DNA of 64,000 nucleotides, taken from IMG/VR virus record IMGVR_UViG_3300045988_159027. One strand, given 5' to 3'. Each line of letters starts with the position of its first letter. The first letter of the stretch is position 1. This document shows, piece by piece, positions 1 to 64,000 of this stretch. The position numbers and the translations under genes were made by a program. The notes beneath the pieces were generated by a model. That model made no database searches. It had not been told where the DNA came from and was given only the letters and a program-made list of their open reading frames with translations. This DNA is from a virus.

Positions 1-1134
1 CGTTCATCTTTAATCGTAAAAGAACTGATATATAACCGTTGGTTCGCGCAGGAAGGTAACGTTACTTATTCAGAAGCCGGCACGATCGAACGTATTGAAC
101 TTCTTGAAGACGGCACGTATGACCTGTATCTTCGTCGTCGCTGGGATAATGATATTACAGCGTTCAAGGAACAGGACGTTAGTTATGGCTCAGTGAATAA
201 TCTGAACTCTACAGGAGAGTATTATGACAGCTGGTTCCGCGTCCTTAGTGTGATGCAGGCAGAAAACAAACTGAATGTCGTGCTCTATCCAGATGAAGAG
301 GTGCCTGGGGGTAAGAACTATCCTCCAGCTGTAGGTATGGTGATTACACGTCGAGGAAATGCGGTAGATGAAGAACGGCAAGGATTCTGGTATATCTCAT
401 CGTATGAGGGCTGCATCTGTATGCTGGATGGCGTAACAAAGCCCGTGCTGGAAGAATCTAATTACAGCATCATTATCGGAAAACTAAAGCGATTGGAACT
501 GTTCGATAACCTCCCAATCAACTACCGACAGAGTTATGTGTATTGCCGTGGTATCGCTATCCAGGACTTGATGCGGATAGACTATCAGGGCGTGGTTGTT
601 GTACAGCTTAACGACCGTGGGTTCTGGTCGCTGGAGGTTGCTCAGAGCGAGAATCCTTATAAGGTTGGAAAAGATACGGTCGATACGGTATGGCATTACG
701 GATGCCGGTGGAAATGCCTTGTTACAGGAACGACGGATGAACCTCGCTATGCCAGCACAGGCTGGGCGATGATTGAAGGGAATCCGGCATTTACTATTGA
801 CATTGAAAGCGAAAACGGTTGGCAGTTTGATGGGAGTCAGCTTCAGGAAGGAGTAGTCTTTACTACCTTAACTGTAACTGGACAGCTCTACAACCGTGAC
901 GTGACAGAAAGCATACTTGATACGGACGTGTCCTGGACACGCGATACGGGCAATGTGTCTGAAGATAATGCCTGGGCTATCAAGAGAGCGGATGCTGGTA
1001 AGTCTCTTACGCTGACAGTAGACGATTTGGGGATTGAATTTGGCCGCACGAAGACTGTTTGCACGTTCAAGGCTCGCGCCTTATTACGTGACGGTCAGAC
1101 ATTCGAAGTTGCAGAGAATGAAATAACATTTTAA
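1..1134 (+). CDS. Tail/baseplate-associated virion protein, 5'-truncated by window edge
   Basis: Frame 1 is open from nt 1 to TAA 1132-1134. The ORF track starts at an internal GTG at 193. It heads a tightly packed co-directional block that ends in a fibre-like gene. Confidence 0.6.
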   Translation, partial: RSSLIVKELIYNRWFAQEGNVTYSEAGTIERIELLEDGTYDLYLRRRWDNDITAFKEQDVSYGSVNNLNSTGEYYDSWFRVLSVMQAENKLNVVLYPDEEVPGGKNYPPAVGMVITRRGNAVDEERQGFWYISSYEGCICMLDGVTKPVLEESNYSIIIGKLKRLELFDNLPINYRQSYVYCRGIAIQDLMRIDYQGVVVVQLNDRGFWSLEVAQSENPYKVGKDTVDTVWHYGCRWKCLVTGTTDEPRYASTGWAMIEGNPAFTIDIESENGWQFDGSQLQEGVVFTTLTVTGQLYNRDVTESILDTDVSWTRDTGNVSEDNAWAIKRADAGKSLTLTVDDLGIEFGRTKTVCTFKARALLRDGQTFEVAENEITF

Positions 1135-1138
1135 AGAT

Positions 1139-2299
1139 ATGATAACTACAAGAAAAAAAAGACTGGATGTGAATTATACCCCATTGCAATGCAGTGGGGA
1201 TATAGAAACCGTGGGAAGTGTACCTGACCGACAGATATACTCCGCCGACACCAAGGAATATACCCCTGACTACACGCTGACTCCACTTGTGCTGTTTCCA
1301 CGTTGCAATGCAACAGATCCGGACCAGTACACCAAGTCTGGAGTGGTAAACGCTTCTCTTACCAATATGAAGTGGTATGAGATACAGGGCACGAAGCGCA
1401 CGCTGATTGATTCAGGTAATGCGAATTACGAGATAACCAACGAGGGTGATACCAAGGGGCAGATAAAAATTAAACGTAACTCTAGCGTTACAACACCATT
1501 AGCCCTTGAGTTCTATGCTGAATACGTAGACACGCGGACAAATCAGGTATTTCCTTTCAGAATGAGTACGGTAATACCTGTATCAGATGCTACACTTCCA
1601 AGTCCAGTCATGAAACTGGACAGCCCTTCCAGCGTAATATGGAATCCGCTTCGAAATCCGTTGTCACGTACAATCAAGGCATCTGTCTTTGTAGGAGGAA
1701 GCGATATCGCATCGGATAAGCAGAAGTGCAAATTTTTCTGGTACCGAAAACTGGACACCGGATCATTGGAAGCCATTACAGATGGGAACGGAGATAATGA
1801 CTGGGAAGTAGATAGTATAGACCACAATACGCTGACCATTAATCAGGATTATATTGGAGAGGAGCAGACCTATGTCTGCAAGCTGGCCTATGCAGCAGAC
1901 GGTAATTTTCCTGGATTACCATCGGACAATGCACCTGTAGTCAGTACCACCATCCGACGACGTATTCCTGATGTGGAAGCAGACTGGAAAGGAGTTCCTT
2001 CGCAGTTTCCAGGAGGTACCACTAAGTTTACTCCGGAAGCGTTTGTGATGGACGGCATGGGCATTATCCCTAATGCGGATGAATGGCTCCGGTTTGTGTG
2101 GAACGTAAAATCTCCATATTCGCAGAGTTACAGCAGACAGGCTATCGGAGTAAAGCCGACAATCACATTTATCCCTGGAATGATGCTGGAACTGGAGGTA
2201 CAGGATAGAGGGCCACAGGCAATACTGATAGATGATACGGATGGCACCGTACTGCAGGATGCTGATGGTAATGTTTTATTTGACAGAATTAATAACTAA
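1139..2299 (+). CDS. Hypothetical tail-module protein
   Basis: 386-aa ORF starting 5 nt after the previous stop. Beta-rich, Ser/Thr/Asn-rich composition typical of tail accessory proteins. No specific motif recognised. Confidence 0.6.
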   Translation: MITTRKKRLDVNYTPLQCSGDIETVGSVPDRQIYSADTKEYTPDYTLTPLVLFPRCNATDPDQYTKSGVVNASLTNMKWYEIQGTKRTLIDSGNANYEITNEGDTKGQIKIKRNSSVTTPLALEFYAEYVDTRTNQVFPFRMSTVIPVSDATLPSPVMKLDSPSSVIWNPLRNPLSRTIKASVFVGGSDIASDKQKCKFFWYRKLDTGSLEAITDGNGDNDWEVDSIDHNTLTINQDYIGEEQTYVCKLAYAADGNFPGLPSDNAPVVSTTIRRRIPDVEADWKGVPSQFPGGTTKFTPEAFVMDGMGIIPNADEWLRFVWNVKSPYSQSYSRQAIGVKPTITFIPGMMLELEVQDRGPQAILIDDTDGTVLQDADGNVLFDRINN

Positions 2300-2310
2300 T
2301 ACATACGACT

Positions 2311-2631
2311 ATGGCATATTACGTAAAAGTGACAAAACAGGTGTCTGATAAGATGAATCTTACTGCAATACGCAATAAGACTGCGGATGGAAACGTGCTG
2401 CTGTGGCAGGCAGATTTAAATAGAATTGAAGGTGATACCATATTTGAACGCGCAGAGCGGATAGGCGGAAAGGCTATTACAGCTCAGGAAGCCAAGGCTG
2501 AAACAGACGGTACAGAAAATCCTTCCGAAGTATATACACCTGACGAATATAAGGAAGATACGCCTAGCGTCTTGCCGGAGATATCAAATGACACCGTATC
2601 TACTGAAGCAGAGGAAGGAGGTACATTATGA
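2311..2631 (+). CDS. Hypothetical protein (acidic C-terminus)
   Basis: 106-aa ORF. Its stop overlaps the next start (ATGA at 2628-2631), which suggests translational coupling. Confidence 0.55.
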   Translation: MAYYVKVTKQVSDKMNLTAIRNKTADGNVLLWQADLNRIEGDTIFERAERIGGKAITAQEAKAETDGTENPSEVYTPDEYKEDTPSVLPEISNDTVSTEAEEGGTL

Positions 2632-3683
2632 GTGAAGCAAGTGTATCACGGCAAGTAGTGTATGTGCGGAAAGGCAGCGTATATATGCCTTTCCTTCAGT
2701 CGAACATGGGAGACTTATATCAGGAGTACCAGGGTACAGCAGATAATCCGACAAATATCACGCCGGATTTCACTACGTTGACTCCGATGTTGAGTTACAT
2801 CATCACCTCTTCTTTGGCCGCTGCCGGGATTGTGGTTCCTTCGTCAGTTAAATGGTTTTTCAATGATACGGAACTTACGTTTGGAAGCAACAAACTTTCT
2901 ACGAATACTTTTGGTGGCGAAACTGGCCATTTTGAGAACGTACCGTATTCTTCCGGAACACAAAATTATTTTGCACTGAAGATAAAGAAGAACCTGGTGA
3001 AGGCATCTGCAGGTGCTGCATGTAACATTAAAGCAGAAGCGACTATTGCAGTCGGTAATACCAGCGACAAGATACAGTGCGTGTACAGTATACCTGTTAC
3101 TGTAGGTGTGGGCAACAGTAAGCGCGTTACCATCATGGCCGGTGACAACAAGTTCTTTACACTGACTGATAAGGGAGACTCCTGTATCCTCAAGGCTGTA
3201 GCGTGGATAGGTAGCGATGAACTCAATGCTGGTCAGGCATACAAGTGGTACACGCTAAAGTCAGGTTCCTGGTCTGTGTTGGACGGGCAGACAAAACAAA
3301 GTTTGACCGTTACCAATGATATGGTAGATACCACCGGACAATTCAAGGTCGAAGTGTACCAGAACGGAAACCTTATCGGGATGGATGTCCAGACGGTAGT
3401 AGATGCTTCTGACCCGTTCGACATTATTACCAACCCCAATCCAGAAAGCGAAACGATTGAGCAGGGAAGCGGTGGTACGGTAGTCTATACGCCAATACTC
3501 GTCAAACGTGGAAGTACAACCAAGTACAAGGAAATGAAGTTCTACTTTGTATTCACGGACAGTGCAGGTAATATTCTTAATCCAAGTACAGCTACTACGC
3601 CATCTGCAACAGGGACCGTAACTGAAGCTATGTGTGAACAGGCATCTGGTAATGTGGCTGTATCAATAACTACGGAGGAGTAG
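2628..3683 (+). CDS. Hypothetical tail-module protein
   Basis: 351-aa ORF coupled to both neighbours. Beta-rich composition. Confidence 0.6.
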   Translation: MSEASVSRQVVYVRKGSVYMPFLQSNMGDLYQEYQGTADNPTNITPDFTTLTPMLSYIITSSLAAAGIVVPSSVKWFFNDTELTFGSNKLSTNTFGGETGHFENVPYSSGTQNYFALKIKKNLVKASAGAACNIKAEATIAVGNTSDKIQCVYSIPVTVGVGNSKRVTIMAGDNKFFTLTDKGDSCILKAVAWIGSDELNAGQAYKWYTLKSGSWSVLDGQTKQSLTVTNDMVDTTGQFKVEVYQNGNLIGMDVQTVVDASDPFDIITNPNPESETIEQGSGGTVVYTPILVKRGSTTKYKEMKFYFVFTDSAGNILNPSTATTPSATGTVTEAMCEQASGNVAVSITTEE

Positions 3684-3685
3684 GT

Positions 3686-4687
3686 ATGACATTAGCAAGC
3701 AAAACAACTGAGGTAAAATTTCTTCAAAAAGGCCCTCAAGGGAATAAAGGGGCTAAACTTCGTATGAGAGACTGGAAGGAAGGAGAGGAGTTCCTTGCTG
3801 GTGCAGAAGGAGAAGCATATTACGATGTTGTTAATTATTTTGACAAACTTTATTTGACTATTGTGTCTCATACTGCAAAATCAGGTGTTAATGACCCTAT
3901 TACTTCAGTGTCACAGCAAAAAGGTTTTTGGGAATTAGCACAGGACTGGACATTTATTGCGACTAAACTTTTGCTTGCAGAGAAAATATCGGCCGAAGAA
4001 ATTGATGCAGACGGACTTGTTGCGAAGAATGTGAATATAACTGGTAAGATATATGCAGAAGAAGGTGAACTTGGGAAAATGACAATAAAGGCTGATTCAG
4101 CAGATGATGGTTTGTTTTTAAAGGATGATACTTATGGTTCTGAAATGTCTCTAAAATCTAGGATGTTTATGAGCATCCCATATAATGTGTTTGCTGTTAA
4201 TCCTGGAAGAGACCAGTCAAATGTATTGCTTTACGTAAAAAAACGTAGAGGTAATTCTTTAGACAGGGCTTTGTATGTAGATGGCGTTGCTGAAGTTTAT
4301 GGCAGATTGGGCGTTGGTAGAGGTAAGGATACAGGATTTAATCAGTTCTATCCGGCGCTTGTCGCTGAGGGTATTAGCTGTTATGGTCAATTTTGCCTTC
4401 CGATTAAAACAGTGACTTCAACTTCTTCTTTAGACTCGACTTCCAGTTATGTGGTTTTGAATTTTTCTTCTTCCGGTGGATATATACGTCTACCTTCCAC
4501 CAACCTGACAGATGGACAGACTATTATTATAAGGAATATAGGTTCTAATAATGTCACGGTGTATGGTAATATGAAAAATGAAAGCAATAGTAGTATTACA
4601 CAATATACATTCAGAACTGGAGGACGATTACACGTTCATACTTATTATCAGAATGGTAATTACTGGCTTGTAAACAATCTTAATTAA
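3686..4687 (+). CDS. Tail fibre-like protein
   Basis: N-terminal GPQGNKG collagen-like triplets and a fibre-style segment (LLAEKISAEEIDADGLVAKNVNITG). Starts 2 nt after the previous stop. Visibly more AT-rich than the upstream genes. Confidence 0.55.
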   Translation: MTLASKTTEVKFLQKGPQGNKGAKLRMRDWKEGEEFLAGAEGEAYYDVVNYFDKLYLTIVSHTAKSGVNDPITSVSQQKGFWELAQDWTFIATKLLLAEKISAEEIDADGLVAKNVNITGKIYAEEGELGKMTIKADSADDGLFLKDDTYGSEMSLKSRMFMSIPYNVFAVNPGRDQSNVLLYVKKRRGNSLDRALYVDGVAEVYGRLGVGRGKDTGFNQFYPALVAEGISCYGQFCLPIKTVTSTSSLDSTSSYVVLNFSSSGGYIRLPSTNLTDGQTIIIRNIGSNNVTVYGNMKNESNSSITQYTFRTGGRLHVHTYYQNGNYWLVNNLN

Positions 4688-4697
4688 AACGATAATC

Positions 4698-4964
4698 ATG
4701 AAACAAGTAGATTTTGGTAAAGTAAAAGTTCAGCTGACTTTTGAAGGTAATCCGGTTGAATTTAACATGCGTAAAGTAATAGGTAATATGATTCGTCAGA
4801 ACACTAATGATATAGGGTTAGATGAGTTTGCCAGAAAGGTATATTTTTCAGATGGCCCGGTTGAAATTCCGGATGAATATATAAAGCCTATTTTGGGCAT
4901 AGTAAAATTGAGTATGACAGTTCCAGCTCAACAAGCATTAAATGAATTATTAACAAATGAATAA
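4698..4964 (+). CDS. Hypothetical small protein (fibre module)
   Basis: 88-aa ORF lying between the fibre-like gene and the switchable gene. Confidence 0.5.
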   Translation: MKQVDFGKVKVQLTFEGNPVEFNMRKVIGNMIRQNTNDIGLDEFARKVYFSDGPVEIPDEYIKPILGIVKLSMTVPAQQALNELLTNE

Positions 4965-4975
4965 AATTTAAAATT

Positions 4976-5467
4976 ATGATACAGAAAAAATCTTTAAAAG
5001 AAGCTATACAAAATCCGGAGATAATATCAGTTGTGGGAGGACTACTGCCAACCGCGACTCAAAGTTCTTCAGGAATTATGTCTGCAGCTATGGCTAAAAG
5101 AATTTTCCAAGTGTATTATCAGCAAAGCAATTCATCTACCAAAATTTACAAACTGACTCCCAGTACCGGATTTGACGTATCTAAATTATATATCTTTACA
5201 GATGTAGGTTCTTTGTCTGAGTATGTAATTCATAAGAACTTTGTTCATGAAATCATTTCTCCTATATCTGAGGTGTATTTTGTCATTGATTTTTATCAAA
5301 ATTCAGATGGAGATATATTTGTAAGAGTTCAATCAAAATCATTCGGAATAACAGTTTCATTCCACGTCGTTATTCCGGGATTCAATGGAATCTCAACATC
5401 ATTTTCTTTCACTGAAGTAAGTATTGATATTTCAGGATTAAACAGAATAGAACCTAAAAAAGTTTGA
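4976..5467 (+). CDS. Switchable protein, currently expressed variant (constant 23-aa N-terminus plus C-terminal domain A)
   Basis: ATG start. Codons 18-23 (SVVGGL) are encoded by the left 17-bp inverted repeat. See the invertible segment feature. Confidence 0.65.
   Translation: MIQKKSLKEAIQNPEIISVVGGLLPTATQSSSGIMSAAMAKRIFQVYYQQSNSSTKIYKLTPSTGFDVSKLYIFTDVGSLSEYVIHKNFVHEIISPISEVYFVIDFYQNSDGDIFVRVQSKSFGITVSFHVVIPGFNGISTSFSFTEVSIDISGLNRIEPKKV
5027..5043. repeat. Left inverted repeat TCAGTTGTGGGAGGACT
   Basis: Exact reverse complement is present at 5957-5973. Confidence 0.9.
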
Positions 5468-5547
5468 CATGTTTCTATCCCATTGACAGGCCCGCGGGAG
5501 GAGTAAGTTTACTTACCGCTTGATGGAATGATACTATATTTTTATAC

Positions 5548-5967
5548 TTAAAAGCTCAATGGTACTGCATCATCTGGAACAGTATCAACATCTTCAATTT
5601 CAGAAGGAACCCCTTTTATTAGGGGGCTAATGTCAATTCTTAGATAAGCATTAGTGGTAACATAGACACTGATATTACTATTGGATTCTATTTTATACAA
5701 TAAGGATACAGCACCAGGCTTTTCACCACATAATTGTGACGCGTATACTCTTGTTATGTTCCATTTTACCGCAAGTAGATTAACTGTGGACATTTTCCCA
5801 TCAACCCCTATAAAATGTAATATACAAGAAAAAACGTGGTTTACATCTGTAGTTTTTATCGTAATTTTTGCCTTTCCATTGTCCTTTTTATTGTATGTGT
5901 AATCAGATCTTTGCCTGTGCATTAGACCTTCCTTTTCAGGATTTGCTATCCCAATCAGTCCTCCCAC
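5548..5967 (-). CDS. Silent alternative C-terminal cassette (domain B) of the switchable protein
   Basis: Convergent with 4976..5467. It has no ATG; the only possible start is a GTG inside the right repeat. The frame through the repeat again reads SVVGGL, and a stop lies 12 codons upstream. Confidence 0.55.
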   Translation of the reverse strand: MGGLIGIANPEKEGLMHRQRSDYTYNKKDNGKAKITIKTTDVNHVFSCILHFIGVDGKMSTVNLLAVKWNITRVYASQLCGEKPGAVSLLYKIESNSNISVYVTTNAYLRIDISPLIKGVPSEIEDVDTVPDDAVPLSF

Positions 5968-5973
5968 AACTGA
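5957..5973. repeat. Right inverted repeat AGTCCTCCCACAACTGA
   Basis: Exact reverse complement of 5027-5043. Lies 50 nt from the 3' end of the recombinase gene. Confidence 0.9.
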
Positions 5974-6023
5974 ACAAAAGGAAAGTGAAGATAAAAATAA
6001 TCTTCACTTTTCTTATTTTCTAA

Positions 6024-7163
6024 TTAAATAGACAGTTGTCGTATCAGAGTGCTTTCACTTGTCTGTGCATATACCATTGTCATTTTTAAGCTTCTATGAC
6101 CTATTACCTTTTGTATTGTAGTAACAGGAACATCTTTGTTTACAAGTCTTGACGCACAAGTATGTCGAGCCACATGAGCTGAAACATTCTTATCTATACC
6201 TGCATGTTTTATAGCAGTTTTTAATCTGGCATTGAACAATTCCTTTTTTATACCGAAAAAATCATCAAGCCTGTAAAGATATTTATTTATTATCTGCTCT
6301 GCTCTTCCGTCGAATATAGAAGAAATAGGTATCCTAACGCCTGTATTTGTCTTTATGGAAGTATAGGTAAGCCACATTTTCCCATTTTCTATGGTGAAAT
6401 TTTTCGGGGAGAATGAAGCAAAGTCTGATATTCTTGCTCCGGTGTAAGCCATAAAAAGGAATCTGTCAAGTGTAACAATGAATCGTGATGGAGTGTCGGT
6501 ACGTGCTATGTAATTTTCAATTTTACGAATATCATCGTCAGTTAGCGACTTCATTTTATATTTCAGACGGTCTGAAAGTTTTTCATGATAAAAGTCGAAA
6601 CTACCGGAAGGGACCTTGTTGCCAAACAATTTCCTGGCAATATTATAATAACACCTAAGCACATGTATCTGCATACCTATTGTAGTTTGATTCAGACCGG
6701 CTTCACGCATATAGCGTATAAATCCCTTTGCATAATCTTCCGTAATATCGGAAACTGAACATTCTTTACAGAATTTCCTGAGATGCTTTAGCACACGTCG
6801 GTGTATTCCTTTTGTTCCTTCGCGAATATCGCGGTGTTCTATCTGATATTCCATCATCGAATAGAAGTCATTAGATGACTCACGCCCATCCCATATTTCC
6901 TTCAGCTTTGAAAGTGTAAACTCTCCGTCGTAATCAAGCTCATACTCTTCAAGCTGATAAAGCGTTTTACGGATAAACAGATTAAGTTTCCTTGCATGTG
7001 GGTTACGGATAATAAGCCCGTTTTCACCATCCCATTCATCGTGAAACACATGTACGTTTGTATCAATTAAGATACTTTTACCGAACTGTTCGCAGCGCAC
7101 ATATACGCTGAACATACCTGAATCAAATTCTTTGACGCAGATAGAATACTTGATTTTGTTCAT
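6024..7163 (-). CDS. Tyrosine site-specific recombinase (integrase and/or invertase)
   Basis: Catalytic signature seen: ARISD (Arg), HVARHTCASRL (H-x-x-R-H), IGHRSLKMTMVYA (His...Tyr). The N-terminal arm-type and SAM-like domain layout is typical of Bacteroidetes integrases. Confidence 0.9.
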   Translation of the reverse strand: MNKIKYSICVKEFDSGMFSVYVRCEQFGKSILIDTNVHVFHDEWDGENGLIIRNPHARKLNLFIRKTLYQLEEYELDYDGEFTLSKLKEIWDGRESSNDFYSMMEYQIEHRDIREGTKGIHRRVLKHLRKFCKECSVSDITEDYAKGFIRYMREAGLNQTTIGMQIHVLRCYYNIARKLFGNKVPSGSFDFYHEKLSDRLKYKMKSLTDDDIRKIENYIARTDTPSRFIVTLDRFLFMAYTGARISDFASFSPKNFTIENGKMWLTYTSIKTNTGVRIPISSIFDGRAEQIINKYLYRLDDFFGIKKELFNARLKTAIKHAGIDKNVSAHVARHTCASRLVNKDVPVTTIQKVIGHRSLKMTMVYAQTSESTLIRQLSI

Positions 7164-7423
7164 AGAAGGTTTGTTTTATTTGGCTTGAAGGGCGGAGCAA
7201 AGTGTTGCACATCCGTCCTTCTTTTTATTGTTTTAAAGTGTAAATAAGCATTCAATTGTCAAAAAAACATACCCGTTTTATTCGGATATAAATATTTTTT
7301 GTAATTTAGCAGCGTGATAGGGAAAACAGGGATTCCCTTCTTCGATGAGAGTTTTATCAACACAGAAAGGAGACAAGCGATTGCCTCCTTTTTTGTTTTT
7401 GTCTGCCGAGAAACCGTCGTTTT

Positions 7424-7462
7424 TTTTGTCCTTCATTCTCCAATGTGCTCTTCGTAACTTTG
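7424..7462 (+). promoter_or_regulatory. Class-II promoter-like element TTTTGTCCTTCA-N19-TAACTTTG
   Basis: GTCCTTCA at 7428-7435, TAnnTTTG at 7455-7462, 44 nt upstream of the lysis operon. One of six copies. Confidence 0.5.
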
Positions 7463-7505
7463 TATTGCAACTAAAACCAAATGTTTAACTAAAAACGACG
7501 ACAAA

Positions 7506-7904
7506 ATGAAAAAGATGATTTTAATGTTTGCAATGCTGATCTCTGCAGTGACCGTTTTCGCACAGGGAGCTGTAACCTCTGAACCTTCTACTGCCGGATT
7601 TGTAATCGACCTGGGCACGTTTACCGGAATCGTAGCACTTATTTCGGCCATCGTGACACAGATCCTAAAAGTCATTCCTGCCATTTCAGAAAGCAAGTTC
7701 GCAAAAATCGGTGTGAGCGTGGCGGTAGGTATGGTGGTGTGCGTGCTGGCATGGGCGCTTCAGCTTACTCCTCTGCTCGAAGGATACCAATGGTGGGGAA
7801 CGCTTATTTACGGACTGGCTGCCGGCCTTAGCGGATGCGGTTTCTACGATGTGGTAAAAGCTATTGCCGCTCTTTTTAAGGATAATACGGAAGAGATGGA
7901 ATAA
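7506..7904 (+). CDS. Holin-like membrane protein
   Basis: 132 aa. N-terminal signal-like segment plus about three hydrophobic helices and a charged C-terminal tail. First gene of the operon that contains the amidase. Confidence 0.5.
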   Translation: MKKMILMFAMLISAVTVFAQGAVTSEPSTAGFVIDLGTFTGIVALISAIVTQILKVIPAISESKFAKIGVSVAVGMVVCVLAWALQLTPLLEGYQWWGTLIYGLAAGLSGCGFYDVVKAIAALFKDNTEEME

Positions 7905-7928
7905 CGGGAAATCGGAAGGAGGCACGGA

Positions 7929-8561
7929 ATGGACGCAGAAATGGTGACGGCCATAAGCGCAGCTGTAGTTTCCGTGGGTACCTTTATTCTTACTCAGTAC
8001 AATAAAATGACGCAGAAGTATCGTGACAAGATGAACGATATGAAGTTGGAACGGTACAAGCAGGAAACCGAACGTCTTAGCTTCAAGCGAAGCGAGAATA
8101 CGGCAAAGGTATTCGGCGAACTGTGGAAGGTGCTCTACGAGACAAAGGCCGACAGGGTGTACATCGTACAGCCGCACCCGCTGGGTAACGCAGCCTTCCT
8201 TTCCATCTATTTCGAAGTGAAACGCAAGGGGGTGTCGGGCATGAAGGACAATGTGCAGCGGCTCCCCATGAGCGAAATGGCAGTATTCAGCAGAGGACTG
8301 GCCGAAAACCTTTTTCTCTGCTATACGGATATAGACTCTCAAGTGAAGGACAAGATGGCCAAATCCCTGTTTATAACCAATGGCTGTCGCGCCGTAGCCA
8401 TAAAGAGGCTGAACAGCGCTTCCGACTGGGTAGGAAACATCTTCTGCGAGTTTACCGACGAAATGGAGGTAAGTGAGGAACAAACCCACAAGGTGCTGCA
8501 CGATGCAGCGGTGAACATACAGTTCATTCTTCCGGAATACCGGGAGAATCCCTATAAATAG
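7929..8561 (+). CDS. Hypothetical protein with a single N-terminal TM helix
   Basis: 210 aa. Hydrophobic N-terminus (VTAISAAVVSVGTFIL) followed by a soluble domain. Sits inside the lysis operon. Confidence 0.55.
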   Translation: MDAEMVTAISAAVVSVGTFILTQYNKMTQKYRDKMNDMKLERYKQETERLSFKRSENTAKVFGELWKVLYETKADRVYIVQPHPLGNAAFLSIYFEVKRKGVSGMKDNVQRLPMSEMAVFSRGLAENLFLCYTDIDSQVKDKMAKSLFITNGCRAVAIKRLNSASDWVGNIFCEFTDEMEVSEEQTHKVLHDAAVNIQFILPEYRENPYK

Positions 8562-8590
8562 AGTTACAAACCAAAAACACAACACAAACA

Positions 8591-9166
8591 ATGGACGAAA
8601 TCAGTTTTAAGAAGGGAGCTGAAGGCTATGTGGCCGAATATACTTCCGAAGGACGTACAATGGTGCAGATTCAGGGTGTGAAAATCGGAAGGCTTTCAAT
8701 CTCCCAGTTTATTGACTCCATGGAACCCGTCGCAATGGATACGGTGAATTTCACAAATTCAGTAATTGAAATCAATGTACCTGCCGGCATGAAGGTACGG
8801 CTTCTGAGCGATGTGGAGGTGAAAAAAGTCAAGGCATTGGTCATCAAGGATACCGCAGCAGCCGGCGGTGGCGGAGGAGGTGAAAGCTATGTGCTCCCGA
8901 AAGCCAGCGACTCTGCTTTGGGAGGAATCCAGACCGGATTTTCAGAAAGCGGAAAGAACTATGCTGTAAGAGTAGACGGAGCAGGTAAAGCGTATGTCAC
9001 GGTAAACTGGACAGACACCACATATACCAATGCTACAACAGGAAAGCCCGGGATTGTAAAACAGGGTGCCCATGTAACAGATGCTACAGGTTCGGAAGAT
9101 GCACATACCGTACTGAACAAGCTGATTGACGAGCTTGAAAAGGCCGGGGTTCTGGCTTCTGCATAA
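8591..9166 (+). CDS. Hypothetical protein with poly-Gly linker and fibre-type repeats
   Basis: AAAGGGGGGE linker. Two motifs resemble phage tail-fibre repeats (ASDSALGGIQTG, TTGKPGIVKQG). CA-rich leader upstream. Confidence 0.55.
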   Translation: MDEISFKKGAEGYVAEYTSEGRTMVQIQGVKIGRLSISQFIDSMEPVAMDTVNFTNSVIEINVPAGMKVRLLSDVEVKKVKALVIKDTAAAGGGGGGESYVLPKASDSALGGIQTGFSESGKNYAVRVDGAGKAYVTVNWTDTTYTNATTGKPGIVKQGAHVTDATGSEDAHTVLNKLIDELEKAGVLASA

Positions 9167-9202
9167 CCACAGTCACAACACACAAACTAAACTAGACACG
9201 AC

Positions 9203-9775
9203 ATGAGAATCTGGATTGATAACGGTCATGGTGCAGACACCAATGGGAAGCAGTCGCCCGACGGACGGTTGCGTGAATATGCCTATGCACGCGACATTGC
9301 ACGCCGTGTGGTGGATGCGCTGAAGAAGAAAGGGCTCGACGCGCAGCTGCTCGTTCCGGAAGAGGAAGACATTTCGCTTCAGGAACGGTGCGCACGCGCC
9401 AACCGGGTGAAAGACAGCATCCTGGTATCCGTCCATTGTAACGCTGCCGGAAGCGGCACGCAGTGGATGACCGCACGCGGATGGGAGGCATGGACCAGCG
9501 TAGGTCAGACCAAGGCCGACAAACTGGCCGAATGTCTGTATCAGAGTGCGGAGCAGGTGCTGAAAGGCATGAAGATTCGCAAGGACACCGCCGACGGCGA
9601 CAGCGACAAGGAAAGCGGTTTCTACATTCTGAAGCATACCATTTGCCCGGTCGTGCTGACTGAAAACCTTTTCCAGGACAATCGCGAAGATGTGGACTTC
9701 CTTCTGTCGGATGAAGGCCGCCAGAAGATTGTCACGCTGCATGTGCAGGGAATCTGTAAATACCTGGGCGTATGA
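9203..9775 (+). CDS. N-acetylmuramoyl-L-alanine amidase (endolysin, Amidase_3-like)
   Basis: IDNGHG...E...SVHCNA...GWEAW...VLTENLF pattern matches the zinc amidase family. Lies in a lysis-cassette context. Confidence 0.85.
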   Translation: MRIWIDNGHGADTNGKQSPDGRLREYAYARDIARRVVDALKKKGLDAQLLVPEEEDISLQERCARANRVKDSILVSVHCNAAGSGTQWMTARGWEAWTSVGQTKADKLAECLYQSAEQVLKGMKIRKDTADGDSDKESGFYILKHTICPVVLTENLFQDNREDVDFLLSDEGRQKIVTLHVQGICKYLGV

Positions 9776-10326
9776 AACAGCTTCCGTGGATACTGGTAGG
9801 CTTGCTGTCGGCCGCGCTCCTCTTTTCGCTTTTCTTCCGTGGATGCGCATCGCCGCAGTCTGGGAAGGGTGATACCGTATGGCTTCCCGTCAGGGTAGAT
9901 ACGATACGCGACACGGCAGTTGCTCCTCCCGTGTCAGAACGTCCCGCAGGAACAGACACCGCACGCCTTCCGGTATATCGTCCGCAGAAACCGTCCGGGT
10001 CAGCTTCCATCCCGGACAGCATAGCGGATACGGTTACGGTTGTTTCTGATTCGCTTTCTACAGGGAAAGACAGCGTGGACGTGATTATTCCTCTCACAGA
10101 GAAGGAATACCGCACGGACGACTACCGGATAGTCATTTCAGGGTATCGCCCGCAACTGGTGTCGGCAGAGTTTTACCGACGCACACAGACGGGGGTGGTA
10201 AATGCACCGGCACCGAAAAAGAAGAGGTGGGGGATAGGACTGAGCGCCGGATACGGGATAGGGCTTTCAGGGAAGACAGAACCGTTTCTGGGCGTTACGC
10301 TTAATTACAACCTGCTGCAATGGTAG
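9772..10326 (+). CDS. Lysis-associated envelope protein (spanin-like candidate)
   Basis: Start overlaps the amidase stop. N-terminal hydrophobic segment ends in ...FRGC. C-terminus has OMP-like beta strands (GIGLSAGYGIGLSG...LNYNLLQW). Confidence 0.45.
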   Translation: MKQLPWILVGLLSAALLFSLFFRGCASPQSGKGDTVWLPVRVDTIRDTAVAPPVSERPAGTDTARLPVYRPQKPSGSASIPDSIADTVTVVSDSLSTGKDSVDVIIPLTEKEYRTDDYRIVISGYRPQLVSAEFYRRTQTGVVNAPAPKKKRWGIGLSAGYGIGLSGKTEPFLGVTLNYNLLQW

Positions 10327-10393
10327 CGGCAGGTTGTTTATTTAAACACAAGAGAAAAACACAGGGCAGACGTGCCCGATAAACAAAGAAACG

Positions 10394-10699
10394 ATGAGTA
10401 AGAGTGAGATTTTTAACACCATCCTCCGCATGGTATCGGAGGAAACGGAAATACCGTCTGCACAGATCCTTTCCGGAAGGAAGGACACAGAAACGGTAGA
10501 TGCACGCTATCTGCTGGTGCATTTCCTTTTTCAGAGCGGATTGAATCCGTCGTATATCGCTGCACGAATCGGAAAGACGGAGCGTGCCGTCAACCAGATT
10601 CATACCAATTTCGACCAGCGTTTCAGCACACAGAAAATATTCAGAATAAGTTGCGAAAGAATCAGGAAGAGGTTAGGAAATAACTCATTCCCAGAGTAA
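10394..10699 (+). CDS. DnaA C-terminal-like HTH protein
   Basis: 101 aa. The segment RKDTETVDARYLLVHFLFQSGLNPSYIAARIGKTERAV resembles the Bac_DnaA_C helix-turn-helix. Confidence 0.45.
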   Translation: MSKSEIFNTILRMVSEETEIPSAQILSGRKDTETVDARYLLVHFLFQSGLNPSYIAARIGKTERAVNQIHTNFDQRFSTQKIFRISCERIRKRLGNNSFPE

Positions 10700-10763
10700 T
10701 GCTTCGTCCGTACCTTTGTCATGTCGGGAAATAGTTCACGACACAACACAAACACAAAACAGT

Positions 10764-11276
10764 ATGACAATCAAAGGTATGGATGGCCAGAGTTACAACG
10801 TAACCGGCCAGGGACAAGGTAATTTCAACACGGTGGGGGCTGCAGCCGGCATCGCATCATTTTTGGGTATCAACGGTGGTAACATCCTGGGTCGCAATGG
10901 CTGGGGATGGAACGCAGAAGGCGTATGCTCAGACAACATGCCCGTAAGCCGTTATGAGTTGAACATGGTGGAACAACTGAACGCAAAGGATTCAGAAATC
11001 GCTTTGCTGAAGGCTGACAAGTACACTGACCAGAAGATCGTGGAAGCCTATAAGGACTTGCAGGGTCAGATCAAGGAACTTTCAGTGGAAGTTCGCTCCA
11101 ACAAGGACGCTCAGACCGCTGTCAACATGCAGCAGGCCGTTTACAACGGTACCAACACCGCTGCTCTGCAGTGTATGCAGAACAGCATCGCCGCTTTGCA
11201 GGCTATCACCAAGACATACATTCCGTCAAGCAATGTATGTCAGTCTGACTGCTGCGGATGTGTATCTGCTCAGTAA
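10764..11276 (+). CDS. Hypothetical late protein, Gly-rich N-terminus, coiled coil, Cys-rich C-terminal tail
   Basis: I prefer the ATG at 10764, which directly follows the CA-rich leader (cacaacacaaacacaaaacagt). C-terminus is CQSDCCGCVSAQ. Confidence 0.55.
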   Translation: MTIKGMDGQSYNVTGQGQGNFNTVGAAAGIASFLGINGGNILGRNGWGWNAEGVCSDNMPVSRYELNMVEQLNAKDSEIALLKADKYTDQKIVEAYKDLQGQIKELSVEVRSNKDAQTAVNMQQAVYNGTNTAALQCMQNSIAALQAITKTYIPSSNVCQSDCCGCVSAQ

Positions 11277-11292
11277 TCAACTGCTGAAATCC

Positions 11293-11320
11293 GGGGGAGG
11301 GCATCGGCCTTCCCCTTTCC
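11293..11320 (+). terminator. Hairpin downstream of 10764..11276
   Basis: GGGGGAGG / CCTTCCCC 8-bp stem (one G-U pair) with a 7-nt loop. The T tract is weak. Confidence 0.4.
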
Positions 11321-11366
11321 CTTATGATTTTCATACTCTACACAAACAACTCAAACACGCAGCACA

Positions 11367-11864
11367 ATGACAAACGCACAGATTCTGACCGCTGTCATCC
11401 TGAAATGGGGTGAGCCGGTCATTCCGGTTATGATGGGCAATACGCTCAACGGTATTTCTGCCGGTATGCTTCCGGTGGAGAAGTTATTCAAGTCAATCGG
11501 ACTGGCAGGTCCCGGATGGCAGATTTCCAATGAAATCAATTCGCTGGCATCTTTAGGAGGGACAAAAATGATCCGTCCGTTCCTCGAACGATTTGTATCC
11601 CGCATTCCGGACGACATGATCCCGGAACTGGCTCACGGATATGTTGACTCTGCCATCCAGCAGGGAAAGCTTTCCATAATCGACGGATTTTTCACCTTCG
11701 ACCGCAATGACCTGGTGGAACTGAAGAAATACCTGGACTGCAACCTTCCGTATCAGAAACCCGAGGAATATGTGGTGAAGGTTCCGCAGCAGCCCGCACA
11801 GCCGTCGCACCCACAACCGCAGCCTGCACCAAAGAATGAAACACGAGAAAAAGAAGAGAAATAA
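11367..11864 (+). CDS. Hypothetical late protein with Pro/Gln-rich C-terminus
   Basis: 165 aa. CA-rich leader upstream. No family motif recognised. Confidence 0.55.
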   Translation: MTNAQILTAVILKWGEPVIPVMMGNTLNGISAGMLPVEKLFKSIGLAGPGWQISNEINSLASLGGTKMIRPFLERFVSRIPDDMIPELAHGYVDSAIQQGKLSIIDGFFTFDRNDLVELKKYLDCNLPYQKPEEYVVKVPQQPAQPSHPQPQPAPKNETREKEEK

Positions 11865-11925
11865 GTGCCGAATACAGGCGGCCTGGTGTCCTGTAAAAGA
11901 TATATAACACAAACACAACACAACT

Positions 11926-12342
11926 ATGATTCAGTCAATTACTTTGTCTGGAGTTCCGACAGCTACCGCTCAGCCACTGACGGTAAACATCACTAAGAAA
12001 CTGCGTCAGGCTTATTGCGTGAACAACGGCGTTCAACCTACTGCTACCGTCGTATTCAGTGTAGCAAGCGTCACAAACAACAACACGCAGAACATTGCGC
12101 TTATCAACGCAGCTGTAACTCTGACCTACACTCCGAAAAACGGATGTGCAGCAAAGACTATTCAGTGGACCGAACAGTTTACAGTAACCTTCATCGGTGC
12201 GGCAAATACAGCCCCTACCAGTGTGGTAGCTACAACTTTAGTTCCGCAGGTATTCTCTTACAATGAGAACGGTTGCGGTTGCTCTGCTTGCGGCGCACTG
12301 ATTGCAGTCCCGGTCACGATTACTGCTACCTTTCCCGCTTAA
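11926..12342 (+). CDS. Hypothetical late protein, Thr/Val/Ala-rich with GCGCSACG motif
   Basis: 138 aa. CA-rich leader upstream, terminator downstream. Confidence 0.55.
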   Translation: MIQSITLSGVPTATAQPLTVNITKKLRQAYCVNNGVQPTATVVFSVASVTNNNTQNIALINAAVTLTYTPKNGCAAKTIQWTEQFTVTFIGAANTAPTSVVATTLVPQVFSYNENGCGCSACGALIAVPVTITATFPA

Positions 12343-12434
12343 CGAAGTTCAGGCAGCCGCGTTTAGCGCTTTCAGTCTGGCATCTGCCGATGAACCCGTA
12401 AAAAAGCGAAGGAAAAGGAAAAATGTTTGAGTGG

Positions 12435-12463
12435 CTTCCCGTCCGCGAGGGCGGGAAGTTTTT
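12435..12463 (+). terminator. Rho-independent terminator
   Basis: CTTCCCG ... CGGGAAG stem followed by TTTTT. Confidence 0.6.
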
Positions 12464-12491
12464 GAAGAAACTAATTTAAAAATATCGAGAT

Positions 12492-13040
12492 ATGGATAGA
12501 GAACAAATGATCTCCCGTTACGAGGAGCTGTATGATAAGATGAAGGACAGCAAGGACGTGAAGAATATGAAAATATTCGGCGAAGCTGCTACCTATTATT
12601 TCAAGGAAATCGCAAAGATGCATCCGGAAATGGCTATGAGCTGGCTGAGCCACCTCGAAGCAATGTGCTGGGATAATTTTTTGTCGGAAACAGAGGCCGT
12701 GAATATCGGTAAGACCATGGTCAACGAAGATGGGTTGAAAGGATTCCACTGGGGGCATGACACTTTCGTGTCTGCCGTGAAACAACTCGGAGGAGTTCCC
12801 GAAGAAAAACCTTCGTACAACTCGTATGCACTTTGTGTCACAGCCAACATGATTTACAGCGACATGGCATACAGCATCGCTGAAGACATGGGATACAAGA
12901 CACCTGCCGAAGTGCCGAACGAAAAGATGGCCCTTTCATGCTACAAGAAAGCTGTGTCCTACCTGAAAGACAAGGACAAGAACTTTCAGGTGCGCCGTTA
13001 CTTCAAGAAGCGCATGTACGGAGAGCAGGCAGCCATGTAA
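12492..13040 (+). CDS. Hypothetical protein
   Basis: 182-aa helical-looking ORF between two terminators. Confidence 0.55.
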   Translation: MDREQMISRYEELYDKMKDSKDVKNMKIFGEAATYYFKEIAKMHPEMAMSWLSHLEAMCWDNFLSETEAVNIGKTMVNEDGLKGFHWGHDTFVSAVKQLGGVPEEKPSYNSYALCVTANMIYSDMAYSIAEDMGYKTPAEVPNEKMALSCYKKAVSYLKDKDKNFQVRRYFKKRMYGEQAAM

Positions 13041-13198
13041 CAGCCGCATAGAAGAAAAGCTGGACCTCCTTATACGTATGGTAGCTCAACTTGACGGGAT
13101 AAGAGGATTTGGCTCTAATGTGCTGGCAAATGTGGTGGGCGATATAATTATGAGAAAAAGATGATGTAGTTTGTCTTTCCACCCTATATGAATGAAAA

Positions 13199-13242
13199 TG
13201 CAGCCGGGTTTTGTCGTTTCTTCCCCGGCTGCATTGTTTTTT
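13199..13242. terminator. Bidirectional terminator
   Basis: TGCAGCCGGG / CCCGGCTGCA 10-bp stem with T-rich flanks, between convergent genes. Confidence 0.7.
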
Positions 13243-13260
13243 AATTATCAGTAAATTATA

Positions 13261-14046
13261 TCATTGTCTGACAAAATTTACATTTCCAAAGTTAGTGTAT
13301 CCTCCGTCAAAATAAATAAGCCATTCCCCAGAAGGGCTTATTTCGTGTCTCATATTGACCATGTTTTCGGGAGGGCAAAGTGCGCTGTGAGGAGGTATTT
13401 CACCATTGTCGTAAAACCAGTAGAAATATATTTCATCTCTTGAAATGTTTGTATAATAATAACCTTGTGCTGAATATGTGTTTCTAACTGTTCCTGAATC
13501 CTTATAACTCCATTCCACACTCCATTCTGCTGTCCCTATTTCGTTGTCAAATGTAAGGGTATGAACAGCTCTGTATTTCTGTCCACCATATTGATAATCT
13601 ATGCCGGCTTTAAACGTATGACCTATCATTTCTTCCTGTAGAAGATTGCTTACTTCTTTGTTTTCCATAACTTTATTTTCACCTTCCTGGTTGGTAAAAT
13701 AAAGCTTGTTTCCTGAGAAATTTATGTTATATATAAATGAAGGTGCGTCATCTGGCATTGAGCCGGTTTCATCATCGCATACTATTATTACATTCCCATC
13801 TTCATCTATTTTCCATTTTGCAACAGACATCATTTCAGGCCTATCATATTTCCTGTAACTGTTTCTTTCCATCCATTCAAAATAGCCGTCTGTGCGAAAT
13901 CTGATTGCTTCATCATCATCGGATATAAAATATCCATTCGTTAGTTTCTCAGATAGCGTGTTCTGTGTCGTTTCTTCTGTGCCTTCGTCCTTTGAGCAAC
14001 TGAAAAATAGAACGCAAGCAATAAGCATTGTTAAAATTTTTTTCAT
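13261..14046 (-). CDS. Lipoprotein (moron candidate)
   Basis: MKKILTMLIACVLFFSC signal with lipobox Cys, followed by SKDEG (acidic residues after Cys+1). AT-rich gene on the opposite strand. Confidence 0.75.
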   Translation of the reverse strand: MKKILTMLIACVLFFSCSKDEGTEETTQNTLSEKLTNGYFISDDDEAIRFRTDGYFEWMERNSYRKYDRPEMMSVAKWKIDEDGNVIIVCDDETGSMPDDAPSFIYNINFSGNKLYFTNQEGENKVMENKEVSNLLQEEMIGHTFKAGIDYQYGGQKYRAVHTLTFDNEIGTAEWSVEWSYKDSGTVRNTYSAQGYYYTNISRDEIYFYWFYDNGEIPPHSALCPPENMVNMRHEISPSGEWLIYFDGGYTNFGNVNFVRQ

Positions 14047-14160
14047 ACACTAATTAATTTTTATTTCAAGCAAATGTAACTATAAGCATAAAATAAAAAT
14101 ATGATTATGAGATGAAAATTTTAAAAGTGCTGATTTTCGGAGGAAAAATGAAAAAACAAA

Positions 14161-14194
14161 ACAATTTTAAACGTGAGTCGCATTAAAATTGTTA
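14161..14194. promoter_or_regulatory. Inverted pair of TTAAAATTGT boxes
   Basis: ACAATTTTAA at 14161-14170 and ATTAAAATTGTTA at 14182-14194. On the minus strand this reads TTAAAATTGTTTTG, upstream of the lipoprotein gene. Confidence 0.4.
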
Positions 14195-14212
14195 GCGTAT
14201 GGGCAAAAAAAA

Positions 14213-14491
14213 TTAGCTCTTCTTTCTCAGATTGACTTCCACATCGAGCAAGCCACCGCAATAAGGGCAGACGCTTGCACCTGATTCTTTACGCACTTCT
14301 TCCGGGCTGGCAAAGAGTTGCCACATGGGAACCTCAAGGGCTTCTGCTATTTTTTCAAGCGTTTCCATTTTAGGAGACATCTTTCCATTTACGATGTTGT
14401 ATAATGCAGGAAGGCTTATTCCTACTTTATCTATTATGGATTTTACTTTTATTCCTTTCAAATCACATATTTCTTTTATTCTGTAATTCAT
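14213..14491 (-). CDS. XRE-family HTH regulator (cI/Cro-like) with C-terminal CxxC
   Basis: The segments IKSIIDKVGISLPALYNIVNGK and LEKIAEALEVPMWQLF are a classic HTH_3 motif. Divergent from the early genes. Confidence 0.85.
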   Translation of the reverse strand: MNYRIKEICDLKGIKVKSIIDKVGISLPALYNIVNGKMSPKMETLEKIAEALEVPMWQLFASPEEVRKESGASVCPYCGGLLDVEVNLRKKS

Positions 14492-14540
14492 ATATAACGT
14501 ATAGGTTTATTTAATTTGAAGCAAAATTAGGCATTGATTT

Positions 14541-14615
14541 TAATATATAAACTAATACTTCACTTAAATGATGTTAATATATATCACTTATTTATTGTTT
14601 AAGTTGTAATATATA
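14541..14615. promoter_or_regulatory. Three TAATATATA boxes in the divergent switch region
   Basis: Copies at 14541-14549, 14575-14583 and 14607-14615 (spacing 34 and 32 bp). A TATATTTG -7 box lies at 14626-14633. Confidence 0.35.
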
Positions 14616-14661
14616 TACTATTACTATATATTTGCATCAAACAGATAAACAAATAGTATAT

Positions 14662-14925
14662 ATGACACAGAAATTCAACAAATCCGAAATCATGAAAGCT
14701 GCTCACAGAATTCGCAACCATTCATGGAACTGCACCATGAGCCAGGCATTAAAAGAAGCATGGCGCAGAGCAAAGAAAGAAGCCGCACAGCGTGAGGAAT
14801 CAGAAAAGCGAATGGCTTCCATGAAAAGCAGCAAGGCCGACCAGCGCAATGCACGCATGTATCAGCACGTGGTTTTCGGTAAGAATGACTGGGTCATGGA
14901 TTACGGACGCAAATACAGATATTAA
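14662..14925 (+). CDS. Hypothetical small basic protein
   Basis: I prefer the ATG at 14662, because the TTG start in the ORF track overlaps the -7 box. Confidence 0.5.
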   Translation: MTQKFNKSEIMKAAHRIRNHSWNCTMSQALKEAWRRAKKEAAQREESEKRMASMKSSKADQRNARMYQHVVFGKNDWVMDYGRKYRY

Positions 14926-14952
14926 TAACCTTATAAATATAGAATATGAATT

Positions 14953-15177
14953 ATGAAGAAAAAACCAGCATCGGAACTTCGGATAATGGCTTCGGAGTTT
15001 ATTCACCGCAAACTGAGCGGTGCGCCATTCGTATCAGTGAATTATTCGGAAGATGGAGCGACAGCATTTTGCGTGTGGCCGGATGGTGTAAGAGAGTATT
15101 TGTACGTGGACTACGCCGACCTAATGCCACAAAGCCAGCACGAGCGTGCGATGGAGTACATACGCGGAGTAAGGTAA
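14953..15177 (+). CDS. Hypothetical small protein
   Basis: 74 aa with plausible composition. Preferred over the overlapping N-terminal half of 14946..15410. Confidence 0.5.
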   Translation: MKKKPASELRIMASEFIHRKLSGAPFVSVNYSEDGATAFCVWPDGVREYLYVDYADLMPQSQHERAMEYIRGVR

Positions 15178-15221
15178 AAGGAAAGAAACTCTGGTACATT
15201 CATGTGATAACCTTTGCAAGC

Positions 15222-15410
15222 ATGGCGGTTTTTATTCCTTGCGTTGTGTTTTCGGGATTTATTCCTGCTGTGGCAAAAGTAATTCTCATAGTTCCTTTGG
15301 GACTATTCACTGCATGGTGCATGCTTGTATCGTTTGTCCGCATTATGCAGGGTGTCACAGGGTGTAAAGATTTGGATAAAATGGAAAATGAATTTAAAGG
15401 CGAGGATTAG
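15222..15410 (+). CDS. Small membrane protein (2 TM)
   Basis: MAVFIPCVVFSGFIPAVAKVILIVPLGLFTAWCMLVSFV. This is the C-terminal part of ORF 14946..15410. A GTG at 15204 is an alternative start. Confidence 0.4.
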   Translation: MAVFIPCVVFSGFIPAVAKVILIVPLGLFTAWCMLVSFVRIMQGVTGCKDLDKMENEFKGED

Positions 15411-15415
15411 TAATT

Positions 15416-16453
15416 ATGGAAGAAGTGTTGAATAGTGAACTGGTGTTTGTTGGAGAAAACGAGCAGGTTCTTACAAACAGCAAAATTGTATCAGAAGTGT
15501 TTGGAAAACGCAATAGTGACGTATTGCGTGACATAAGAAATTTGGATTGCAGCAAGGAGTTTCATGAGCGAAATTTTGCGCTATGCCTGGAAACCAAACA
15601 GTTAGGAGTTGGTAGTACACAGACAAAGTATTACACCATGACCAAGGACGGATTCACTTTCCTTGTCATGGGATATACGGGAGCCAAGGCAGCCCGGTTT
15701 AAGGAAGCCTACATTTCGGCCTTCAACCGAATGGAGAAAAAGCTCCGTGAGCAGGTCACGAAACCGCAGCAGGACGATATAGACGTGAGCAAGTACGGAA
15801 GGAAAGAACTTGCCCTGCTTCTGATAGAAAGCGACGAGGAACTGGGAGATGCGCTTGAACAGCTTGAACGAAAGAAAGAAGAGGTAGCCGTGCTAAAGTA
15901 CCGTCTGGAGCAGATGGAAAAATGCCGTGAAGAAAGCCTTCATGTATCAATTCCCTCAGCTTTTCCGAAGGGAAAAGAGCAAAGCAGCCTTTTGAAGCGG
16001 GTTGAGCGTCTGGAAAAGATTGTGTCCGCATTTGCAGGCGATGTGGAAGGATTGAAGGAGTGGAAGAAGGAGGATGTATCGGACATGTACTACAAGCCTG
16101 AATTTTACAAAAAGTATCCCGAGTGTATATACATAAGCAGCCCCGTGCTTACGCCTTCGGTCATGTACCGTGCCATGGATATGGAGGACCTGCGGATACG
16201 TCTGTGGAAAGAGCTTAGCATAGAAATATCCCCTTTTTCGCTATTGCAGTTCCTTTATGAGCACAAGTTCCTTCAGGCAAAAGAGCAAGAGCGAATGAAG
16301 CCCACGGAGTTTTCACGTATGCACGGATACGCATACGCCATGGAACCTGACAAGGACGAGGAAAGCGGTATCCTTACTTACCGTCCGCTTTTCACCGAGG
16401 CGGGATTTCTCCGGATAATGGAAACCATAAAGATGGAAGGAGTGCAGCCATGA
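15416..16453 (+). CDS. Rha-family phage regulatory protein
   Basis: The N-terminal segment VLTNSKIVSEVFGKRNSDVLRDIRNL matches the Phage_pRha signature. Central coiled coil. Confidence 0.7.
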   Translation: MEEVLNSELVFVGENEQVLTNSKIVSEVFGKRNSDVLRDIRNLDCSKEFHERNFALCLETKQLGVGSTQTKYYTMTKDGFTFLVMGYTGAKAARFKEAYISAFNRMEKKLREQVTKPQQDDIDVSKYGRKELALLLIESDEELGDALEQLERKKEEVAVLKYRLEQMEKCREESLHVSIPSAFPKGKEQSSLLKRVERLEKIVSAFAGDVEGLKEWKKEDVSDMYYKPEFYKKYPECIYISSPVLTPSVMYRAMDMEDLRIRLWKELSIEISPFSLLQFLYEHKFLQAKEQERMKPTEFSRMHGYAYAMEPDKDEESGILTYRPLFTEAGFLRIMETIKMEGVQP

Positions 16454-16896
16454 AAAGAGAAGAGAGGTTACGAATAGCCAGGATGGTGGCCGCATTGCCT
16501 GAAGTTCCGCTTCTTCCGTCAGCGGTGCAACCCGTAGCGGAATGCGCAAAGCTGCCATGCAGGGATAATCCGATTCCGTTTCTTACGGCAAGGGAAATAA
16601 GGATTCACCACCGCGATGCGATGCTTGTGCGGCAGATGGCAAGACTTATAAGCCGCGAGCACGGCATACTGGTACGCTCGGCACAGGTTTTTGATTTTCT
16701 TCGCCGTGAAGGGTGGCTGCTTTCGTCGCCGGAATGCTACAACGCCCCTTCCGAGGAAAGCACACGGCGCGGGTTGATGCTTGCCGCACATTCGGGAGCA
16801 ACGGGAGCGGGGCTAAAATACTACACACCTTACATTACACGTGAAGGATACGAGTTCTTTTCACGCATCATCATTCAGAAAGGAGGACATTTATGA
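16450..16896 (+). CDS. KilAC-domain antirepressor-like protein
   Basis: Start overlaps the previous stop. About 80% identical to the C-terminus of 60681..61682 (RDAMLVRQMAR...YITREGYEFFSRII). Confidence 0.7.
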   Translation: MKREERLRIARMVAALPEVPLLPSAVQPVAECAKLPCRDNPIPFLTAREIRIHHRDAMLVRQMARLISREHGILVRSAQVFDFLRREGWLLSSPECYNAPSEESTRRGLMLAAHSGATGAGLKYYTPYITREGYEFFSRIIIQKGGHL

Positions 16897-17207
16897 ACAA
16901 GCGCGAAGCAAGAAAAGCAATAGACGGCTATTTTGGAGAAGTAAGACACAGCATTATGTTTACCAGCACCCGGAAAGGCGTGCTGGCCTATGTGGAATAT
17001 GAGGACTTCATGCCCGAACACACCGTGCGACGTGAACTGGAAAGTCTGCTCGGCAGCGGTTATCTGGTCAGTGTGAAACGCGAGTGCTCGCGCTCACTTT
17101 TCAAGGAGATTGTGGACTTTCTTTCGTCCGACACGAGCGGCCAGAAAACCCTTCTTATGATGATGGGAAACTACGTTTCTGCGCACCCCCTCCACAATAG
17201 CCTGTAG
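16893..17207 (+). CDS. Hypothetical protein, paralog family (copy 1 of 3)
   Basis: 104 aa. Near-identical to 61679..61993 and distantly similar to 58155..58448. Confidence 0.65.
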   Translation: MNKREARKAIDGYFGEVRHSIMFTSTRKGVLAYVEYEDFMPEHTVRRELESLLGSGYLVSVKRECSRSLFKEIVDFLSSDTSGQKTLLMMMGNYVSAHPLHNSL

Positions 17208-17299
17208 GGCCACTCAAAACAAATGCAGCAAACCACTTGAGAGGTTTGCTGCATATCGCTCGAGAGGTTTGCCGCAAACCACTTTAGAGGTTGCTGGCG
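17046..17299 (+). repeat. 254-bp perfect direct repeat, copy 1
   Basis: By eye, base-for-base identical to 61832-62085 (offset 44,786). Covers the 3' end of the gene plus 92 nt of non-coding sequence. Confidence 0.85.
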
Positions 17300-17366
17300 A
17301 ATAGTTTTTAAATCTTTGTTTCAACAGTAAAAAGACAGATAAAATTAACCTTTAAAAAAGAAAGAA

Positions 17367-17729
17367 ATGACAAATCTGACGATTGTTCTGGCAGGAATTT
17401 TTATTGTATCCTGCTGCGTGATTTTGGAAAGAGCAAGAATGTACAGCGTCCGTCGTGCGATGAACCTTCCAAAGCAGGCCGACTGCGGAGAAAAGGAAGC
17501 CGAGGAATGTGCGAAAAATATTTCTAATTTTCTTGCAGAGAGAGCCAAAGTGTGCGGAATGTACATTCACAACATGGAAGGCCAGGCCGCTGTGACTTAC
17601 GACGAGCTTCACCGCATCATGCTCGGAAAGGATGAAAGCATTCTTGCACTGATAAGGATTTCACAGGCTCTTGGTTGTGAGATATTAGTCAGGGAAAGTC
17701 CTGCTGACAAAGCCGGTGATAAAAATTGA
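17367..17729 (+). CDS. HTH-like small regulator (start uncertain)
   Basis: The C-terminal segment AAVTYDELHRIMLGKDESILALIRISQALGCEILV is XRE-like. The N-terminal 25 aa may not be translated (internal Met codons present). Confidence 0.45.
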   Translation: MTNLTIVLAGIFIVSCCVILERARMYSVRRAMNLPKQADCGEKEAEECAKNISNFLAERAKVCGMYIHNMEGQAAVTYDELHRIMLGKDESILALIRISQALGCEILVRESPADKAGDKN

Positions 17730-17753
17730 AAGTCCCGTTTGTTGAACAGGGTA

Positions 17754-17797
17754 AACCATCCGGAAGAAATTAATGATATTTCCGGATGGTTTTTTAT
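17754..17797. terminator. Bidirectional terminator
   Basis: AACCATCCGGAA / TTCCGGATGGTT 12-bp stem followed by TTTTT, between convergent genes. Confidence 0.75.
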
Positions 17798-17799
17798 AT

Positions 17800-18324
17800 T
17801 CAGTTTTTGCTTTTCCCTTCAAGAGCTTCTACCACATCTATCTGTACGATGTCATGGTAGTATGCCTGCACCATTTCGCTAAGTCTTGTTATCTGGTGTC
17901 TGATTTCCATTGTAAGGAACGGACGCTGCTGCCTGTCACCTTGTCCCTTCCATTCCTCATACAATTTGTTCCATTTGGCATCCTCTCCTTCAAATCTCCA
18001 TTTTCTTCCACGTCCCACACCCATGTCCACAAAGAAAAGATAATATCGGAAAAAGAAGGAAATTTTTTCCGTATCGCCCTCTGCCATATTGTAGACCTTC
18101 GCATAGAAATTACGGTAGCTGAAAGATTCTCCAGTGCTTCGCTTGGCTGCGGGTGTGTTGCGGTATCCGATGTAGGGACCGGGATACCCTCTTGGCCATA
18201 CTTTCTGTGTTCCGTAGTTTCTGTGTATGCTCTGTATTGTGGTCAGCGCCCATTTCTTCAAGTCAAGGAATTTTTGTTTCCTTGCTTCGTCCAATGATTT
18301 CTGCATGGTATTTTGTTTTTGCAA
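17800..18324 (-). CDS. Hypothetical protein
   Basis: 174 aa with charged, protein-like composition. Preferred over the antisense ORF 17773..18297. Divergent from the tape measure gene. Confidence 0.55.
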   Translation of the reverse strand: MQKQNTMQKSLDEARKQKFLDLKKWALTTIQSIHRNYGTQKVWPRGYPGPYIGYRNTPAAKRSTGESFSYRNFYAKVYNMAEGDTEKISFFFRYYLFFVDMGVGRGRKWRFEGEDAKWNKLYEEWKGQGDRQQRPFLTMEIRHQITRLSEMVQAYYHDIVQIDVVEALEGKSKN

Positions 18325-18366
18325 ATATAGTGATTTTCTGAAAACCAGTGCGTTGAGCCTATATTT

Positions 18367-18405
18367 TTTTGTCCTTCATTTTGCTTTTTACGATAGGTAA
18401 CTTTG
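18367..18405 (+). promoter_or_regulatory. Class-II promoter-like element TTTTGTCCTTCA-N19-TAACTTTG
   Basis: GTCCTTCA at 18371-18378, TAACTTTG at 18398-18405, 20 nt upstream of the tape measure gene. Confidence 0.5.
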
Positions 18406-18424
18406 GGTAAAAATCAAACTAGGC

Positions 18425-21400
18425 ATGGCATACAACAGGAACCAACAAGCACGAATAGACGTATATATAGGCGGAACTACTCAGGCAAAAAAGCAGCTTC
18501 AGGAAATGAAGAACGAAGCTGCTCAACTGTCGAAGGAGATAGAGTCCATGAAGCAGCAGCAGCTTTTTGAACTTGATCCGAAAGCTTATGATGAACTTGG
18601 GAAAAAAATACAGGAAAGTGAGAAACGTTTCAAGTCCATGAATAAGGTCATAAGGGATACTGAAAGACAGATATACAACATATCAAAGGAGTTAAGCGAC
18701 CTTTCAGGTGAAACGGAACGTAACTTAAAGTCAAGCCGTAATTATTATCAGCAGCAGCTTGCACGAACAGACCCTAAAGACCTTGAAAAAATGCAATATA
18801 ACGCTTCCATGCTGAACAAAATCATGGAAGAGCTTGAGCGTCGTAAGAAGAATATAGAAGGTTTCGCTACAATATTCGGGAATATACGCGATGCATCCGA
18901 CAAGGCACTTTCAACGCTTCGCCAGCGTTTACAGGAAGTGATGGGAACTACCAAGGAAGGAACTGAGGAAATGGCCAGATTCTCAGAACAGCTTCGCACG
19001 GTGGAAATGGAGCAATCGAGGAGGGTGACTCAGCAGGCAAAAACCACTTTGGGACAAGTTCAGACTGGGACGTTTGACGGGACTATCGGGCAGACGAAAG
19101 AGGCTATCAAATTGCTTGAAGAATACAAGCAGAAGCTTAAAATCAGCGACACAAAGGGAATAAAGGAGGTCGAAGATGCTATTGCCACGCTTAATGGGAA
19201 AATAAAGACTACTTCTGATGAAGTTATAAGTCTGGATGAAGCTCTCGACAAGGCCGGTAAAGTTGGAATGGGTACTTTTGACGGGACGTACGAAGACCTT
19301 CAGCAGTTGAAAAAAACATTGCAGGACTATCAAAGCCAGTTAAAAGTGGGCGACACGAAGCAACTGGATAAAATAAGGAATGCTTTTAAGGATATTGAAT
19401 CTGCAGAGCAGGCGGTCTCCAATAAGCTTGTAAATGTAGACGATGTAATGAAACGCTTGCGTACGGCTCCGCTTGAAGAATTGCAACAGGCTGCCGCACA
19501 ATTGCAGAAAGAACTAACGGAGTCAACCAGACGTACAGAGGAGTATGTAAAGACATCAGCTAAGCTTCGTCAGGTAAGTGCACAGATAGACGATGTGAAA
19601 AAAAGCTGGCAGGAGCACGACAACCAGATTGTAGCTACAGCGAAAAGACTTACATCGTATGTGCTGGTTTACGCCGGATTCAATGAAATCGTCGGGCGTA
19701 TAAAGCAAATGGCTCAGGCGAATTTTGAACTTAGCGACAGCATGGCTGACATCCAGAAAACAACCGGGCTTTCCAGTGAAGAGATTGCGAATCTTACAAA
19801 AAACATAGATAAGATAGACACACGAACGGCGCAGGAACAGCTTTATAGTCTTGCGGCTTCGGCTGGACAGGCAGGTCTGAAAACGGAGGAAGATGTGCTT
19901 GGATTTGTGCGTGCGGCAGATCAGCTTACTATTGCATTAAATGAACTTGGTAATGAAGGTGTAAACACCCTTCTAAAAATCAGCAATCTTACAGGAGAAG
20001 GTAAACTTCTGGGAACAGAAAAAGCTTTATTGGCTATTGGTAGTTCTATCAATGAATTGTCTGCTGCAAGTTCTGCCACAGCCGGACCTATTACCGATAT
20101 TATTAACCGTATTGGCTCTGTGGCAAGCGTATCCAAGATTACTATGGCGGAAATGGCAGCTCTCGGTGCGGTTATGGATGAAAATGCTGAAAGCGCGGAA
20201 GTGGCAGGTACGGCTCTTACCTCATTTATATCTGCATTACAGACTAATACAAGGTCAATCGCTATGGCTGTAGGTATAGATGATAAAGTCCTTGAAGACA
20301 TGATAAGCGCAGGTAAAACCATGGATGCTATGCTGGTTGTTCTGGGTAAGTTGAAGGGGATGAGTGAAGAGGATGGATTGAAGGCATTAGCTCCTATAAT
20401 GAAAGAATTTGGGAGCGAGGGAGAGCGTATGAACCGAGTTATCACTACGCTTTCACAGAACACTGATGTACTTCGTTCTCGTGTAGAATTATCACGCCAG
20501 GCGTACGCTGAAGCCACTAGTGTGACCAATGAAGCAAATATTAAACAGGAAAGTGCCATTGGTATAGTAAACCGACTTGGCAACGAAATAAAGGAAACAT
20601 TCGTTAATTCAAATGCCGTAGAAAGACTAAAAGAGTTTCTATCCACGCTACTTGATTTTGTAAAATGGTTAAAAAGCGGATCTGACGGAGCAGAAGTATT
20701 TAAAACTTCAGTTACTTCACTTGTTCTTGGGCTTGCATCTTTTACGGTTGCAGCAAAAGCGGCAGGTGCGGCAATATTCACAGCAAGTACATATACAACG
20801 TTGTGGAAGGAAGGATTTTCTGCATTGAATACAGCCATGAAAAAAAATGTAATTGGACTTGTGGTTGCCGGAATAACTACGCTTGGTTATGCTGTATATG
20901 ATTTGTTGACAAAAGTTAGCGATATTACAAAAGCCACCAATGATTACAACAAGGAACTTGAGCGTGAAAGGCTTCGTGTAGATGCGCTTTTTGAAGGGGC
21001 AAAGAAAGAGAATCAGGAAAAGGATGTAAAACTGAAACTTATCAACCAGATAAATGACCGATATGGAGATTATATAGGATTCCTCCTTACGGAAGCTGAC
21101 AGTAACGAAAAACTTTCTGCTGCACAGGAACTTGTAAACGCTAAAATACGTGAAAGGCTATCGTTGCTTTTAAAGGAAAAACTTCAGGAACAAGCGGCTG
21201 AAAAGACCGCATCAGGAGTAAGTACAGCACTTGGTAATATAAAACAAGGACTTCAAGAAACACAGGGTATTTCAGATGTACGGTCAGATGAAGCGTTGCG
21301 CGTAGTGCAGCAGATAGTAAACCGTGATATTAAAAAGCCGGTAGATGAAATTGTAAAGCAGGTTTACGCTACCTTGCGTGAAAAGTTCTCCACGGAAGGG

Positions 21401-24199
21401 AATGCCTACACTTATCAGGATTTTTTCAAAGTAAGTGAAGGGGTTCGCGATTATATCAATGTGCTGAAAGATTACGACAAGGCAGTTGATTCGGCTGTAA
21501 CTGAAACGGAAGAGAAAATAAACGCAGCAAATCAGGATGTAAAGGCGGCAAATACTAAAATGCTGAATGCCATTACATCCGAATGGAACGAATTGCAGAA
21601 GGTAAAAACAGATTCATTGAATGAAAACCAGCTTTTAGAACACAATGAGAAGCTGAAAAAGGCAGCCAATGAATATATCAAAATAGCCAAACAGCAGATT
21701 TCTCTTCTTTCTGGCGAAGAGAAGCAGCAGTTGCAAAGCTATGTGGATTTCTATGAGAAAGCCATTTCGCAGGTAGAAAAGACTTCCAAGCAAAAAGAAC
21801 CGAATATATGGGGATATGGACGCACAATAGACGATGCAAGTGTAGACCAGCTTGTAGCTAAATACAAGCAATTTTTTGCTGAAAGAACAAGTATGCGAAA
21901 AGATGCCGACTATTCTACTGCATACGCCAAAGAGTTTAAGGATAGGGCAGAAGCTATGGACTGGTACATGAAGAAACTGAAAGAAATTGAAGCACAGCTT
22001 AACAAGATGGGGTATAATACCAGTGGAGAGCTGTTGAACGACAAGTCCGGCTCCAGGGGCGAAAAAAGAGAAATGAATGATGAAATGACCGCTGCGCTTT
22101 CTGCACTTGAGGCATATTTCGTATCCCGTGAGACGCTGATAAAGGAACGGCGTGCAAATGAGGAAATTACCGAGCAGGAAATGAACCGTCAGCTCGAGGC
22201 TAACGAATTTGAGCATCTTAACGCACGGATAAAACTTCGCAGGTCATTCCTTGGTGACATGGAATCGCTTAGTAAGGAAGAGATGAAAACTTACGGTCTT
22301 GATGGTAAAGACTTGGAAAAACTGTCAAAGTACCTTCTGGATAAAGGTCAGGCCATGCAAGACGGAATAAGGCTTAAACTGGTAGAAGACGAACTGAAGA
22401 TGCGTGAAGACCTGCTGAAGCACCAGGAAGCCATACGGAAAATTCTTCTTGACAATGACTATACCGGACAAGTAGACAAGGAATTTATGTCTGCAATAGA
22501 CAAACTTGAACTCCTTTTCGGGAAGCAGGAAGAAATGACAGAGGAATCCGGTATTCGGCGTATGAACATTCTCCGTTCCATGTCTCAGGAAGCATATCTT
22601 ATTGATGTGGAGGAGTTCAGGAAAAGAATTGAAGCGCAGACTGAATTTTCCGAATGGAGAAAAGACAAGACTACGGAAGACTATCAGGCGCTTCTTTACA
22701 TGCTTCAGAAGTATAATGATGATTACGAAGCAGCAGAAAACCGTGCCATCGAGCGCAGGAAAAAGATTGCCGAAAAGAAATGGGAAAAGAGCGGACAGAA
22801 GGAAGACTGGCAGACAAGGACCGATGAATCTCAGGCAAACGTTGACTTGATGCAAACCGCAAGCGGACTTGGTCTTGCTTCAGACAGCATGGTGGAGGAT
22901 GCGAAACTGGAATACTACAAGCTGCGGATAGAAGCATCGAAGGCTTATCTTGAACAGATGGAGCAGGAAATGCAGATGGAAGTTGACAAAGCTTATCAGG
23001 AAAAGCTGCTGGCAGACGCAAAACTGGAGGAAGTTGAGGGCACAGACCTTGAAGCGGATTACAGGGACAGATCGCTTGAAGCAAATGCGGCATACGAAGC
23101 AGCAAAGCGCGCACAGATGCAAATGACGCTCGATGCCCGGCAAAAATTGAATGAAGCCATGAATGACCTAGATAATCAGGAGATGGAAATTCAGGAACGT
23201 AAACTGAATACATTGAAGGAATATACCGATGCCATTGTAGATTTCAGCGGGCAAATGGGTGAAGCGGCTTTTGGAGAAGTGGAAGACAGAAAACAGGCTG
23301 CCCAACAGCTTATTCAGACAACCATGAATCTTACAAAGCAACTTATTATGCAGAAGATTCAGGAACTTCTAACCAAGAAGGCGCTTAAAAAACAGGAAGT
23401 GGCTATTGAGCAGTCGGGAAACCAGTCAATTGTGCAAAGCGCCGGAAGTACGATCATTTCCGGGCTTGCAGCGAGCGAAAAAGGAATGGGCGGTAAAATA
23501 ACGGGCGCTATTGCCGGCGGTTCTGCTAAAATTATAGAAGAGTTGGGCTGGTGGGGTATTCCTCTGATAGCCGTAATTTCTGCTGCGTTAAATGGACTTA
23601 TGGGACTTGCTATGGGCGCATTTACAAAGTCAAAACAGGAAGTTGCGGCAGTAACTGGAGCATCATCAAGCAGCAAGGGCCGTGTAGCAGCCGGAATGCT
23701 TACCTACGCAGAGGGTGACTATCCGGTACTGGGAAACGACGGACAGATATACAACGCACGCTACCAGAAGGAACTTAAAACGGGAGTGTACAGCGGAGGT
23801 GCGCATTTCGGTATTTTCTCTGAAAAGAAGCCTGAAATGATTGTGGACGGCGATACTACACAGAAGCTTATTCTGAACTATCCGCACATCTACGACAGCA
23901 TTCTCACCATTGCGCGGCACGGGCAGCTTAAATCGGCCGCCATGCCGACATTTGCCAGCGGGAACTATCCTTCTATGCCGGCGCAGATTACACAGGTAGC
24001 ATCCGGAGCTACGGATATGAATATTCAGAACGAGCAGATGACACAAATGCTCGGGAGTGTGGCCGAAGCGCTTTCCACACTGAACGAGCGTCTGAGCAAG
24101 CCGATTCGCGCCGCCGTAGACCCATACGGGAGCAAGGGTGCGGTAAACCAGTTGAACAAAGCCAGCAATTTCATGACCAAACGCGGACTGATAAAATAA
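18425..24199 (+). CDS. Tail tape measure protein
   Basis: 1924 aa with a long coiled coil. TP901-type core (ADIQKTTGLSSEEIANL...AASAGQAGL...) and hydrophobic Gly/Ala-rich segments near the C-terminus. Confidence 0.85.
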   Translation: MAYNRNQQARIDVYIGGTTQAKKQLQEMKNEAAQLSKEIESMKQQQLFELDPKAYDELGKKIQESEKRFKSMNKVIRDTERQIYNISKELSDLSGETERNLKSSRNYYQQQLARTDPKDLEKMQYNASMLNKIMEELERRKKNIEGFATIFGNIRDASDKALSTLRQRLQEVMGTTKEGTEEMARFSEQLRTVEMEQSRRVTQQAKTTLGQVQTGTFDGTIGQTKEAIKLLEEYKQKLKISDTKGIKEVEDAIATLNGKIKTTSDEVISLDEALDKAGKVGMGTFDGTYEDLQQLKKTLQDYQSQLKVGDTKQLDKIRNAFKDIESAEQAVSNKLVNVDDVMKRLRTAPLEELQQAAAQLQKELTESTRRTEEYVKTSAKLRQVSAQIDDVKKSWQEHDNQIVATAKRLTSYVLVYAGFNEIVGRIKQMAQANFELSDSMADIQKTTGLSSEEIANLTKNIDKIDTRTAQEQLYSLAASAGQAGLKTEEDVLGFVRAADQLTIALNELGNEGVNTLLKISNLTGEGKLLGTEKALLAIGSSINELSAASSATAGPITDIINRIGSVASVSKITMAEMAALGAVMDENAESAEVAGTALTSFISALQTNTRSIAMAVGIDDKVLEDMISAGKTMDAMLVVLGKLKGMSEEDGLKALAPIMKEFGSEGERMNRVITTLSQNTDVLRSRVELSRQAYAEATSVTNEANIKQESAIGIVNRLGNEIKETFVNSNAVERLKEFLSTLLDFVKWLKSGSDGAEVFKTSVTSLVLGLASFTVAAKAAGAAIFTASTYTTLWKEGFSALNTAMKKNVIGLVVAGITTLGYAVYDLLTKVSDITKATNDYNKELERERLRVDALFEGAKKENQEKDVKLKLINQINDRYGDYIGFLLTEADSNEKLSAAQELVNAKIRERLSLLLKEKLQEQAAEKTASGVSTALGNIKQGLQETQGISDVRSDEALRVVQQIVNRDIKKPVDEIVKQVYATLREKFSTEGNAYTYQDFFKVSEGVRDYINVLKDYDKAVDSAVTETEEKINAANQDVKAANTKMLNAITSEWNELQKVKTDSLNENQLLEHNEKLKKAANEYIKIAKQQISLLSGEEKQQLQSYVDFYEKAISQVEKTSKQKEPNIWGYGRTIDDASVDQLVAKYKQFFAERTSMRKDADYSTAYAKEFKDRAEAMDWYMKKLKEIEAQLNKMGYNTSGELLNDKSGSRGEKREMNDEMTAALSALEAYFVSRETLIKERRANEEITEQEMNRQLEANEFEHLNARIKLRRSFLGDMESLSKEEMKTYGLDGKDLEKLSKYLLDKGQAMQDGIRLKLVEDELKMREDLLKHQEAIRKILLDNDYTGQVDKEFMSAIDKLELLFGKQEEMTEESGIRRMNILRSMSQEAYLIDVEEFRKRIEAQTEFSEWRKDKTTEDYQALLYMLQKYNDDYEAAENRAIERRKKIAEKKWEKSGQKEDWQTRTDESQANVDLMQTASGLGLASDSMVEDAKLEYYKLRIEASKAYLEQMEQEMQMEVDKAYQEKLLADAKLEEVEGTDLEADYRDRSLEANAAYEAAKRAQMQMTLDARQKLNEAMNDLDNQEMEIQERKLNTLKEYTDAIVDFSGQMGEAAFGEVEDRKQAAQQLIQTTMNLTKQLIMQKIQELLTKKALKKQEVAIEQSGNQSIVQSAGSTIISGLAASEKGMGGKITGAIAGGSAKIIEELGWWGIPLIAVISAALNGLMGLAMGAFTKSKQEVAAVTGASSSSKGRVAAGMLTYAEGDYPVLGNDGQIYNARYQKELKTGVYSGGAHFGIFSEKKPEMIVDGDTTQKLILNYPHIYDSILTIARHGQLKSAAMPTFASGNYPSMPAQITQVASGATDMNIQNEQMTQMLGSVAEALSTLNERLSKPIRAAVDPYGSKGAVNQLNKASNFMTKRGLIK

Positions 24200-24206
24200 T
24201 GACACG

Positions 24207-26336
24207 ATGAAAGGACTACAGATAAAGATTAACAGCCAGTGGGTAAAGCTGTCGGAAGATTTTTCCATTACACTGGAGCAGTCGAACCCACTTTTCAATG
24301 ACCAGGGAACATTCTCGTTCCCTTTCGAAATTCCGCTGGAACCCAACCGCGAAATTTTCAAGAACATTGCCGATCCTTGGGGAGACATTAACCTGAAGGA
24401 CATTGACCGTATGCCCGCAGAGCTTTGGGTGGACGGCATAATGATATACCGTGGTGTGATAGAAACAGACGATGAAGTGGAGTTTGAAGATACACTTCCG
24501 GTCACATTCATTTCCGGTAACAGTGATTTCATGGACCGTATAGAAGGAATGAATGCAAGGGATATTCCGCTCGACAGGGAGATAAAACTTGGATATAGGG
24601 TAAAATCAGCTTCCACACAATATTCCAATACGGATGATAATTTATTTATAACCATATACCTTAACGATGGAGTGATGAATTACACCGAGAGCAACGAATC
24701 GGACCCTTATCCTATAAAGCCATATTGCAATGTAAGGGTATGTACACCAAACGATGCAGGAAGCTATAATATATTGGAACCCAGAAGACCGTACAGCGGT
24801 GTATGCTTCTACGTAATGTATCTTCTTGATTGTTTCTTCAAATATCTGAATATCGGCGTACAAAAGAACGATTTGTCCACAATGGAAGACATGTGCCGTC
24901 TGGCATTTTTCAGCACGCAGTGTCATACGGAAGAAAAGGGAGATTCATTTTCTGTATCATGGACAGATATTATGATGAATAATTTTATGGGTTCATCATT
25001 TTCTCTTCATTATGACTTAAAGTATAATGTAATTCCAAGTGCTAATTCATACAGAACAATTGCGACATTTCTTACCCAGAACTTTTCTTATAGCGCGGTG
25101 AATGTTTTTGCTACCAATCAGAATTTCCCGGATGTAGAAATGGAAGATTTGATTGAAGACCTGCAAAATGCTTTTGGTATTCGGTTCTTGTACGACAGTG
25201 CAAAAAATACGATGGATGTCATATATATAAAAGACATTCTGAAATCGGATGAAACATCCATTCTTGATGTGGAAATAGTGGGGATGCAGTTGAAAAAATC
25301 AAAAGAAAAGACCATACGCCTTACATACGGCCAGGAAGATGATACTGCATTCAATTATGATGATTATTCCAATGTGAAGGAGAAGAATAATTACATGGAG
25401 ATTCTTCAGCAGGGACAAGCATCCAATGACACCACATGCTATCAGGATAAACTTACAGGGAACTCCTATCGTATAAAAGTGGACGAGAATACTGGAGGAA
25501 ATCCTTCTTTGTTTGAGGTTGGCGGATTTCGTGATTATTTAATCGGAGGCACATCGACGGAAGAAGAGGAAGATGAAATATCTATCAACTTTGCTCCGGT
25601 GATGATAAATGATGTAAACGGTCAGACAGTAGTTTCAGAGGCTATGTCTGGTAAAGAAGGTCAGCAGATTCTGGCTGTATTTGCCGATCAGGAACTTCTG
25701 TCGGAAAGGAATGCAAGTTTCAGTCTTATTCCCGGGATATTGGGCGTAGCACCTTCTCACATGATGAGATACAAGCATGAGATAACGCTGAGCTATCTTT
25801 CCGATGAAAATTATGACAAAGAATCAGCAGAAGAATCACCCATGCGTACTTACGATGCCGGATTTTGTCTTGGAATCATGCGCGGTCCTGGTAGCAAATC
25901 TGGCATAGACTATAGTCCTAATTACGACGGTGAAGGAAACGACTCGTGGGTACATACGGTAGCCAACAGTGCTTTTACAGCCGACAGCTGCGATAACTTT
26001 GGACGGTTCTTTGATTACAACGGCACGGAGCAGGGTGGAGTAGACCAGTCCGGACGATTCTCGCTCAAGCTGGTGGCCGGGAAAGACAAGTATCCCGCTT
26101 CTCAGGCATACCAGGACCGTGGGCTGGTGTCAAAATTCCTTTCGGAATATCTTTACTTCCTTTACAACCGGAAGACCGTGATACTGACAGTAAGAATGAC
26201 CATATCGCAGATTGCAGGACTGGATATGCTCAAGCGCTACCAGATAGGTAACTATGTGGGATTCATTAACAAGTTATCCTACAGCATTGACCGTAGCGGG
26301 ATTACGGAGGTGACAATCGAACTATATACCATTTAA
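24207..26336 (+). CDS. Distal tail / baseplate protein
   Basis: 709 aa, starting 8 nt after the tape measure stop. The call is positional; no motif recognised. Confidence 0.55.
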   Translation: MKGLQIKINSQWVKLSEDFSITLEQSNPLFNDQGTFSFPFEIPLEPNREIFKNIADPWGDINLKDIDRMPAELWVDGIMIYRGVIETDDEVEFEDTLPVTFISGNSDFMDRIEGMNARDIPLDREIKLGYRVKSASTQYSNTDDNLFITIYLNDGVMNYTESNESDPYPIKPYCNVRVCTPNDAGSYNILEPRRPYSGVCFYVMYLLDCFFKYLNIGVQKNDLSTMEDMCRLAFFSTQCHTEEKGDSFSVSWTDIMMNNFMGSSFSLHYDLKYNVIPSANSYRTIATFLTQNFSYSAVNVFATNQNFPDVEMEDLIEDLQNAFGIRFLYDSAKNTMDVIYIKDILKSDETSILDVEIVGMQLKKSKEKTIRLTYGQEDDTAFNYDDYSNVKEKNNYMEILQQGQASNDTTCYQDKLTGNSYRIKVDENTGGNPSLFEVGGFRDYLIGGTSTEEEEDEISINFAPVMINDVNGQTVVSEAMSGKEGQQILAVFADQELLSERNASFSLIPGILGVAPSHMMRYKHEITLSYLSDENYDKESAEESPMRTYDAGFCLGIMRGPGSKSGIDYSPNYDGEGNDSWVHTVANSAFTADSCDNFGRFFDYNGTEQGGVDQSGRFSLKLVAGKDKYPASQAYQDRGLVSKFLSEYLYFLYNRKTVILTVRMTISQIAGLDMLKRYQIGNYVGFINKLSYSIDRSGITEVTIELYTI

Positions 26337-26350
26337 GGAAAAAATAAAAC

Positions 26351-27472
26351 ATGGCAATACAGGTATTACAGCAGCCGCCACAGATAGCATTTGCAGGCGA
26401 CCCCATAGTGGTTAAGGCAAAAACCACGCTGAGCGGAAAAACGTTTCTCCGCATAAAGATTACGGTCAATGCCACCGCATTTGCCGGATCTGAAGAGTTT
26501 CCTTATTCAGAAAGTTACTCATTCGAGGTAGGATCTGACGGGATAGCCGTTTTCAATATTGGAGAAACCATAAAAACTACGCTGTCACGAAAGATGACGT
26601 TTGATGTGAACGGCACGCAGACCCTTTCACAGATGATATACGCTGCACGATACACCATTACCTACAAGGAGTCATATATTGACGGTATGGTAGAGATAGA
26701 AGAAGGTGAAACCACTTCCGAGCAGTACAATGCCATACCCGGAAGGCTCACGGAGTTTGAACGCCTTACCACATCCAATGTAGATACCACAGAGATTTTA
26801 GGTGAGGGACGCATCTTGAGCCGTAAACCGGAGGGAGATATTGTCCCATTGGGATGGATACTGTGTATTCCTGCAGTAAGTACCCGATCGGACACCATTA
26901 CCTACAGCGTGGTGCAGGGAGAAGAATCGAAAGAATATTCCGAATACACACGTGGTGCGCTGGTCCCGGATTCATTGCAAATAATCACATCATCGTTGAA
27001 GGAAGGTGAGCTTACAGTGAACACCGGATTTGAAACCGGGAAGAAGCGCTATGCGGTAAAGACAAACCCGCTCATGCGCCACTTCATATTCCTGAACGGG
27101 TTCGGTTTGATGGAAAGTGTAGTCGCTTTTACGCGCGATTCGCTGGAGTATGACATACAGAGTGAGCTTTACACGCTTCCTGCTGACATTTCCTACCGTG
27201 CTACCACGCGCACTGCCAGCTATGCACAGACGCCTTCAGGAACTTTTTCCATGAGCAGCGGATTTGTAAACAGAGAGTGGGCCGAATGGTGGCTCACGGA
27301 ATTTGTGGTGACGCGAAAGGCATGGATGTACGATAACGGCACATACATACCCGTCGCCATCATACCAGAAGAGACGAACAAACTTTATGACCGCGCTAAA
27401 CCAGGTCTTATTTCCGTGAATTTCAGTGTGCGGTATGGATTCTCAGGAAGTACTATGAACTCATTCGTCTAA
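26351..27472 (+). CDS. Tail-associated protein
   Basis: 373 aa. Last gene of the tape measure operon. Confidence 0.55.
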   Translation: MAIQVLQQPPQIAFAGDPIVVKAKTTLSGKTFLRIKITVNATAFAGSEEFPYSESYSFEVGSDGIAVFNIGETIKTTLSRKMTFDVNGTQTLSQMIYAARYTITYKESYIDGMVEIEEGETTSEQYNAIPGRLTEFERLTTSNVDTTEILGEGRILSRKPEGDIVPLGWILCIPAVSTRSDTITYSVVQGEESKEYSEYTRGALVPDSLQIITSSLKEGELTVNTGFETGKKRYAVKTNPLMRHFIFLNGFGLMESVVAFTRDSLEYDIQSELYTLPADISYRATTRTASYAQTPSGTFSMSSGFVNREWAEWWLTEFVVTRKAWMYDNGTYIPVAIIPEETNKLYDRAKPGLISVNFSVRYGFSGSTMNSFV

Positions 27473-28750
27473 CGGAAGGAATCCTTCTCCGTTTTTCTTC
27501 TGTAGTTTTTCTTTCAACCGGATAACCTGCTGGCGGAGCATACGGTTCTCTTCCAGCAGGATTTCCGCACTGGTTACACCAAATGAAATATCCATGCGAT
27601 TCTGATCCGAAATAAGATAGTAAGGTGTTACTTCCAACCGGTTGCATATCTCCAGCATGTCTTTTATTCGCATGGTGCTGTTTTCTTTTCGCCATGCACG
27701 AAGTTTCCATTCGCTAATATTCATACGTTCAAGCAGTTCCGAGCGGTTTATACCCGTCACGCTCTCCTTCCCGAAAAAATCATTCACATATTCCGGATGG
27801 AAAACTACCGTCTTCCAGTTGTCCGACCGGTAATAGTCGTACACATTTACTTCCGGAACAATGCCGTTATCCCGATAGAATATGTGTCTTGTGCTGATAT
27901 GGTATTTGTTGCAAAGTTTCACCAGCGAGGTAATCAGCATGTTTCCTTCGATGAACAGTTCGCTGAAATTCTGCATGCCGGCATCCTGAATCACTTTTCG
28001 TCTGGACACTCCCACGACGATATGAAAGTTCTCCAGCAGTCCCCAGTTAGCCTTCCATTCCCTGACTTTCCTGTCTGCGTAGGTATATTCGGTGCTTTCT
28101 TCTGCCACAAGCTCCGTTTCCTTGATTCTTGCTTTCAGCTTGCGGTTTTCATCCAGAAGTGATATTCGTTCCTGCCGGTATTGCCTTATAGCCTCTTTGA
28201 GTTCCGAAATTTCCTGCCACACGCGCGGCGATATTTCCGTCTCGGTGGCCGCGTACTTTTCAAGCTTCTCATTCTCGTCTTCCATGAACACGTCTATGTC
28301 GATTCCGAAACGGTTGCATATTCCGATAAGCCAGTTAACCGTACACCCTCCTATCTTCGGATTCTGCCACCTTACGATACTGGTGACTGATATTCCGCTC
28401 TGACGCGAAAATTCAGCAAGCGAAGGAATTTTGGTAAGTCCCTGCGGACCGTAGAGCCAGCGCAAGTTTTCGGGTATGAATCTCACCTCTTTAAAATCTT
28501 CATCCGGTATGACATATTTGAAGCGATTACCGAGTAAATTTTCAGGAGGAGCCGACATAATGAAGTTTGACAGGCTTATGTGGAATGTGTTGCACACCAT
28601 TACGATGTCATGCACGAGTATATTGTCTTGATTATCAACCTTTCTTTTATACATGTATGATTTTCCGTACACCTTCTCCGACACGCCTTTTTCGCTCAGA
28701 CCGAAGAGCTTGGGAAGATTATTGAACAGGAAAGAATTGAAATAGTACAT
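27461..28750 (-). CDS. Regulator with four tandem HTH-like repeats and two coiled coils
   Basis: Four ~55-aa repeats each end in h-x-x-h-CN-x-(F/Y/L)-x-(I/V): VMVCNTFHISLSNFI, LIGICNRFGIDIDVFM, LVKLCNKYHISTRHIF, MLEICNRLEVTPYYLI. Confidence 0.65.
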   Translation of the reverse strand: MYYFNSFLFNNLPKLFGLSEKGVSEKVYGKSYMYKRKVDNQDNILVHDIVMVCNTFHISLSNFIMSAPPENLLGNRFKYVIPDEDFKEVRFIPENLRWLYGPQGLTKIPSLAEFSRQSGISVTSIVRWQNPKIGGCTVNWLIGICNRFGIDIDVFMEDENEKLEKYAATETEISPRVWQEISELKEAIRQYRQERISLLDENRKLKARIKETELVAEESTEYTYADRKVREWKANWGLLENFHIVVGVSRRKVIQDAGMQNFSELFIEGNMLITSLVKLCNKYHISTRHIFYRDNGIVPEVNVYDYYRSDNWKTVVFHPEYVNDFFGKESVTGINRSELLERMNISEWKLRAWRKENSTMRIKDMLEICNRLEVTPYYLISDQNRMDISFGVTSAEILLEENRMLRQQVIRLKEKLQKKNGEGFLPLDE

Positions 28751-28761
28751 AAAAAATCAGT

Positions 28762-28821
28762 TTAAAATTGTTATTTCCGTAACAATTATAATGCGATTGT
28801 CAAATTAAAATTGTTACTTTG
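28762..28821. promoter_or_regulatory. Operator/promoter cluster with three AATTGTTA(C/T) boxes
   Basis: AATTGTTAT at 28766-28774 (+), AATTGTTAC at 28779-28787 (-) and ATTAAAATTGTTAC at 28804-28817 (+), followed by a TTTG -7-like box. Lies in a divergent intergenic region. Confidence 0.5.
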
Positions 28822-28887
28822 TAGGGTAAAAATAACAAAAAACGACCGAAACCGCAAAAGCGAGAAACGACAATATATATCAGAAGT

Positions 28888-29268
28888 ATGAAAATGAGCA
28901 TCATTGAAGCATTATCCGAAAAAAAGTTGAGCCCCATGCGGCTGGGATTTAGCCGCTACCTGGTGGAACATTACGGAATGAGCATGAGCACGGCGTACCA
29001 GAAGATCAGGTTGAACCGCGTGCGCCGGTGGGAGGCGGAAGGCGTGGAAAAATGCCTGAGAGATTTTGATCCTGACTACGAAGGGGAACTGAAAGACTTC
29101 TTTTCCGGTGTGAGAAAGAAGGGAGAATTTATCGAGTTCATGAAAGAACGAGGTATGGGCGAACATGCGCTGCGTGCGCATTTCCGTAACTTCGATTTCA
29201 CGGAAGTAGAGCTTCGCGGGCTGGAATCTATTTATAAGGAGTACAAGAAACAAATGGAGGAAATGTGA
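28888..29268 (+). CDS. Hypothetical early protein
   Basis: 126 aa. First gene of the rightward early operon. Confidence 0.55.
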   Translation: MKMSIIEALSEKKLSPMRLGFSRYLVEHYGMSMSTAYQKIRLNRVRRWEAEGVEKCLRDFDPDYEGELKDFFSGVRKKGEFIEFMKERGMGEHALRAHFRNFDFTEVELRGLESIYKEYKKQMEEM

Positions 29269-29900
29269 TGGGATACATGCTGGAAAGACAATGGGAAGCG
29301 CACACACGCATTCAGGACGGATTCTCAAGAATTGTTTTTGAAGACGGAGAGGAAATCACGGTAAAGAACGACGGAAAGACGGGAATTGACTTCGTAGAGG
29401 AATACCTCGACGAGATGAAGAAAAACTATCCCTCACACCTGGTGGCAGCCGACCAGCTTCTGCAGATGCGACTTGGACGTTCTTATAAGACCATACGGAA
29501 CCTTCGCAGCCGCTATCTGTCAGAGCTTGCGCTGGTAAGCCTGAACTGTTGTTTCGGACGCGAGGACGATATTCCCGACCATGAAGGTCCGGAAGACTTC
29601 AATACCGAGAACACGCACTGCCCTATGCGATATAACTGTCCGTTCAACGGATTCAATCCCGCCTTCAAGGATAAAAAGGAGGTGTGCTGCAATCCGGTGT
29701 ACGAGTGCGGACTGACTCCCACTCAGGCTGCTGTGGCGAACATGCTGGTAAATACTTCGCTCACCTACGAAGAGATTGCCGACGAAATGGGATGCAGCTA
29801 TTCCAATATAGACAACATGCGGAAACGTATTTTTGCGAAGTTGGGTGTGGCTACACGTCCTGAGCTTATGTTAACGCTAAAAGGAAAGCGGCTGGTATGA
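29265..29900 (+). CDS. LuxR/GerE-type HTH transcription regulator with Cys-rich middle
   Basis: The C-terminal segment LTPTQAAVANMLVNTSLTYEEIADEMGCSYSNIDNMRKRIFAKLGV matches the LuxR_C / sigma region-4-like HTH. Confidence 0.65.
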   Translation: MMGYMLERQWEAHTRIQDGFSRIVFEDGEEITVKNDGKTGIDFVEEYLDEMKKNYPSHLVAADQLLQMRLGRSYKTIRNLRSRYLSELALVSLNCCFGREDDIPDHEGPEDFNTENTHCPMRYNCPFNGFNPAFKDKKEVCCNPVYECGLTPTQAAVANMLVNTSLTYEEIADEMGCSYSNIDNMRKRIFAKLGVATRPELMLTLKGKRLV

Positions 29901-30190
29901 AACGAAGCAGAGCGGTATATGAACAGCGTTTCCATGTGCGTTACACGGAAATAGCGATAGGCTATCCCGAAGGTAGCGTGAGCATAGCTTGCAGCAACCT
30001 GTCGAAGTCGTGCATGCAGAAGCTTATGAACGAGCTGGTGTACGACGGATATTCTTCCACAGGAAGCGTGCAGGAAAATACGATTTACCTGCATGAGCCA
30101 GACCCTATGATGTGCCTGCCAGATAGCCTGAAAGAAATGATACAAGCAAAAATGGAAAGCATGAACTACGAGGTGACATTCCTCTTTTAA
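29897..30190 (+). CDS. Hypothetical protein
   Basis: 97 aa. Start overlaps the previous stop. Confidence 0.5.
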   Translation: MKRSRAVYEQRFHVRYTEIAIGYPEGSVSIACSNLSKSCMQKLMNELVYDGYSSTGSVQENTIYLHEPDPMMCLPDSLKEMIQAKMESMNYEVTFLF

Positions 30191-30201
30191 AATTCCCTGA
30201 A

Positions 30202-33200
30202 ATGATTTCTGACAAGACAGTTGATAAACTCAATGCGCTCCCGCTTCCCGACGTGATGCGCAACAACGGATACCTTCCCGCATCGCAGACTGCACGCAGC
30301 GTATTCTACCGCTGCCCGTTTCACGACGAGAAGAACGGAAGTTTCTGTGTGAGCAAGTTCCCGCCAAAGGGAGAACGCTATGCCGCCTTCAATTGCTTCG
30401 TATGCGGCGAGCAGAACCGTAGCAAAGGGGTAGGAGCCATCATGCTGCAGCAGCGTCTTCTGGAACGCGCAGGAGAGAAACACGACTTTCCGAATGCGGT
30501 GAACCGGCTGGCCAAAGACTTCAACCTGATTATTGAAGGAGATTACAAGAACGGATTCCTCCACCGGGCACGCAAGACCGCCCCGCAGCCGGAAGTGGAT
30601 TTCCGCATCCGTAAGGGCGAGTTTACACCCGCCGAGCTCCGTGCGCTGGGCTGCCAGGTGCTCCCCGTGTTCCGCGCCGGGAAAAACACAAGCGAAGGCC
30701 CCGAGCAGACAGCCGTGACCGATGCCGACGGAAACAACCTGTTGCGCTGTTCGTTCAATCCCGATTTCTACCGGGGAAACACACCCGCTCCCTTCGACAG
30801 CACCCAGCTCCGCACCATGTTCAACCTCTATCCGCTGGAAAGCTATGTCACACCCGAGAAGGCCGATGCCGACGGCGTTCTGACCAGCTACGAAGTGAAG
30901 TCCACACCTTCTTACCCGGTATTCCTTTTCCGCTACGAAGACGAGAACGGCTGGTGGGCACGGAAATATGAGCCCTATTTCCGCGAGACGACCGATTCGG
31001 ACGGTCGCCGCCAGCCCAACTACAAGTTTACCTGGTGGTACCAGGGAGGAAGCCGTCCGGAAGGATTCCACAAGGAAATCTACGGCGACGCTGACGTGAT
31101 GCGTGCCCTGCAGACCGGACGTGTGGAAACCTCCGACAAGGAAGGACATCCCATTATCAATATAGAGAAAACCCGGGTGGACGAGCAGGGGCGGCGTACC
31201 CGTGCTTTTACCGACGTGTTCCGCCGGATTGTGATCTGTTCCGGCCCGCGCGATGCCATCAATGTGTACTTTCATAGCGACGCTCATGTGGTGTTTCCCC
31301 ACTCCGAGAGTGTGGAGATTTCGTCGGAAACGATCCGTCGCCTGCTGGACAACTCCATGGAAGTGTTTGTGCTGTATGATATCGACCGCACCGGCATACG
31401 CGCCATGAACCGGCTGGCCCTGAAACACGTGGAACTGAAAGTGCTCTATCTGCCCGAAGACCTCTCCACCCAGTACAATCCCCGCAGCGGGAAAACGTGC
31501 AAGGATGCCGAAGAGTTCTTCAACTTCTACCCGGCAGTGATGCGCCGCAATGAAAAACTCATGCACACCAACGTAAACCGCTACTTCGACGATCTGCTAA
31601 AGACCGCCCGCCGGATGCGGTTTTGGGACGTTCAGTACCAGACCAAAAAGCAGGAAGACGAAAGTAAGGTAGTGGTCCGGAAATACACCCTGAACTTCGA
31701 CAATATGGCCCAGTTCCTTTCGGCCAACGGATTCTACAAATACACCGACGAAGCGGACACGACCAAGTTTGTGCATATCAGCAACAACATTGTCGATGTG
31801 GTGGAAGAGAGCCAGGCACTGAGCGAAGCCAAGGAAATCATGAAAGACTTCCTGATATACAACTCACAGTATTACTCCGAGGAACTGAGCAACGCCATCA
31901 GTACCCAGAAGAAAATCGGACGCGACACCATGTCCGGCATCAAGAAAGTAGACCTGAACTTCATGTCGTGGGGGAAGGATTTCGATTATTTCTTCTTCCG
32001 CAACTGCGCCGTGAAGGTGACGGCCGACAGCATCGAGCCGGTAGACTACGTGGACCTTCCTTTCCATGTCAACCGGAAGGCGATTATTGACGCCGATTAC
32101 CATCCGCTCAAGTCCCCGCTGTTTACCATCGAGGAGAATCCGGAATATGCCGCACGTAAGGAGCTGAACAGGCAGCGCATGGCCGACAAATGGATGAACG
32201 AGAACGAGCGCCGCCGTGAGGATGCAGAGTTCATCGCCTACCAGCGTCTGTACCGTTTCCTGCTGAGAATGCCGAAAGACATTGACCAGATGCCTGTCTG
32301 CGTGCAGTGGCTGTATGACACCAGCCGCATACACTGGCGAAAGGAAGCCGAAGGCTATCCGCTTACCGAGCTGGAAAAGCAGCGACAGGACATGCACTTC
32401 ATTTGCAAGGTAGCGCTCATGGGCTACATGCTTTCGCGCTATCGTACAGGCACCATGCAGAAGATGGGAGTCGTGACGGATTACACCGTGGCCGACGAAG
32501 GAAAGAACAGCGGAGGTACCGGAAAAAGTTTCTTCCGTTCTTTCTTCGAACTGGTGCGGAAGGTGTGCTACATCCCCGGTCAGACCTTGAAGAAGAAAGA
32601 GAATATGGCCAAGAACTTCGACAAGTTCCATTATACCGTAGACAGCATGTGTCTGATAGACGACCTTCGCCCCGACATGATGGGAAGCGAGTTCTACAAC
32701 ATTACGGACAACATTACGGTAAAGACCCTGTATCACGATGAAATGACACTGCCGCGCGAGGCAACCCCGAAGATATTCATTACCATGAACAAGATGCCGT
32801 TCGACATGACCGAAGGAAGCACCTCGCGCCGTATCTTCCTGGCCATGCAGAGCGATTACTACCACGACGAGGACTACGCCGGCCAGTTCAAGAAACGCAC
32901 GCCGCAGACTAAGTTCGGGAAAGACATATTCCTGGAAGCCACCGAAGAAGAACGTGACGAAGCGGTGTACATGATGCTGCAAAGCTGTCAGTTTTACCTC
33001 GGCCTGCAGGAAAGCCTGATACCGCCCATGTCGCAGGACGGACAGATGCGAATCCTTTACTCCGCCATCAAGGACCAGGTATTCATTGACTGGGCCAATC
33101 ATTTCTTTGCGAACCAGTGGCACTGGTGCCGTCCGGTATCTATCAGTGAAATGGCCATCAGCTACCTGGAACACCGGGGCGACGCGGTGACGATGCAGAG

Positions 33201-33504
33201 CGTGAAATCCGTGAAGAACGAAATGATAGAGAAGATGCAGGCTTACTGCTTCAATATGCAGTACACCATGAACCCTTCCATCGTCTACCGCTCGGACAAA
33301 GGCTCAAAATACCCCCGTCACTACGCATGGGAGCAGGAGTTTATGAACGACACGATCCGCCGTGAGGAACGCACCCGAAAATTTACCCGTGTGTGCTTTT
33401 TCTACAAGCTGGGTGAGGAACCCAAAGATTCCAAGGAGATACTTTCCTGTCCGGAGTCCGACGAAGAATGGCAGGAGAAAAAACGTTTGGAAATGGATGA
33501 TTAA
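30202..33504 (+). CDS. Primase-helicase fusion (CHC2 zinc finger, Toprim, P-loop NTPase)
   Basis: CPFHDEKNGSFCV...CFVCG zinc finger. Toprim-like VLYDIDRTG. Walker A GKNSGGTGKS. 1100 aa. Confidence 0.85.
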   Translation: MISDKTVDKLNALPLPDVMRNNGYLPASQTARSVFYRCPFHDEKNGSFCVSKFPPKGERYAAFNCFVCGEQNRSKGVGAIMLQQRLLERAGEKHDFPNAVNRLAKDFNLIIEGDYKNGFLHRARKTAPQPEVDFRIRKGEFTPAELRALGCQVLPVFRAGKNTSEGPEQTAVTDADGNNLLRCSFNPDFYRGNTPAPFDSTQLRTMFNLYPLESYVTPEKADADGVLTSYEVKSTPSYPVFLFRYEDENGWWARKYEPYFRETTDSDGRRQPNYKFTWWYQGGSRPEGFHKEIYGDADVMRALQTGRVETSDKEGHPIINIEKTRVDEQGRRTRAFTDVFRRIVICSGPRDAINVYFHSDAHVVFPHSESVEISSETIRRLLDNSMEVFVLYDIDRTGIRAMNRLALKHVELKVLYLPEDLSTQYNPRSGKTCKDAEEFFNFYPAVMRRNEKLMHTNVNRYFDDLLKTARRMRFWDVQYQTKKQEDESKVVVRKYTLNFDNMAQFLSANGFYKYTDEADTTKFVHISNNIVDVVEESQALSEAKEIMKDFLIYNSQYYSEELSNAISTQKKIGRDTMSGIKKVDLNFMSWGKDFDYFFFRNCAVKVTADSIEPVDYVDLPFHVNRKAIIDADYHPLKSPLFTIEENPEYAARKELNRQRMADKWMNENERRREDAEFIAYQRLYRFLLRMPKDIDQMPVCVQWLYDTSRIHWRKEAEGYPLTELEKQRQDMHFICKVALMGYMLSRYRTGTMQKMGVVTDYTVADEGKNSGGTGKSFFRSFFELVRKVCYIPGQTLKKKENMAKNFDKFHYTVDSMCLIDDLRPDMMGSEFYNITDNITVKTLYHDEMTLPREATPKIFITMNKMPFDMTEGSTSRRIFLAMQSDYYHDEDYAGQFKKRTPQTKFGKDIFLEATEEERDEAVYMMLQSCQFYLGLQESLIPPMSQDGQMRILYSAIKDQVFIDWANHFFANQWHWCRPVSISEMAISYLEHRGDAVTMQSVKSVKNEMIEKMQAYCFNMQYTMNPSIVYRSDKGSKYPRHYAWEQEFMNDTIRREERTRKFTRVCFFYKLGEEPKDSKEILSCPESDEEWQEKKRLEMDD

Positions 33505-33525
33505 TAACCTTAAAAAGAAAAGAAT

Positions 33526-33822
33526 ATGGCAAGAATCTTAAAACATGAAATCCCGGCAGCGTCAGAGTTCAAGCTTCCGCTTCACGAGGGAAGCAATCTG
33601 CTGAAACTCGATGTAGTAAATGAGAAAGTATATATCTGGGCATTGGAAGATGAATCAAAGCCAAAGCGGGGAGTAAAGTTCCGTATGGTAATGACCGGTG
33701 AAGAGATAAACCTTGAGCCTTACATGATGTATATAGGGACTTTTATACTTTTCAACGGTTCGTTTGTAGGGCATTTGTTTGTGGACACTTCTGTTCCGAT
33801 GCCGATTTATGAAGGAATTTAA
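33526..33822 (+). CDS. Hypothetical protein
   Basis: 98-aa ORF in the early operon. Confidence 0.5.
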   Translation: MARILKHEIPAASEFKLPLHEGSNLLKLDVVNEKVYIWALEDESKPKRGVKFRMVMTGEEINLEPYMMYIGTFILFNGSFVGHLFVDTSVPMPIYEGI

Positions 33823-33835
33823 AATAGTGGGAGAT

Positions 33836-34174
33836 ATGGGAAACAATCAGAATGAAAAAGTGAGTATCACTTTTGAAGTAGAAAAGGATTTTATCAAAGC
33901 TGTGATGCTTGTTTCAGGAATCAGTATGAAGGACGCTGAAGAAGCTATGAATGAGCTCGACAATGTGGTTATCAATGAAGATACGCTTCAAGATTTAGAA
34001 ACCATGGATGGCGACATCCAGCAGATAAAAACGGGTATTTCAATGATTGCCATCGGTATGGCGTACAAGAAAATTACATCCAAAGAAAAGAAAACTAAAA
34101 CAAACGGACTTTTTGCGAAGCTTCAGGCTTTGAAAGAGGAGAGTAAGAGGTTAGGAAAGGAGGAGTGGCAATAA
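33836..34174 (+). CDS. Hypothetical protein
   Basis: Start placed at MGNNQNEK. An ATG at 33809 is an alternative. Confidence 0.45.
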   Translation: MGNNQNEKVSITFEVEKDFIKAVMLVSGISMKDAEEAMNELDNVVINEDTLQDLETMDGDIQQIKTGISMIAIGMAYKKITSKEKKTKTNGLFAKLQALKEESKRLGKEEWQ

Positions 34175-34240
34175 TGGAAGTTCCTATAATCATGGAAGAA
34201 TCATTGCTGATGGTTAAGGAAGTGAAGAAATTGAAGAAGG

Positions 34241-34753
34241 ATGGAAAAGCAAAATAAACCAATACTTGATGTATGTTGTGGAAGCAAAATGTTCTGGTTC
34301 GACAAAGAGAATCCGCTTGCTTTATTTACTGACATACGCGATTTTGAAGACACACTTTGTGATGGGCGGAAAATTTCTGTGAAACCTGATAAAATTGAGG
34401 ATTGCACAAACCTTTCATTTGCTGATAATACGTTTAAGTTGGTCGTGTTTGACCCGCCACATTTGGTAAGAGCCGGTGAAAACAGTTGGTTGGCCAAAAA
34501 GTATGGTAAACTTCCAAAAGACTGGAAAAGCTTTATTAATGACTCCATACATGAATGTATGCGAGTGCTGGATGATTACGGTGTACTTATCTTCAAGTGG
34601 AATCAGGACCAGATAAAAGTAAAGGAAGTAATCAATGCTATTACGGATTACAAACCTTTGTTTGGGCATACTACAAAGAATAACGGTACGACTATCTGGA
34701 TGTGTTTTATGAAAATACCAAAAGAACAAAACCATGAGACGAATACTTTATAA
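34241..34753 (+). CDS. SAM-dependent DNA methyltransferase (orphan)
   Basis: Motif I-like ILDVCCGSKMF and motif IV DPPH (VVFDPPHL). No restriction partner gene seen. Confidence 0.7.
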   Translation: MEKQNKPILDVCCGSKMFWFDKENPLALFTDIRDFEDTLCDGRKISVKPDKIEDCTNLSFADNTFKLVVFDPPHLVRAGENSWLAKKYGKLPKDWKSFINDSIHECMRVLDDYGVLIFKWNQDQIKVKEVINAITDYKPLFGHTTKNNGTTIWMCFMKIPKEQNHETNTL

Positions 34754-35207
34754 CGCAAGCGATACAGAAACATTCCAGCGTATTGTAAAAACGGCTAAGA
34801 ATGGAATTTTTGGAGGCACTTCGGCCACAATGGATTACCTTGATAAGTGCCGATGGTTTTTGGAACGATACGATTGTATAATCATATTTACACGTGATGA
34901 AGGAGCCCATACCTGCGGATGGTGGAAAAATCCGGATTACGAAAGATGCTATCACCTGTCAATCTCATTTCCTGGGGGATGGAACAGGAAGAAAGCGGAA
35001 TATATTCTTGACAGGATATTCGGATATAATAAGCGTATGCTGTGGTGCGAGCCTCCATATTCAGAAGAGGGGAAGCAAGCTGGAGTACTCCACTACCGGC
35101 TATTCTGTGATGTGAACTGGAATCCGATAATGCCTCGTGGAGAAGTATATTCTACAAAATTTACGGAGCTTGGATGGAAAAGCTTTTCGGAACTGCATGG
35201 AAAATAA
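34734..35207 (+). CDS. Hypothetical protein
   Basis: 157-aa ORF. Overlaps the previous gene by 20 nt. Confidence 0.55.
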   Translation: MRRILYNASDTETFQRIVKTAKNGIFGGTSATMDYLDKCRWFLERYDCIIIFTRDEGAHTCGWWKNPDYERCYHLSISFPGGWNRKKAEYILDRIFGYNKRMLWCEPPYSEEGKQAGVLHYRLFCDVNWNPIMPRGEVYSTKFTELGWKSFSELHGK

Positions 35208-35229
35208 ATAACGCTTAAACAAACAAGTT

Positions 35230-35577
35230 ATGATACTACACAGATTCTGCTCACAAGAGGAGTTCGACAGGTATATGCGTGGAGAGTTGCTGGTGAATGA
35301 AAAAGACCATAGTAAGTTTAGCAAATCAACATCCATAGGTTTTTGCTGGTTTTGGGAGGAACCTTGGTATGCCATTGAATATCTGAGTGGGATAGTGAAC
35401 AGAGATATATGTATTACTGTAGAAACGGATAGCAAGAATGTTACCGAATCCATGGGGTATTACTGGGGAGAAGATGGGCCTGATTGGTTTCCCGAATACT
35501 GTTGTACTTCATACGACAACAAACGATTTAGACTGGTGGAAGCCACAAACAAATTCAGATATGATGATACGGACTGA
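35230..35577 (+). CDS. Hypothetical protein
   Basis: 115-aa ORF. Confidence 0.55.
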   Translation: MILHRFCSQEEFDRYMRGELLVNEKDHSKFSKSTSIGFCWFWEEPWYAIEYLSGIVNRDICITVETDSKNVTESMGYYWGEDGPDWFPEYCCTSYDNKRFRLVEATNKFRYDDTD

Positions 35578-35619
35578 CAGGAAAAGTGATAGATAAACCA
35601 AAACTAATTTGATAAGCTT

Positions 35620-35934
35620 ATGGATATTGCAGATTTATTGAAAGATAAAAGAGGAGTATTGAAATACATACTTCAGACAATAGAGTCCAGCACGAAAAAT
35701 GCAAAAGGTCTTCTTTCGATGAAAGAAAGAGGATTCTCGGATGCAGGTATGCTGGAAAAGGTCATTGAAGTAACAGCCATTCAGTCAAGCCAGATACAGG
35801 CACTCGCCATGATAGCTCTGGTAAGCCTGCAAAGCAGCGATTTTGATAAGCAGGTCGGCGAAATGATGAATAAGATGGGACGCGGCGATGAAGCATTGCA
35901 GATTATGCTGGATAAGAAGTTGAAAGGAGAATGA
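35620..35934 (+). CDS. Hypothetical protein
   Basis: 104-aa ORF. Confidence 0.5.
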   Translation: MDIADLLKDKRGVLKYILQTIESSTKNAKGLLSMKERGFSDAGMLEKVIEVTAIQSSQIQALAMIALVSLQSSDFDKQVGEMMNKMGRGDEALQIMLDKKLKGE

Positions 35935-35937
35935 CAA

Positions 35938-36162
35938 ATGCTGTTGAAGAAAAACTTTTCCGTGATTTTTGAAGCCGGTACACCTCCGGTTAGATTCCGT
36001 GAAGAATACCTCTTTCCGGTCCGTACAGAAGAAGAGCAGACGGAACATTCAACGCTTTACCAGGCGGCAAAAGGAGCCATCGCAAAAGATTTAGGAATTA
36101 CGAGGTGCGAAGTTCGGATTCTGAAAATTATGGAAATTCATAATCACTTGATAGTTGAATAA
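35938..36162 (+). CDS. Hypothetical protein
   Basis: 74-aa ORF starting 4 nt after the previous stop. Confidence 0.45.
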   Translation: MLLKKNFSVIFEAGTPPVRFREEYLFPVRTEEEQTEHSTLYQAAKGAIAKDLGITRCEVRILKIMEIHNHLIVE

Positions 36163-36187
36163 AACCATAAATCAAAGTACATAGCCT

Positions 36188-36485
36188 ATGTTTGAACTAA
36201 TAAGAGTCTTTCCCACTCATGCTTCTCCCTATGTTGGAGGATATGTGGATTTTGACAGGCAATATACTGTCGGAGAGTTTATCGAAGAAGCCCTGGAAAA
36301 GTACCCGGCTATTAGCGGTTCCTTCCCGGTAGTATGCAACTTCACACGTTGCATACTACCGGGAAGGAGAGCTGTTGAATAAAGAGTTCCCGGAAAAGGT
36401 TTTAAAAGCCAGGATTGCAGCCGTTTCCTTTTATACAGGATGGAACAAAGCCGATTATGTTATCACTAAATTAGATGGACAATGA
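36188..36485 (+). pseudogene. Small ORF disrupted by a 25-nt snap-back insertion
   Basis: Frame 2 (36188..36382) and frame 3 (to TGA 36483-36485) join into one ~91-aa ORF if nt 36323-36347 are removed. Confidence 0.45.
36321..36367. repeat. Perfect 20-bp hairpin palindrome with 7-nt loop
   Basis: CCTTCCCGGTAGTATGCAAC ttcacac GTTGCATACTACCGGGAAGG. Confidence 0.9.
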
Positions 36486-36500
36486 AATAAAAATAATATC

Positions 36501-37205
36501 ATGGGAAACAAAAAACCGAAATTCAAAATAGGAGAAAGGGTAAGAGTAAAAACCCTTGCAGAAGCAAAAGAAATAAGCTACGCTGTAGAAATCAATAAGC
36601 CTTTGAAGAAATATTTAGGTAAAAACTTTGTAGTAACAGGCTTTAGAGAAGTAGGTGGAATGTTCTATTATTACTTGAAAGAAAGAAGTAGTGTATGCGT
36701 ACATGAGTGCTTGCTTGATTACCCATACGGAGATTTTTCTCACCCTCAGAATCCCAAATACAGTGTAGGTGATAATGTAGCTATTAAAGAAGAGAAAGAT
36801 TTGCGTGAAACATTTTCGCGCGAACAATGGTGGTTAAAAGACCTTCTGCCTATATCATTAAGAATATTACAAATATATAGTTCCTATTGGTTTTGTAATC
36901 AGAATGTTTATGAAGCAGAAGTAGAGCCTGGAGTTTATGTAAAAATCCCAGAAAAGGCAATATTGATGGAAGCAGACTGTGACCCATATCAATGGTCTAA
37001 CCCTTACAATGTCTGGGTTGCTTTTCGTAAAAAAGAACCGGAGAAAAGTGAATCTTCAAATAACGGGCTGGTAAAATGGAAAACAATGTATAAAGACATG
37101 GTGGAGTTTATCAGTACAGCTTCTCCCCAAACCAGATCGTTTATTGCAGGACAACTATATGGATTGACAGAAAGACTAATGAATGAAACGCTAAAAGAAA
37201 AATAA
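36501..37205 (+). CDS. Hypothetical protein
   Basis: 234-aa ORF. Confidence 0.55.
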   Translation: MGNKKPKFKIGERVRVKTLAEAKEISYAVEINKPLKKYLGKNFVVTGFREVGGMFYYYLKERSSVCVHECLLDYPYGDFSHPQNPKYSVGDNVAIKEEKDLRETFSREQWWLKDLLPISLRILQIYSSYWFCNQNVYEAEVEPGVYVKIPEKAILMEADCDPYQWSNPYNVWVAFRKKEPEKSESSNNGLVKWKTMYKDMVEFISTASPQTRSFIAGQLYGLTERLMNETLKEK

Positions 37206-37209
37206 TATC

Positions 37210-37383
37210 ATGAAAGAAGAAATAGTCACATACGATATAGCTTTAGCCGCATTGCAATTAAAAGAGTATGAAGTTATCACCGATAAGGAGTGAAAAGGCT
37301 GGGTATGCTCGGTATGTGGTAGGGCCTATGCTCCGAGTGTATCTGAATGTACTGAATGTAATAAAAATAGAGAATCAACATGA
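37210..37383 (+). CDS. Zn-ribbon mini-protein interrupted by an in-frame TGA
   Basis: A 27-codon ORF ends at TGA 37291-37293. The same frame continues as KGWVCSVCGRAYAPSVSECTECN... with no start codon of its own. Confidence 0.3.
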
Positions 37384-37607
37384 TTAAGCTATACAGAGCA
37401 GACCAGATGCACCCGTCCTCGTCGGTAGTGGCGCTGTCAAGCCTGCAAAAGACTGTCAGGAAGAGCAGAGAGGTAACAGATAGACTGATTCAGCAGCTGA
37501 TTGATACTGGCTACATCCCGGAAGAAAAGAAGCCCAAACTCCTGTCTGTCTTCGACAAAGAAATGACCGAGTACACAAAACTCAAAACAAAGAAGAAAAA
37601 AGCATGA
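37380..37607 (+). CDS. Hypothetical protein
   Basis: 75-aa ORF. ATGA overlap with the upstream frame. Confidence 0.5.
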   Translation: MIKLYRADQMHPSSSVVALSSLQKTVRKSREVTDRLIQQLIDTGYIPEEKKPKLLSVFDKEMTEYTKLKTKKKKA

Positions 37608-38032
37608 AAGAAATGGAGAAAGAAGAAAAAGCCAAGGAAAGCATACAATCCTTTTTCCTTTGTAAAACGAAGAAATACGGATGCCGTTTTGTAGAAAAAT
37701 GTATGTATTGCGATGGGAATAGTGGAGCATCTGAATGTGATGAAAACTGCAGTGCTGATGAATATTTTGCGGGGTTCTGTTCTGGATGGGATGCCTTTGA
37801 CGCATTGATGGGCGGCCTTCTGACAAACGTAAAAGAACGGCAACCTGACCCGAACGAGGAGGTTATCTGCCATATGGTGTCAAACGGAGCATTCGTAAGC
37901 GGATACATCTACCAGGAAGACGAGAAATACAAAGTAGCCACTTCTCCCGATTTTCATTTTGAGGACTACGGAGATTATGAATGTGACTACTGGTTCCCGA
38001 AACCTAAACTAATTGAAGTAAACCATGGATAA
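37604..38032 (+). CDS. Hypothetical protein
   Basis: 142-aa ORF. Start overlaps the previous stop. Confidence 0.55.
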   Translation: MKEMEKEEKAKESIQSFFLCKTKKYGCRFVEKCMYCDGNSGASECDENCSADEYFAGFCSGWDAFDALMGGLLTNVKERQPDPNEEVICHMVSNGAFVSGYIYQEDEKYKVATSPDFHFEDYGDYECDYWFPKPKLIEVNHG

Positions 38033-38654
38033 GGAAGAATATATACACCAATGCGCCACGCAGCTGTTTAACGACCGTATTAGGGACTTAGGGAACAAAG
38101 AAAATATACACTTCTCCATTGACGATATAATAAAAGCAATGTGGACTTCATGGGATGCGTCATACTTCTATCAATGGAAAAGCGTACAAGCTTCACTCCC
38201 TCCGAAAGGACAATGCGTGAACGTCATGCTGGAAGACGGAAGATACACCAATTCCTTCATCATGTCAGACGGCACATGGACCTACAATGTAAGGCCAGTT
38301 GCATGGAGCGAGATAAAACGGCCGATATTCCACCATAAACCAATGATTGAGCTTAAATACCCAGGTATGAAAACGAAAAACATTATCTACACCGGTCCGA
38401 TATTCGATTATTATAACGGGGAGTTACATCGTATATTTTGCAATTTCGACATTCAGCAGCTGAAAAGCAGGGTGACCGGGAAAGATGATTCCTGCAACAG
38501 GCAGATGATAATTATCAACCTTGAGACCAAAACGGCATGGATAGAGTATGTCGACGAAGAATGTTCCCAGTACGATAGTTTTTATAACAAATTCACCTGC
38601 GACATTCAGGAAGTGGAAAGGATAATCGAAGAAAGCCAGGAAAATAAAGAATAA
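38025..38654 (+). CDS. Hypothetical protein
   Basis: 209-aa ORF. Confidence 0.55.
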   Translation: MDKEEYIHQCATQLFNDRIRDLGNKENIHFSIDDIIKAMWTSWDASYFYQWKSVQASLPPKGQCVNVMLEDGRYTNSFIMSDGTWTYNVRPVAWSEIKRPIFHHKPMIELKYPGMKTKNIIYTGPIFDYYNGELHRIFCNFDIQQLKSRVTGKDDSCNRQMIIINLETKTAWIEYVDEECSQYDSFYNKFTCDIQEVERIIEESQENKE

Positions 38655-38671
38655 TCTAAAACTAGGGACTC

Positions 38672-38992
38672 ATGAAAACAGAATATCTTGATGAATTATA
38701 CCCACATCAGTTAAAAAAACAATTATCACAGCTTGGAGTTGAATTGACGGAAGACCAGTACAGAATACTTGTTAATCGCGGGAGAACATTTCTGTATGCT
38801 CCAAGGGATAGGAAGAATAGCAAATCAAATATATTATACAGAATGACAATATTATTCTACATAATATGGGCTGTTTTTGTCAGACTTGTTATCCAACCTA
38901 TCAAATGGTTGTTTACTGGAACCGAGTATTTTAGCATGGACAGCCCTATTTATAAATTCACTGTTGGATGGGGACGTAAAATTGGATTCTAA
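38672..38992 (+). CDS. Hypothetical membrane protein
   Basis: 106 aa with a hydrophobic segment (MTILFYIIWAVFVRLVI). Confidence 0.5.
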   Translation: MKTEYLDELYPHQLKKQLSQLGVELTEDQYRILVNRGRTFLYAPRDRKNSKSNILYRMTILFYIIWAVFVRLVIQPIKWLFTGTEYFSMDSPIYKFTVGWGRKIGF

Positions 38993-39004
38993 AAACATAC
39001 GACT

Positions 39005-39208
39005 ATGAAGAAAGCATTACCTGATATAAAAGAGAATATTCCTGCACCAGAAAAACAAGAGAAAACAGTTCATCTTCACATTGAAGGAGATTTTACTCTA
39101 AGGGATGGTAAGATATTTGTGAGTAAACTACAGACTAGCGAGCTGCCAATTACATTATGGACAGATCTGTTCAAAGTTATAAGCGATGTGTTAAAAAAAG
39201 ATTTATAA
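39005..39208 (+). CDS. Hypothetical protein
   Basis: 67-aa ORF. Confidence 0.45.
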   Translation: MKKALPDIKENIPAPEKQEKTVHLHIEGDFTLRDGKIFVSKLQTSELPITLWTDLFKVISDVLKKDL

Positions 39209-39211
39209 ACT

Positions 39212-39688
39212 ATGTATATCGACGATAAGAAAGCAGTCGTATTCGTACCGAAAGACGAGTACGAAAAGATGAAAGAGCTGGCCAACGCCAACGCAGAAGA
39301 AATAGAGAAACGTGCCCTCGAAATGTGGGAAACAAAAGCAATTCCATGGCTTAAAGTCTCCATGGAGATACGAAGTAGCGGTGGACGTGACATTCTGGAT
39401 TCAGAAGAATTTGAGTTCAGGACACATTCATACCTGCTAAACCCTTCAGGGATGTTCACTATCAAAGAAGAAGCCAGACAAAGATTTGATAAGATGCTTA
39501 CTGGCTGGGCACGTCACATGATGGAGCTTCAGTTTGGTGAGCACATTTCAAAAATCAATTATATCAACGAACGATGCCACAAGGCAGATATATTGTGGAA
39601 GAGAATGCTAACCCCGGCCATTTGTGCAGGGATTGTCGCCTTCATTATGTTTGTCTGCTTAATATGGGTTTTACTTAACATACAATAA
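39212..39688 (+). CDS. Hypothetical protein with C-terminal TM helix
   Basis: 158 aa. C-terminus is ICAGIVAFIMFVCLIWVLL. Confidence 0.55.
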   Translation: MYIDDKKAVVFVPKDEYEKMKELANANAEEIEKRALEMWETKAIPWLKVSMEIRSSGGRDILDSEEFEFRTHSYLLNPSGMFTIKEEARQRFDKMLTGWARHMMELQFGEHISKINYINERCHKADILWKRMLTPAICAGIVAFIMFVCLIWVLLNIQ

Positions 39689-39690
39689 TT

Positions 39691-39957
39691 ATGACACCGG
39701 AAGAATACATAAAATCAAAAAGACGTGAAGATTATCCTGGAGGACAACTTTGTTACATTGTATCGGAAGAAACTGCCTTAAAAGCTGTAGAAATGGCAAG
39801 GGAGGAAAAGGAAAATTCAACAAAATTAAATTCGGGGATATTTGGACAGCAAGGTTGGATATGTCCAAAGTGCGGAAGGGTTTATTCTCCGTTCACATCA
39901 ATGTGCAGTTATTGTTCAAATGGTAACAATTTTAATATAACTTGTCTTGGAAAATAA
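39691..39957 (+). CDS. Zn-ribbon protein
   Basis: GWICPKCGRVYSPFTSMCSYC motif. Related to the ribbon downstream of the TGA at 37291. Confidence 0.55.
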   Translation: MTPEEYIKSKRREDYPGGQLCYIVSEETALKAVEMAREEKENSTKLNSGIFGQQGWICPKCGRVYSPFTSMCSYCSNGNNFNITCLGK

Positions 39958-40282
39958 AATTAGAATCCACGAAAGCCGGAAGTCAAAACTTAAATGGAAG
40001 GATATTCCTAAATTTAAGGACAGTTACCGTTGGCCTGTAGTTCAGATACAGGAGCATGAAGGTATCCTTCACTTTAAGTTTTCCGGTGGCTCCAAATACT
40101 CTCCAAACACTTACTTCACGATTGAAGATTACCGGAGATACACAGCTTTGGGAATAATCAATTCTCTTGACGATATAGGTTTCTATACCCGGCACAGCTA
40201 CGATGCAGTATTGAAGTTTTACCACGATAGAGGACTGGATTTAGGATTTGCAAGAAACTTTTTAAAACCATCAAAAGCATAG
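39947..40282 (+). CDS. Hypothetical protein
   Basis: 111-aa ORF. Confidence 0.5.
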   Translation: MENKIRIHESRKSKLKWKDIPKFKDSYRWPVVQIQEHEGILHFKFSGGSKYSPNTYFTIEDYRRYTALGIINSLDDIGFYTRHSYDAVLKFYHDRGLDLGFARNFLKPSKA

Positions 40283-40286
40283 CACC

Positions 40287-40691
40287 ATGTCAACAGAACG
40301 AAATATGAAAAATGAAAACTTTGTCACTTTTGAAGTAGCAAAGCTTCTTCAGGACAAAGGATATAGAGAAGACTGTCGTGCCAGTTACATAACGGATGAA
40401 ACAGGACGGTCGGTGCTAAGCGTATTAACGTTCCACGTGAGGAAGTTCCGTCATCTGTTAAGATATACAAGATACCAGGGTGAATACCTGGCTCCCACGC
40501 TATACGCCGCGCAAAAATGGGTCCGCACAAAAGGAAAGATCCACATCGTTGTCGACCTCAACAAACACGGCTGGTACTACCGCCTGTACGACATGGAGGA
40601 TCTGTCTCTCATATCGCAGATGGACGGATATACCGACACATTCGAGAAAGCTTTGAATGACGGAATAAAAGAGTCATTAACCTACTTATAA
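40287..40691 (+). CDS. Hypothetical protein
   Basis: 134-aa ORF. Confidence 0.55.
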   Translation: MSTERNMKNENFVTFEVAKLLQDKGYREDCRASYITDETGRSVLSVLTFHVRKFRHLLRYTRYQGEYLAPTLYAAQKWVRTKGKIHIVVDLNKHGWYYRLYDMEDLSLISQMDGYTDTFEKALNDGIKESLTYL

Positions 40692-40701
40692 GAATCAGCT
40701 T

Positions 40702-41118
40702 ATGTTTACACAACCTTGTTTTATAAGGAATGCGAGAAAAGAATTGGCATTCAATGTGGCAGCATTAGGCTACACTGCAATGTACATGGTTTTCCGGAAC
40801 AATATAGAAGGGAATCACCTCGTTTTAGAAGGAGATACCTGGCATTTTACAGACTCGGACAATCATCCACACTGTATTGACTGCGGTGCAAACGAGGACC
40901 TGTTCCTGGCAATAGCAGCTTTACGTGACGATACGGATAGAGGACAATGGTTCGTGGAAAATGATGAAAATGTTTGGCTGCAATGTGTGGATAATAAGTT
41001 TGTATTTTATACCTGGATAAATGAATCCGGATCTTATGAGGAGAAAGACATTTCAATCTTATACCACAAAGCCACTGTACAGGAACTAATCGAACATTTT
41101 AACATAAAGGATAGATAG
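40702..41118 (+). CDS. Hypothetical protein, tandem paralog A
   Basis: Shares MFTQPCFIR..., IDCG-NE-LFLAIAALRDDTD-GQWF and HKATVQELIEHFNIKD with the next gene. Confidence 0.6.
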   Translation: MFTQPCFIRNARKELAFNVAALGYTAMYMVFRNNIEGNHLVLEGDTWHFTDSDNHPHCIDCGANEDLFLAIAALRDDTDRGQWFVENDENVWLQCVDNKFVFYTWINESGSYEEKDISILYHKATVQELIEHFNIKDR

Positions 41119-41121
41119 ACT

Positions 41122-41559
41122 ATGTTTACACAACCTTGTTTTATCCGGAAGAACACACCGGAACTAAGAAAGAAACTGGAGGAACTCGGATATATACCAT
41201 TGACAATGAATCTACTATTGGAGAAAGCTCCTACGCTGGTAGCGATGGAATCTCCTCGTGGAAATCCAATATTTTACGCTGTGATATATATTCACGAATA
41301 TGTCAAGATGTTTCAAAATGAAATCAAATTTATTGACTGCGGAACCAATGAAAACCTGTTCTTGGCAATAGCAGCGTTACGTGACGACACAGATTATGGC
41401 CAATGGTTCATTTTTGATGCAGAATCCTTTTTAACCTTAAAGAGAGGGGATTGGATGAAATTTATAGGTTACGATGAATGTGTCATAAATAGCCCTATGT
41501 GGTCTCACAAAGCCACCGTCCAGGAACTTATTGAACATTTTAATATAAAAGACAAATAG
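41122..41559 (+). CDS. Hypothetical protein, tandem paralog B
   Basis: See 40702..41118. Confidence 0.6.
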   Translation: MFTQPCFIRKNTPELRKKLEELGYIPLTMNLLLEKAPTLVAMESPRGNPIFYAVIYIHEYVKMFQNEIKFIDCGTNENLFLAIAALRDDTDYGQWFIFDAESFLTLKRGDWMKFIGYDECVINSPMWSHKATVQELIEHFNIKDK

Positions 41560-41604
41560 ATTTGCTTACATTGAAGATTTAACGCCTGAAATAGAGGACT
41601 TATT

Positions 41605-41868
41605 ATGAAATGGGAAACAAAAGGACAATTAGCTAAAGCCTTAAATAACGGCAACAATAAAAAAGTCTGCGATATTATTCTGAGCAATGAAATGGATATG
41701 CAGGCGTGGGACATGTTTGTTTTCGGCATGGATCTAAATAAAAGTGATGATTACATGAGTTTGTATGATAAACTTTTTTCCGTAAAAGACGAGTATATAA
41801 AGCAAGCAGGGATAGTAGCAACACTTAGATTTCGATATTTACTTTCAAAATTAGGAATAATAGATTGA
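41605..41868 (+). CDS. Hypothetical protein
   Basis: 87-aa ORF. Confidence 0.45.
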   Translation: MKWETKGQLAKALNNGNNKKVCDIILSNEMDMQAWDMFVFGMDLNKSDDYMSLYDKLFSVKDEYIKQAGIVATLRFRYLLSKLGIID

Positions 41869-41871
41869 ATT

Positions 41872-42087
41872 ATGGCAAAGAAAGAATTTGAAATAGGAGA
41901 AGTTTTTCAATGTGGACTTGTAAAGCTTAAAGTAGTAAAACAAGAAAAGATTGGAACTTGTACAGAATGCGCTTTGAATGGGTTGGAATATTGTACAGCT
42001 GTACAAGAATTTATTGGCAGTTGTTACCATGCTGCCAGAGAAGATAAAACGGATATAGTGTTTGTAAAAGTGGAGGAAGAACCATGA
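41872..42087 (+). CDS. Hypothetical small Cys-containing protein
   Basis: 71 aa with CTECALNGLEYC. Confidence 0.45.
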   Translation: MAKKEFEIGEVFQCGLVKLKVVKQEKIGTCTECALNGLEYCTAVQEFIGSCYHAAREDKTDIVFVKVEEEP

Positions 42088-42434
42088 TATTCATACCAGA
42101 AGATTTCAAATCTATTCGCATTAAAAAGACCAACATCGTGGCAAAACGACTGCTGGAAGGAGCCATAAGAGAGATAAAGAAATGTCCAAAAGAATATAGG
42201 GAGATGTTACTCAGTCAGTGCGCACCATGGCGCCCGGATGACTATAATATAGAATACAAGGAAATGTCAGCTGGATTCAAGATATTCAAAAGATACCTGA
42301 ATATAAAAGGATTCCATGATGTAAAATACGCCGAGCATATAGAACATCCGGAATGGACCGTATTCTTTTATCTCCGGTTTGAAATAGACAAATACCTAAT
42401 AGAATCATGCCAAATGCTAACGTCGAAAAGATAA
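42084..42434 (+). CDS. Hypothetical protein
   Basis: 116-aa ORF. Start overlaps the previous stop. Confidence 0.5.
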   Translation: MIFIPEDFKSIRIKKTNIVAKRLLEGAIREIKKCPKEYREMLLSQCAPWRPDDYNIEYKEMSAGFKIFKRYLNIKGFHDVKYAEHIEHPEWTVFFYLRFEIDKYLIESCQMLTSKR

Positions 42435-42889
42435 AGGCCAGTCTGCTGAAAGAAATCAAAGGAGTGTTCTGTGAAGGATATTGTCTTTACTACAAAGACG
42501 ATTACTACTGCGGAGCCTGCCCGTTAAACGACACAAGCAACTGGCTCAACCGGAAGAAACCCATTGCAAGGGAAGAAAAACTACGCACCGTGAATTTCTG
42601 CGACGGCTGCATCCATTTCCGCCCGCTGAAAGAAGGGGAGAAGCAAAAGCCAAACAGTCAGCTTTGCGAGTTTGTCCGTCCTCTCAGGTTCAGGGTAGGG
42701 AATGAATACAATGGGGAAGATACAGGTTTCTTCCTGCCCGGTTGCAAGGTCTACAAAAAGGAAGAACGAGAATGCCGCACGTGCCTTCATTACCTTCCAT
42801 CGGAAGATTCAGACTCGGGTGAATGCAGTCTCTATTCTGACACGGCGTACAGCCATTATTTATGCAATGATTGGAAATCTAAAGACTAA
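42407..42889 (+). CDS. Cys-rich (multi-CxxC) protein
   Basis: 160 aa with the Cys clusters CEGYC, CGAC, CDGC, CRTC and others. Confidence 0.5.
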   Translation: MPNANVEKIKASLLKEIKGVFCEGYCLYYKDDYYCGACPLNDTSNWLNRKKPIAREEKLRTVNFCDGCIHFRPLKEGEKQKPNSQLCEFVRPLRFRVGNEYNGEDTGFFLPGCKVYKKEERECRTCLHYLPSEDSDSGECSLYSDTAYSHYLCNDWKSKD

Positions 42890-42894
42890 AGCCT

Positions 42895-43320
42895 ATGGAA
42901 GAAGATAAAAAACAAATAATCATTCCTCTGTCAGAATATAGAAGGATGGAAAAGAAGATTTCTGACCTTACCAGAATGAATAAACGTAGGGAGAAAACTT
43001 CCTTAAATGGGAAAGAATGTAGGTGGGAGAAAATATATAATAAACACATCGGTAACAATGAATATGTAAATGTACCTCACATCCTGTTCTTTCACAATTC
43101 ATTAACCGACTACATTCATTATTTAGAAACAAGGTTAAATGTAGAAGAGCAAGAGAACAGCGATTTAAAGGTAAATGAAAGAGTGCTTAAAGACGTTTAC
43201 CTTCAGATAAAGAAGCAAAAACGTGATTTACACTGGTGGCAGCTCTGCCAAAGGATGAAAATCAACCGTATGTTGGAACTAATAGAAAAAAGAGTAAAAT
43301 GGACGCAATACGATTTTTAA
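42895..43320 (+). CDS. Hypothetical protein
   Basis: 141-aa ORF. Confidence 0.5.
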   Translation: MEEDKKQIIIPLSEYRRMEKKISDLTRMNKRREKTSLNGKECRWEKIYNKHIGNNEYVNVPHILFFHNSLTDYIHYLETRLNVEEQENSDLKVNERVLKDVYLQIKKQKRDLHWWQLCQRMKINRMLELIEKRVKWTQYDF

Positions 43321-43745
43321 AGGGACGCATGAAAGTATGGTGCAGAAGCCGGGTAAGATGGGAGAGAGAAAATCTTTACCTTCTCCCCAGTGGAGATTTC
43401 ACGGATGACCAAGGCCGGCTGCACAGGCGCGAAGGCCATACAGCATACGTCACCCTGGAGGATGCGATTTCAGCCATCCGGATGGTGGAAGAAAAGTTCC
43501 TTTCCGATAAAGAAACAGAACTTCAACGGTTAGAATCGGAGAATTACTTATTGCATAAAGCCAGAGAAATATCTGGGGAGGTAACAGATATAGAAAAAAA
43601 TAAATGTATAACCTACGAAAAGACATTAGAGGAGAAATTAAAAGAGGTAAAAATGGATTACATTTTTGGTAAAATTACTTTAGAGGAAGCAATTAAAATA
43701 ATTAACGGAGAGAATAGCCTATGCCAACCACAATCAAACGAATAG
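43299..43745 (+). CDS. Hypothetical protein
   Basis: I prefer the internal ATG (MDAIRFLKG...) to limit overlap with 42895..43320. Confidence 0.5.
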   Translation: MDAIRFLKGRMKVWCRSRVRWERENLYLLPSGDFTDDQGRLHRREGHTAYVTLEDAISAIRMVEEKFLSDKETELQRLESENYLLHKAREISGEVTDIEKNKCITYEKTLEEKLKEVKMDYIFGKITLEEAIKIINGENSLCQPQSNE

Positions 43746-43897
43746 TGAGCGTACTTTACCGGGCACGAACCAATAAATACGAGGTGCAGGCTGTGGCCGA
43801 AAAGAATGGCCGGCCATGTGTTATCACGCTGTATTATAGAAATGAAAAAGAAGCAAGAAAACTAAAGAAAGGAGACGTAATAGATGGAAACAATTGA
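43721..43897 (+). CDS. Hypothetical 58-aa protein (below ORF-track cutoff)
   Basis: ATG at 43721 to TGA at 43895-43897, reading MPTTIKRIVSVLYRARTNKYEVQAVAEKNGRPCVITLYY... Fills a gap in the operon. Confidence 0.35.
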   Translation: MPTTIKRIVSVLYRARTNKYEVQAVAEKNGRPCVITLYYRNEKEARKLKKGDVIDGNN

Positions 43898-44488
43898 AGC
43901 GATAAACCTGAACAAACTGAGAGATGAAGCCTACCAGAACGCCGTAGAACACGGATGGCACGACGAGGATTTGAGCGACGAGCATTTCCTTTGCTGGTCA
44001 TTAGCGAGCTGATGGAAGCTGTGCAGGCCGAAAGAAAAGGTAAACGGTCCGATGTGGCAAAGTTTAATGAATGGCAAGGAAACAATATCCCATTTAGCGA
44101 AGAAACCCGAGTAAGAAGATTTCAGGAAGATTTTGAAGCGTATATAAAAGACAGTGTGGAAGACGAATTGGCCGATGTCTGCATTCGTATATTTGACCTG
44201 GCAGGATTGAGGAAAACAAATTTTTCAGACATACAATTTTCTTTCAATTATCGGAAAGAATACATACAGGAAAGAAGCAAAAAGACTTTTACCGAGTGGT
44301 GTTATGATGTAGTACAGACTATCTCAAAGTATAGAAACAAATATCCTATTGCATATCTGTTTATAGGAATTTTAGAGGAAATATCCTGCATGTCCAAAAT
44401 CAAAGGATTCGACCTCCTCTGGCACATCGAACAAAAAATGAAGTATAACCTCACCCGTCCACGCATGCACGGGAACAACAAATTTTAA
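43884..44488 (+). pseudogene. MazG-like NTP pyrophosphohydrolase split by a -1 frame change
   Basis: The N-terminal part (METIEAINLNKLRDEAYQNAVEHGWHDE...) is in frame 0 and stops at 44010-44012. The rest (LVISELMEAVQAERKG...EDELADVCIRIFDLAG) is in frame -1. Confidence 0.6.
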
Positions 44489-44490
44489 TT

Positions 44491-44886
44491 ATGAATACCG
44501 CAGACTTAATAATCAGCATCGTTTTTGTTTGCATTAACTCCACCGCGCTATTCCTGATTTACCGGTCCATATCGCGATGGATGACCCGAAACGAGAAGAA
44601 AATAGACAACCTGGAGCACGCCGTTCTCAAAATTGACGACTACATAAAATACAGCTCTCACACCATTGACGCGGTTTACATCGACGCACAGAACAGGCTA
44701 ATCGAACAGTTTGTGAAAGATGAAGATTATGAGCGGGCTTCCATCGTCAAGAAAAACCGGCAGTTGGTAGAAGCTGCTGTACTCGAAGAAATGAAACGCC
44801 GCATGAAAGAAAAGGAAGCAGAACTTTTCAAAGACTCAATAAACAAAGAATATAACCAGAAGAAAGGAGACACGAAAGAAGGATGA
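44491..44886 (+). CDS. Hypothetical protein with N-terminal TM helix and coiled coil
   Basis: 131 aa with LIISIVFVCINSTALFLIY. Last gene of the early operon. Confidence 0.55.
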   Translation: MNTADLIISIVFVCINSTALFLIYRSISRWMTRNEKKIDNLEHAVLKIDDYIKYSSHTIDAVYIDAQNRLIEQFVKDEDYERASIVKKNRQLVEAAVLEEMKRRMKEKEAELFKDSINKEYNQKKGDTKEG

Positions 44887-44888
44887 TT

Positions 44889-44926
44889 TTTAGTCCTTCA
44901 TAAACGAAGCTTGTACAATAAGTTTT
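44889..44926 (+). promoter_or_regulatory. Class-II promoter-like element (TTTTAGTCCTTCA-N18-TAAGTTTT)
   Basis: GTCCTTCA at 44893-44900. It faces into a 1-kb stretch with no ORF. Confidence 0.4.
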
Positions 44927-44981
44927 ATCTACTGGTCGAATTAAAACGATAATTAATCACAATCTGATTCATTTTTAAGGA

Positions 44982-45134
44982 GGCGTAGAAGTGTATGTAA
45001 TAGCACTTTTACGCCTTTTTCTGTCAACAAAAGCCGTATTTCGTCACATAAATTCCAAACTGGCGTAGTATCGCCACTGTGGCCGCGCTTAATAGACACT
45101 TTTGCTGCGTAGTTACGCCATTTGAGTGGCGTAG
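44982..45134. repeat. GGCGTA(G) iteron cluster
   Basis: GGCGTAG at 44982, 45062 and 45128. TGCGTAG at 45106. TACGCC (inverted) at 45010 and 45114. They form several small palindromes. Confidence 0.6.
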
Positions 45135-45332
45135 GCACGAGACTTTCGGGAAAATCGTTCCGGCACAAAGAGAAAATCGCTTAGAAAATCAATTCAGTAT
45201 CAAATATTACAAGTTTTACACACCCTTTGCAAAACATTTTGCAATTTGATAATCAGTTAGTTAAGTATCATTTGTAAGCAATTTTGTAAAGCTTGCGAAG
45301 CGTTGGCGAAATTTTTGCAATGAATAACTATC

Positions 45333-45371
45333 TGATAATCAATTAAAAGTATTGTACTTTTTGATATTTTG
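45333..45371 (+). promoter_or_regulatory. Class-I operator/promoter-like element (degenerate copy)
   Basis: TGATAATCAATTAAAAGTATTGTAC followed by TTTTTGATATTTTG. Compare 60387-60415, TGATAATCAAATTAAAATTGTTACATTTG. Confidence 0.4.
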
Positions 45372-45508
45372 CCGATTTTTCACGAAAAACGAGTTTACAA
45401 AATCTTTAAAATAAAAATTTTTCGTAGGGTAGAGAAGGGTGTACATCAGTCGAATCATTTCTTCCTGTGAGCGTCCGAATGGGGAAGGAATCCGAAGGGA
45501 AACCTGAA

Positions 45509-45578
45509 AGAACGAAAGGAGGGAAAGGTCGGCCTGCGGAACGCGGGACGACAAAGCTCGCCTTTCCCCTTTCGTTCT
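45509..45578 (+). other. Long imperfect hairpin (purine tract / pyrimidine tract)
   Basis: AGAACGAAAGG-AG-GGAAAGG pairs with CCTTTCC-CCTTTCGTTCT across a 32-nt GC-rich loop. Confidence 0.5.
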
Positions 45579-45935
45579 ACTTCCTTTATATCCAACTTCA
45601 CCGTGTAACAGAGAGAGCTACGCAATGGACATAAGAGAAAAAGCCGGACAGCCTGAAATCTGTTCTTTACCGAAAAAATACGTTTTCTTCACTTCAAAAT
45701 CAATGAACAATCGGCAATAACTATTTATTTATTATTTATTATACACTATAAATAATTGATAATTAAATAAATAAGTATTGAGAAGTGTTTTGCAAGAAAA
45801 TTGCACAGCTTTGCAAAATCGTGAAAAACACGCAAAATAAGACCCCAGTCGCTTAACCTTTTTTTGTTGAATGAAATTCCGATTGGTGTTGAATCGTCCG
45901 TAACTTGCTGTTGATTAATTGATTTACGTATATTT

Positions 45936-46583
45936 ATGAAAAGCCACAGCACAAAAAAGAATGTATCTGCACCTCCGGTAATGTATGTCAAGCTTAGCAT
46001 ATACCTCCGCAAATACATGGAAAGCAGATATGGTAAAGATGTATTGATTATTCCATTTATGAGCCCTATTTACACGTGTATGGAGCAGTATTTGGTGAAT
46101 AATTACAGTATGGTAAGGATAAGTCCAAGATCATGCTCACAACGTATGTTCAACTATAACGGCACATCGGATTTATTTGAAAGAAGTGGTATTTGTGTAA
46201 TGGACACCGCTGAAAAACAGGAATATATTGCCGTACAGATACCCGAAAGAGTGTTTAAGGGTGGATTGATTGTGAAGACTTCAGATAACTGGCAGCTAAG
46301 CAATACCGGGTTTGTAGAGTTCAACAAACTGGTGAAGCGTGAGTTCTGGATGGAATGTATGAAGTTTGTGGATGAATGTTTTACTTCTGCGCGAATTCAG
46401 GGATTGCGTACTACACGTGAGAATGCAATTTCTGATTTTATGGTAGCCATGAATATTCCTATGCAGTATTATGAGAATATGATCAGATATTACAAACGAA
46501 TGATAAACCGCATCCATTCTGAGATTGAAAAAAAAAGAGAGTGGCTTGAAAGCTTAAATGACACCGCATTAACTTATACATAA
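45936..46583 (+). CDS. Hypothetical protein
   Basis: 215 aa. First ORF after the non-coding kilobase. Confidence 0.55.
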   Translation: MKSHSTKKNVSAPPVMYVKLSIYLRKYMESRYGKDVLIIPFMSPIYTCMEQYLVNNYSMVRISPRSCSQRMFNYNGTSDLFERSGICVMDTAEKQEYIAVQIPERVFKGGLIVKTSDNWQLSNTGFVEFNKLVKREFWMECMKFVDECFTSARIQGLRTTRENAISDFMVAMNIPMQYYENMIRYYKRMINRIHSEIEKKREWLESLNDTALTYT

Positions 46584-46688
46584 GAAGAAATTAATACATG
46601 GATAACCTGAAATAATAGTTAAAAAACAAGGGATTTTGTCCCCCTGTTTGTCCCCCTTTATTTTCAACCACAAAACAACACATAAATC

Positions 46689-47129
46689 ATGAATTGCAGC
46701 GAGAATTATTACGAGTTGATAGGCAGCATTGAAGCTTATCCGGACGACGCGGTTACGTTTTCCCGCCCGTTCAATATTGAGAAGAAAAGTGACAAACCTG
46801 ATTTTTCTGTGTCGGGCGACCGTAAGATTTCCATTCAGATGAAACCGAAATCGGGGAGCCTGAAGGAGAGCGCGGAAACCAGCGTGGCCGGCGACTCTTA
46901 CGAAGTGACGGTGAGTTGGGAGGTAGAGAGGGTGACGCAAGAAACCTATTTACAGCTTGAAACGCTGAAAAACAGCACTAACCATTTGATTGTAAGAACA
47001 TTTGGCGACGGTGAAATGTTTGTGCGTGCCGTGAGCGACGGTTATGAATTTCAGTATGAGGAAGGCGACGGCGTGATTTCGTGCACACTCACCATCCGCA
47101 ACGTGACCGGCGCACAGCGTGTGGTCTGA
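46689..47129 (+). CDS. Hypothetical (possibly virion) protein
   Basis: 146 aa. CA-rich leader. A standard TTTG-N20-TATTTTCA promoter-like element lies at 46635-46666. Confidence 0.55.
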   Translation: MNCSENYYELIGSIEAYPDDAVTFSRPFNIEKKSDKPDFSVSGDRKISIQMKPKSGSLKESAETSVAGDSYEVTVSWEVERVTQETYLQLETLKNSTNHLIVRTFGDGEMFVRAVSDGYEFQYEEGDGVISCTLTIRNVTGAQRVV

Positions 47130-47436
47130 CATCTACACCTTATTATATATATTGCTTTTTTCTTTCCGTTGGAATGCCGTTCCTGCGTACGTGTGTGGGG
47201 CGGCATTTTTTCTTTGGGCCTTTCTTTTTGTGCGCGTTTTTCTTTTGTCCTGCAGGTAAATCTTCATTATTGTATTTGTGACATTCTTCAATTTCTTTGC
47301 GTCCGCCGCAAATTTCTTTTTTTCGCGCGAAGTCCGTGTGTTTTACAACATGCTCATTCTTAGCAGGTTTTTATTTGCGGAGAAAATCCGGCTTTCCATC
47401 CGGATAAATCTGTGATTCACGCGGTTAATCTTTCTT

Positions 47437-47475
47437 TTGTGTCCTTCATTACCGCTTCGCGCGTGCGTAATTTCG
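47437..47475 (+). promoter_or_regulatory. Class-II promoter-like element TTTGTGTCCTTCA-N19-TAATTTCG
   Basis: GTCCTTCA at 47441-47448, TAATTTCG at 47468-47475, 30 nt upstream of the protease gene. Confidence 0.5.
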
Positions 47476-47504
47476 TGATGTAATCAATTAATTATCAAAC
47501 GAAA

Positions 47505-49079
47505 ATGGCAACAAGAGCATTTCACGAAATCATGTCTACGCGATTCTGGGACTTTTACCCCGAGTCTCTGCATGCTTACCGGAGAACGATTCTTGACAAC
47601 ATTGCCTCACACCGTCCTTACAAGAAGCCGGACGAGCGGACCGACCGACCTTACTTCCTTTCTTCGCGCGACGGGTTTACGGAGAAAACCTACGTGGGTA
47701 ATTACGACCGCATAACCTACTGGTACGATTTGGAAGAAGACGACCGCATCATTTCGGTTATCGACGTACAGGGCCCCATTCTTCGTAATGGCGACCTGTG
47801 TTCCTACGGAAGCAAGGAACACAAGGACATCATCATGCGTGCTTCTGACGATGCGCATACCATCGGATTTATTATCGAGATGGACAGCCCGGGCGGTAGC
47901 AGCATGGCGAAGTACGACTATGAGATGGCCCTCAACTACGCCCGATCAAAAGGGAAGAAGATTGTGGGTCACATCGACGGGATGTCCTGCAGTGCCGGTT
48001 ATGCGCTGATGGCTCTGTGCGACGAAGTGTATTTCACCAATCCGCACGACACGGTGGGATGTATCGGTACTATGTGCGCGATGCTCACTAACAAGGACGG
48101 CGATGTGAACACCGTGACTCAGGAACGGTACGCCGAGATTTACGCCGACGGATCTCCTTATAAGAACAAGGAGTACCGCGACGCGGCCGAGGGGAACTAT
48201 GACGGCATCAAGGAAGAGCTGAACCGGCTTTGTGTCGATTTCCAGCAGATGGTACGCGAGCGCCGTCCCAGAGTGACGGACGACCAGCTGACCGGAAAAA
48301 CTTTTGATGCGGGCGATGTGGTGGGTACCATGGTCGACGGTCAGGGCGACTTCAAGTTCTGCGTGAACCGCGTGCAGCAGCTGGCCGGAGTGAGTCAGAG
48401 TCAGAAAGGAAATTCGTCCGGAGCCTCATGCGAAGACAGCAAATCGGCAGGAATCAAGGAAGAAAAGCAGCCGGGAACACAGGAACAGGCTTCTGTGGAG
48501 CAGCCGGCATCAGATAAAACAGAATCACAAACTCAAAAACAAGCAACTATGGCAAAAAGCTATCCATTTATTCAGTCGGCTGCAAAGGTAAACTCCCTGG
48601 TAGTCGAAGAAAACGGCGGTTTCTACATGGTGGAAACCATGGCGGACAATGTAGAAGAGTTCGTCATGAAAGCTAAACAGACGGAATCTACGCTGGCTGC
48701 AAAACTCACGGAAGTAGAACAGCTTAACGCAACCATCGAACAGATGAAGAAAGACCATGCGGAAGCACTGGCCAACCTGAAAGCGGAACACGAAAAAGAG
48801 GTTTCTTCATTGAAGGACGCTCATAAGAAGGAATCGGAAGAACTGACAGCGAAGCTGAATGAAGCTCAGAAGAGCATCGAACAGAAGGATGCGGAAATCA
48901 AGGAGCTGAGCGAAACGGCACAGCTGGAACCTACTCCGCAGGACCCGCCGAAAGACAACAACGGAGGTCAGGAAAGCGGACAGTTCCATGTGCAGAGCGT
49001 ATGCGGTGAAAACATGAGCTGGGGCGAAAAAGCTGAAGCCCGCCGCAAGCGTGATGCTGAAATCAGCAAAGCACGATAA
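47505..49079 (+). CDS. S49 (SppA/ClpP-fold) prohead protease fused to a coiled-coil scaffold-like C-terminus
   Basis: IIEMDSPGGS and GMSCSAGYAL motifs. The C-terminal ~200 aa are Glu/Lys/Gln-rich coiled coil. Immediately upstream of the capsid gene. Confidence 0.8.
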   Translation: MATRAFHEIMSTRFWDFYPESLHAYRRTILDNIASHRPYKKPDERTDRPYFLSSRDGFTEKTYVGNYDRITYWYDLEEDDRIISVIDVQGPILRNGDLCSYGSKEHKDIIMRASDDAHTIGFIIEMDSPGGSSMAKYDYEMALNYARSKGKKIVGHIDGMSCSAGYALMALCDEVYFTNPHDTVGCIGTMCAMLTNKDGDVNTVTQERYAEIYADGSPYKNKEYRDAAEGNYDGIKEELNRLCVDFQQMVRERRPRVTDDQLTGKTFDAGDVVGTMVDGQGDFKFCVNRVQQLAGVSQSQKGNSSGASCEDSKSAGIKEEKQPGTQEQASVEQPASDKTESQTQKQATMAKSYPFIQSAAKVNSLVVEENGGFYMVETMADNVEEFVMKAKQTESTLAAKLTEVEQLNATIEQMKKDHAEALANLKAEHEKEVSSLKDAHKKESEELTAKLNEAQKSIEQKDAEIKELSETAQLEPTPQDPPKDNNGGQESGQFHVQSVCGENMSWGEKAEARRKRDAEISKAR

Positions 49080-49122
49080 GAGATAAGAACACGACACAAA
49101 AACTAAACCAGACACAAACAAT

Positions 49123-50376
49123 ATGGCTACAAAGTTATACGCACTCAGTGAAGAGAATGTATCGCATGTAAAAGACATTCTTGCTCCGGACATCATCGAA
49201 AGCCCGGTTCTCGATAACATGGCAGTGTTCAACAAACTTCGCATCAAGGTTATCGAAGATATTGAATACGCACAGACTCAAATCATTTTCCGTCGTAAGG
49301 GTGGTGAAGCCCGCCGTTACAAGGAAGGTTCTACGCTGAAGTCAACCCTTGGTTTCATGGACGAAAGCAAACTGGTGATGAACCAGATTTGGTCACGTTA
49401 CTACGAAAACCTTCAGAACTTCCGCGAAAAACAGCCGTTCAGCATCCTGGGTTCAAACGGAACCTACAATGCACCGGTTACAGAATTTATCCTTCGTCAG
49501 ATTGGTAAGCAGTTTGCCGGCGATAACCTGAGCAACCTTTTCTTCGGTAACATTGAATTGGGAGAAGACGACCCGCTCAGTCTGTACAACGGTTACTGGA
49601 CTATCATTAACAACCTTATTAATCAGGGTAAGATTTCTTCCAAGGAAGGAAACCTTGTGGCTTGCGACCCGATTAACGAAGGTCCTGAAACTCAGGATGG
49701 AGAATACTTCGACGCATTTGTAGAATGGGTGGAAGGATGGCATCCGCTGTTGCGTAACGCTCAGGAAGTAATCGTTTACATGTCGCCGAAGCAGAAGCGA
49801 CTCATTACCCACAGCTACATGCGTAAGTTTACCGGATTGCAGACTACAAGTGCAGGCGGTGAAGGATTCTCATTCGTGGGAATGGAAAACATCAAGATTG
49901 TAACCGACGGTATTATTGGTAAGGGTAATCGTATGATTGCAACTCTCCCTGAAAACCTGCAGTTCGGTCTTGACCGTGCAAGCGACTGGAACTCGGTGAT
50001 GATGAGTCACGACCCGAACGACTTGAACGTGCTGATTTTCCAGGTACAGTCTACCGTAGGCGCACGTATTCTGGACATCGCACCATCCAAGTTCTGTGTG
50101 AGCGACGGTACTATCGAACAGATTGAACAGCTGAACGGTGACTACCAGAAGAATACCCTGACCGTTACTTCCAACAACGAAGAATGGGGTAAGGTAACGC
50201 TGTCTCCGCAAAAGGATGTATATACGAAGGACGAAACCGTGAAACTGACTCCTGCTGCTGAATCTGGATACAAGTTCAAGGCATGGAGCGACGGTGCAAC
50301 AATCTCTCCGCGTGACATTGTTTACAACGGATACCCGACCTACCTTCAGGCCATCTTCGAACCGGAAGGCGAATAA
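49123..50376 (+). CDS. Major capsid protein candidate with C-terminal InlB B-repeat-like domain
   Basis: Position after the protease/scaffold, 417 aa, CA-rich leader. The C-terminal segment WGKVTLSPQKDVYTKDETVKLTPAAESGYKFKAWSDG fits the Listeria-Bacteroides repeat pattern. Confidence 0.65.
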   Translation: MATKLYALSEENVSHVKDILAPDIIESPVLDNMAVFNKLRIKVIEDIEYAQTQIIFRRKGGEARRYKEGSTLKSTLGFMDESKLVMNQIWSRYYENLQNFREKQPFSILGSNGTYNAPVTEFILRQIGKQFAGDNLSNLFFGNIELGEDDPLSLYNGYWTIINNLINQGKISSKEGNLVACDPINEGPETQDGEYFDAFVEWVEGWHPLLRNAQEVIVYMSPKQKRLITHSYMRKFTGLQTTSAGGEGFSFVGMENIKIVTDGIIGKGNRMIATLPENLQFGLDRASDWNSVMMSHDPNDLNVLIFQVQSTVGARILDIAPSKFCVSDGTIEQIEQLNGDYQKNTLTVTSNNEEWGKVTLSPQKDVYTKDETVKLTPAAESGYKFKAWSDGATISPRDIVYNGYPTYLQAIFEPEGE

Positions 50377-50458
50377 TAACCCGCCCGCTGAGATAAAACA
50401 GGCTGCCAAGTTTGGCAGCCTTCACAACACAAACACAAACTTTTAAAACCAGACAATT

Positions 50459-51001
50459 ATGGCAGAATTATCATGCGACTTAATGGATATTGGTCAGGCT
50501 GCTGCCGGTTGCGAAGAACAGTTTGCCGGTATCGGTAATCAGATATATGTAGCCTATCCGGAAGATTTGAAAGCACCTCCCACATACGATGAGAGAAAAG
50601 CGGCTTTTGCTTCAGGAGCATTTACTTTCAAGGCCAGTAAAGGAGCCTGGAAGTTCCGTATTAAGAAACAGAGCGGACAGATTTCTTCAACTGGTAACGA
50701 AGGGGCAAAAGGATACAACGTACAGCTGATGTTTACCATAGACAAGGACGTGGAAAACGCAGCTCATGTGCTCCGCATCCTGAAAAACCGTGGTGACGCT
50801 ATTTTCTTTGCAGAAAACCCGTCAGGAGGTTATTACGTAGTGTACGACCCTACTTTCGGTACGGAAGTTAACAACAACTACGACAGTGGTACTACTCCGG
50901 ATTCTGATAGCGGTCATGCAGTAACTGTTACCAGCAACCCGAACAGATACTCCCTGACTACCTGGGACGGAACTCTGACTATCAAATCGGGACTGGGATA
51001 A
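50459..51001 (+). CDS. Abundant virion protein candidate, tandem paralog 1
   Basis: 180 aa. Near-identical to the next gene except for residues ~38-60 and the C-terminal tail. Confidence 0.65.
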   Translation: MAELSCDLMDIGQAAAGCEEQFAGIGNQIYVAYPEDLKAPPTYDERKAAFASGAFTFKASKGAWKFRIKKQSGQISSTGNEGAKGYNVQLMFTIDKDVENAAHVLRILKNRGDAIFFAENPSGGYYVVYDPTFGTEVNNNYDSGTTPDSDSGHAVTVTSNPNRYSLTTWDGTLTIKSGLG

Positions 51002-51031
51002 CGATTATACAAACTTCAAAATAAGACAATT

Positions 51032-51589
51032 ATGGCAGAATTATCATGTGACTTAATGGATATTGGTCAGGCTGCTGCCGGTTGCGATGAACAGTTTGCC
51101 GGTATCGGTAATCAGATTTATGTCGCTTATCCGGAAGACCTTACGGCAAAGCCTGTATATGAAGCATCTAAAGCTGCATTTACTGAAGCTTCTTTTGCTT
51201 TTTCTCCTGGTAAGGGAGCGTGGAAGTTCCGTATCAAGAAACAGAGCGGTCAGATTTCTTCAACTGGTAACGAAGGTGCAAAGGGCTATAACGTACAGCT
51301 GATGTTTACCATCGACAAGGACGTGGAAAACGCAGCCCATGTGCTCCGTATCCTGAAGAACCGTGGTGACGCTATTTTCTTTGCGGAAAACCCTGCAGGA
51401 GGTTATTACGTAGTGTACGATCCTACTTTTGGTACGGAAGTGAACAACAACTACGATAGCGGTACCACTCCGGATTCTGACAGCGGTCATGCGGTAACAG
51501 TGACCAGCAACCCGAACCGCTACTCCCTGACTACCTGGTCGGGTACATTGACGCTGAAATCAGAGGCAAGTTCAGAAGATGGAGGATAA
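51032..51589 (+). CDS. Abundant virion protein candidate, tandem paralog 2
   Basis: 185 aa. See 50459..51001. Confidence 0.65.
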   Translation: MAELSCDLMDIGQAAAGCDEQFAGIGNQIYVAYPEDLTAKPVYEASKAAFTEASFAFSPGKGAWKFRIKKQSGQISSTGNEGAKGYNVQLMFTIDKDVENAAHVLRILKNRGDAIFFAENPAGGYYVVYDPTFGTEVNNNYDSGTTPDSDSGHAVTVTSNPNRYSLTTWSGTLTLKSEASSEDGG

Positions 51590-51631
51590 CCGTTTGATTT
51601 GCATATTCTAACAAACGAAAAAGTGGATGAA

Positions 51632-51667
51632 AGTCCGGCACTTGCTAATCGGTGCCGGACTTTTTTA
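51632..51667 (+). terminator. Rho-independent terminator
   Basis: AGTCCGGCAC / GTGCCGGACT 10-bp stem followed by TTTTTT. Confidence 0.8.
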
Positions 51668-51703
51668 TGTCCTTCAACGACATATAGGTTTTCCCTACTT
51701 TTG
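51665..51703 (+). promoter_or_regulatory. Class-II promoter-like element TTATGTCCTTCA-N19-TACTTTTG
   Basis: GTCCTTCA at 51669-51676, TACTTTTG at 51696-51703, 28 nt upstream of 51731. Confidence 0.5.
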
Positions 51704-51730
51704 GGGTAAAGTAATTGAAAAACAAAGGTT

Positions 51731-52933
51731 ATGATTACAGAAAAAGAATACTTAAAAGACTACAGAACCATGAACGAGGAAGAAAAGAAAGATTATCTGG
51801 ACCGGGTGAAACGATGGACGGACGAAACTTTTCCGGAACTGCTGGCGCTGGCCGAATGCTGGATGAAGGTGCCTGTGAAGGATTTCGACGAAGGATGCCG
51901 TCTGGTGTCGGCCATTGTGCGGGCAAAGGATTTCCTTCGCGACGTACAGCGCTATGAAGCCCGCCGTGCACTCAACAAGATGAACCTGTTCCTGCAGGAA
52001 GTACGGAAGAAATCCGGACTGGCCAAGAAAGCCACTCGCGGTCCGGTTGGAACCGTTCGTTACAAAGCGATTGTTCCGGATGATGGTGCGCCCGATGAAG
52101 AAGGAAACATGACCGCACGCCAGTACGAAGAGCAGGAAGTGGACGGTCGCAGACCGAAAGAATTTGCCCTCTATAAAGATAAGCTGCCGAAATCTCTCCG
52201 CGACAAGGGAGAAAAAGAACTTTCCACCATGTACCTGGAACTGGCCGAGTATCGCGGCACGCTGGAAGTAATGGCCGAAAATCCCAACGTAAGCGACGAA
52301 GCACGCGCGGACATGGCCAAGAAAGCCATCGCATCCGAGCAGAAAATCCGCGCGTTCTGGACCAATGTGGATGCAGCACTGAACGGTACCTACACCGAGC
52401 AGGAAACTTCCACAGCCGACAGCATGAAACGTCCTGGCGACTTTACCCGTGCCGAGATAGAAGCCATGAAGGATGTACGCCAGCAGGAAGTATGCCGCAA
52501 GGCCCGCGTGGAAGGAAACAAGAAATACATCAACCGCAGCGACGTGAAGATTACCGAGGAGTACAAGGAACAGCTTCGCCTTCGTATCGAGGAGCTGATG
52601 GAATGGGGAGAAAACCTGCCTAAGAAAACGGCAGAAGTAGCTACTGCAGCCGGTATCTCCATTCCCGGTGTAAACGCTCCGGTTGTATCCGTACAGGCAG
52701 AGACAAAGCCTGCTGACACGGAAAATCAGGAGCCAAAGGTATCGGAAGGAAAAGCAGAAAAACGATCCGAAAATACCGAAAAACGTACAGAAAATGAGGA
52801 AAAGCGTGCCGAAACAACGGAAAACCGTACAAAAACGGCGGAAGAACCGAAAAAAACTACAGAAACCGCACGCAAGAAAGTAGATCCTACTGAAAGTGTA
52901 ACTGAAGGTCAGATGAAAGGAGGTGCGTTATGA
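51731..52933 (+). CDS. Hypothetical highly charged helical protein
   Basis: 400 aa. The C-terminal third is Lys/Glu/Thr-rich with low complexity. Not portal-like by eye. Confidence 0.55.
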   Translation: MITEKEYLKDYRTMNEEEKKDYLDRVKRWTDETFPELLALAECWMKVPVKDFDEGCRLVSAIVRAKDFLRDVQRYEARRALNKMNLFLQEVRKKSGLAKKATRGPVGTVRYKAIVPDDGAPDEEGNMTARQYEEQEVDGRRPKEFALYKDKLPKSLRDKGEKELSTMYLELAEYRGTLEVMAENPNVSDEARADMAKKAIASEQKIRAFWTNVDAALNGTYTEQETSTADSMKRPGDFTRAEIEAMKDVRQQEVCRKARVEGNKKYINRSDVKITEEYKEQLRLRIEELMEWGENLPKKTAEVATAAGISIPGVNAPVVSVQAETKPADTENQEPKVSEGKAEKRSENTEKRTENEEKRAETTENRTKTAEEPKKTTETARKKVDPTESVTEGQMKGGAL

Positions 52934-53496
52934 GAATAATTGAACCCTGCTGCTACCACAAGCAGCTGGAAGGAATGATTGACGAGTGCAGCAAAAAGCA
53001 CACGGCTGCCAACTTCTTCAGTTTTTCTGACTGGGACATGTGCGACCTCCTGGGCACGCTGTCCGGTTACTGTTCCGGTGGTGAAATGGGCATTGTCATT
53101 GTGCGGCTCGATGTAAAGCTCATACAGACCATCCGTCGTATTCTTTCGCGTGTGAAGCCCGATCCTACAAATCCGTCGAACCATATTGCTGATGTCAGCA
53201 AAATGATACTGGTAGCGCAGCCTGCATCCACAGGAGCCACCTTCAACCAGCGTCAGGAGATTCGCACGCAGTTGGGCGATTTTATCCAGTCGGGCCGGCT
53301 GGTGGTGTGTGAGGACAATGTGGGTTTCCGCTGCGTCACGGTGAAGAGCAAATCGCACAGACTGGTTATCCAGGGAAGCCTGAACACCCAGCGCAGCAAC
53401 TCCATGCAGATGTTCACACTTACCACTTCTCCGGAAGAGTATGAGAATGTGGCGGAGATGTTTCGGATGAAGGAGCATACGAAAAAGGTTTTATGA
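52930..53496 (+). CDS. Hypothetical protein
   Basis: 188 aa. Start overlaps the previous stop. Confidence 0.55.
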   Translation: MRIIEPCCYHKQLEGMIDECSKKHTAANFFSFSDWDMCDLLGTLSGYCSGGEMGIVIVRLDVKLIQTIRRILSRVKPDPTNPSNHIADVSKMILVAQPASTGATFNQRQEIRTQLGDFIQSGRLVVCEDNVGFRCVTVKSKSHRLVIQGSLNTQRSNSMQMFTLTTSPEEYENVAEMFRMKEHTKKVL

Positions 53497-53538
53497 TTTT
53501 TCGGGCAGAAGTACATAAGAACATATTCATTGAATGAT

Positions 53539-53574
53539 GTAAAAATAAGCATGTTTCGATGTGCTTATTTTTAC
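53539..53574 (+). terminator. AT-rich hairpin terminator
   Basis: GTAAAAATAAGCA / TGCTTATTTTTAC 13-bp stem. Confidence 0.6.
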
Positions 53575-53629
53575 ATTAAAAGTTAAATAGTTGTTTTTCA
53601 GATTAATACAATATTAAATTAAGAAGATT

Positions 53630-54337
53630 ATGAAGAAATTTATTAGAACAGAAGAAGTACAGGCTACAGAAGCTATTCTGAAAGGTGGTAATATTTACCT
53701 TCCTACGGATGCAATCCCCAAAACGATGGAACCGAGAGTGGAAGGATACAAGGTAGTAGATTCCAATGGATGCGTCAGTTTTATTCCAAAAGCGGAATTT
53801 GAGAAAAGGTACAAATGTGTTGAAACTTTCATTGACAGAATGATGATTGAAGACGAAGAGCTATCAGAAAAGTATGAAAAGTGTAGCTCATTCGTAGATT
53901 CAGAAAAATTCCGTGAGGTAATCAAAGAAGATTATCCAGCTTTTCTTATGCACCTTCAAAGAGAAGCTATGGGAAGCTATCTTGGGACTTTACATAACCG
54001 TATTGAATATGCAAACGGTAGCAAAACGAAGTGTAATACCTTATACAGTTTTGGTGAAGCAATAGAAGCTTTAAAGTTTGGCCTTTGTATCCGCAGAAAA
54101 GGATGGAATGGTAAAGGTATGTTTGTCGTCAAGCAGGTACCTTCACACATTGGGAACGATGTAATACCGAAAATGCAATCACTCCCTCAATCCGCCAAAG
54201 ACATCATCCTGAAAGGAAAAGGATTTATTGATTACACGTGCCAGTGTCTTATTTACAATGAGAATACCGGTCGTGCTGACTCATGGAATCCTTACATAGC
54301 GGATGTATTCGCAGAAGACTGGGAGATTTTACAATGA
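53630..54337 (+). CDS. DUF2829 (Tad2-like) domain protein with helical N-terminal extension
   Basis: The C-terminal half has FGEAIEALKFGLCIRRKGWNGKGMFVV...ADSWNPYIADVFAEDWEIL, the DUF2829 hallmark. AT-rich gene bracketed by hairpins. Confidence 0.7.
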   Translation: MKKFIRTEEVQATEAILKGGNIYLPTDAIPKTMEPRVEGYKVVDSNGCVSFIPKAEFEKRYKCVETFIDRMMIEDEELSEKYEKCSSFVDSEKFREVIKEDYPAFLMHLQREAMGSYLGTLHNRIEYANGSKTKCNTLYSFGEAIEALKFGLCIRRKGWNGKGMFVVKQVPSHIGNDVIPKMQSLPQSAKDIILKGKGFIDYTCQCLIYNENTGRADSWNPYIADVFAEDWEILQ

Positions 54338-54350
54338 TACAAATCTAAAG

Positions 54351-54385
54351 AATCAGGGGAAATCAGTTAAACATTTCCCCTGATT
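54351..54385 (+). terminator. Hairpin terminator
   Basis: AATCAGGGGAAAT / ATTTCCCCTGATT 13-bp stem. Confidence 0.65.
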
Positions 54386-54413
54386 TATAAGCACAAACAC
54401 GGAAACACAAACT

Positions 54414-55073
54414 ATGGCAAGCGAAATAGCACAACGATTCTACGACCTGCTGCGGAAGCACTTTGAAACGGGTGTGCCGTGGCAGAACATGGCCTTTACC
54501 GACGAGCAGAAAAAACGGGTGGAAGTCTGCCTGGATGCGTACAAGCGCTTTGAGGAGGACCCGTTCATGAATCTGCGTCAGTACATCATCAACCGGTGGA
54601 AACGCACGTACAGCCAGTTGGGAGGCGACCTGAAGGTGATAGACTTCATTTCGTCGTTCTACGCCAAGGGACAGCGAAACATTTCCTCGATGAAGGTGCG
54701 CCACGCCGCCGACCTGATGATGCGAAACGGAGCCGATACGGGCGACATGAAAGCGGTGTACAACGGAGCAAGCCTGCTCACCAAGATTGACCGCCTGGAT
54801 CAGCCGGAAACACCCGAGGAACTGGGCGACGAACTGATACGTATGCCGGTAGTCATTACATCGGATGTGAAGAAGAAATTCCCGAACAAAACCGGGCACG
54901 ACAGCGATGAAATGCGCCGCCTGAGAAAGAAATACGGCGTGAAGCTCGACCAGTGGCAGGAGATGGTGGAAGACGACGACGGCGTATATGTAAACGAGGG
55001 ACAAAACGCTCCGGACGAGGAATACGATGAAGTAAACCGGGACGGTTTTACACAACCGGAAGAGGAGGAATAA
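54414..55073 (+). CDS. Terminase small subunit candidate
   Basis: 219 aa. Ends 4 nt before the terminase large subunit. CA-rich leader. The call is positional only. Confidence 0.4.
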   Translation: MASEIAQRFYDLLRKHFETGVPWQNMAFTDEQKKRVEVCLDAYKRFEEDPFMNLRQYIINRWKRTYSQLGGDLKVIDFISSFYAKGQRNISSMKVRHAADLMMRNGADTGDMKAVYNGASLLTKIDRLDQPETPEELGDELIRMPVVITSDVKKKFPNKTGHDSDEMRRLRKKYGVKLDQWQEMVEDDDGVYVNEGQNAPDEEYDEVNRDGFTQPEEEE

Positions 55074-55076
55074 ACC

Positions 55077-56903
55077 ATGGCACGGAGAAACGAATATGAA
55101 TCTGCCCGCGAGGAATCACTCCGACGGGCACAGCGTCACGCCTCGGCATTGTCGGGCATGCAGGAAGCGGAGGAGCAGGAAACTGCGGCCAACTACATCT
55201 ACATGAATCCGGCCCAACGTGCGGTGTACAACTACCGATGCCGGAATACCACCGTAGAAGCAGGCCGTGGTACAGGTAAGACCGACGGACTGATTACGCC
55301 CGAAATGGCCGGTTGCATCCAGTCCATGCCGCGCGGAACCGGACTTTTCTTAGGTAACAGTATCAAGCAGCTTTTCACAAAGACCGTACCTAAAACGCTT
55401 TACTCGCTGGAGCGAATGACCGGACTGAAAGAGGGAGTCCATTTCTTTCGTGGACACGCTCCGGCCAAATGCAATTTCAAGGAACCCATCGTAAAGCCGA
55501 AGGTGTGGGAAAACTGCATCCACTTCTGGAACGGATTCGTGTACTACATGATTTCTACCGGAGTGAAGGCTGCTGCCAACGGTATGGACTCGTGCTCCAT
55601 TATCGGCGACGAGTGTCGTTTTATGCCGGAGGGACTGATTAAGGCCGAAATTCTTCCTACGCTTCGTGGTATCAACACCAATCATCCCGGATTTGATGAA
55701 AACCTGAATCCGTATTACAAGAGTATATTCTTTGTAAGCGATGCACCGCTTACAAAGCGTCAGGCATGGCTCCGGAAGCGCCGTGAAGAGCAGACACCGG
55801 AAATAAACCGGAAGATTGCGGAGATGATACGTGAGGCACAGATCTGCCCGGAAATCGTGCAGTCCCCCAAATACCAGCGTGAACTTAATAAGCTGCGCTG
55901 CCAGGCCAGCATCTACTTCTCCTTTTCAAGCATAGAAAACATCGACATTCTGGGCGAACAGTTCATCCGCACCATGCAGAAGGAACTTACCCCCACCATG
56001 TTCGACATCTCCATCCGTAACGTCGAGAAGGAAGAAATAAACGACGGATATTATGCCAATTTCGACCCCGACGTGCACTGTTACCTCAGTAACGACGAAG
56101 AGCAGCTGGAAGCCGCACAGAAATATAAGAAACGCACCATTACGCAGATATACAGCGGCGGGCGTACCCTGCGTGTGGAGTCGGAAAGCATCGACCTGAA
56201 CGAGCTTTCAAAGGCACAGGACTGCTGTCTGGACACCGACATAAAGCCCGGCGAACCGCTGCGCATCGCCTTCGACTACAACGCACACATCAACTGTCTG
56301 GTGATTGGGCAGACCGACAGCCGGAGCAACACCAGCGTGCTGCGCATACTCAACAGCATGACCAACGTAAAGAACACCCGTATCGAGGGACTTTGCAAAA
56401 TGTTCTGCAAGTATTACGAGCCGCACCGCCTGACCTGCCGCGACGTGATTTTCTACTACGACGACACCGCCAAGCAGGGAGCAGCCTATGCCAGTGAGCG
56501 CCACGAAGAAACCCGTTTCTACAACATCGTGAAGAAAGTGCTTCGCAGTCACGGATGGAACGTCACCGAAATATCCATGGGACGGCCAATGAGCCACAAC
56601 AAGAAGTATGAGTTCCTGAACGGATGTTTTGCCGGCACGCAGCGCCCGTTCCTTCGCATCAATAAGGAGAACAACGAGTATCTGATTGCCTCCATGGAGA
56701 ATGCACGTGTGAAGGAAGGGCGCAACGGTTTTGAGAAAGACAAGAGTCAGGAGAAGAACCGCGTATCGAAGGAGGTGGACGACATCGAGGCAGAATTGAG
56801 TACACGTACCGACCTGAGCGACGCATTCGACACGCTGGTTATCGGTGTGCGCTATTACGGATCGGGCCGCATGATAGGTGTGGGTATGCCGATGTCGGCT
56901 TAA
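55077..56903 (+). CDS. terL: Terminase large subunit
   Basis: Walker A GRGTGKT and Walker B-like SIIGDE. 608 aa with the nuclease half at the C-terminus. Confidence 0.85.
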   Translation: MARRNEYESAREESLRRAQRHASALSGMQEAEEQETAANYIYMNPAQRAVYNYRCRNTTVEAGRGTGKTDGLITPEMAGCIQSMPRGTGLFLGNSIKQLFTKTVPKTLYSLERMTGLKEGVHFFRGHAPAKCNFKEPIVKPKVWENCIHFWNGFVYYMISTGVKAAANGMDSCSIIGDECRFMPEGLIKAEILPTLRGINTNHPGFDENLNPYYKSIFFVSDAPLTKRQAWLRKRREEQTPEINRKIAEMIREAQICPEIVQSPKYQRELNKLRCQASIYFSFSSIENIDILGEQFIRTMQKELTPTMFDISIRNVEKEEINDGYYANFDPDVHCYLSNDEEQLEAAQKYKKRTITQIYSGGRTLRVESESIDLNELSKAQDCCLDTDIKPGEPLRIAFDYNAHINCLVIGQTDSRSNTSVLRILNSMTNVKNTRIEGLCKMFCKYYEPHRLTCRDVIFYYDDTAKQGAAYASERHEETRFYNIVKKVLRSHGWNVTEISMGRPMSHNKKYEFLNGCFAGTQRPFLRINKENNEYLIASMENARVKEGRNGFEKDKSQEKNRVSKEVDDIEAELSTRTDLSDAFDTLVIGVRYYGSGRMIGVGMPMSA

Positions 56904-56937
56904 TGAAGAATTAAGAATGAAGAATTAAGAATGATTA

Positions 56938-57378
56938 ATGAGTAAGAAGAAGCTGAAATATCAGGACCCGGCCCTGCAGCCGCCCAAAGCGCTGATGCAG
57001 CTGGTGGATGCCTTTACCGACACCTACAAGCCGGTGGAGCGGGAGGAGTATGCCGACGAAGTGTTTACCGTGCGCCGCATCCGTGAATACTTCCAGGCAT
57101 GGCCCATTCCGAAGATGCCCGACCCTCTTCCTCCGTACCTGGTGGAACTGGAGCGCCGGGGATTCGCCATGCAGACGGCCTACGACGGACACCCCGCCCT
57201 GTTCTGCGTGCGCTGGCAGGTGGACGAGGAAATCTGCACTGCTGAAGAAACGCACGACAAGGAAGCCGAAGTGCGCACCGGACTGGTGAGCATGAAAGCC
57301 CTCATTGCCCGCCGTATGATGGAGCGTCCGGCAGACGAGGATGAAGAGGAAGAAGATGAATGGGGCGAAGAAGAATAG
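56938..57378 (+). CDS. Hypothetical protein with acidic tail
   Basis: 146 aa. C-terminus is DEDEEEEDEWGEEE. Confidence 0.5.
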   Translation: MSKKKLKYQDPALQPPKALMQLVDAFTDTYKPVEREEYADEVFTVRRIREYFQAWPIPKMPDPLPPYLVELERRGFAMQTAYDGHPALFCVRWQVDEEICTAEETHDKEAEVRTGLVSMKALIARRMMERPADEDEEEEDEWGEEE

Positions 57379-57556
57379 CCCTGATAGAAACGATGACCCC
57401 CGCCCGCTTCAGGGAAAGACGGACAGGGGTGAAGTGAGAATTTTAAAACACAATGCAAATATAAGGAAAATAATTTATAATCGTCAATGATTTTATATTT
57501 TCCACCGAATTTTAGCTAATTTTGCGTGTGATGCAACAATTTTAATATATACAGCC

Positions 57557-57988
57557 ATGAAAATGCGCAGACTTATCAAGGCACTTTTCAGCAGGAAAAA
57601 GAAAAATGCCGCAGCCATATACCTGTCACGGTTTGACACCATAGATAAAATGATACGTGAGAAACTGATTGGAATTGACGTGAAAGAGTGTTACGTGGCC
57701 CTCGACCTCTCCGTGCATCTGCTCTACAAGGATGAAGACCGGAAGTATGCCGCATTCTTCGACACCCTCCGCGCTTTCATCAACTATCATCGCGGATATA
57801 TAGACCTTCCCATGCTTCAGCCGGAAGAACGCATCAACTTCTGCGTGAACTTCCGCCGTGAGATACGCTTCGACCTGGAGAATGAAGAGTTTTACGACGA
57901 ACCCCGGGTGGAATACATACCGTGGCTGGTAGGATTCTGCCAGTCGGGCACCGTGGTTTACGATGTTTTCGAACAAGGTAAGAAGTGA
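57557..57988 (+). CDS. Hypothetical protein
   Basis: 143 aa. A TAATTTTG -7 box lies upstream at about 57515. Confidence 0.5.
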   Translation: MKMRRLIKALFSRKKKNAAAIYLSRFDTIDKMIREKLIGIDVKECYVALDLSVHLLYKDEDRKYAAFFDTLRAFINYHRGYIDLPMLQPEERINFCVNFRREIRFDLENEEFYDEPRVEYIPWLVGFCQSGTVVYDVFEQGKK

Positions 57989-58020
57989 GTTTTCAGGAAT
58001 GTATGCTTTTAAGCATTGAC

Positions 58021-58058
58021 AGATGTGCCCGGCTGCGAAGTCGGGCACATCTGTTTAA
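58021..58058 (+). terminator. Rho-independent terminator
   Basis: AGATGTGCCCG / CGGGCACATCT 11-bp stem followed by a T-rich run. Confidence 0.7.
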
Positions 58059-58154
58059 ATTTGATAAATTTGCAAATGCAGCCGCTCTGCCTTTATACGC
58101 ACGAAGGAAGAACACAAATAAATCAACTATTTAAAACAAAAAAGGAGGATAAAA

Positions 58155-58448
58155 ATGAAACCTCAAACTAAAACGTACAAGCATGTGATAGACTTGTACT
58201 TTGAAAGCGTGCCACACAGCATCCGCACATTCAGCGTTCATGGCAATACATTAATTTACATTGAATACGAAGATTATCTGAGCGAACACCATGTAACGGA
58301 AGCCCTTCTACGATTATTGGGCACCAGCGTTCTTCTCAGTATCAAGCGAAACTGTTCCGAGCGGCTATTCCAGGAAATACAGCAGCGTTACGGCCTATTC
58401 ATGAGCCAGCTTGAGCTCTGCGCTGTGATGTCTGAATACGAAGCCTGA
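58155..58448 (+). CDS. Hypothetical protein, paralog family (copy 2 of 3, divergent)
   Basis: The segments LIYIEYEDYLSEHHVTEALLRLLGTSVLLSIKRNCSERLFQEI are similar to 16893..17207 and 61679..61993. Confidence 0.6.
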   Translation: MKPQTKTYKHVIDLYFESVPHSIRTFSVHGNTLIYIEYEDYLSEHHVTEALLRLLGTSVLLSIKRNCSERLFQEIQQRYGLFMSQLELCAVMSEYEA

Positions 58449-58455
58449 CGTTTAC

Positions 58456-58489
58456 TCCCCTCCGCATGGTTTTGCGAAGGGGATTTTTT
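58456..58489 (+). terminator. Rho-independent terminator
   Basis: TCCCCTCCGCA / TGCGAAGGGGA stem (one mismatch) followed by TTTTTT. Confidence 0.6.
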
Positions 58490-58552
58490 GTATTTATTTG
58501 TCAAAAATGAAAAATAAAGTTATTTTCGCCGTGAACTTTAAACTTAACAGTT

Positions 58553-59422
58553 ATGGATACAAGAAAAATACCAGTGGAGCCTTTATCTCCACAACTCACG
58601 TATGAGCCTTCACCATCAGTACCTCAGACCGTACACTATCAGAGCCGTATAACCGGGATAAAACACTGTCTGGACGAAAAACAATATGAAGAGTTTGAAA
58701 ACACGGTGTTCAGAAGAGAATCTGTCAGACTGATTCCCGAACCCGAAAACCAGTTTGACGGAAACGCCATTGCAGCCTATACAGCCGACGGAGTAAAATG
58801 CGGATACATCGCACGTGAAGAAACAGCGATGATAAAAAGCCTTATGGAAGAGCCTGATTTTAAAGCCAGTTTGTTTTACATGGATTTCATGGCCGGCAGC
58901 GCAAAGATAGAAATAACCGTCAGCACATCTGTTTCTCTTTATCTCATGAAGCTGTTCTGCCAATACACACCGTTTGAATTATGCAAGGCAAATTATCTTT
59001 ATATCCGCTGGGGTGGGATACCCGACAGCACCGAAGAAGGAATATTCTCTTCCGAGGAACTGAGCATGGATTTTGACAGATTATCGCAGCTTGAACTCAT
59101 GTATCAGGACCGTTTGGCGCAGGAGTGGGAATATAGGATGGGAAAGGCCACGGTGGAGAATCCCGATAGACCCAAAGCACGCATGAGCGTTCCTCTCGAC
59201 CTTTCCGTTTACGGGACAAGCTGGAAAGACATAGACCTTCACGACACCTCACTCATTGATCTCATTGAAACGGAAAACAAGATGCTGGCCCTCTACATCC
59301 GGATGCGAAGAAAAGGGATAAACCTCTCTCCGGAAGAATGTAACGAACAGATGGCAGACGGCACGCTGAGCGAAACGGTGCTGAAACGGATGCACTTTGA
59401 GTATGATAATAACAGGCTATAA
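58553..59422 (+). CDS. HIRAN-domain protein
   Basis: The segment VRLIPEPENQFDGNAIAAYTADGVKCGYIAREETAMIKSLM fits the HIRAN pattern (EPxNxxDxNAI...GY(I/V)xRExA). Confidence 0.55.
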   Translation: MDTRKIPVEPLSPQLTYEPSPSVPQTVHYQSRITGIKHCLDEKQYEEFENTVFRRESVRLIPEPENQFDGNAIAAYTADGVKCGYIAREETAMIKSLMEEPDFKASLFYMDFMAGSAKIEITVSTSVSLYLMKLFCQYTPFELCKANYLYIRWGGIPDSTEEGIFSSEELSMDFDRLSQLELMYQDRLAQEWEYRMGKATVENPDRPKARMSVPLDLSVYGTSWKDIDLHDTSLIDLIETENKMLALYIRMRRKGINLSPEECNEQMADGTLSETVLKRMHFEYDNNRL

Positions 59423-59438
59423 ACAAGAAAAAAAAGAA

Positions 59439-60347
59439 ATGAAAAACTTCTATATAATTTTATTTATATCATTAATATTTTTTTCATGTGAGAAGAAATA
59501 TGATACGCTTACAGATAGCAAGGGTAATAAGATAGTACAATTAGTTAAACTAAATAATGAAAAAGAAAAAGATCTGGATGGGAATATTTTTGAAAATAAA
59601 AAAGCTTATCTTATAAACTATATAAGATGGGATAAAGAAGAATTAATGAGAATAGCAGAAAAGGTTGCAAAATATTACAATATAGAAGATTATGAAATGT
59701 ACTTTATACTTCCCACTTTAAAAGATGAAGTTTTAAACTCTGAACAACCATCGGATTATCTTACAGATTGTATAGTTCCTTATGAATATAGAAAAGAATA
59801 CAATAACGCAAACAAAAATATACATTCTAAGGTATTAGAGCGCGATGGATATTCAGGAAGTATTTATACGCATATACGCTATCATGATAAAGATTCATTG
59901 TTATTAATAGACATAATGGATTCTTTAGGAATATCATTTGCACAATTTTATGATAAAAAAATAGAAAATCCTAAATTAATAGATTGTTATGCAACTTACA
60001 GTCCAATTAAAAAATTTCTTTTTATAGAAAATATTCATCAAGGTGATTTTTTCAGTATAGACAGTGTCAATGTAATTAAAGCTGTAGATAAGCCTTTAGC
60101 TGTAAAATTTTTTACAAATAAATATTTAACTAAGGAGCAGATTTTACGCTTAAAAAGAAATAATAATATAGGCGATGATAAAAATATATATTTTTATCTA
60201 TATAATGATTGGGATAAAGAAGATTATGCTTCAATACATTATTTTAATGGTACAAACGAATATGTGATTTACATGTTTAATGAAAAGAAGACATATACAT
60301 ATAATGTAAGTAAGGATGAATGGACTTTTTACAATCATAAGGAATGA
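59439..60347 (+). CDS. Lipoprotein (moron candidate)
   Basis: I prefer the ATG at 59439: MKNFYIILFISLIFFSC, a signal with lipobox. Extremely AT-rich gene. Confidence 0.7.
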   Translation: MKNFYIILFISLIFFSCEKKYDTLTDSKGNKIVQLVKLNNEKEKDLDGNIFENKKAYLINYIRWDKEELMRIAEKVAKYYNIEDYEMYFILPTLKDEVLNSEQPSDYLTDCIVPYEYRKEYNNANKNIHSKVLERDGYSGSIYTHIRYHDKDSLLLIDIMDSLGISFAQFYDKKIENPKLIDCYATYSPIKKFLFIENIHQGDFFSIDSVNVIKAVDKPLAVKFFTNKYLTKEQILRLKRNNNIGDDKNIYFYLYNDWDKEDYASIHYFNGTNEYVIYMFNEKKTYTYNVSKDEWTFYNHKE

Positions 60348-60386
60348 TATGATAAAAGTTTAGAATGAAAAAGTACGATTTTAATG

Positions 60387-60415
60387 TGATAATCAAATTA
60401 AAATTGTTACATTTG
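60387..60415 (+). promoter_or_regulatory. Class-I operator/promoter TGATAATCAAATTAAAATTGTTACATTTG
   Basis: 18 nt (TCAAATTAAAATTGTTAC) are identical to 28800-28817. Ends in a perfect TAnnTTTG box (60408-60415). Confidence 0.5.
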
Positions 60416-60490
60416 CCAAGAAATTAAAAGGGAGGAATGATTATTTCTCCCTTTCCGCTTGCTTTTGTGATATTTGTTGTATATTTGCAA

Positions 60491-60666
60491 TGCTCAACAT
60501 ACAACATACACAAATGCAGGTCGTGAACTTGCATAAATCGTGCAGGTTATTTTTGTGACCTCACTTTTAACATATTAGGTGTTATCGTACCCCCGTGTAA
60601 ACCTGTAATGGGAATACAGCATTTGTGTAATGTGTTGAGCAACGGGAAAGGCGATAACACTTTTTT
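60491..60666 (+). promoter_or_regulatory. Structured 5' leader of the KilA-N antirepressor gene
   Basis: 60491-60517 pairs with 60619-60641 (9 + 11 bp). 60579-60587 pairs with 60652-60660 and abuts a T6 tract. The two helices cross. Confidence 0.35.
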
Positions 60667-60680
60667 ATACATATATTGTT

Positions 60681-61682
60681 ATGCTCAAAAATTACACAAA
60701 TCAAATCTTCCAGTACAACGGAAGTCCTATTTCCTTTCAGAAAGGAAGTAGTGTAATGGTTAATGCAACTGAAATGGCAAAGCCTTTTGGGAAACGTCCG
60801 GCTAAATGGTTAGAACTTCCTTCAACAAAAGAGTTTTTAGCTACATTAGTCACTATCCGAAAATCGGACAGTGAATTTGTAAAAACAATTAATGGAGGTA
60901 CTACCGAAAAAGGGAAAGGCACCTGGATGCACGAAGATGTAGCCCTTGAATTTGCACGCTGGCTAAGTCCTGCATTTGCCATCTGGTGCAACGACCGTAT
61001 TAAAGAACTGCTGATGAACGGAACCGTCAGCACCCGAACCACACAAACTGACTACACATGCAATGAAAACACTCATGGAAGTGTAGAAAATCTTTCCGGA
61101 CTCCTCACTGAAATAGAAGAAGAGCTTTCCGAATCCATTTCCATGCTTCAGCACAAGAAAGACCGTATTTCCTACCTTAAATATCGTCTTGAACGTGAAG
61201 AAACCTTGTCGGAAGGAACTGCACAAAGCCAGTTTGAGCAGCGCATATCAAGGCTTGAACAGATGATACAGAATTATCTTTCAGGCGACAACGGTTCCGT
61301 CACGCCTGTAAACAAGAATCCCGAAACTACCACACATCCGTTCTACGCAAAAAAAGACATCCCATGCTACACCGTCAGTGAAATACGCGCCCGCTTCCGC
61401 GATGCCATGCTTGTGCGTCAGATGGCCCGCACCATGAGCCGTGAAAACGGGATAGTGGTACGCACGGCACGCCTTTTCGACTTCCTTCGCCGTGAAGGAT
61501 GGCTGCTTTCCACACCCGAATGTTACAACGCTCCTTCCGAAGAAAGCACAAAGCGCGGACTGATACTGGCCGCACACTCCAGCGCCACCGGTTCCGGAGT
61601 GAAATACTACACACCTTACATCACACGCGAGGGATACGAGTTCTTTTCACGCATCATCATGCAGAAAGGAGGCTACCTATGA
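60681..61682 (+). CDS. KilA-N / KilAC antirepressor-like protein
   Basis: The N-terminal segments IFQYNGSPISFQ, VNATEMAKPFGKRPAKWL, GTWMHEDVALEFARWLSPAFAIW are the KilA-N signature. The C-terminus is a KilAC domain paralogous to 16450..16896. Confidence 0.8.
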   Translation: MLKNYTNQIFQYNGSPISFQKGSSVMVNATEMAKPFGKRPAKWLELPSTKEFLATLVTIRKSDSEFVKTINGGTTEKGKGTWMHEDVALEFARWLSPAFAIWCNDRIKELLMNGTVSTRTTQTDYTCNENTHGSVENLSGLLTEIEEELSESISMLQHKKDRISYLKYRLEREETLSEGTAQSQFEQRISRLEQMIQNYLSGDNGSVTPVNKNPETTTHPFYAKKDIPCYTVSEIRARFRDAMLVRQMARTMSRENGIVVRTARLFDFLRREGWLLSTPECYNAPSEESTKRGLILAAHSSATGSGVKYYTPYITREGYEFFSRIIMQKGGYL

Positions 61683-61993
61683 ACAAGCGCGAAGCAAGAA
61701 AAGCCATAAACGGCTATTTCGGGGAAATAAGACACAGCATTATGTTTACCGTCACACGCCATGGCGTGCTGGCCTATGTGGAATACGAGGACTTCATGCC
61801 CGAACACACCGTGCGCCGTGAGCTGGAAAGCCTGCTCGGCAGCGGTTATCTGGTCAGTGTGAAACGCGAGTGCTCGCGCTCACTTTTCAAGGAGATTGTG
61901 GACTTTCTTTCGTCCGACACGAGCGGCCAGAAAACCCTTCTTATGATGATGGGAAACTACGTTTCTGCGCACCCCCTCCACAATAGCCTGTAG
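61679..61993 (+). CDS. Hypothetical protein, paralog family (copy 3 of 3)
   Basis: 104 aa. The 3' half is nucleotide-identical to 16893..17207. Confidence 0.65.
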   Translation: MNKREARKAINGYFGEIRHSIMFTVTRHGVLAYVEYEDFMPEHTVRRELESLLGSGYLVSVKRECSRSLFKEIVDFLSSDTSGQKTLLMMMGNYVSAHPLHNSL

Positions 61994-62085
61994 GGCCACT
62001 CAAAACAAATGCAGCAAACCACTTGAGAGGTTTGCTGCATATCGCTCGAGAGGTTTGCCGCAAACCACTTTAGAGGTTGCTGGCG
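61832..62085 (+). repeat. 254-bp perfect direct repeat, copy 2
   Basis: Identical to 17046-17299. Confidence 0.85.
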
Positions 62086-62115
62086 CACGATTCAAAAGCC
62101 AGTTTCAGTAGTGTT

Positions 62116-62155
62116 TTTTGTCCTTCAAAAACGGTCGGTCTGGGAGGTAATTTAG
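62116..62155 (+). promoter_or_regulatory. Class-II promoter-like element TTTTGTCCTTCA-N20-TAATTTAG
   Basis: GTCCTTCA at 62120-62127, TAATTTAG at 62148-62155, upstream of the HU gene. Confidence 0.45.
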
Positions 62156-62202
62156 AGTTGTCGAAAGACAAGTAGTACAAACCTTAAAAACACGATTAAA
62201 CT

Positions 62203-62685
62203 ATGGCAATCGTTTACGAAAAACAGAAAATCACCCTCGGCTTCAAGAAAGACAAGCCGGAGGTTTACCGCATCAAGCCGGTACGTCAGCAACCCGTCAC
62301 TTTCGACGACCTTCTTAATGAAGTGAGTAACTCATGCGGTGTGAACCGTTCGCAGACAAAAGCGGTGCTCGAAGCGCTTATCGACCGTATGATTGTGTTC
62401 ATGAACTACGGCATGCCCGTAAAGCTGGGCGACTTCGGTTCTTTCAAGCCTACCTTCAACTCAAAGACGGGAGCCACTGCCGACGATGTGACTGCCGAAA
62501 ACGTCACCCGAAAGAAAATCCTTTTCTATCCCGGCAAGCGTTTCAAGCAGATGCTTGAAGGAATGTCTGTCACTACGATGGAAGATTACGATGAAGAGGA
62601 GACAGCCGGACAGGAACCTGAACCGGGTGGAGGAACCGAGCAGGGAGGAACAGACCCTGACGAGGGAGGTGGCGGATTTACATAA
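62203..62685 (+). CDS. HU-family (Bacteroidetes HU-like) DNA-binding protein with acidic/Gly-rich tail
   Basis: The segments VTFDDLLNEVSNSCGVNRSQTKAVLEALIDRMIVFMNYGMPVKLGDFGSFKP are an HU/IHF-like fold signature. Confidence 0.7.
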   Translation: MAIVYEKQKITLGFKKDKPEVYRIKPVRQQPVTFDDLLNEVSNSCGVNRSQTKAVLEALIDRMIVFMNYGMPVKLGDFGSFKPTFNSKTGATADDVTAENVTRKKILFYPGKRFKQMLEGMSVTTMEDYDEEETAGQEPEPGGGTEQGGTDPDEGGGGFT

Positions 62686-62810
62686 AATCTTTCAGTCTTC
62701 TTTTTTTGTTGAGAGAGGGGTGCCCGTGAGGGTGCCTCTTTTTTTGTGAAAATGCTTGTGTAAATAAAGAATATTATGTACTTTTGCATTGGAAAAAGAA
62801 AGATAGCGCA

Positions 62811-63296
62811 ATGGAAACACAAAAAATCAAAGTACCCGTAAAGCAAGCTTTACCTATGATAGCAGAAATGGTGAAGCTAAAGTATGTAACCGACGCACTG
62901 GGAAAATCAAGCGGATGGATATATAACAAGTTAAATCATGAAAATACCACATCAAAGTCAAGCGGCTTTAATCAAACTGACGTAAACAAACTAAATGAAT
63001 TATTTTGTGAAATAGGAGAAAAGCTTATCAGTACAAGGATTTATATCCCAACGGTAGAGAATAAAGATTCACTTTCAGTAAGGCAGGAAATAATTGGGCA
63101 GATTCAGTCTGTATCAGATATGGTTTCAATGCCATATATATACATTGGTAAGATGAAGAAAAGCACCTCATGGTATCTTAACAGGATGCGAAAAAATTCT
63201 ACAAAAGCATCGTTTAAACAGGAAGACATCAATATGATAAATCTTTCACTCATTGAAATAGGGAACAAACTTCTATCTATTGAATTGACTCTGTGA
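62811..63296 (+). CDS. Hypothetical protein with internal duplication
   Basis: Two repeats: KSSGWIYNKLN...FNQTDVNKLNELFCEIGEKLIS and KSTSWYLNRMRK...FKQEDINMINLSLIEIGNKLLS. I prefer the start at METQKIK. Confidence 0.5.
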   Translation: METQKIKVPVKQALPMIAEMVKLKYVTDALGKSSGWIYNKLNHENTTSKSSGFNQTDVNKLNELFCEIGEKLISTRIYIPTVENKDSLSVRQEIIGQIQSVSDMVSMPYIYIGKMKKSTSWYLNRMRKNSTKASFKQEDINMINLSLIEIGNKLLSIELTL

Positions 63297-63372
63297 AAAA
63301 TTAAATTTCACACAAAACAGATTATCATAAAAAAGAAATTGTATATTTGTAATGCCCATAAAGAACTATAAG

Positions 63373-63456
63373 TCACATCTTCATGCCGTGTAATCCGTAA
63401 AATCGGATTCAGAGTGGTTCTCTGTGGGCGCACGGCATGAAGATGTGATTTTTTTT
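63373..63456 (+). terminator. Large nested hairpin followed by a T8 tract
   Basis: TCACATCTTCATGCCGTG / CACGGCATGAAGATGTGA 18-bp stem. An inner hairpin AATCCG-taaaat-CGGATT sits in the loop. Followed by TTTTTTTT. Confidence 0.65.
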
Positions 63457-63530
63457 AAGATATGAATGAGAAGCAAAAAATCATAGTGGGGGAATACTTT
63501 CAATAATAAAAGACAGTCATACCATACTGA

Positions 63531-63641
63531 CTATTGCAGTAACAGCAGTATGTACTTCCTTAATATATACCCTATCACCAAACCTAAAGGAGCTCCTAAA
63601 ATTATTCCTACAATGGTGCAAATCAATTTTCTTTTCTTCAT
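63531..63641 (-). CDS. 36-aa membrane peptide candidate
   Basis: MKKRKLICTIVGIILGAPLGLVIGYILRKYILLLLQ. An internal ATG of ORF 63531..63794 is used as the start. Confidence 0.3.
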   Translation of the reverse strand: MKKRKLICTIVGIILGAPLGLVIGYILRKYILLLLQ

Positions 63642-63822
63642 AGATTTTTTATTTTTAGCAAAGATACTAAAAGGAAACGTATGTAGAAAGGACAATACAT
63701 AAAGTATATAAAGGCAATCGGACGGAATCCGGTTGCCTTTTTTTGTATTCCCTTCAAAACTGAATAACAATCTGATAATTTGGAATTGAAACAAAGGATT
63801 TTTGCCCGATTCACGATGAAAA

Positions 63823-64000
63823 CCCCGCGCCTCGCTACGTGTGACGCGTCCCCCTGGGACCCCGTCCGGCGGTGATATATGCCCGGGCGGTGGCCGCGTC
63901 CGGCGGCGCGGCGCGGCCCGCCGTGCCTGGTGGCTGCTGGTGTCCGCTGGTGTCCGCTGGTGTCCGCTGGTGTCCGCTGGTGTCCGCTGGTGTCCGCTGG
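63823..64000. other. Compositionally foreign GC-rich segment
   Basis: Abrupt change from AT-rich phage-like DNA to a CG-dense stretch (ccccgcgcctcgc...ggcggcgcggcgcggcccgcc). It runs off the window. Confidence 0.8.
63941..64000. repeat. 10-bp tandem repeat TGTCCGCTGG, six perfect copies, truncated by window end
   Basis: Six perfect copies, preceded by two degenerate copies (CCGTGCCTGG, TGGCTGCTGG) at 63921-63940. Confidence 0.9.

Follow-up and report, generated by a model that had tools for sequence, protein, structure and literature searches.

A probable minimal two-cassette inversion shufflon in the tail module of a putative gut Bacteroidales phage

Introduction

DNA inversion lets Bacteroidales vary their capsules and surface proteins, which affects their susceptibility to phages, and an inversion switch that is carried by a phage and acts on a tail protein would be a counter-move to this surface variation. 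In Mu, P1, p15B and e14, the Gin, Cin, Min and Pin systems change host range by inversion between short inverted repeats in a tail-fibre gene. These systems employ serine invertases that depend on Fis and an enhancer and act on 26-bp sites, and their invertible segment contains a chaperone gene (U/U′). A tyrosine recombinase operates in the R64/IncI shufflon (Rci, sfx, pilV), where a short site heads each alternative C-terminal cassette of a conjugative pilus adhesin encoded on a plasmid.

Tyrosine recombinases have also been described in phage-borne switches. The first such case was the Rin shufflon of Bifidobacterium prophages (Mavrich et al. 2018), whose inversions were seen by comparing prophage and virion genomes (PMC6109161). 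More recently, BV01-like Phocaeicola phages were reported to harbor an active tail-fibre shufflon with the core TGGGAGAACT, whose activity was demonstrated by reads (Res Sq preprint, Sept 2026, PMC13596623). In view of these two systems, a statement in the first-pass annotation of the locus studied here, that no well-described example of a switch of this kind was known, is outdated.

Results and Discussion

The switch region and its relation to described systems

We analyzed a 64,000-nt stretch of viral DNA (IMG/VR record IMGVR_UViG_3300045988_159027), referred to below as the window. Its switch region comprises the following features, given with coordinates and strand.

3686..4687, + strand: 333-aa gene in the tail module (context)
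4698..4964, + strand: conserved 88-aa gene directly upstream of the switch gene, a possible adaptor (context)
4976..5043, + strand: constant head of the switch gene, start codon plus 23 codons (MIQKKSLKEAIQNPEIISVVGGL); its last 17 nt are the left repeat
5027..5043, + strand: left recombination site (IRL), TCAGTTGTGGGAGGACT, family core GTGGGAGGACT; inversion breakpoint in L008, L063 and L066
5044..5467, + strand: cassette A, variable C-terminal beta-sandwich domain, currently expressed; residues 24-163 of ORF A
5468..5547, no strand: spacer of 80 nt between the tail-to-tail cassettes, inside the invertible segment
5548..5956, − strand: cassette B, alternative variable domain, currently silent, without its own start codon
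5957..5973, − strand: right recombination site (IRR), exact reverse complement of IRL
5978..6014, no strand: hairpin between IRR and the stop codon of the recombinase gene, with a T-run after it on either strand
6024..7163, − strand: tyrosine recombinase of 379 aa, the proposed invertase, convergent with the switch gene

The switch is not categorically new; it is a minimal two-cassette member with a recombinase of a distinct clade. As in the BV01-like phages of P. vulgatus, where the tail gene is ‘tail protein 2’, alternative distal ends of a tail gene are stored as cassettes next to a recombinase; the host family, Bacteroidaceae, is probably also shared. Compared by core motif and description, the directional BV01-like core TGGGAGAACT agrees with the window's TGGGAGGACT at 9/10 positions, and it is matched at 10/10 in the related loci L002, L048, L015 and L052. 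A Pro14Ser change is described for tail protein 2 in the preprint; the head in the window has Pro14. In contrast, the BV01-like locus holds three cassettes that give six isoforms in 1.7 kb, whereas the window, with two cassettes, allows a single inversion. Moreover, the window's repeat is longer (17 bp, exact), and its 379-aa recombinase, convergent with the switch gene, shares only ~30% identity with the clade that accompanies multi-cassette loci. BV01 itself was not found among the phage-collection matches or in the head and 20-mer scans of GTDB genomes; a query with the clade-2 recombinase yielded near-identical metagenome proteins by the thousand, and the best 120 included no P. vulgatus ATCC 8482 entry.

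With the Rin shufflon, the locus shares a phage-encoded tyrosine recombinase, the arrangement of a constant N-terminus (in Rin, of the receptor-binding protein) followed by small dissimilar C-terminal cassettes, and an asymmetric short crossover site where each cassette begins. Rin differs in the phylum of its host, in its unrelated 11-bp site (TTCCCTAACCC), in its five cassettes behind a real N-terminal constant domain, as opposed to two cassettes behind a 23-aa constant part, and in its XerD-like enzyme, which is without the arm-binding domain present in the window's enzyme. The R64/IncI shufflon resembles the window in its type of recombinase and in the site at the head of each alternative cassette, and its multiple cassettes recur in the window's relatives, but its target is a plasmid-borne pilus adhesin and its site sequence is unrelated. 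One constant 5′ part joined to alternative 3′ parts is likewise found in the Gin, Cin, Min and Pin switches; unlike these, the window has a tyrosine recombinase, and its ORF list contains no chaperone ORF inside the invertible segment. We rejected a serine-invertase switch of the Gin/Cin/Min type, as the only recombinase is tyrosine-type and no resolvase-domain match was found among the neighbouring genes in Pfam or PHROG.

An exact inverted repeat read in the same frame on both strands

The 17-nt sequence TCAGTTGTGGGAGGACT occupies 5027-5043, and its exact reverse complement lies at 5957-5973 (17/17 nt), with the arms 913 nt apart; both arms encode S-V-V-G-G-L in frame (QNPEIISVVGGLLPTATQSS on the + strand and SSLSFCSVVGGLIGIANPEK on the − strand), which confirms the repeat and the reading frame given in the first-pass annotation. 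No further match occurs in the 64-kb window, even at ≤3 mismatches, where shuffles expect 0.13. When the core pattern GTGGGAG(G/A/T)ACT was used to gather sites in related loci, all of the 70 distinct ones (70/70) lay at a head or at the start of a cassette, in a V-G-G/E/V-L frame. A chance repeat was rejected on the basis of these positions and the shuffle expectation.

ORF A (4976..5467) encodes a protein of 163 aa and ORF B (5548..5967) is read from the − strand. Upstream of ORF B there is no ATG, and an in-frame stop lies 10 codons before SVVGGL (EK, the stop, then RLFLSSLSFCSVVGGL); the missing start and the upstream stop had both been noted before, the latter at a similar distance of 12 codons. 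Of 71 database clusters, 69 carry the head, which hardly varies among them, and the C-termini of these proteins are unrelated in sequence.

We discarded the idea of a terminator between the cassettes, as 5460-5560 folds no better than shuffles (z = 0.72). The hairpin at 5978..6014, which forms 15 pairs on the + strand and 11 on the − strand (−18.8 kcal/mol, z = −2.67), lies outside the inverting segment; it is terminator-like and would shield the silent cassette from recombinase read-through.

Both orientations occur in public assemblies

Independent public metagenome assemblies contain the inner 913-bp segment in either orientation, between flanks that are 100% identical to the window. The orientation of the window is present in L054, L055/L064 and L056. 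In L008, L063/L068 and L066/L072 the segment is inverted and the reversed segment is 99.8-99.9% identical, with the breakpoints exactly at the repeat (L008, L063, L066). The inversion of 5044-5956, which had been predicted from the window alone, is thus seen in nature. Overall, 11 contigs carry the window state (163-aa product) and 12 the flipped state (silent A), the latter counted by look-up of a 129-aa internal ORF of cassette A. Cassette A occupies the silent slot in L008, L009 and L063-L074, and cassette B is fused to the head in P0041, L008, L063 and L066. The anticipated fusion of the same 23-aa head to domain B exists as the protein P0041, while P0001 represents headless A. Four further cassettes were found in the expressed slot as well as in the silent slot.

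No direct repeats of note were found in the repeat search. Direct tandem duplication and DGR-type variation were set aside because an exact, repeat-bounded inversion explains the pattern.

We consider it very probable that the locus works as a site-specific inversion switch and represents a minimal shufflon of two cassettes within the tail module of a Bacteroidales phage from the gut. In this model, the fixed promoter-proximal part of the expressed gene, the start codon plus 23 codons, ends in the 17-bp site encoding S-V-V-G-G-L, and 913 bp further on the identical site lies in inverted orientation at the head of a second cassette that lacks a promoter and a start codon. The tyrosine recombinase of 379 aa next to this cassette would bring the two sites together, with strand exchange inside the 17 bp that they share, so that the 947-bp segment flips and the head continues in frame into either domain A (a product of 163 aa) or domain B (158 aa). 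The hairpin terminator outside the segment would block transcription of the stored cassette from the recombinase gene, and a lysate would hold two adsorption types.

The variable domains resemble phage tail-fibre proteins in predicted fold

AF2 models of the cassette A domain (pLDDT 78, a 10-strand beta-sandwich) and the cassette B domain (pLDDT 81) have the same beta-sandwich and a common top fold match in BFVD, and phage tail-fibre proteins make up most of their fold matches, in line with the first-pass view of the two ORFs as alternative C-terminal domains of one protein. For domain B, 50 BFVD matches were obtained at E ≤ 1e-3, mostly to tail-fibre or tail proteins. In our reading, A and B are divergent versions of one beta-sandwich fold known from phage tail fibres and tailspikes. 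Receptor binding and host-range switching are suggested by analogy; most likely, the short conserved N-terminus serves to attach the protein to the virion, and contact with the cell surface is made by the variable domain.

Alternatively, the inversion could be real and the variable protein not receptor-binding, serving instead as a decoration, as a tail-assembly or adaptor protein, or as a prophage-expressed protein that alters the host surface. Such a role would fit the zero matches of ORF A and ORF B in Pfam, PHROGs and NCBIfam, the constant part of only 23 aa, and the PDB fold search, which gave no match better than E = 0.1 and whose weak matches include anchor domains (T4 gp9, tailspike N-terminal domains) and not receptor-binding tips. 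We nevertheless regard it as unlikely. The switch gene ends the tail module and is preceded by two genes matching phrog_3267 (tail protein; 1139..2299 and 2628..3683, upstream of 3686..4687), the BFVD matches are mostly tail fibres, and a signal peptide is absent from the variable protein. Moreover, a profile search retrieved 373 representative proteins, one per 50%-identity cluster, an extreme diversity that is typical of host-recognition proteins, and the BV01 preprint labels the target of its shufflon a carbohydrate-binding tail fibre under diversifying selection (PMC13596623). If the variable domain indeed binds a receptor, host-range prediction from a single assembled orientation would be incomplete.

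The recombinase accompanies the second site

The product of 6024..7163 matches the Pfam families Phage_integrase PF00589 (E = 1.5e-22), Phage_int_SAM_5 PF13102 and Arm-DNA-bind_5 PF17293 (28 bits), and all six catalytic residues are present (R244, K271, H330, R333, H356, Y365); its initial classification as a tyrosine recombinase is thereby upheld. NCBIfam gave sub-threshold matches only, of the XerA/XerD/XerC, integron-integrase and FimB/E types, none of them named Rci. The gene ends 50 nt from IRR and is located between the tail and lysis genes.

The exact recombinase protein is indexed in 178 blocks of a public assembly collection and adjoins a site-flanked cassette pair in 10/10 of the loci shown. 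Throughout the loci examined, a recombinase accompanies every second site, and the single-cassette relatives L002 and L023 are without the second repeat and without a recombinase beside the switch gene. A second recombinase clade, ~30% identical to the first, always flanks multi-cassette loci (L015, L019, L032, L033, L052, L053). This co-occurrence suggests that the window's 379-aa recombinase is the catalyst of the inversion.

A competing explanation is that this protein is the phage integrase, acting on an att site elsewhere, and that a host invertase in trans or rare homologous recombination inverts the segment. Its arm-DNA-binding domain is typical of integrases, no other tyrosine recombinase was found in the 64-kb window, and in the isolated phage BS-TP2 the sole tyrosine recombinase match is the shufflon-adjacent gene, which is annotated as integrase; in addition, trans-acting Bacteroides invertases are known (cited in PMC6109161). 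However, in the loci examined the recombinase comes and goes with the second site, being absent from otherwise near-identical backbones that have a single cassette (L002, L023), and its gene does not lie at a prophage end. Both recombinase clades adjoin cassettes, and separate integrases exist in L052, where a second tyrosine recombinase adjoins the shufflon recombinase, and in BV01, where the att-adjacent one of three PF00589 genes is the integrase (PMC8354205). As to homologous recombination, 17 bp are too short for efficiency, yet the two states are about equally common. We therefore judge an integrase role with inversion by other means to be improbable, and favor the adjacent recombinase as the invertase, although with its arm-type domain and as the sole tyrosine recombinase found in the window it might have a dual or another role.

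Assembly breaks at the sites point to ongoing flipping

That the two orientations are old fixed alleles of different phage lineages in which flipping is no longer active would agree with the single orientation in each assembly examined (none of the samples listed has both), yet is very improbable, as flanks that are 100% identical and a segment that is 99.8-100% identical between orientations in at least 6 samples leave almost no divergence time, assembly breaks at the sites are far too frequent, silent cassettes are always intact ORFs in the loci examined, and reads show every configuration in the BV01-like system (PMC13596623). Six of seven contigs end at or within ~110 nt of a site, as do, separately, 15 of 28 stretches, and L041 and L043 terminate exactly on the site. 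Comparison of assemblies, together with these contig breaks, suggests flipping within phage populations. As such loci break short-read assemblies, gut virome catalogues probably truncate the phages that carry them at this point.

Cassettes are shared between phage backbones

The switch is not peculiar to BV01-like phages, as this core site and this domain family recur across many backbones of gut phages, with cassette numbers from two to six. Related phages with 3-6 cassettes carry the second recombinase clade and the same 11-bp core, GTGGGAG(G/A)ACT. L009 has the same A/B pair on a different head and backbone, and one cassette follows two different heads and also fills a silent slot (L010, L022, L042). 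Conversely, L058, L061 and L067 have a backbone and recombinase 100% identical to the window and unrelated cassette pairs. Tentatively, the 11-bp V-G-G/E-L site might serve as a common docking point across many gut Bacteroidales phages, integron-like for tail-protein domains, with cassettes swapped within a phage and between unrelated backbones. Such exchange would draw on a pool of at least several hundred cassette types and would involve at least four N-terminal heads (23 to ~97 aa) and the two ~30%-identical recombinase clades, all with one core. Within this family, the minimal version with two sites and one enzyme would be convenient for mechanistic tests of tyrosine invertases and for constructing orientation-locked phages with which receptors could be mapped.

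Searching INPHARED phages with the DNA of 3600-7300 found no match, and a peptide scan of GTDB genomes for the head yielded 93 chance stretches and zero relatives; a 20-mer DNA scan of the same genomes retrieved one MAG prophage, L052. The relatives that point to a host are Bacteroides phage BS-TP2, an uncultured Bacteroides MAG and a Phocaeicola plebeius MAG, and on these relatives a Bacteroidales host is likely.

The two genes directly upstream of the switch gene gave no family match in Pfam, PHROGs or NCBIfam, neither the 88-aa gene (4698..4964) nor the 333-aa gene (3686..4687), which the first-pass annotation had called fibre-like. The 88-aa gene precedes the head gene in most related loci, and in L071, L073 and L074 it is replaced jointly with the 333-aa gene, whose place is taken in L071 and L074 by a 272-aa protein with a weak CBM_5_12 match. 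The G+C content is 0.35-0.37 over 4001-7000, compared to 0.44-0.47 upstream and 0.43-0.55 downstream. The AT-rich block described in the first-pass annotation is therefore real with respect to its flanks, and according to this profile begins near 4000 instead of at 3686.

An inverted repeat links two reading frames to one N-terminal head

The 17-nt repeat TCAGTTGTGGGAGGACT at 5027-5043 recurs as its exact reverse complement at 5957-5973, with 913 nt between them, and the 64-kb window has no third copy at up to three mismatches (0.13 expected from dinucleotide-preserving shuffles). Both arms encode S-V-V-G-G-L, each in the frame of its own ORF, and G+C falls to 0.35-0.37 over 4001-7000. The locus comprises:

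4976..5467, + strand: ORF A, 163 aa, containing the left repeat
5548..5967, - strand: ORF B, with the right repeat at its start
6024..7163, - strand: tyrosine recombinase (Pfam Phage_integrase, SAM_5, Arm-DNA-bind_5)

The first-pass annotation, which had described this repeat, its shared reading frames and a tyrosine recombinase 50 nt from the right repeat, holds on all three points; ORF B indeed lacks an ATG and has an in-frame stop upstream, which lies ten codons ahead of SVVGGL rather than 12. The switch is real and the original reading essentially right. In the proposed mechanism, the recombinase would pair the two inverted sites and carry out strand exchange within their common 17 bp, flipping the 947-bp segment with the reading frame kept, and translation would be limited to the cassette joined to the 23-residue head. 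As there are only two sites, in inverted orientation, a two-state switch would be the sole outcome. Outside the invertible segment, a hairpin at 5978-6014 that has a T-run on each strand probably ends recombinase transcription ahead of the silent cassette.

Both orientations occur in natural assemblies

The fusion of head and domain B that inversion was predicted to produce exists as database protein P0041, while P0001 is domain A without the head. P0041 is encoded on contig L008 (run SRR23754936), which is collinear with the window on both sides at 98-99% identity and carries window positions 5027-5973 reversed (99.8% over 947 nt), with the frame kept and the breakpoints exactly at the repeat. 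Loci with flanks 100% identical to those of the window show the 913-bp inner segment in the window orientation (L054, L055/L064 and L056) or inverted (L063/L068 and L066/L072). Searching public assemblies for proteins encoded in the window gave 11 contigs with A expressed (163-aa product) and 12 with A silent, the latter counted by a 129-aa internal ORF, as gene callers report A in the silent slot.

Six of the seven head-bearing IMG/VR contigs end 12-107 nt beyond the left site, 15 of the 28 stretches retrieved by site have it no more than about 110 nt from an end, and in L041 and L043 the contig end is the last base of the site. Such frequent assembly breaks suggest that the sequenced samples contained both orientations. 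The IMG/VR contig L038 ends (6146-6210) not at a recombination site but in a folded-back repeat of the region with the terminator hairpin, probably an assembly artefact at the palindrome.

The recombinase is more likely a dedicated invertase

The window's recombinase has the complete family catalytic set (R244, K271, H330-x-x-R333, H356, Y365); its nearest solved relatives are Tn1549 integrase and Xer proteins, and it reached no NCBIfam cut-off. Exact copies of this 379-aa protein are indexed in 178 blocks of the assembly collection; in all ten loci listed, it adjoins an inverted site pair. Two loci carry one domain gene and neither a second site nor a recombinase: L002, with the window's upstream backbone (97.7% identical over 5 kb), and L023, with its downstream lysis genes.

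Since no further tyrosine recombinase is found within the 64-kb window, the enzyme might also serve as the phage integrase. However, the window probably covers the phage genome incompletely, as related contigs reach about 95-111 kb; in L052, a Bacteroides MAG prophage, a separate tyrosine recombinase lies next to the shufflon recombinase; and BV01 has three PF00589 genes, the one beside att being its proven integrase (PMC8354205). For these reasons an additional integrase role is less likely than that of a dedicated invertase.

Cassettes belong to one divergent family spread over several backbones

The head MIQKKSLK(D/E)AIQNPEIISVVG(G/E)L was found in 69 of the 71 database clusters matching ORF A, in proteins of 109-174 aa; a loose (LP/IG)xx(T/S)xxxxGL(M) linker comes after it and leads into dissimilar sequence. 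A profile search returned 373 representative proteins (50% clustering), including cassettes without a head, longer heads (about 97 aa at most) and tandem read-through cassettes. Because most matches align across the entire variable domain, the domains are, by these alignments, one divergent family and not unrelated sequences. In P0072, P0106 and P0137, several cassettes in one orientation and frame without intervening stop (...PISWRDKRYSTELGELIG...) form read-through ORFs of 335-468 aa of tandem variable domains.

A search for similar cassettes, which the first-pass annotation had proposed for related prophages, yielded multi-cassette shufflons in related phages, with three silent cassettes each (L015, L032, L053) or five each, in both orientations (L019 and the prophage L052). 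The recombinase flanking these loci has 388-397 aa, is transcribed codirectionally with the head gene and comes from a clade with 63-73% internal identity and 29-32% identity to the window's enzyme. The core GTGGGAG(G/A/T)ACT is associated with both recombinase clades, and in the window's clade the site extends to (T)(C/T)AGTT plus core. A pair of divergent silent cassettes in L052 (3826-3870 of the reverse complement) shares back-to-back sites CTCCCAC-N8-GTGGGAG, a perfect 7-bp dyad with an 8-bp spacer which may be a clue to the binding mode of the recombinase.

Across different loci, six cassettes occupy both the expressed and the silent slot. L009 carries an A/B pair 95% identical to the window's behind a different 44-aa head, next to a recombinase without DNA similarity to the window's, and L058, L061 and L067 have unrelated cassette pairs in backbones and with recombinases identical to the window's. 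Cassettes have apparently been exchanged between phage backbones via the shared 11-bp site.

A variant is carried by BS-TP2 (PQ571275.1, L050/L051), an isolated temperate phage of Bacteroides salyersiae, whose junction encodes L-E-E-L / E-G-L in place of V-G-G-L. Its GenBank record is linearised within the shufflon locus, with the head gene gp85 (MEKMELSEALKANASVLEEL..) at the 3′ end and at least three silent cassettes (ELEGLL.., LLEELIG..) plus gp3, annotated 'integrase', at the 5′ end. The paper describing BS-TP2 makes no mention of a shufflon system.

The switch product resembles tail proteins

For both A (pLDDT 78) and B (pLDDT 81), AlphaFold modelling from the family alignment predicts a beta-sandwich of 9-10 strands preceded by an N-terminal helix and an extended linker. 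A PDB fold search gave no significant match, the weak matches with highest Foldseek probability being T4 gp9 and a tailspike-like N-terminal domain. Among predicted viral structures, the best match common to both is a small uncharacterised gut siphovirus protein, and most of the 50 matches of domain B at E <= 1e-3 are tail-fibre, tail or baseplate proteins. The 333-aa product of 3686..4687, called fibre-like in the first-pass annotation, has no family match to bear out that label (Pfam, PHROG, NCBIfam); two genes lying further upstream have PHROG tail-protein matches, and holin and amidase genes follow the switch region. Fold matches, gene position and extreme diversity fit a small tail-tip protein, with the N-terminal peptide presumably docking it to the virion.

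In L071 (3493-4311) and L074 (1494-2312), otherwise similar phages, both genes preceding the switch (333 aa and 88 aa) give way to a single gene for a 272-aa protein that matches CBM_5_12 (carbohydrate-binding) weakly; modularity therefore extends to the neighbouring tail gene.

Relation to known systems

The switches of Mu (Gin), P1 (Cin) and p15B (Min) operate like the window's but use serine invertases, which places the window outside that family. The first-pass annotation knew of no well-described host-range switch driven by a tyrosine recombinase in a Bacteroidales phage; the kind has, however, been described. Among phages, the first RBP shufflon with a tyrosine invertase was Rin, reported from Bifidobacterium prophages in 2018 (PMC6109161), with a site unrelated to the window's and an arm-less enzyme. 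The closest known case is the active three-cassette shufflon of 'tail protein 2' in BV01-like Phocaeicola vulgatus phages, reported in a September 2026 preprint, which is recombinase-flanked, has the directional core TGGGAGAACT and shows all configurations in reads (PMC13596623). This core differs from the window's by one base and is matched exactly by several relatives, and a reported Pro14Ser variant of the BV01-like tail protein (PMC13596623) fits Pro14 of the window's head. The window's system is likely homologous to the BV01-like shufflon as the preprint describes it, and is a minimal two-cassette member of this kind with its own recombinase clade. Both the family's breadth and its apparent cassette exchange between backbones go beyond the published descriptions found and are the most interesting lead.

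Other features of the window

A 1924-aa tape-measure-like protein (18425-24199, +; phrog_25337, phrog_28) and two large ORFs (24207-27472) lie downstream of the lysis genes, an unusual gene order given the tail genes at 193-4687. AT-rich islands (G+C 0.32-0.39) occur at 13001-15000, with a minus-strand 261-aa ORF (13261..14046) without family match, and at 59001-61000, adjoining a HIRAN-domain protein (58553..59422) and a KilA-N/ANT antirepressor (60681..61682). A 429-aa protein with a Cro/C1-type HTH domain (27461-28750, -; PF13443; phrog_8) is possibly a repressor, and a Rha-family regulator lies at 15416..16453.
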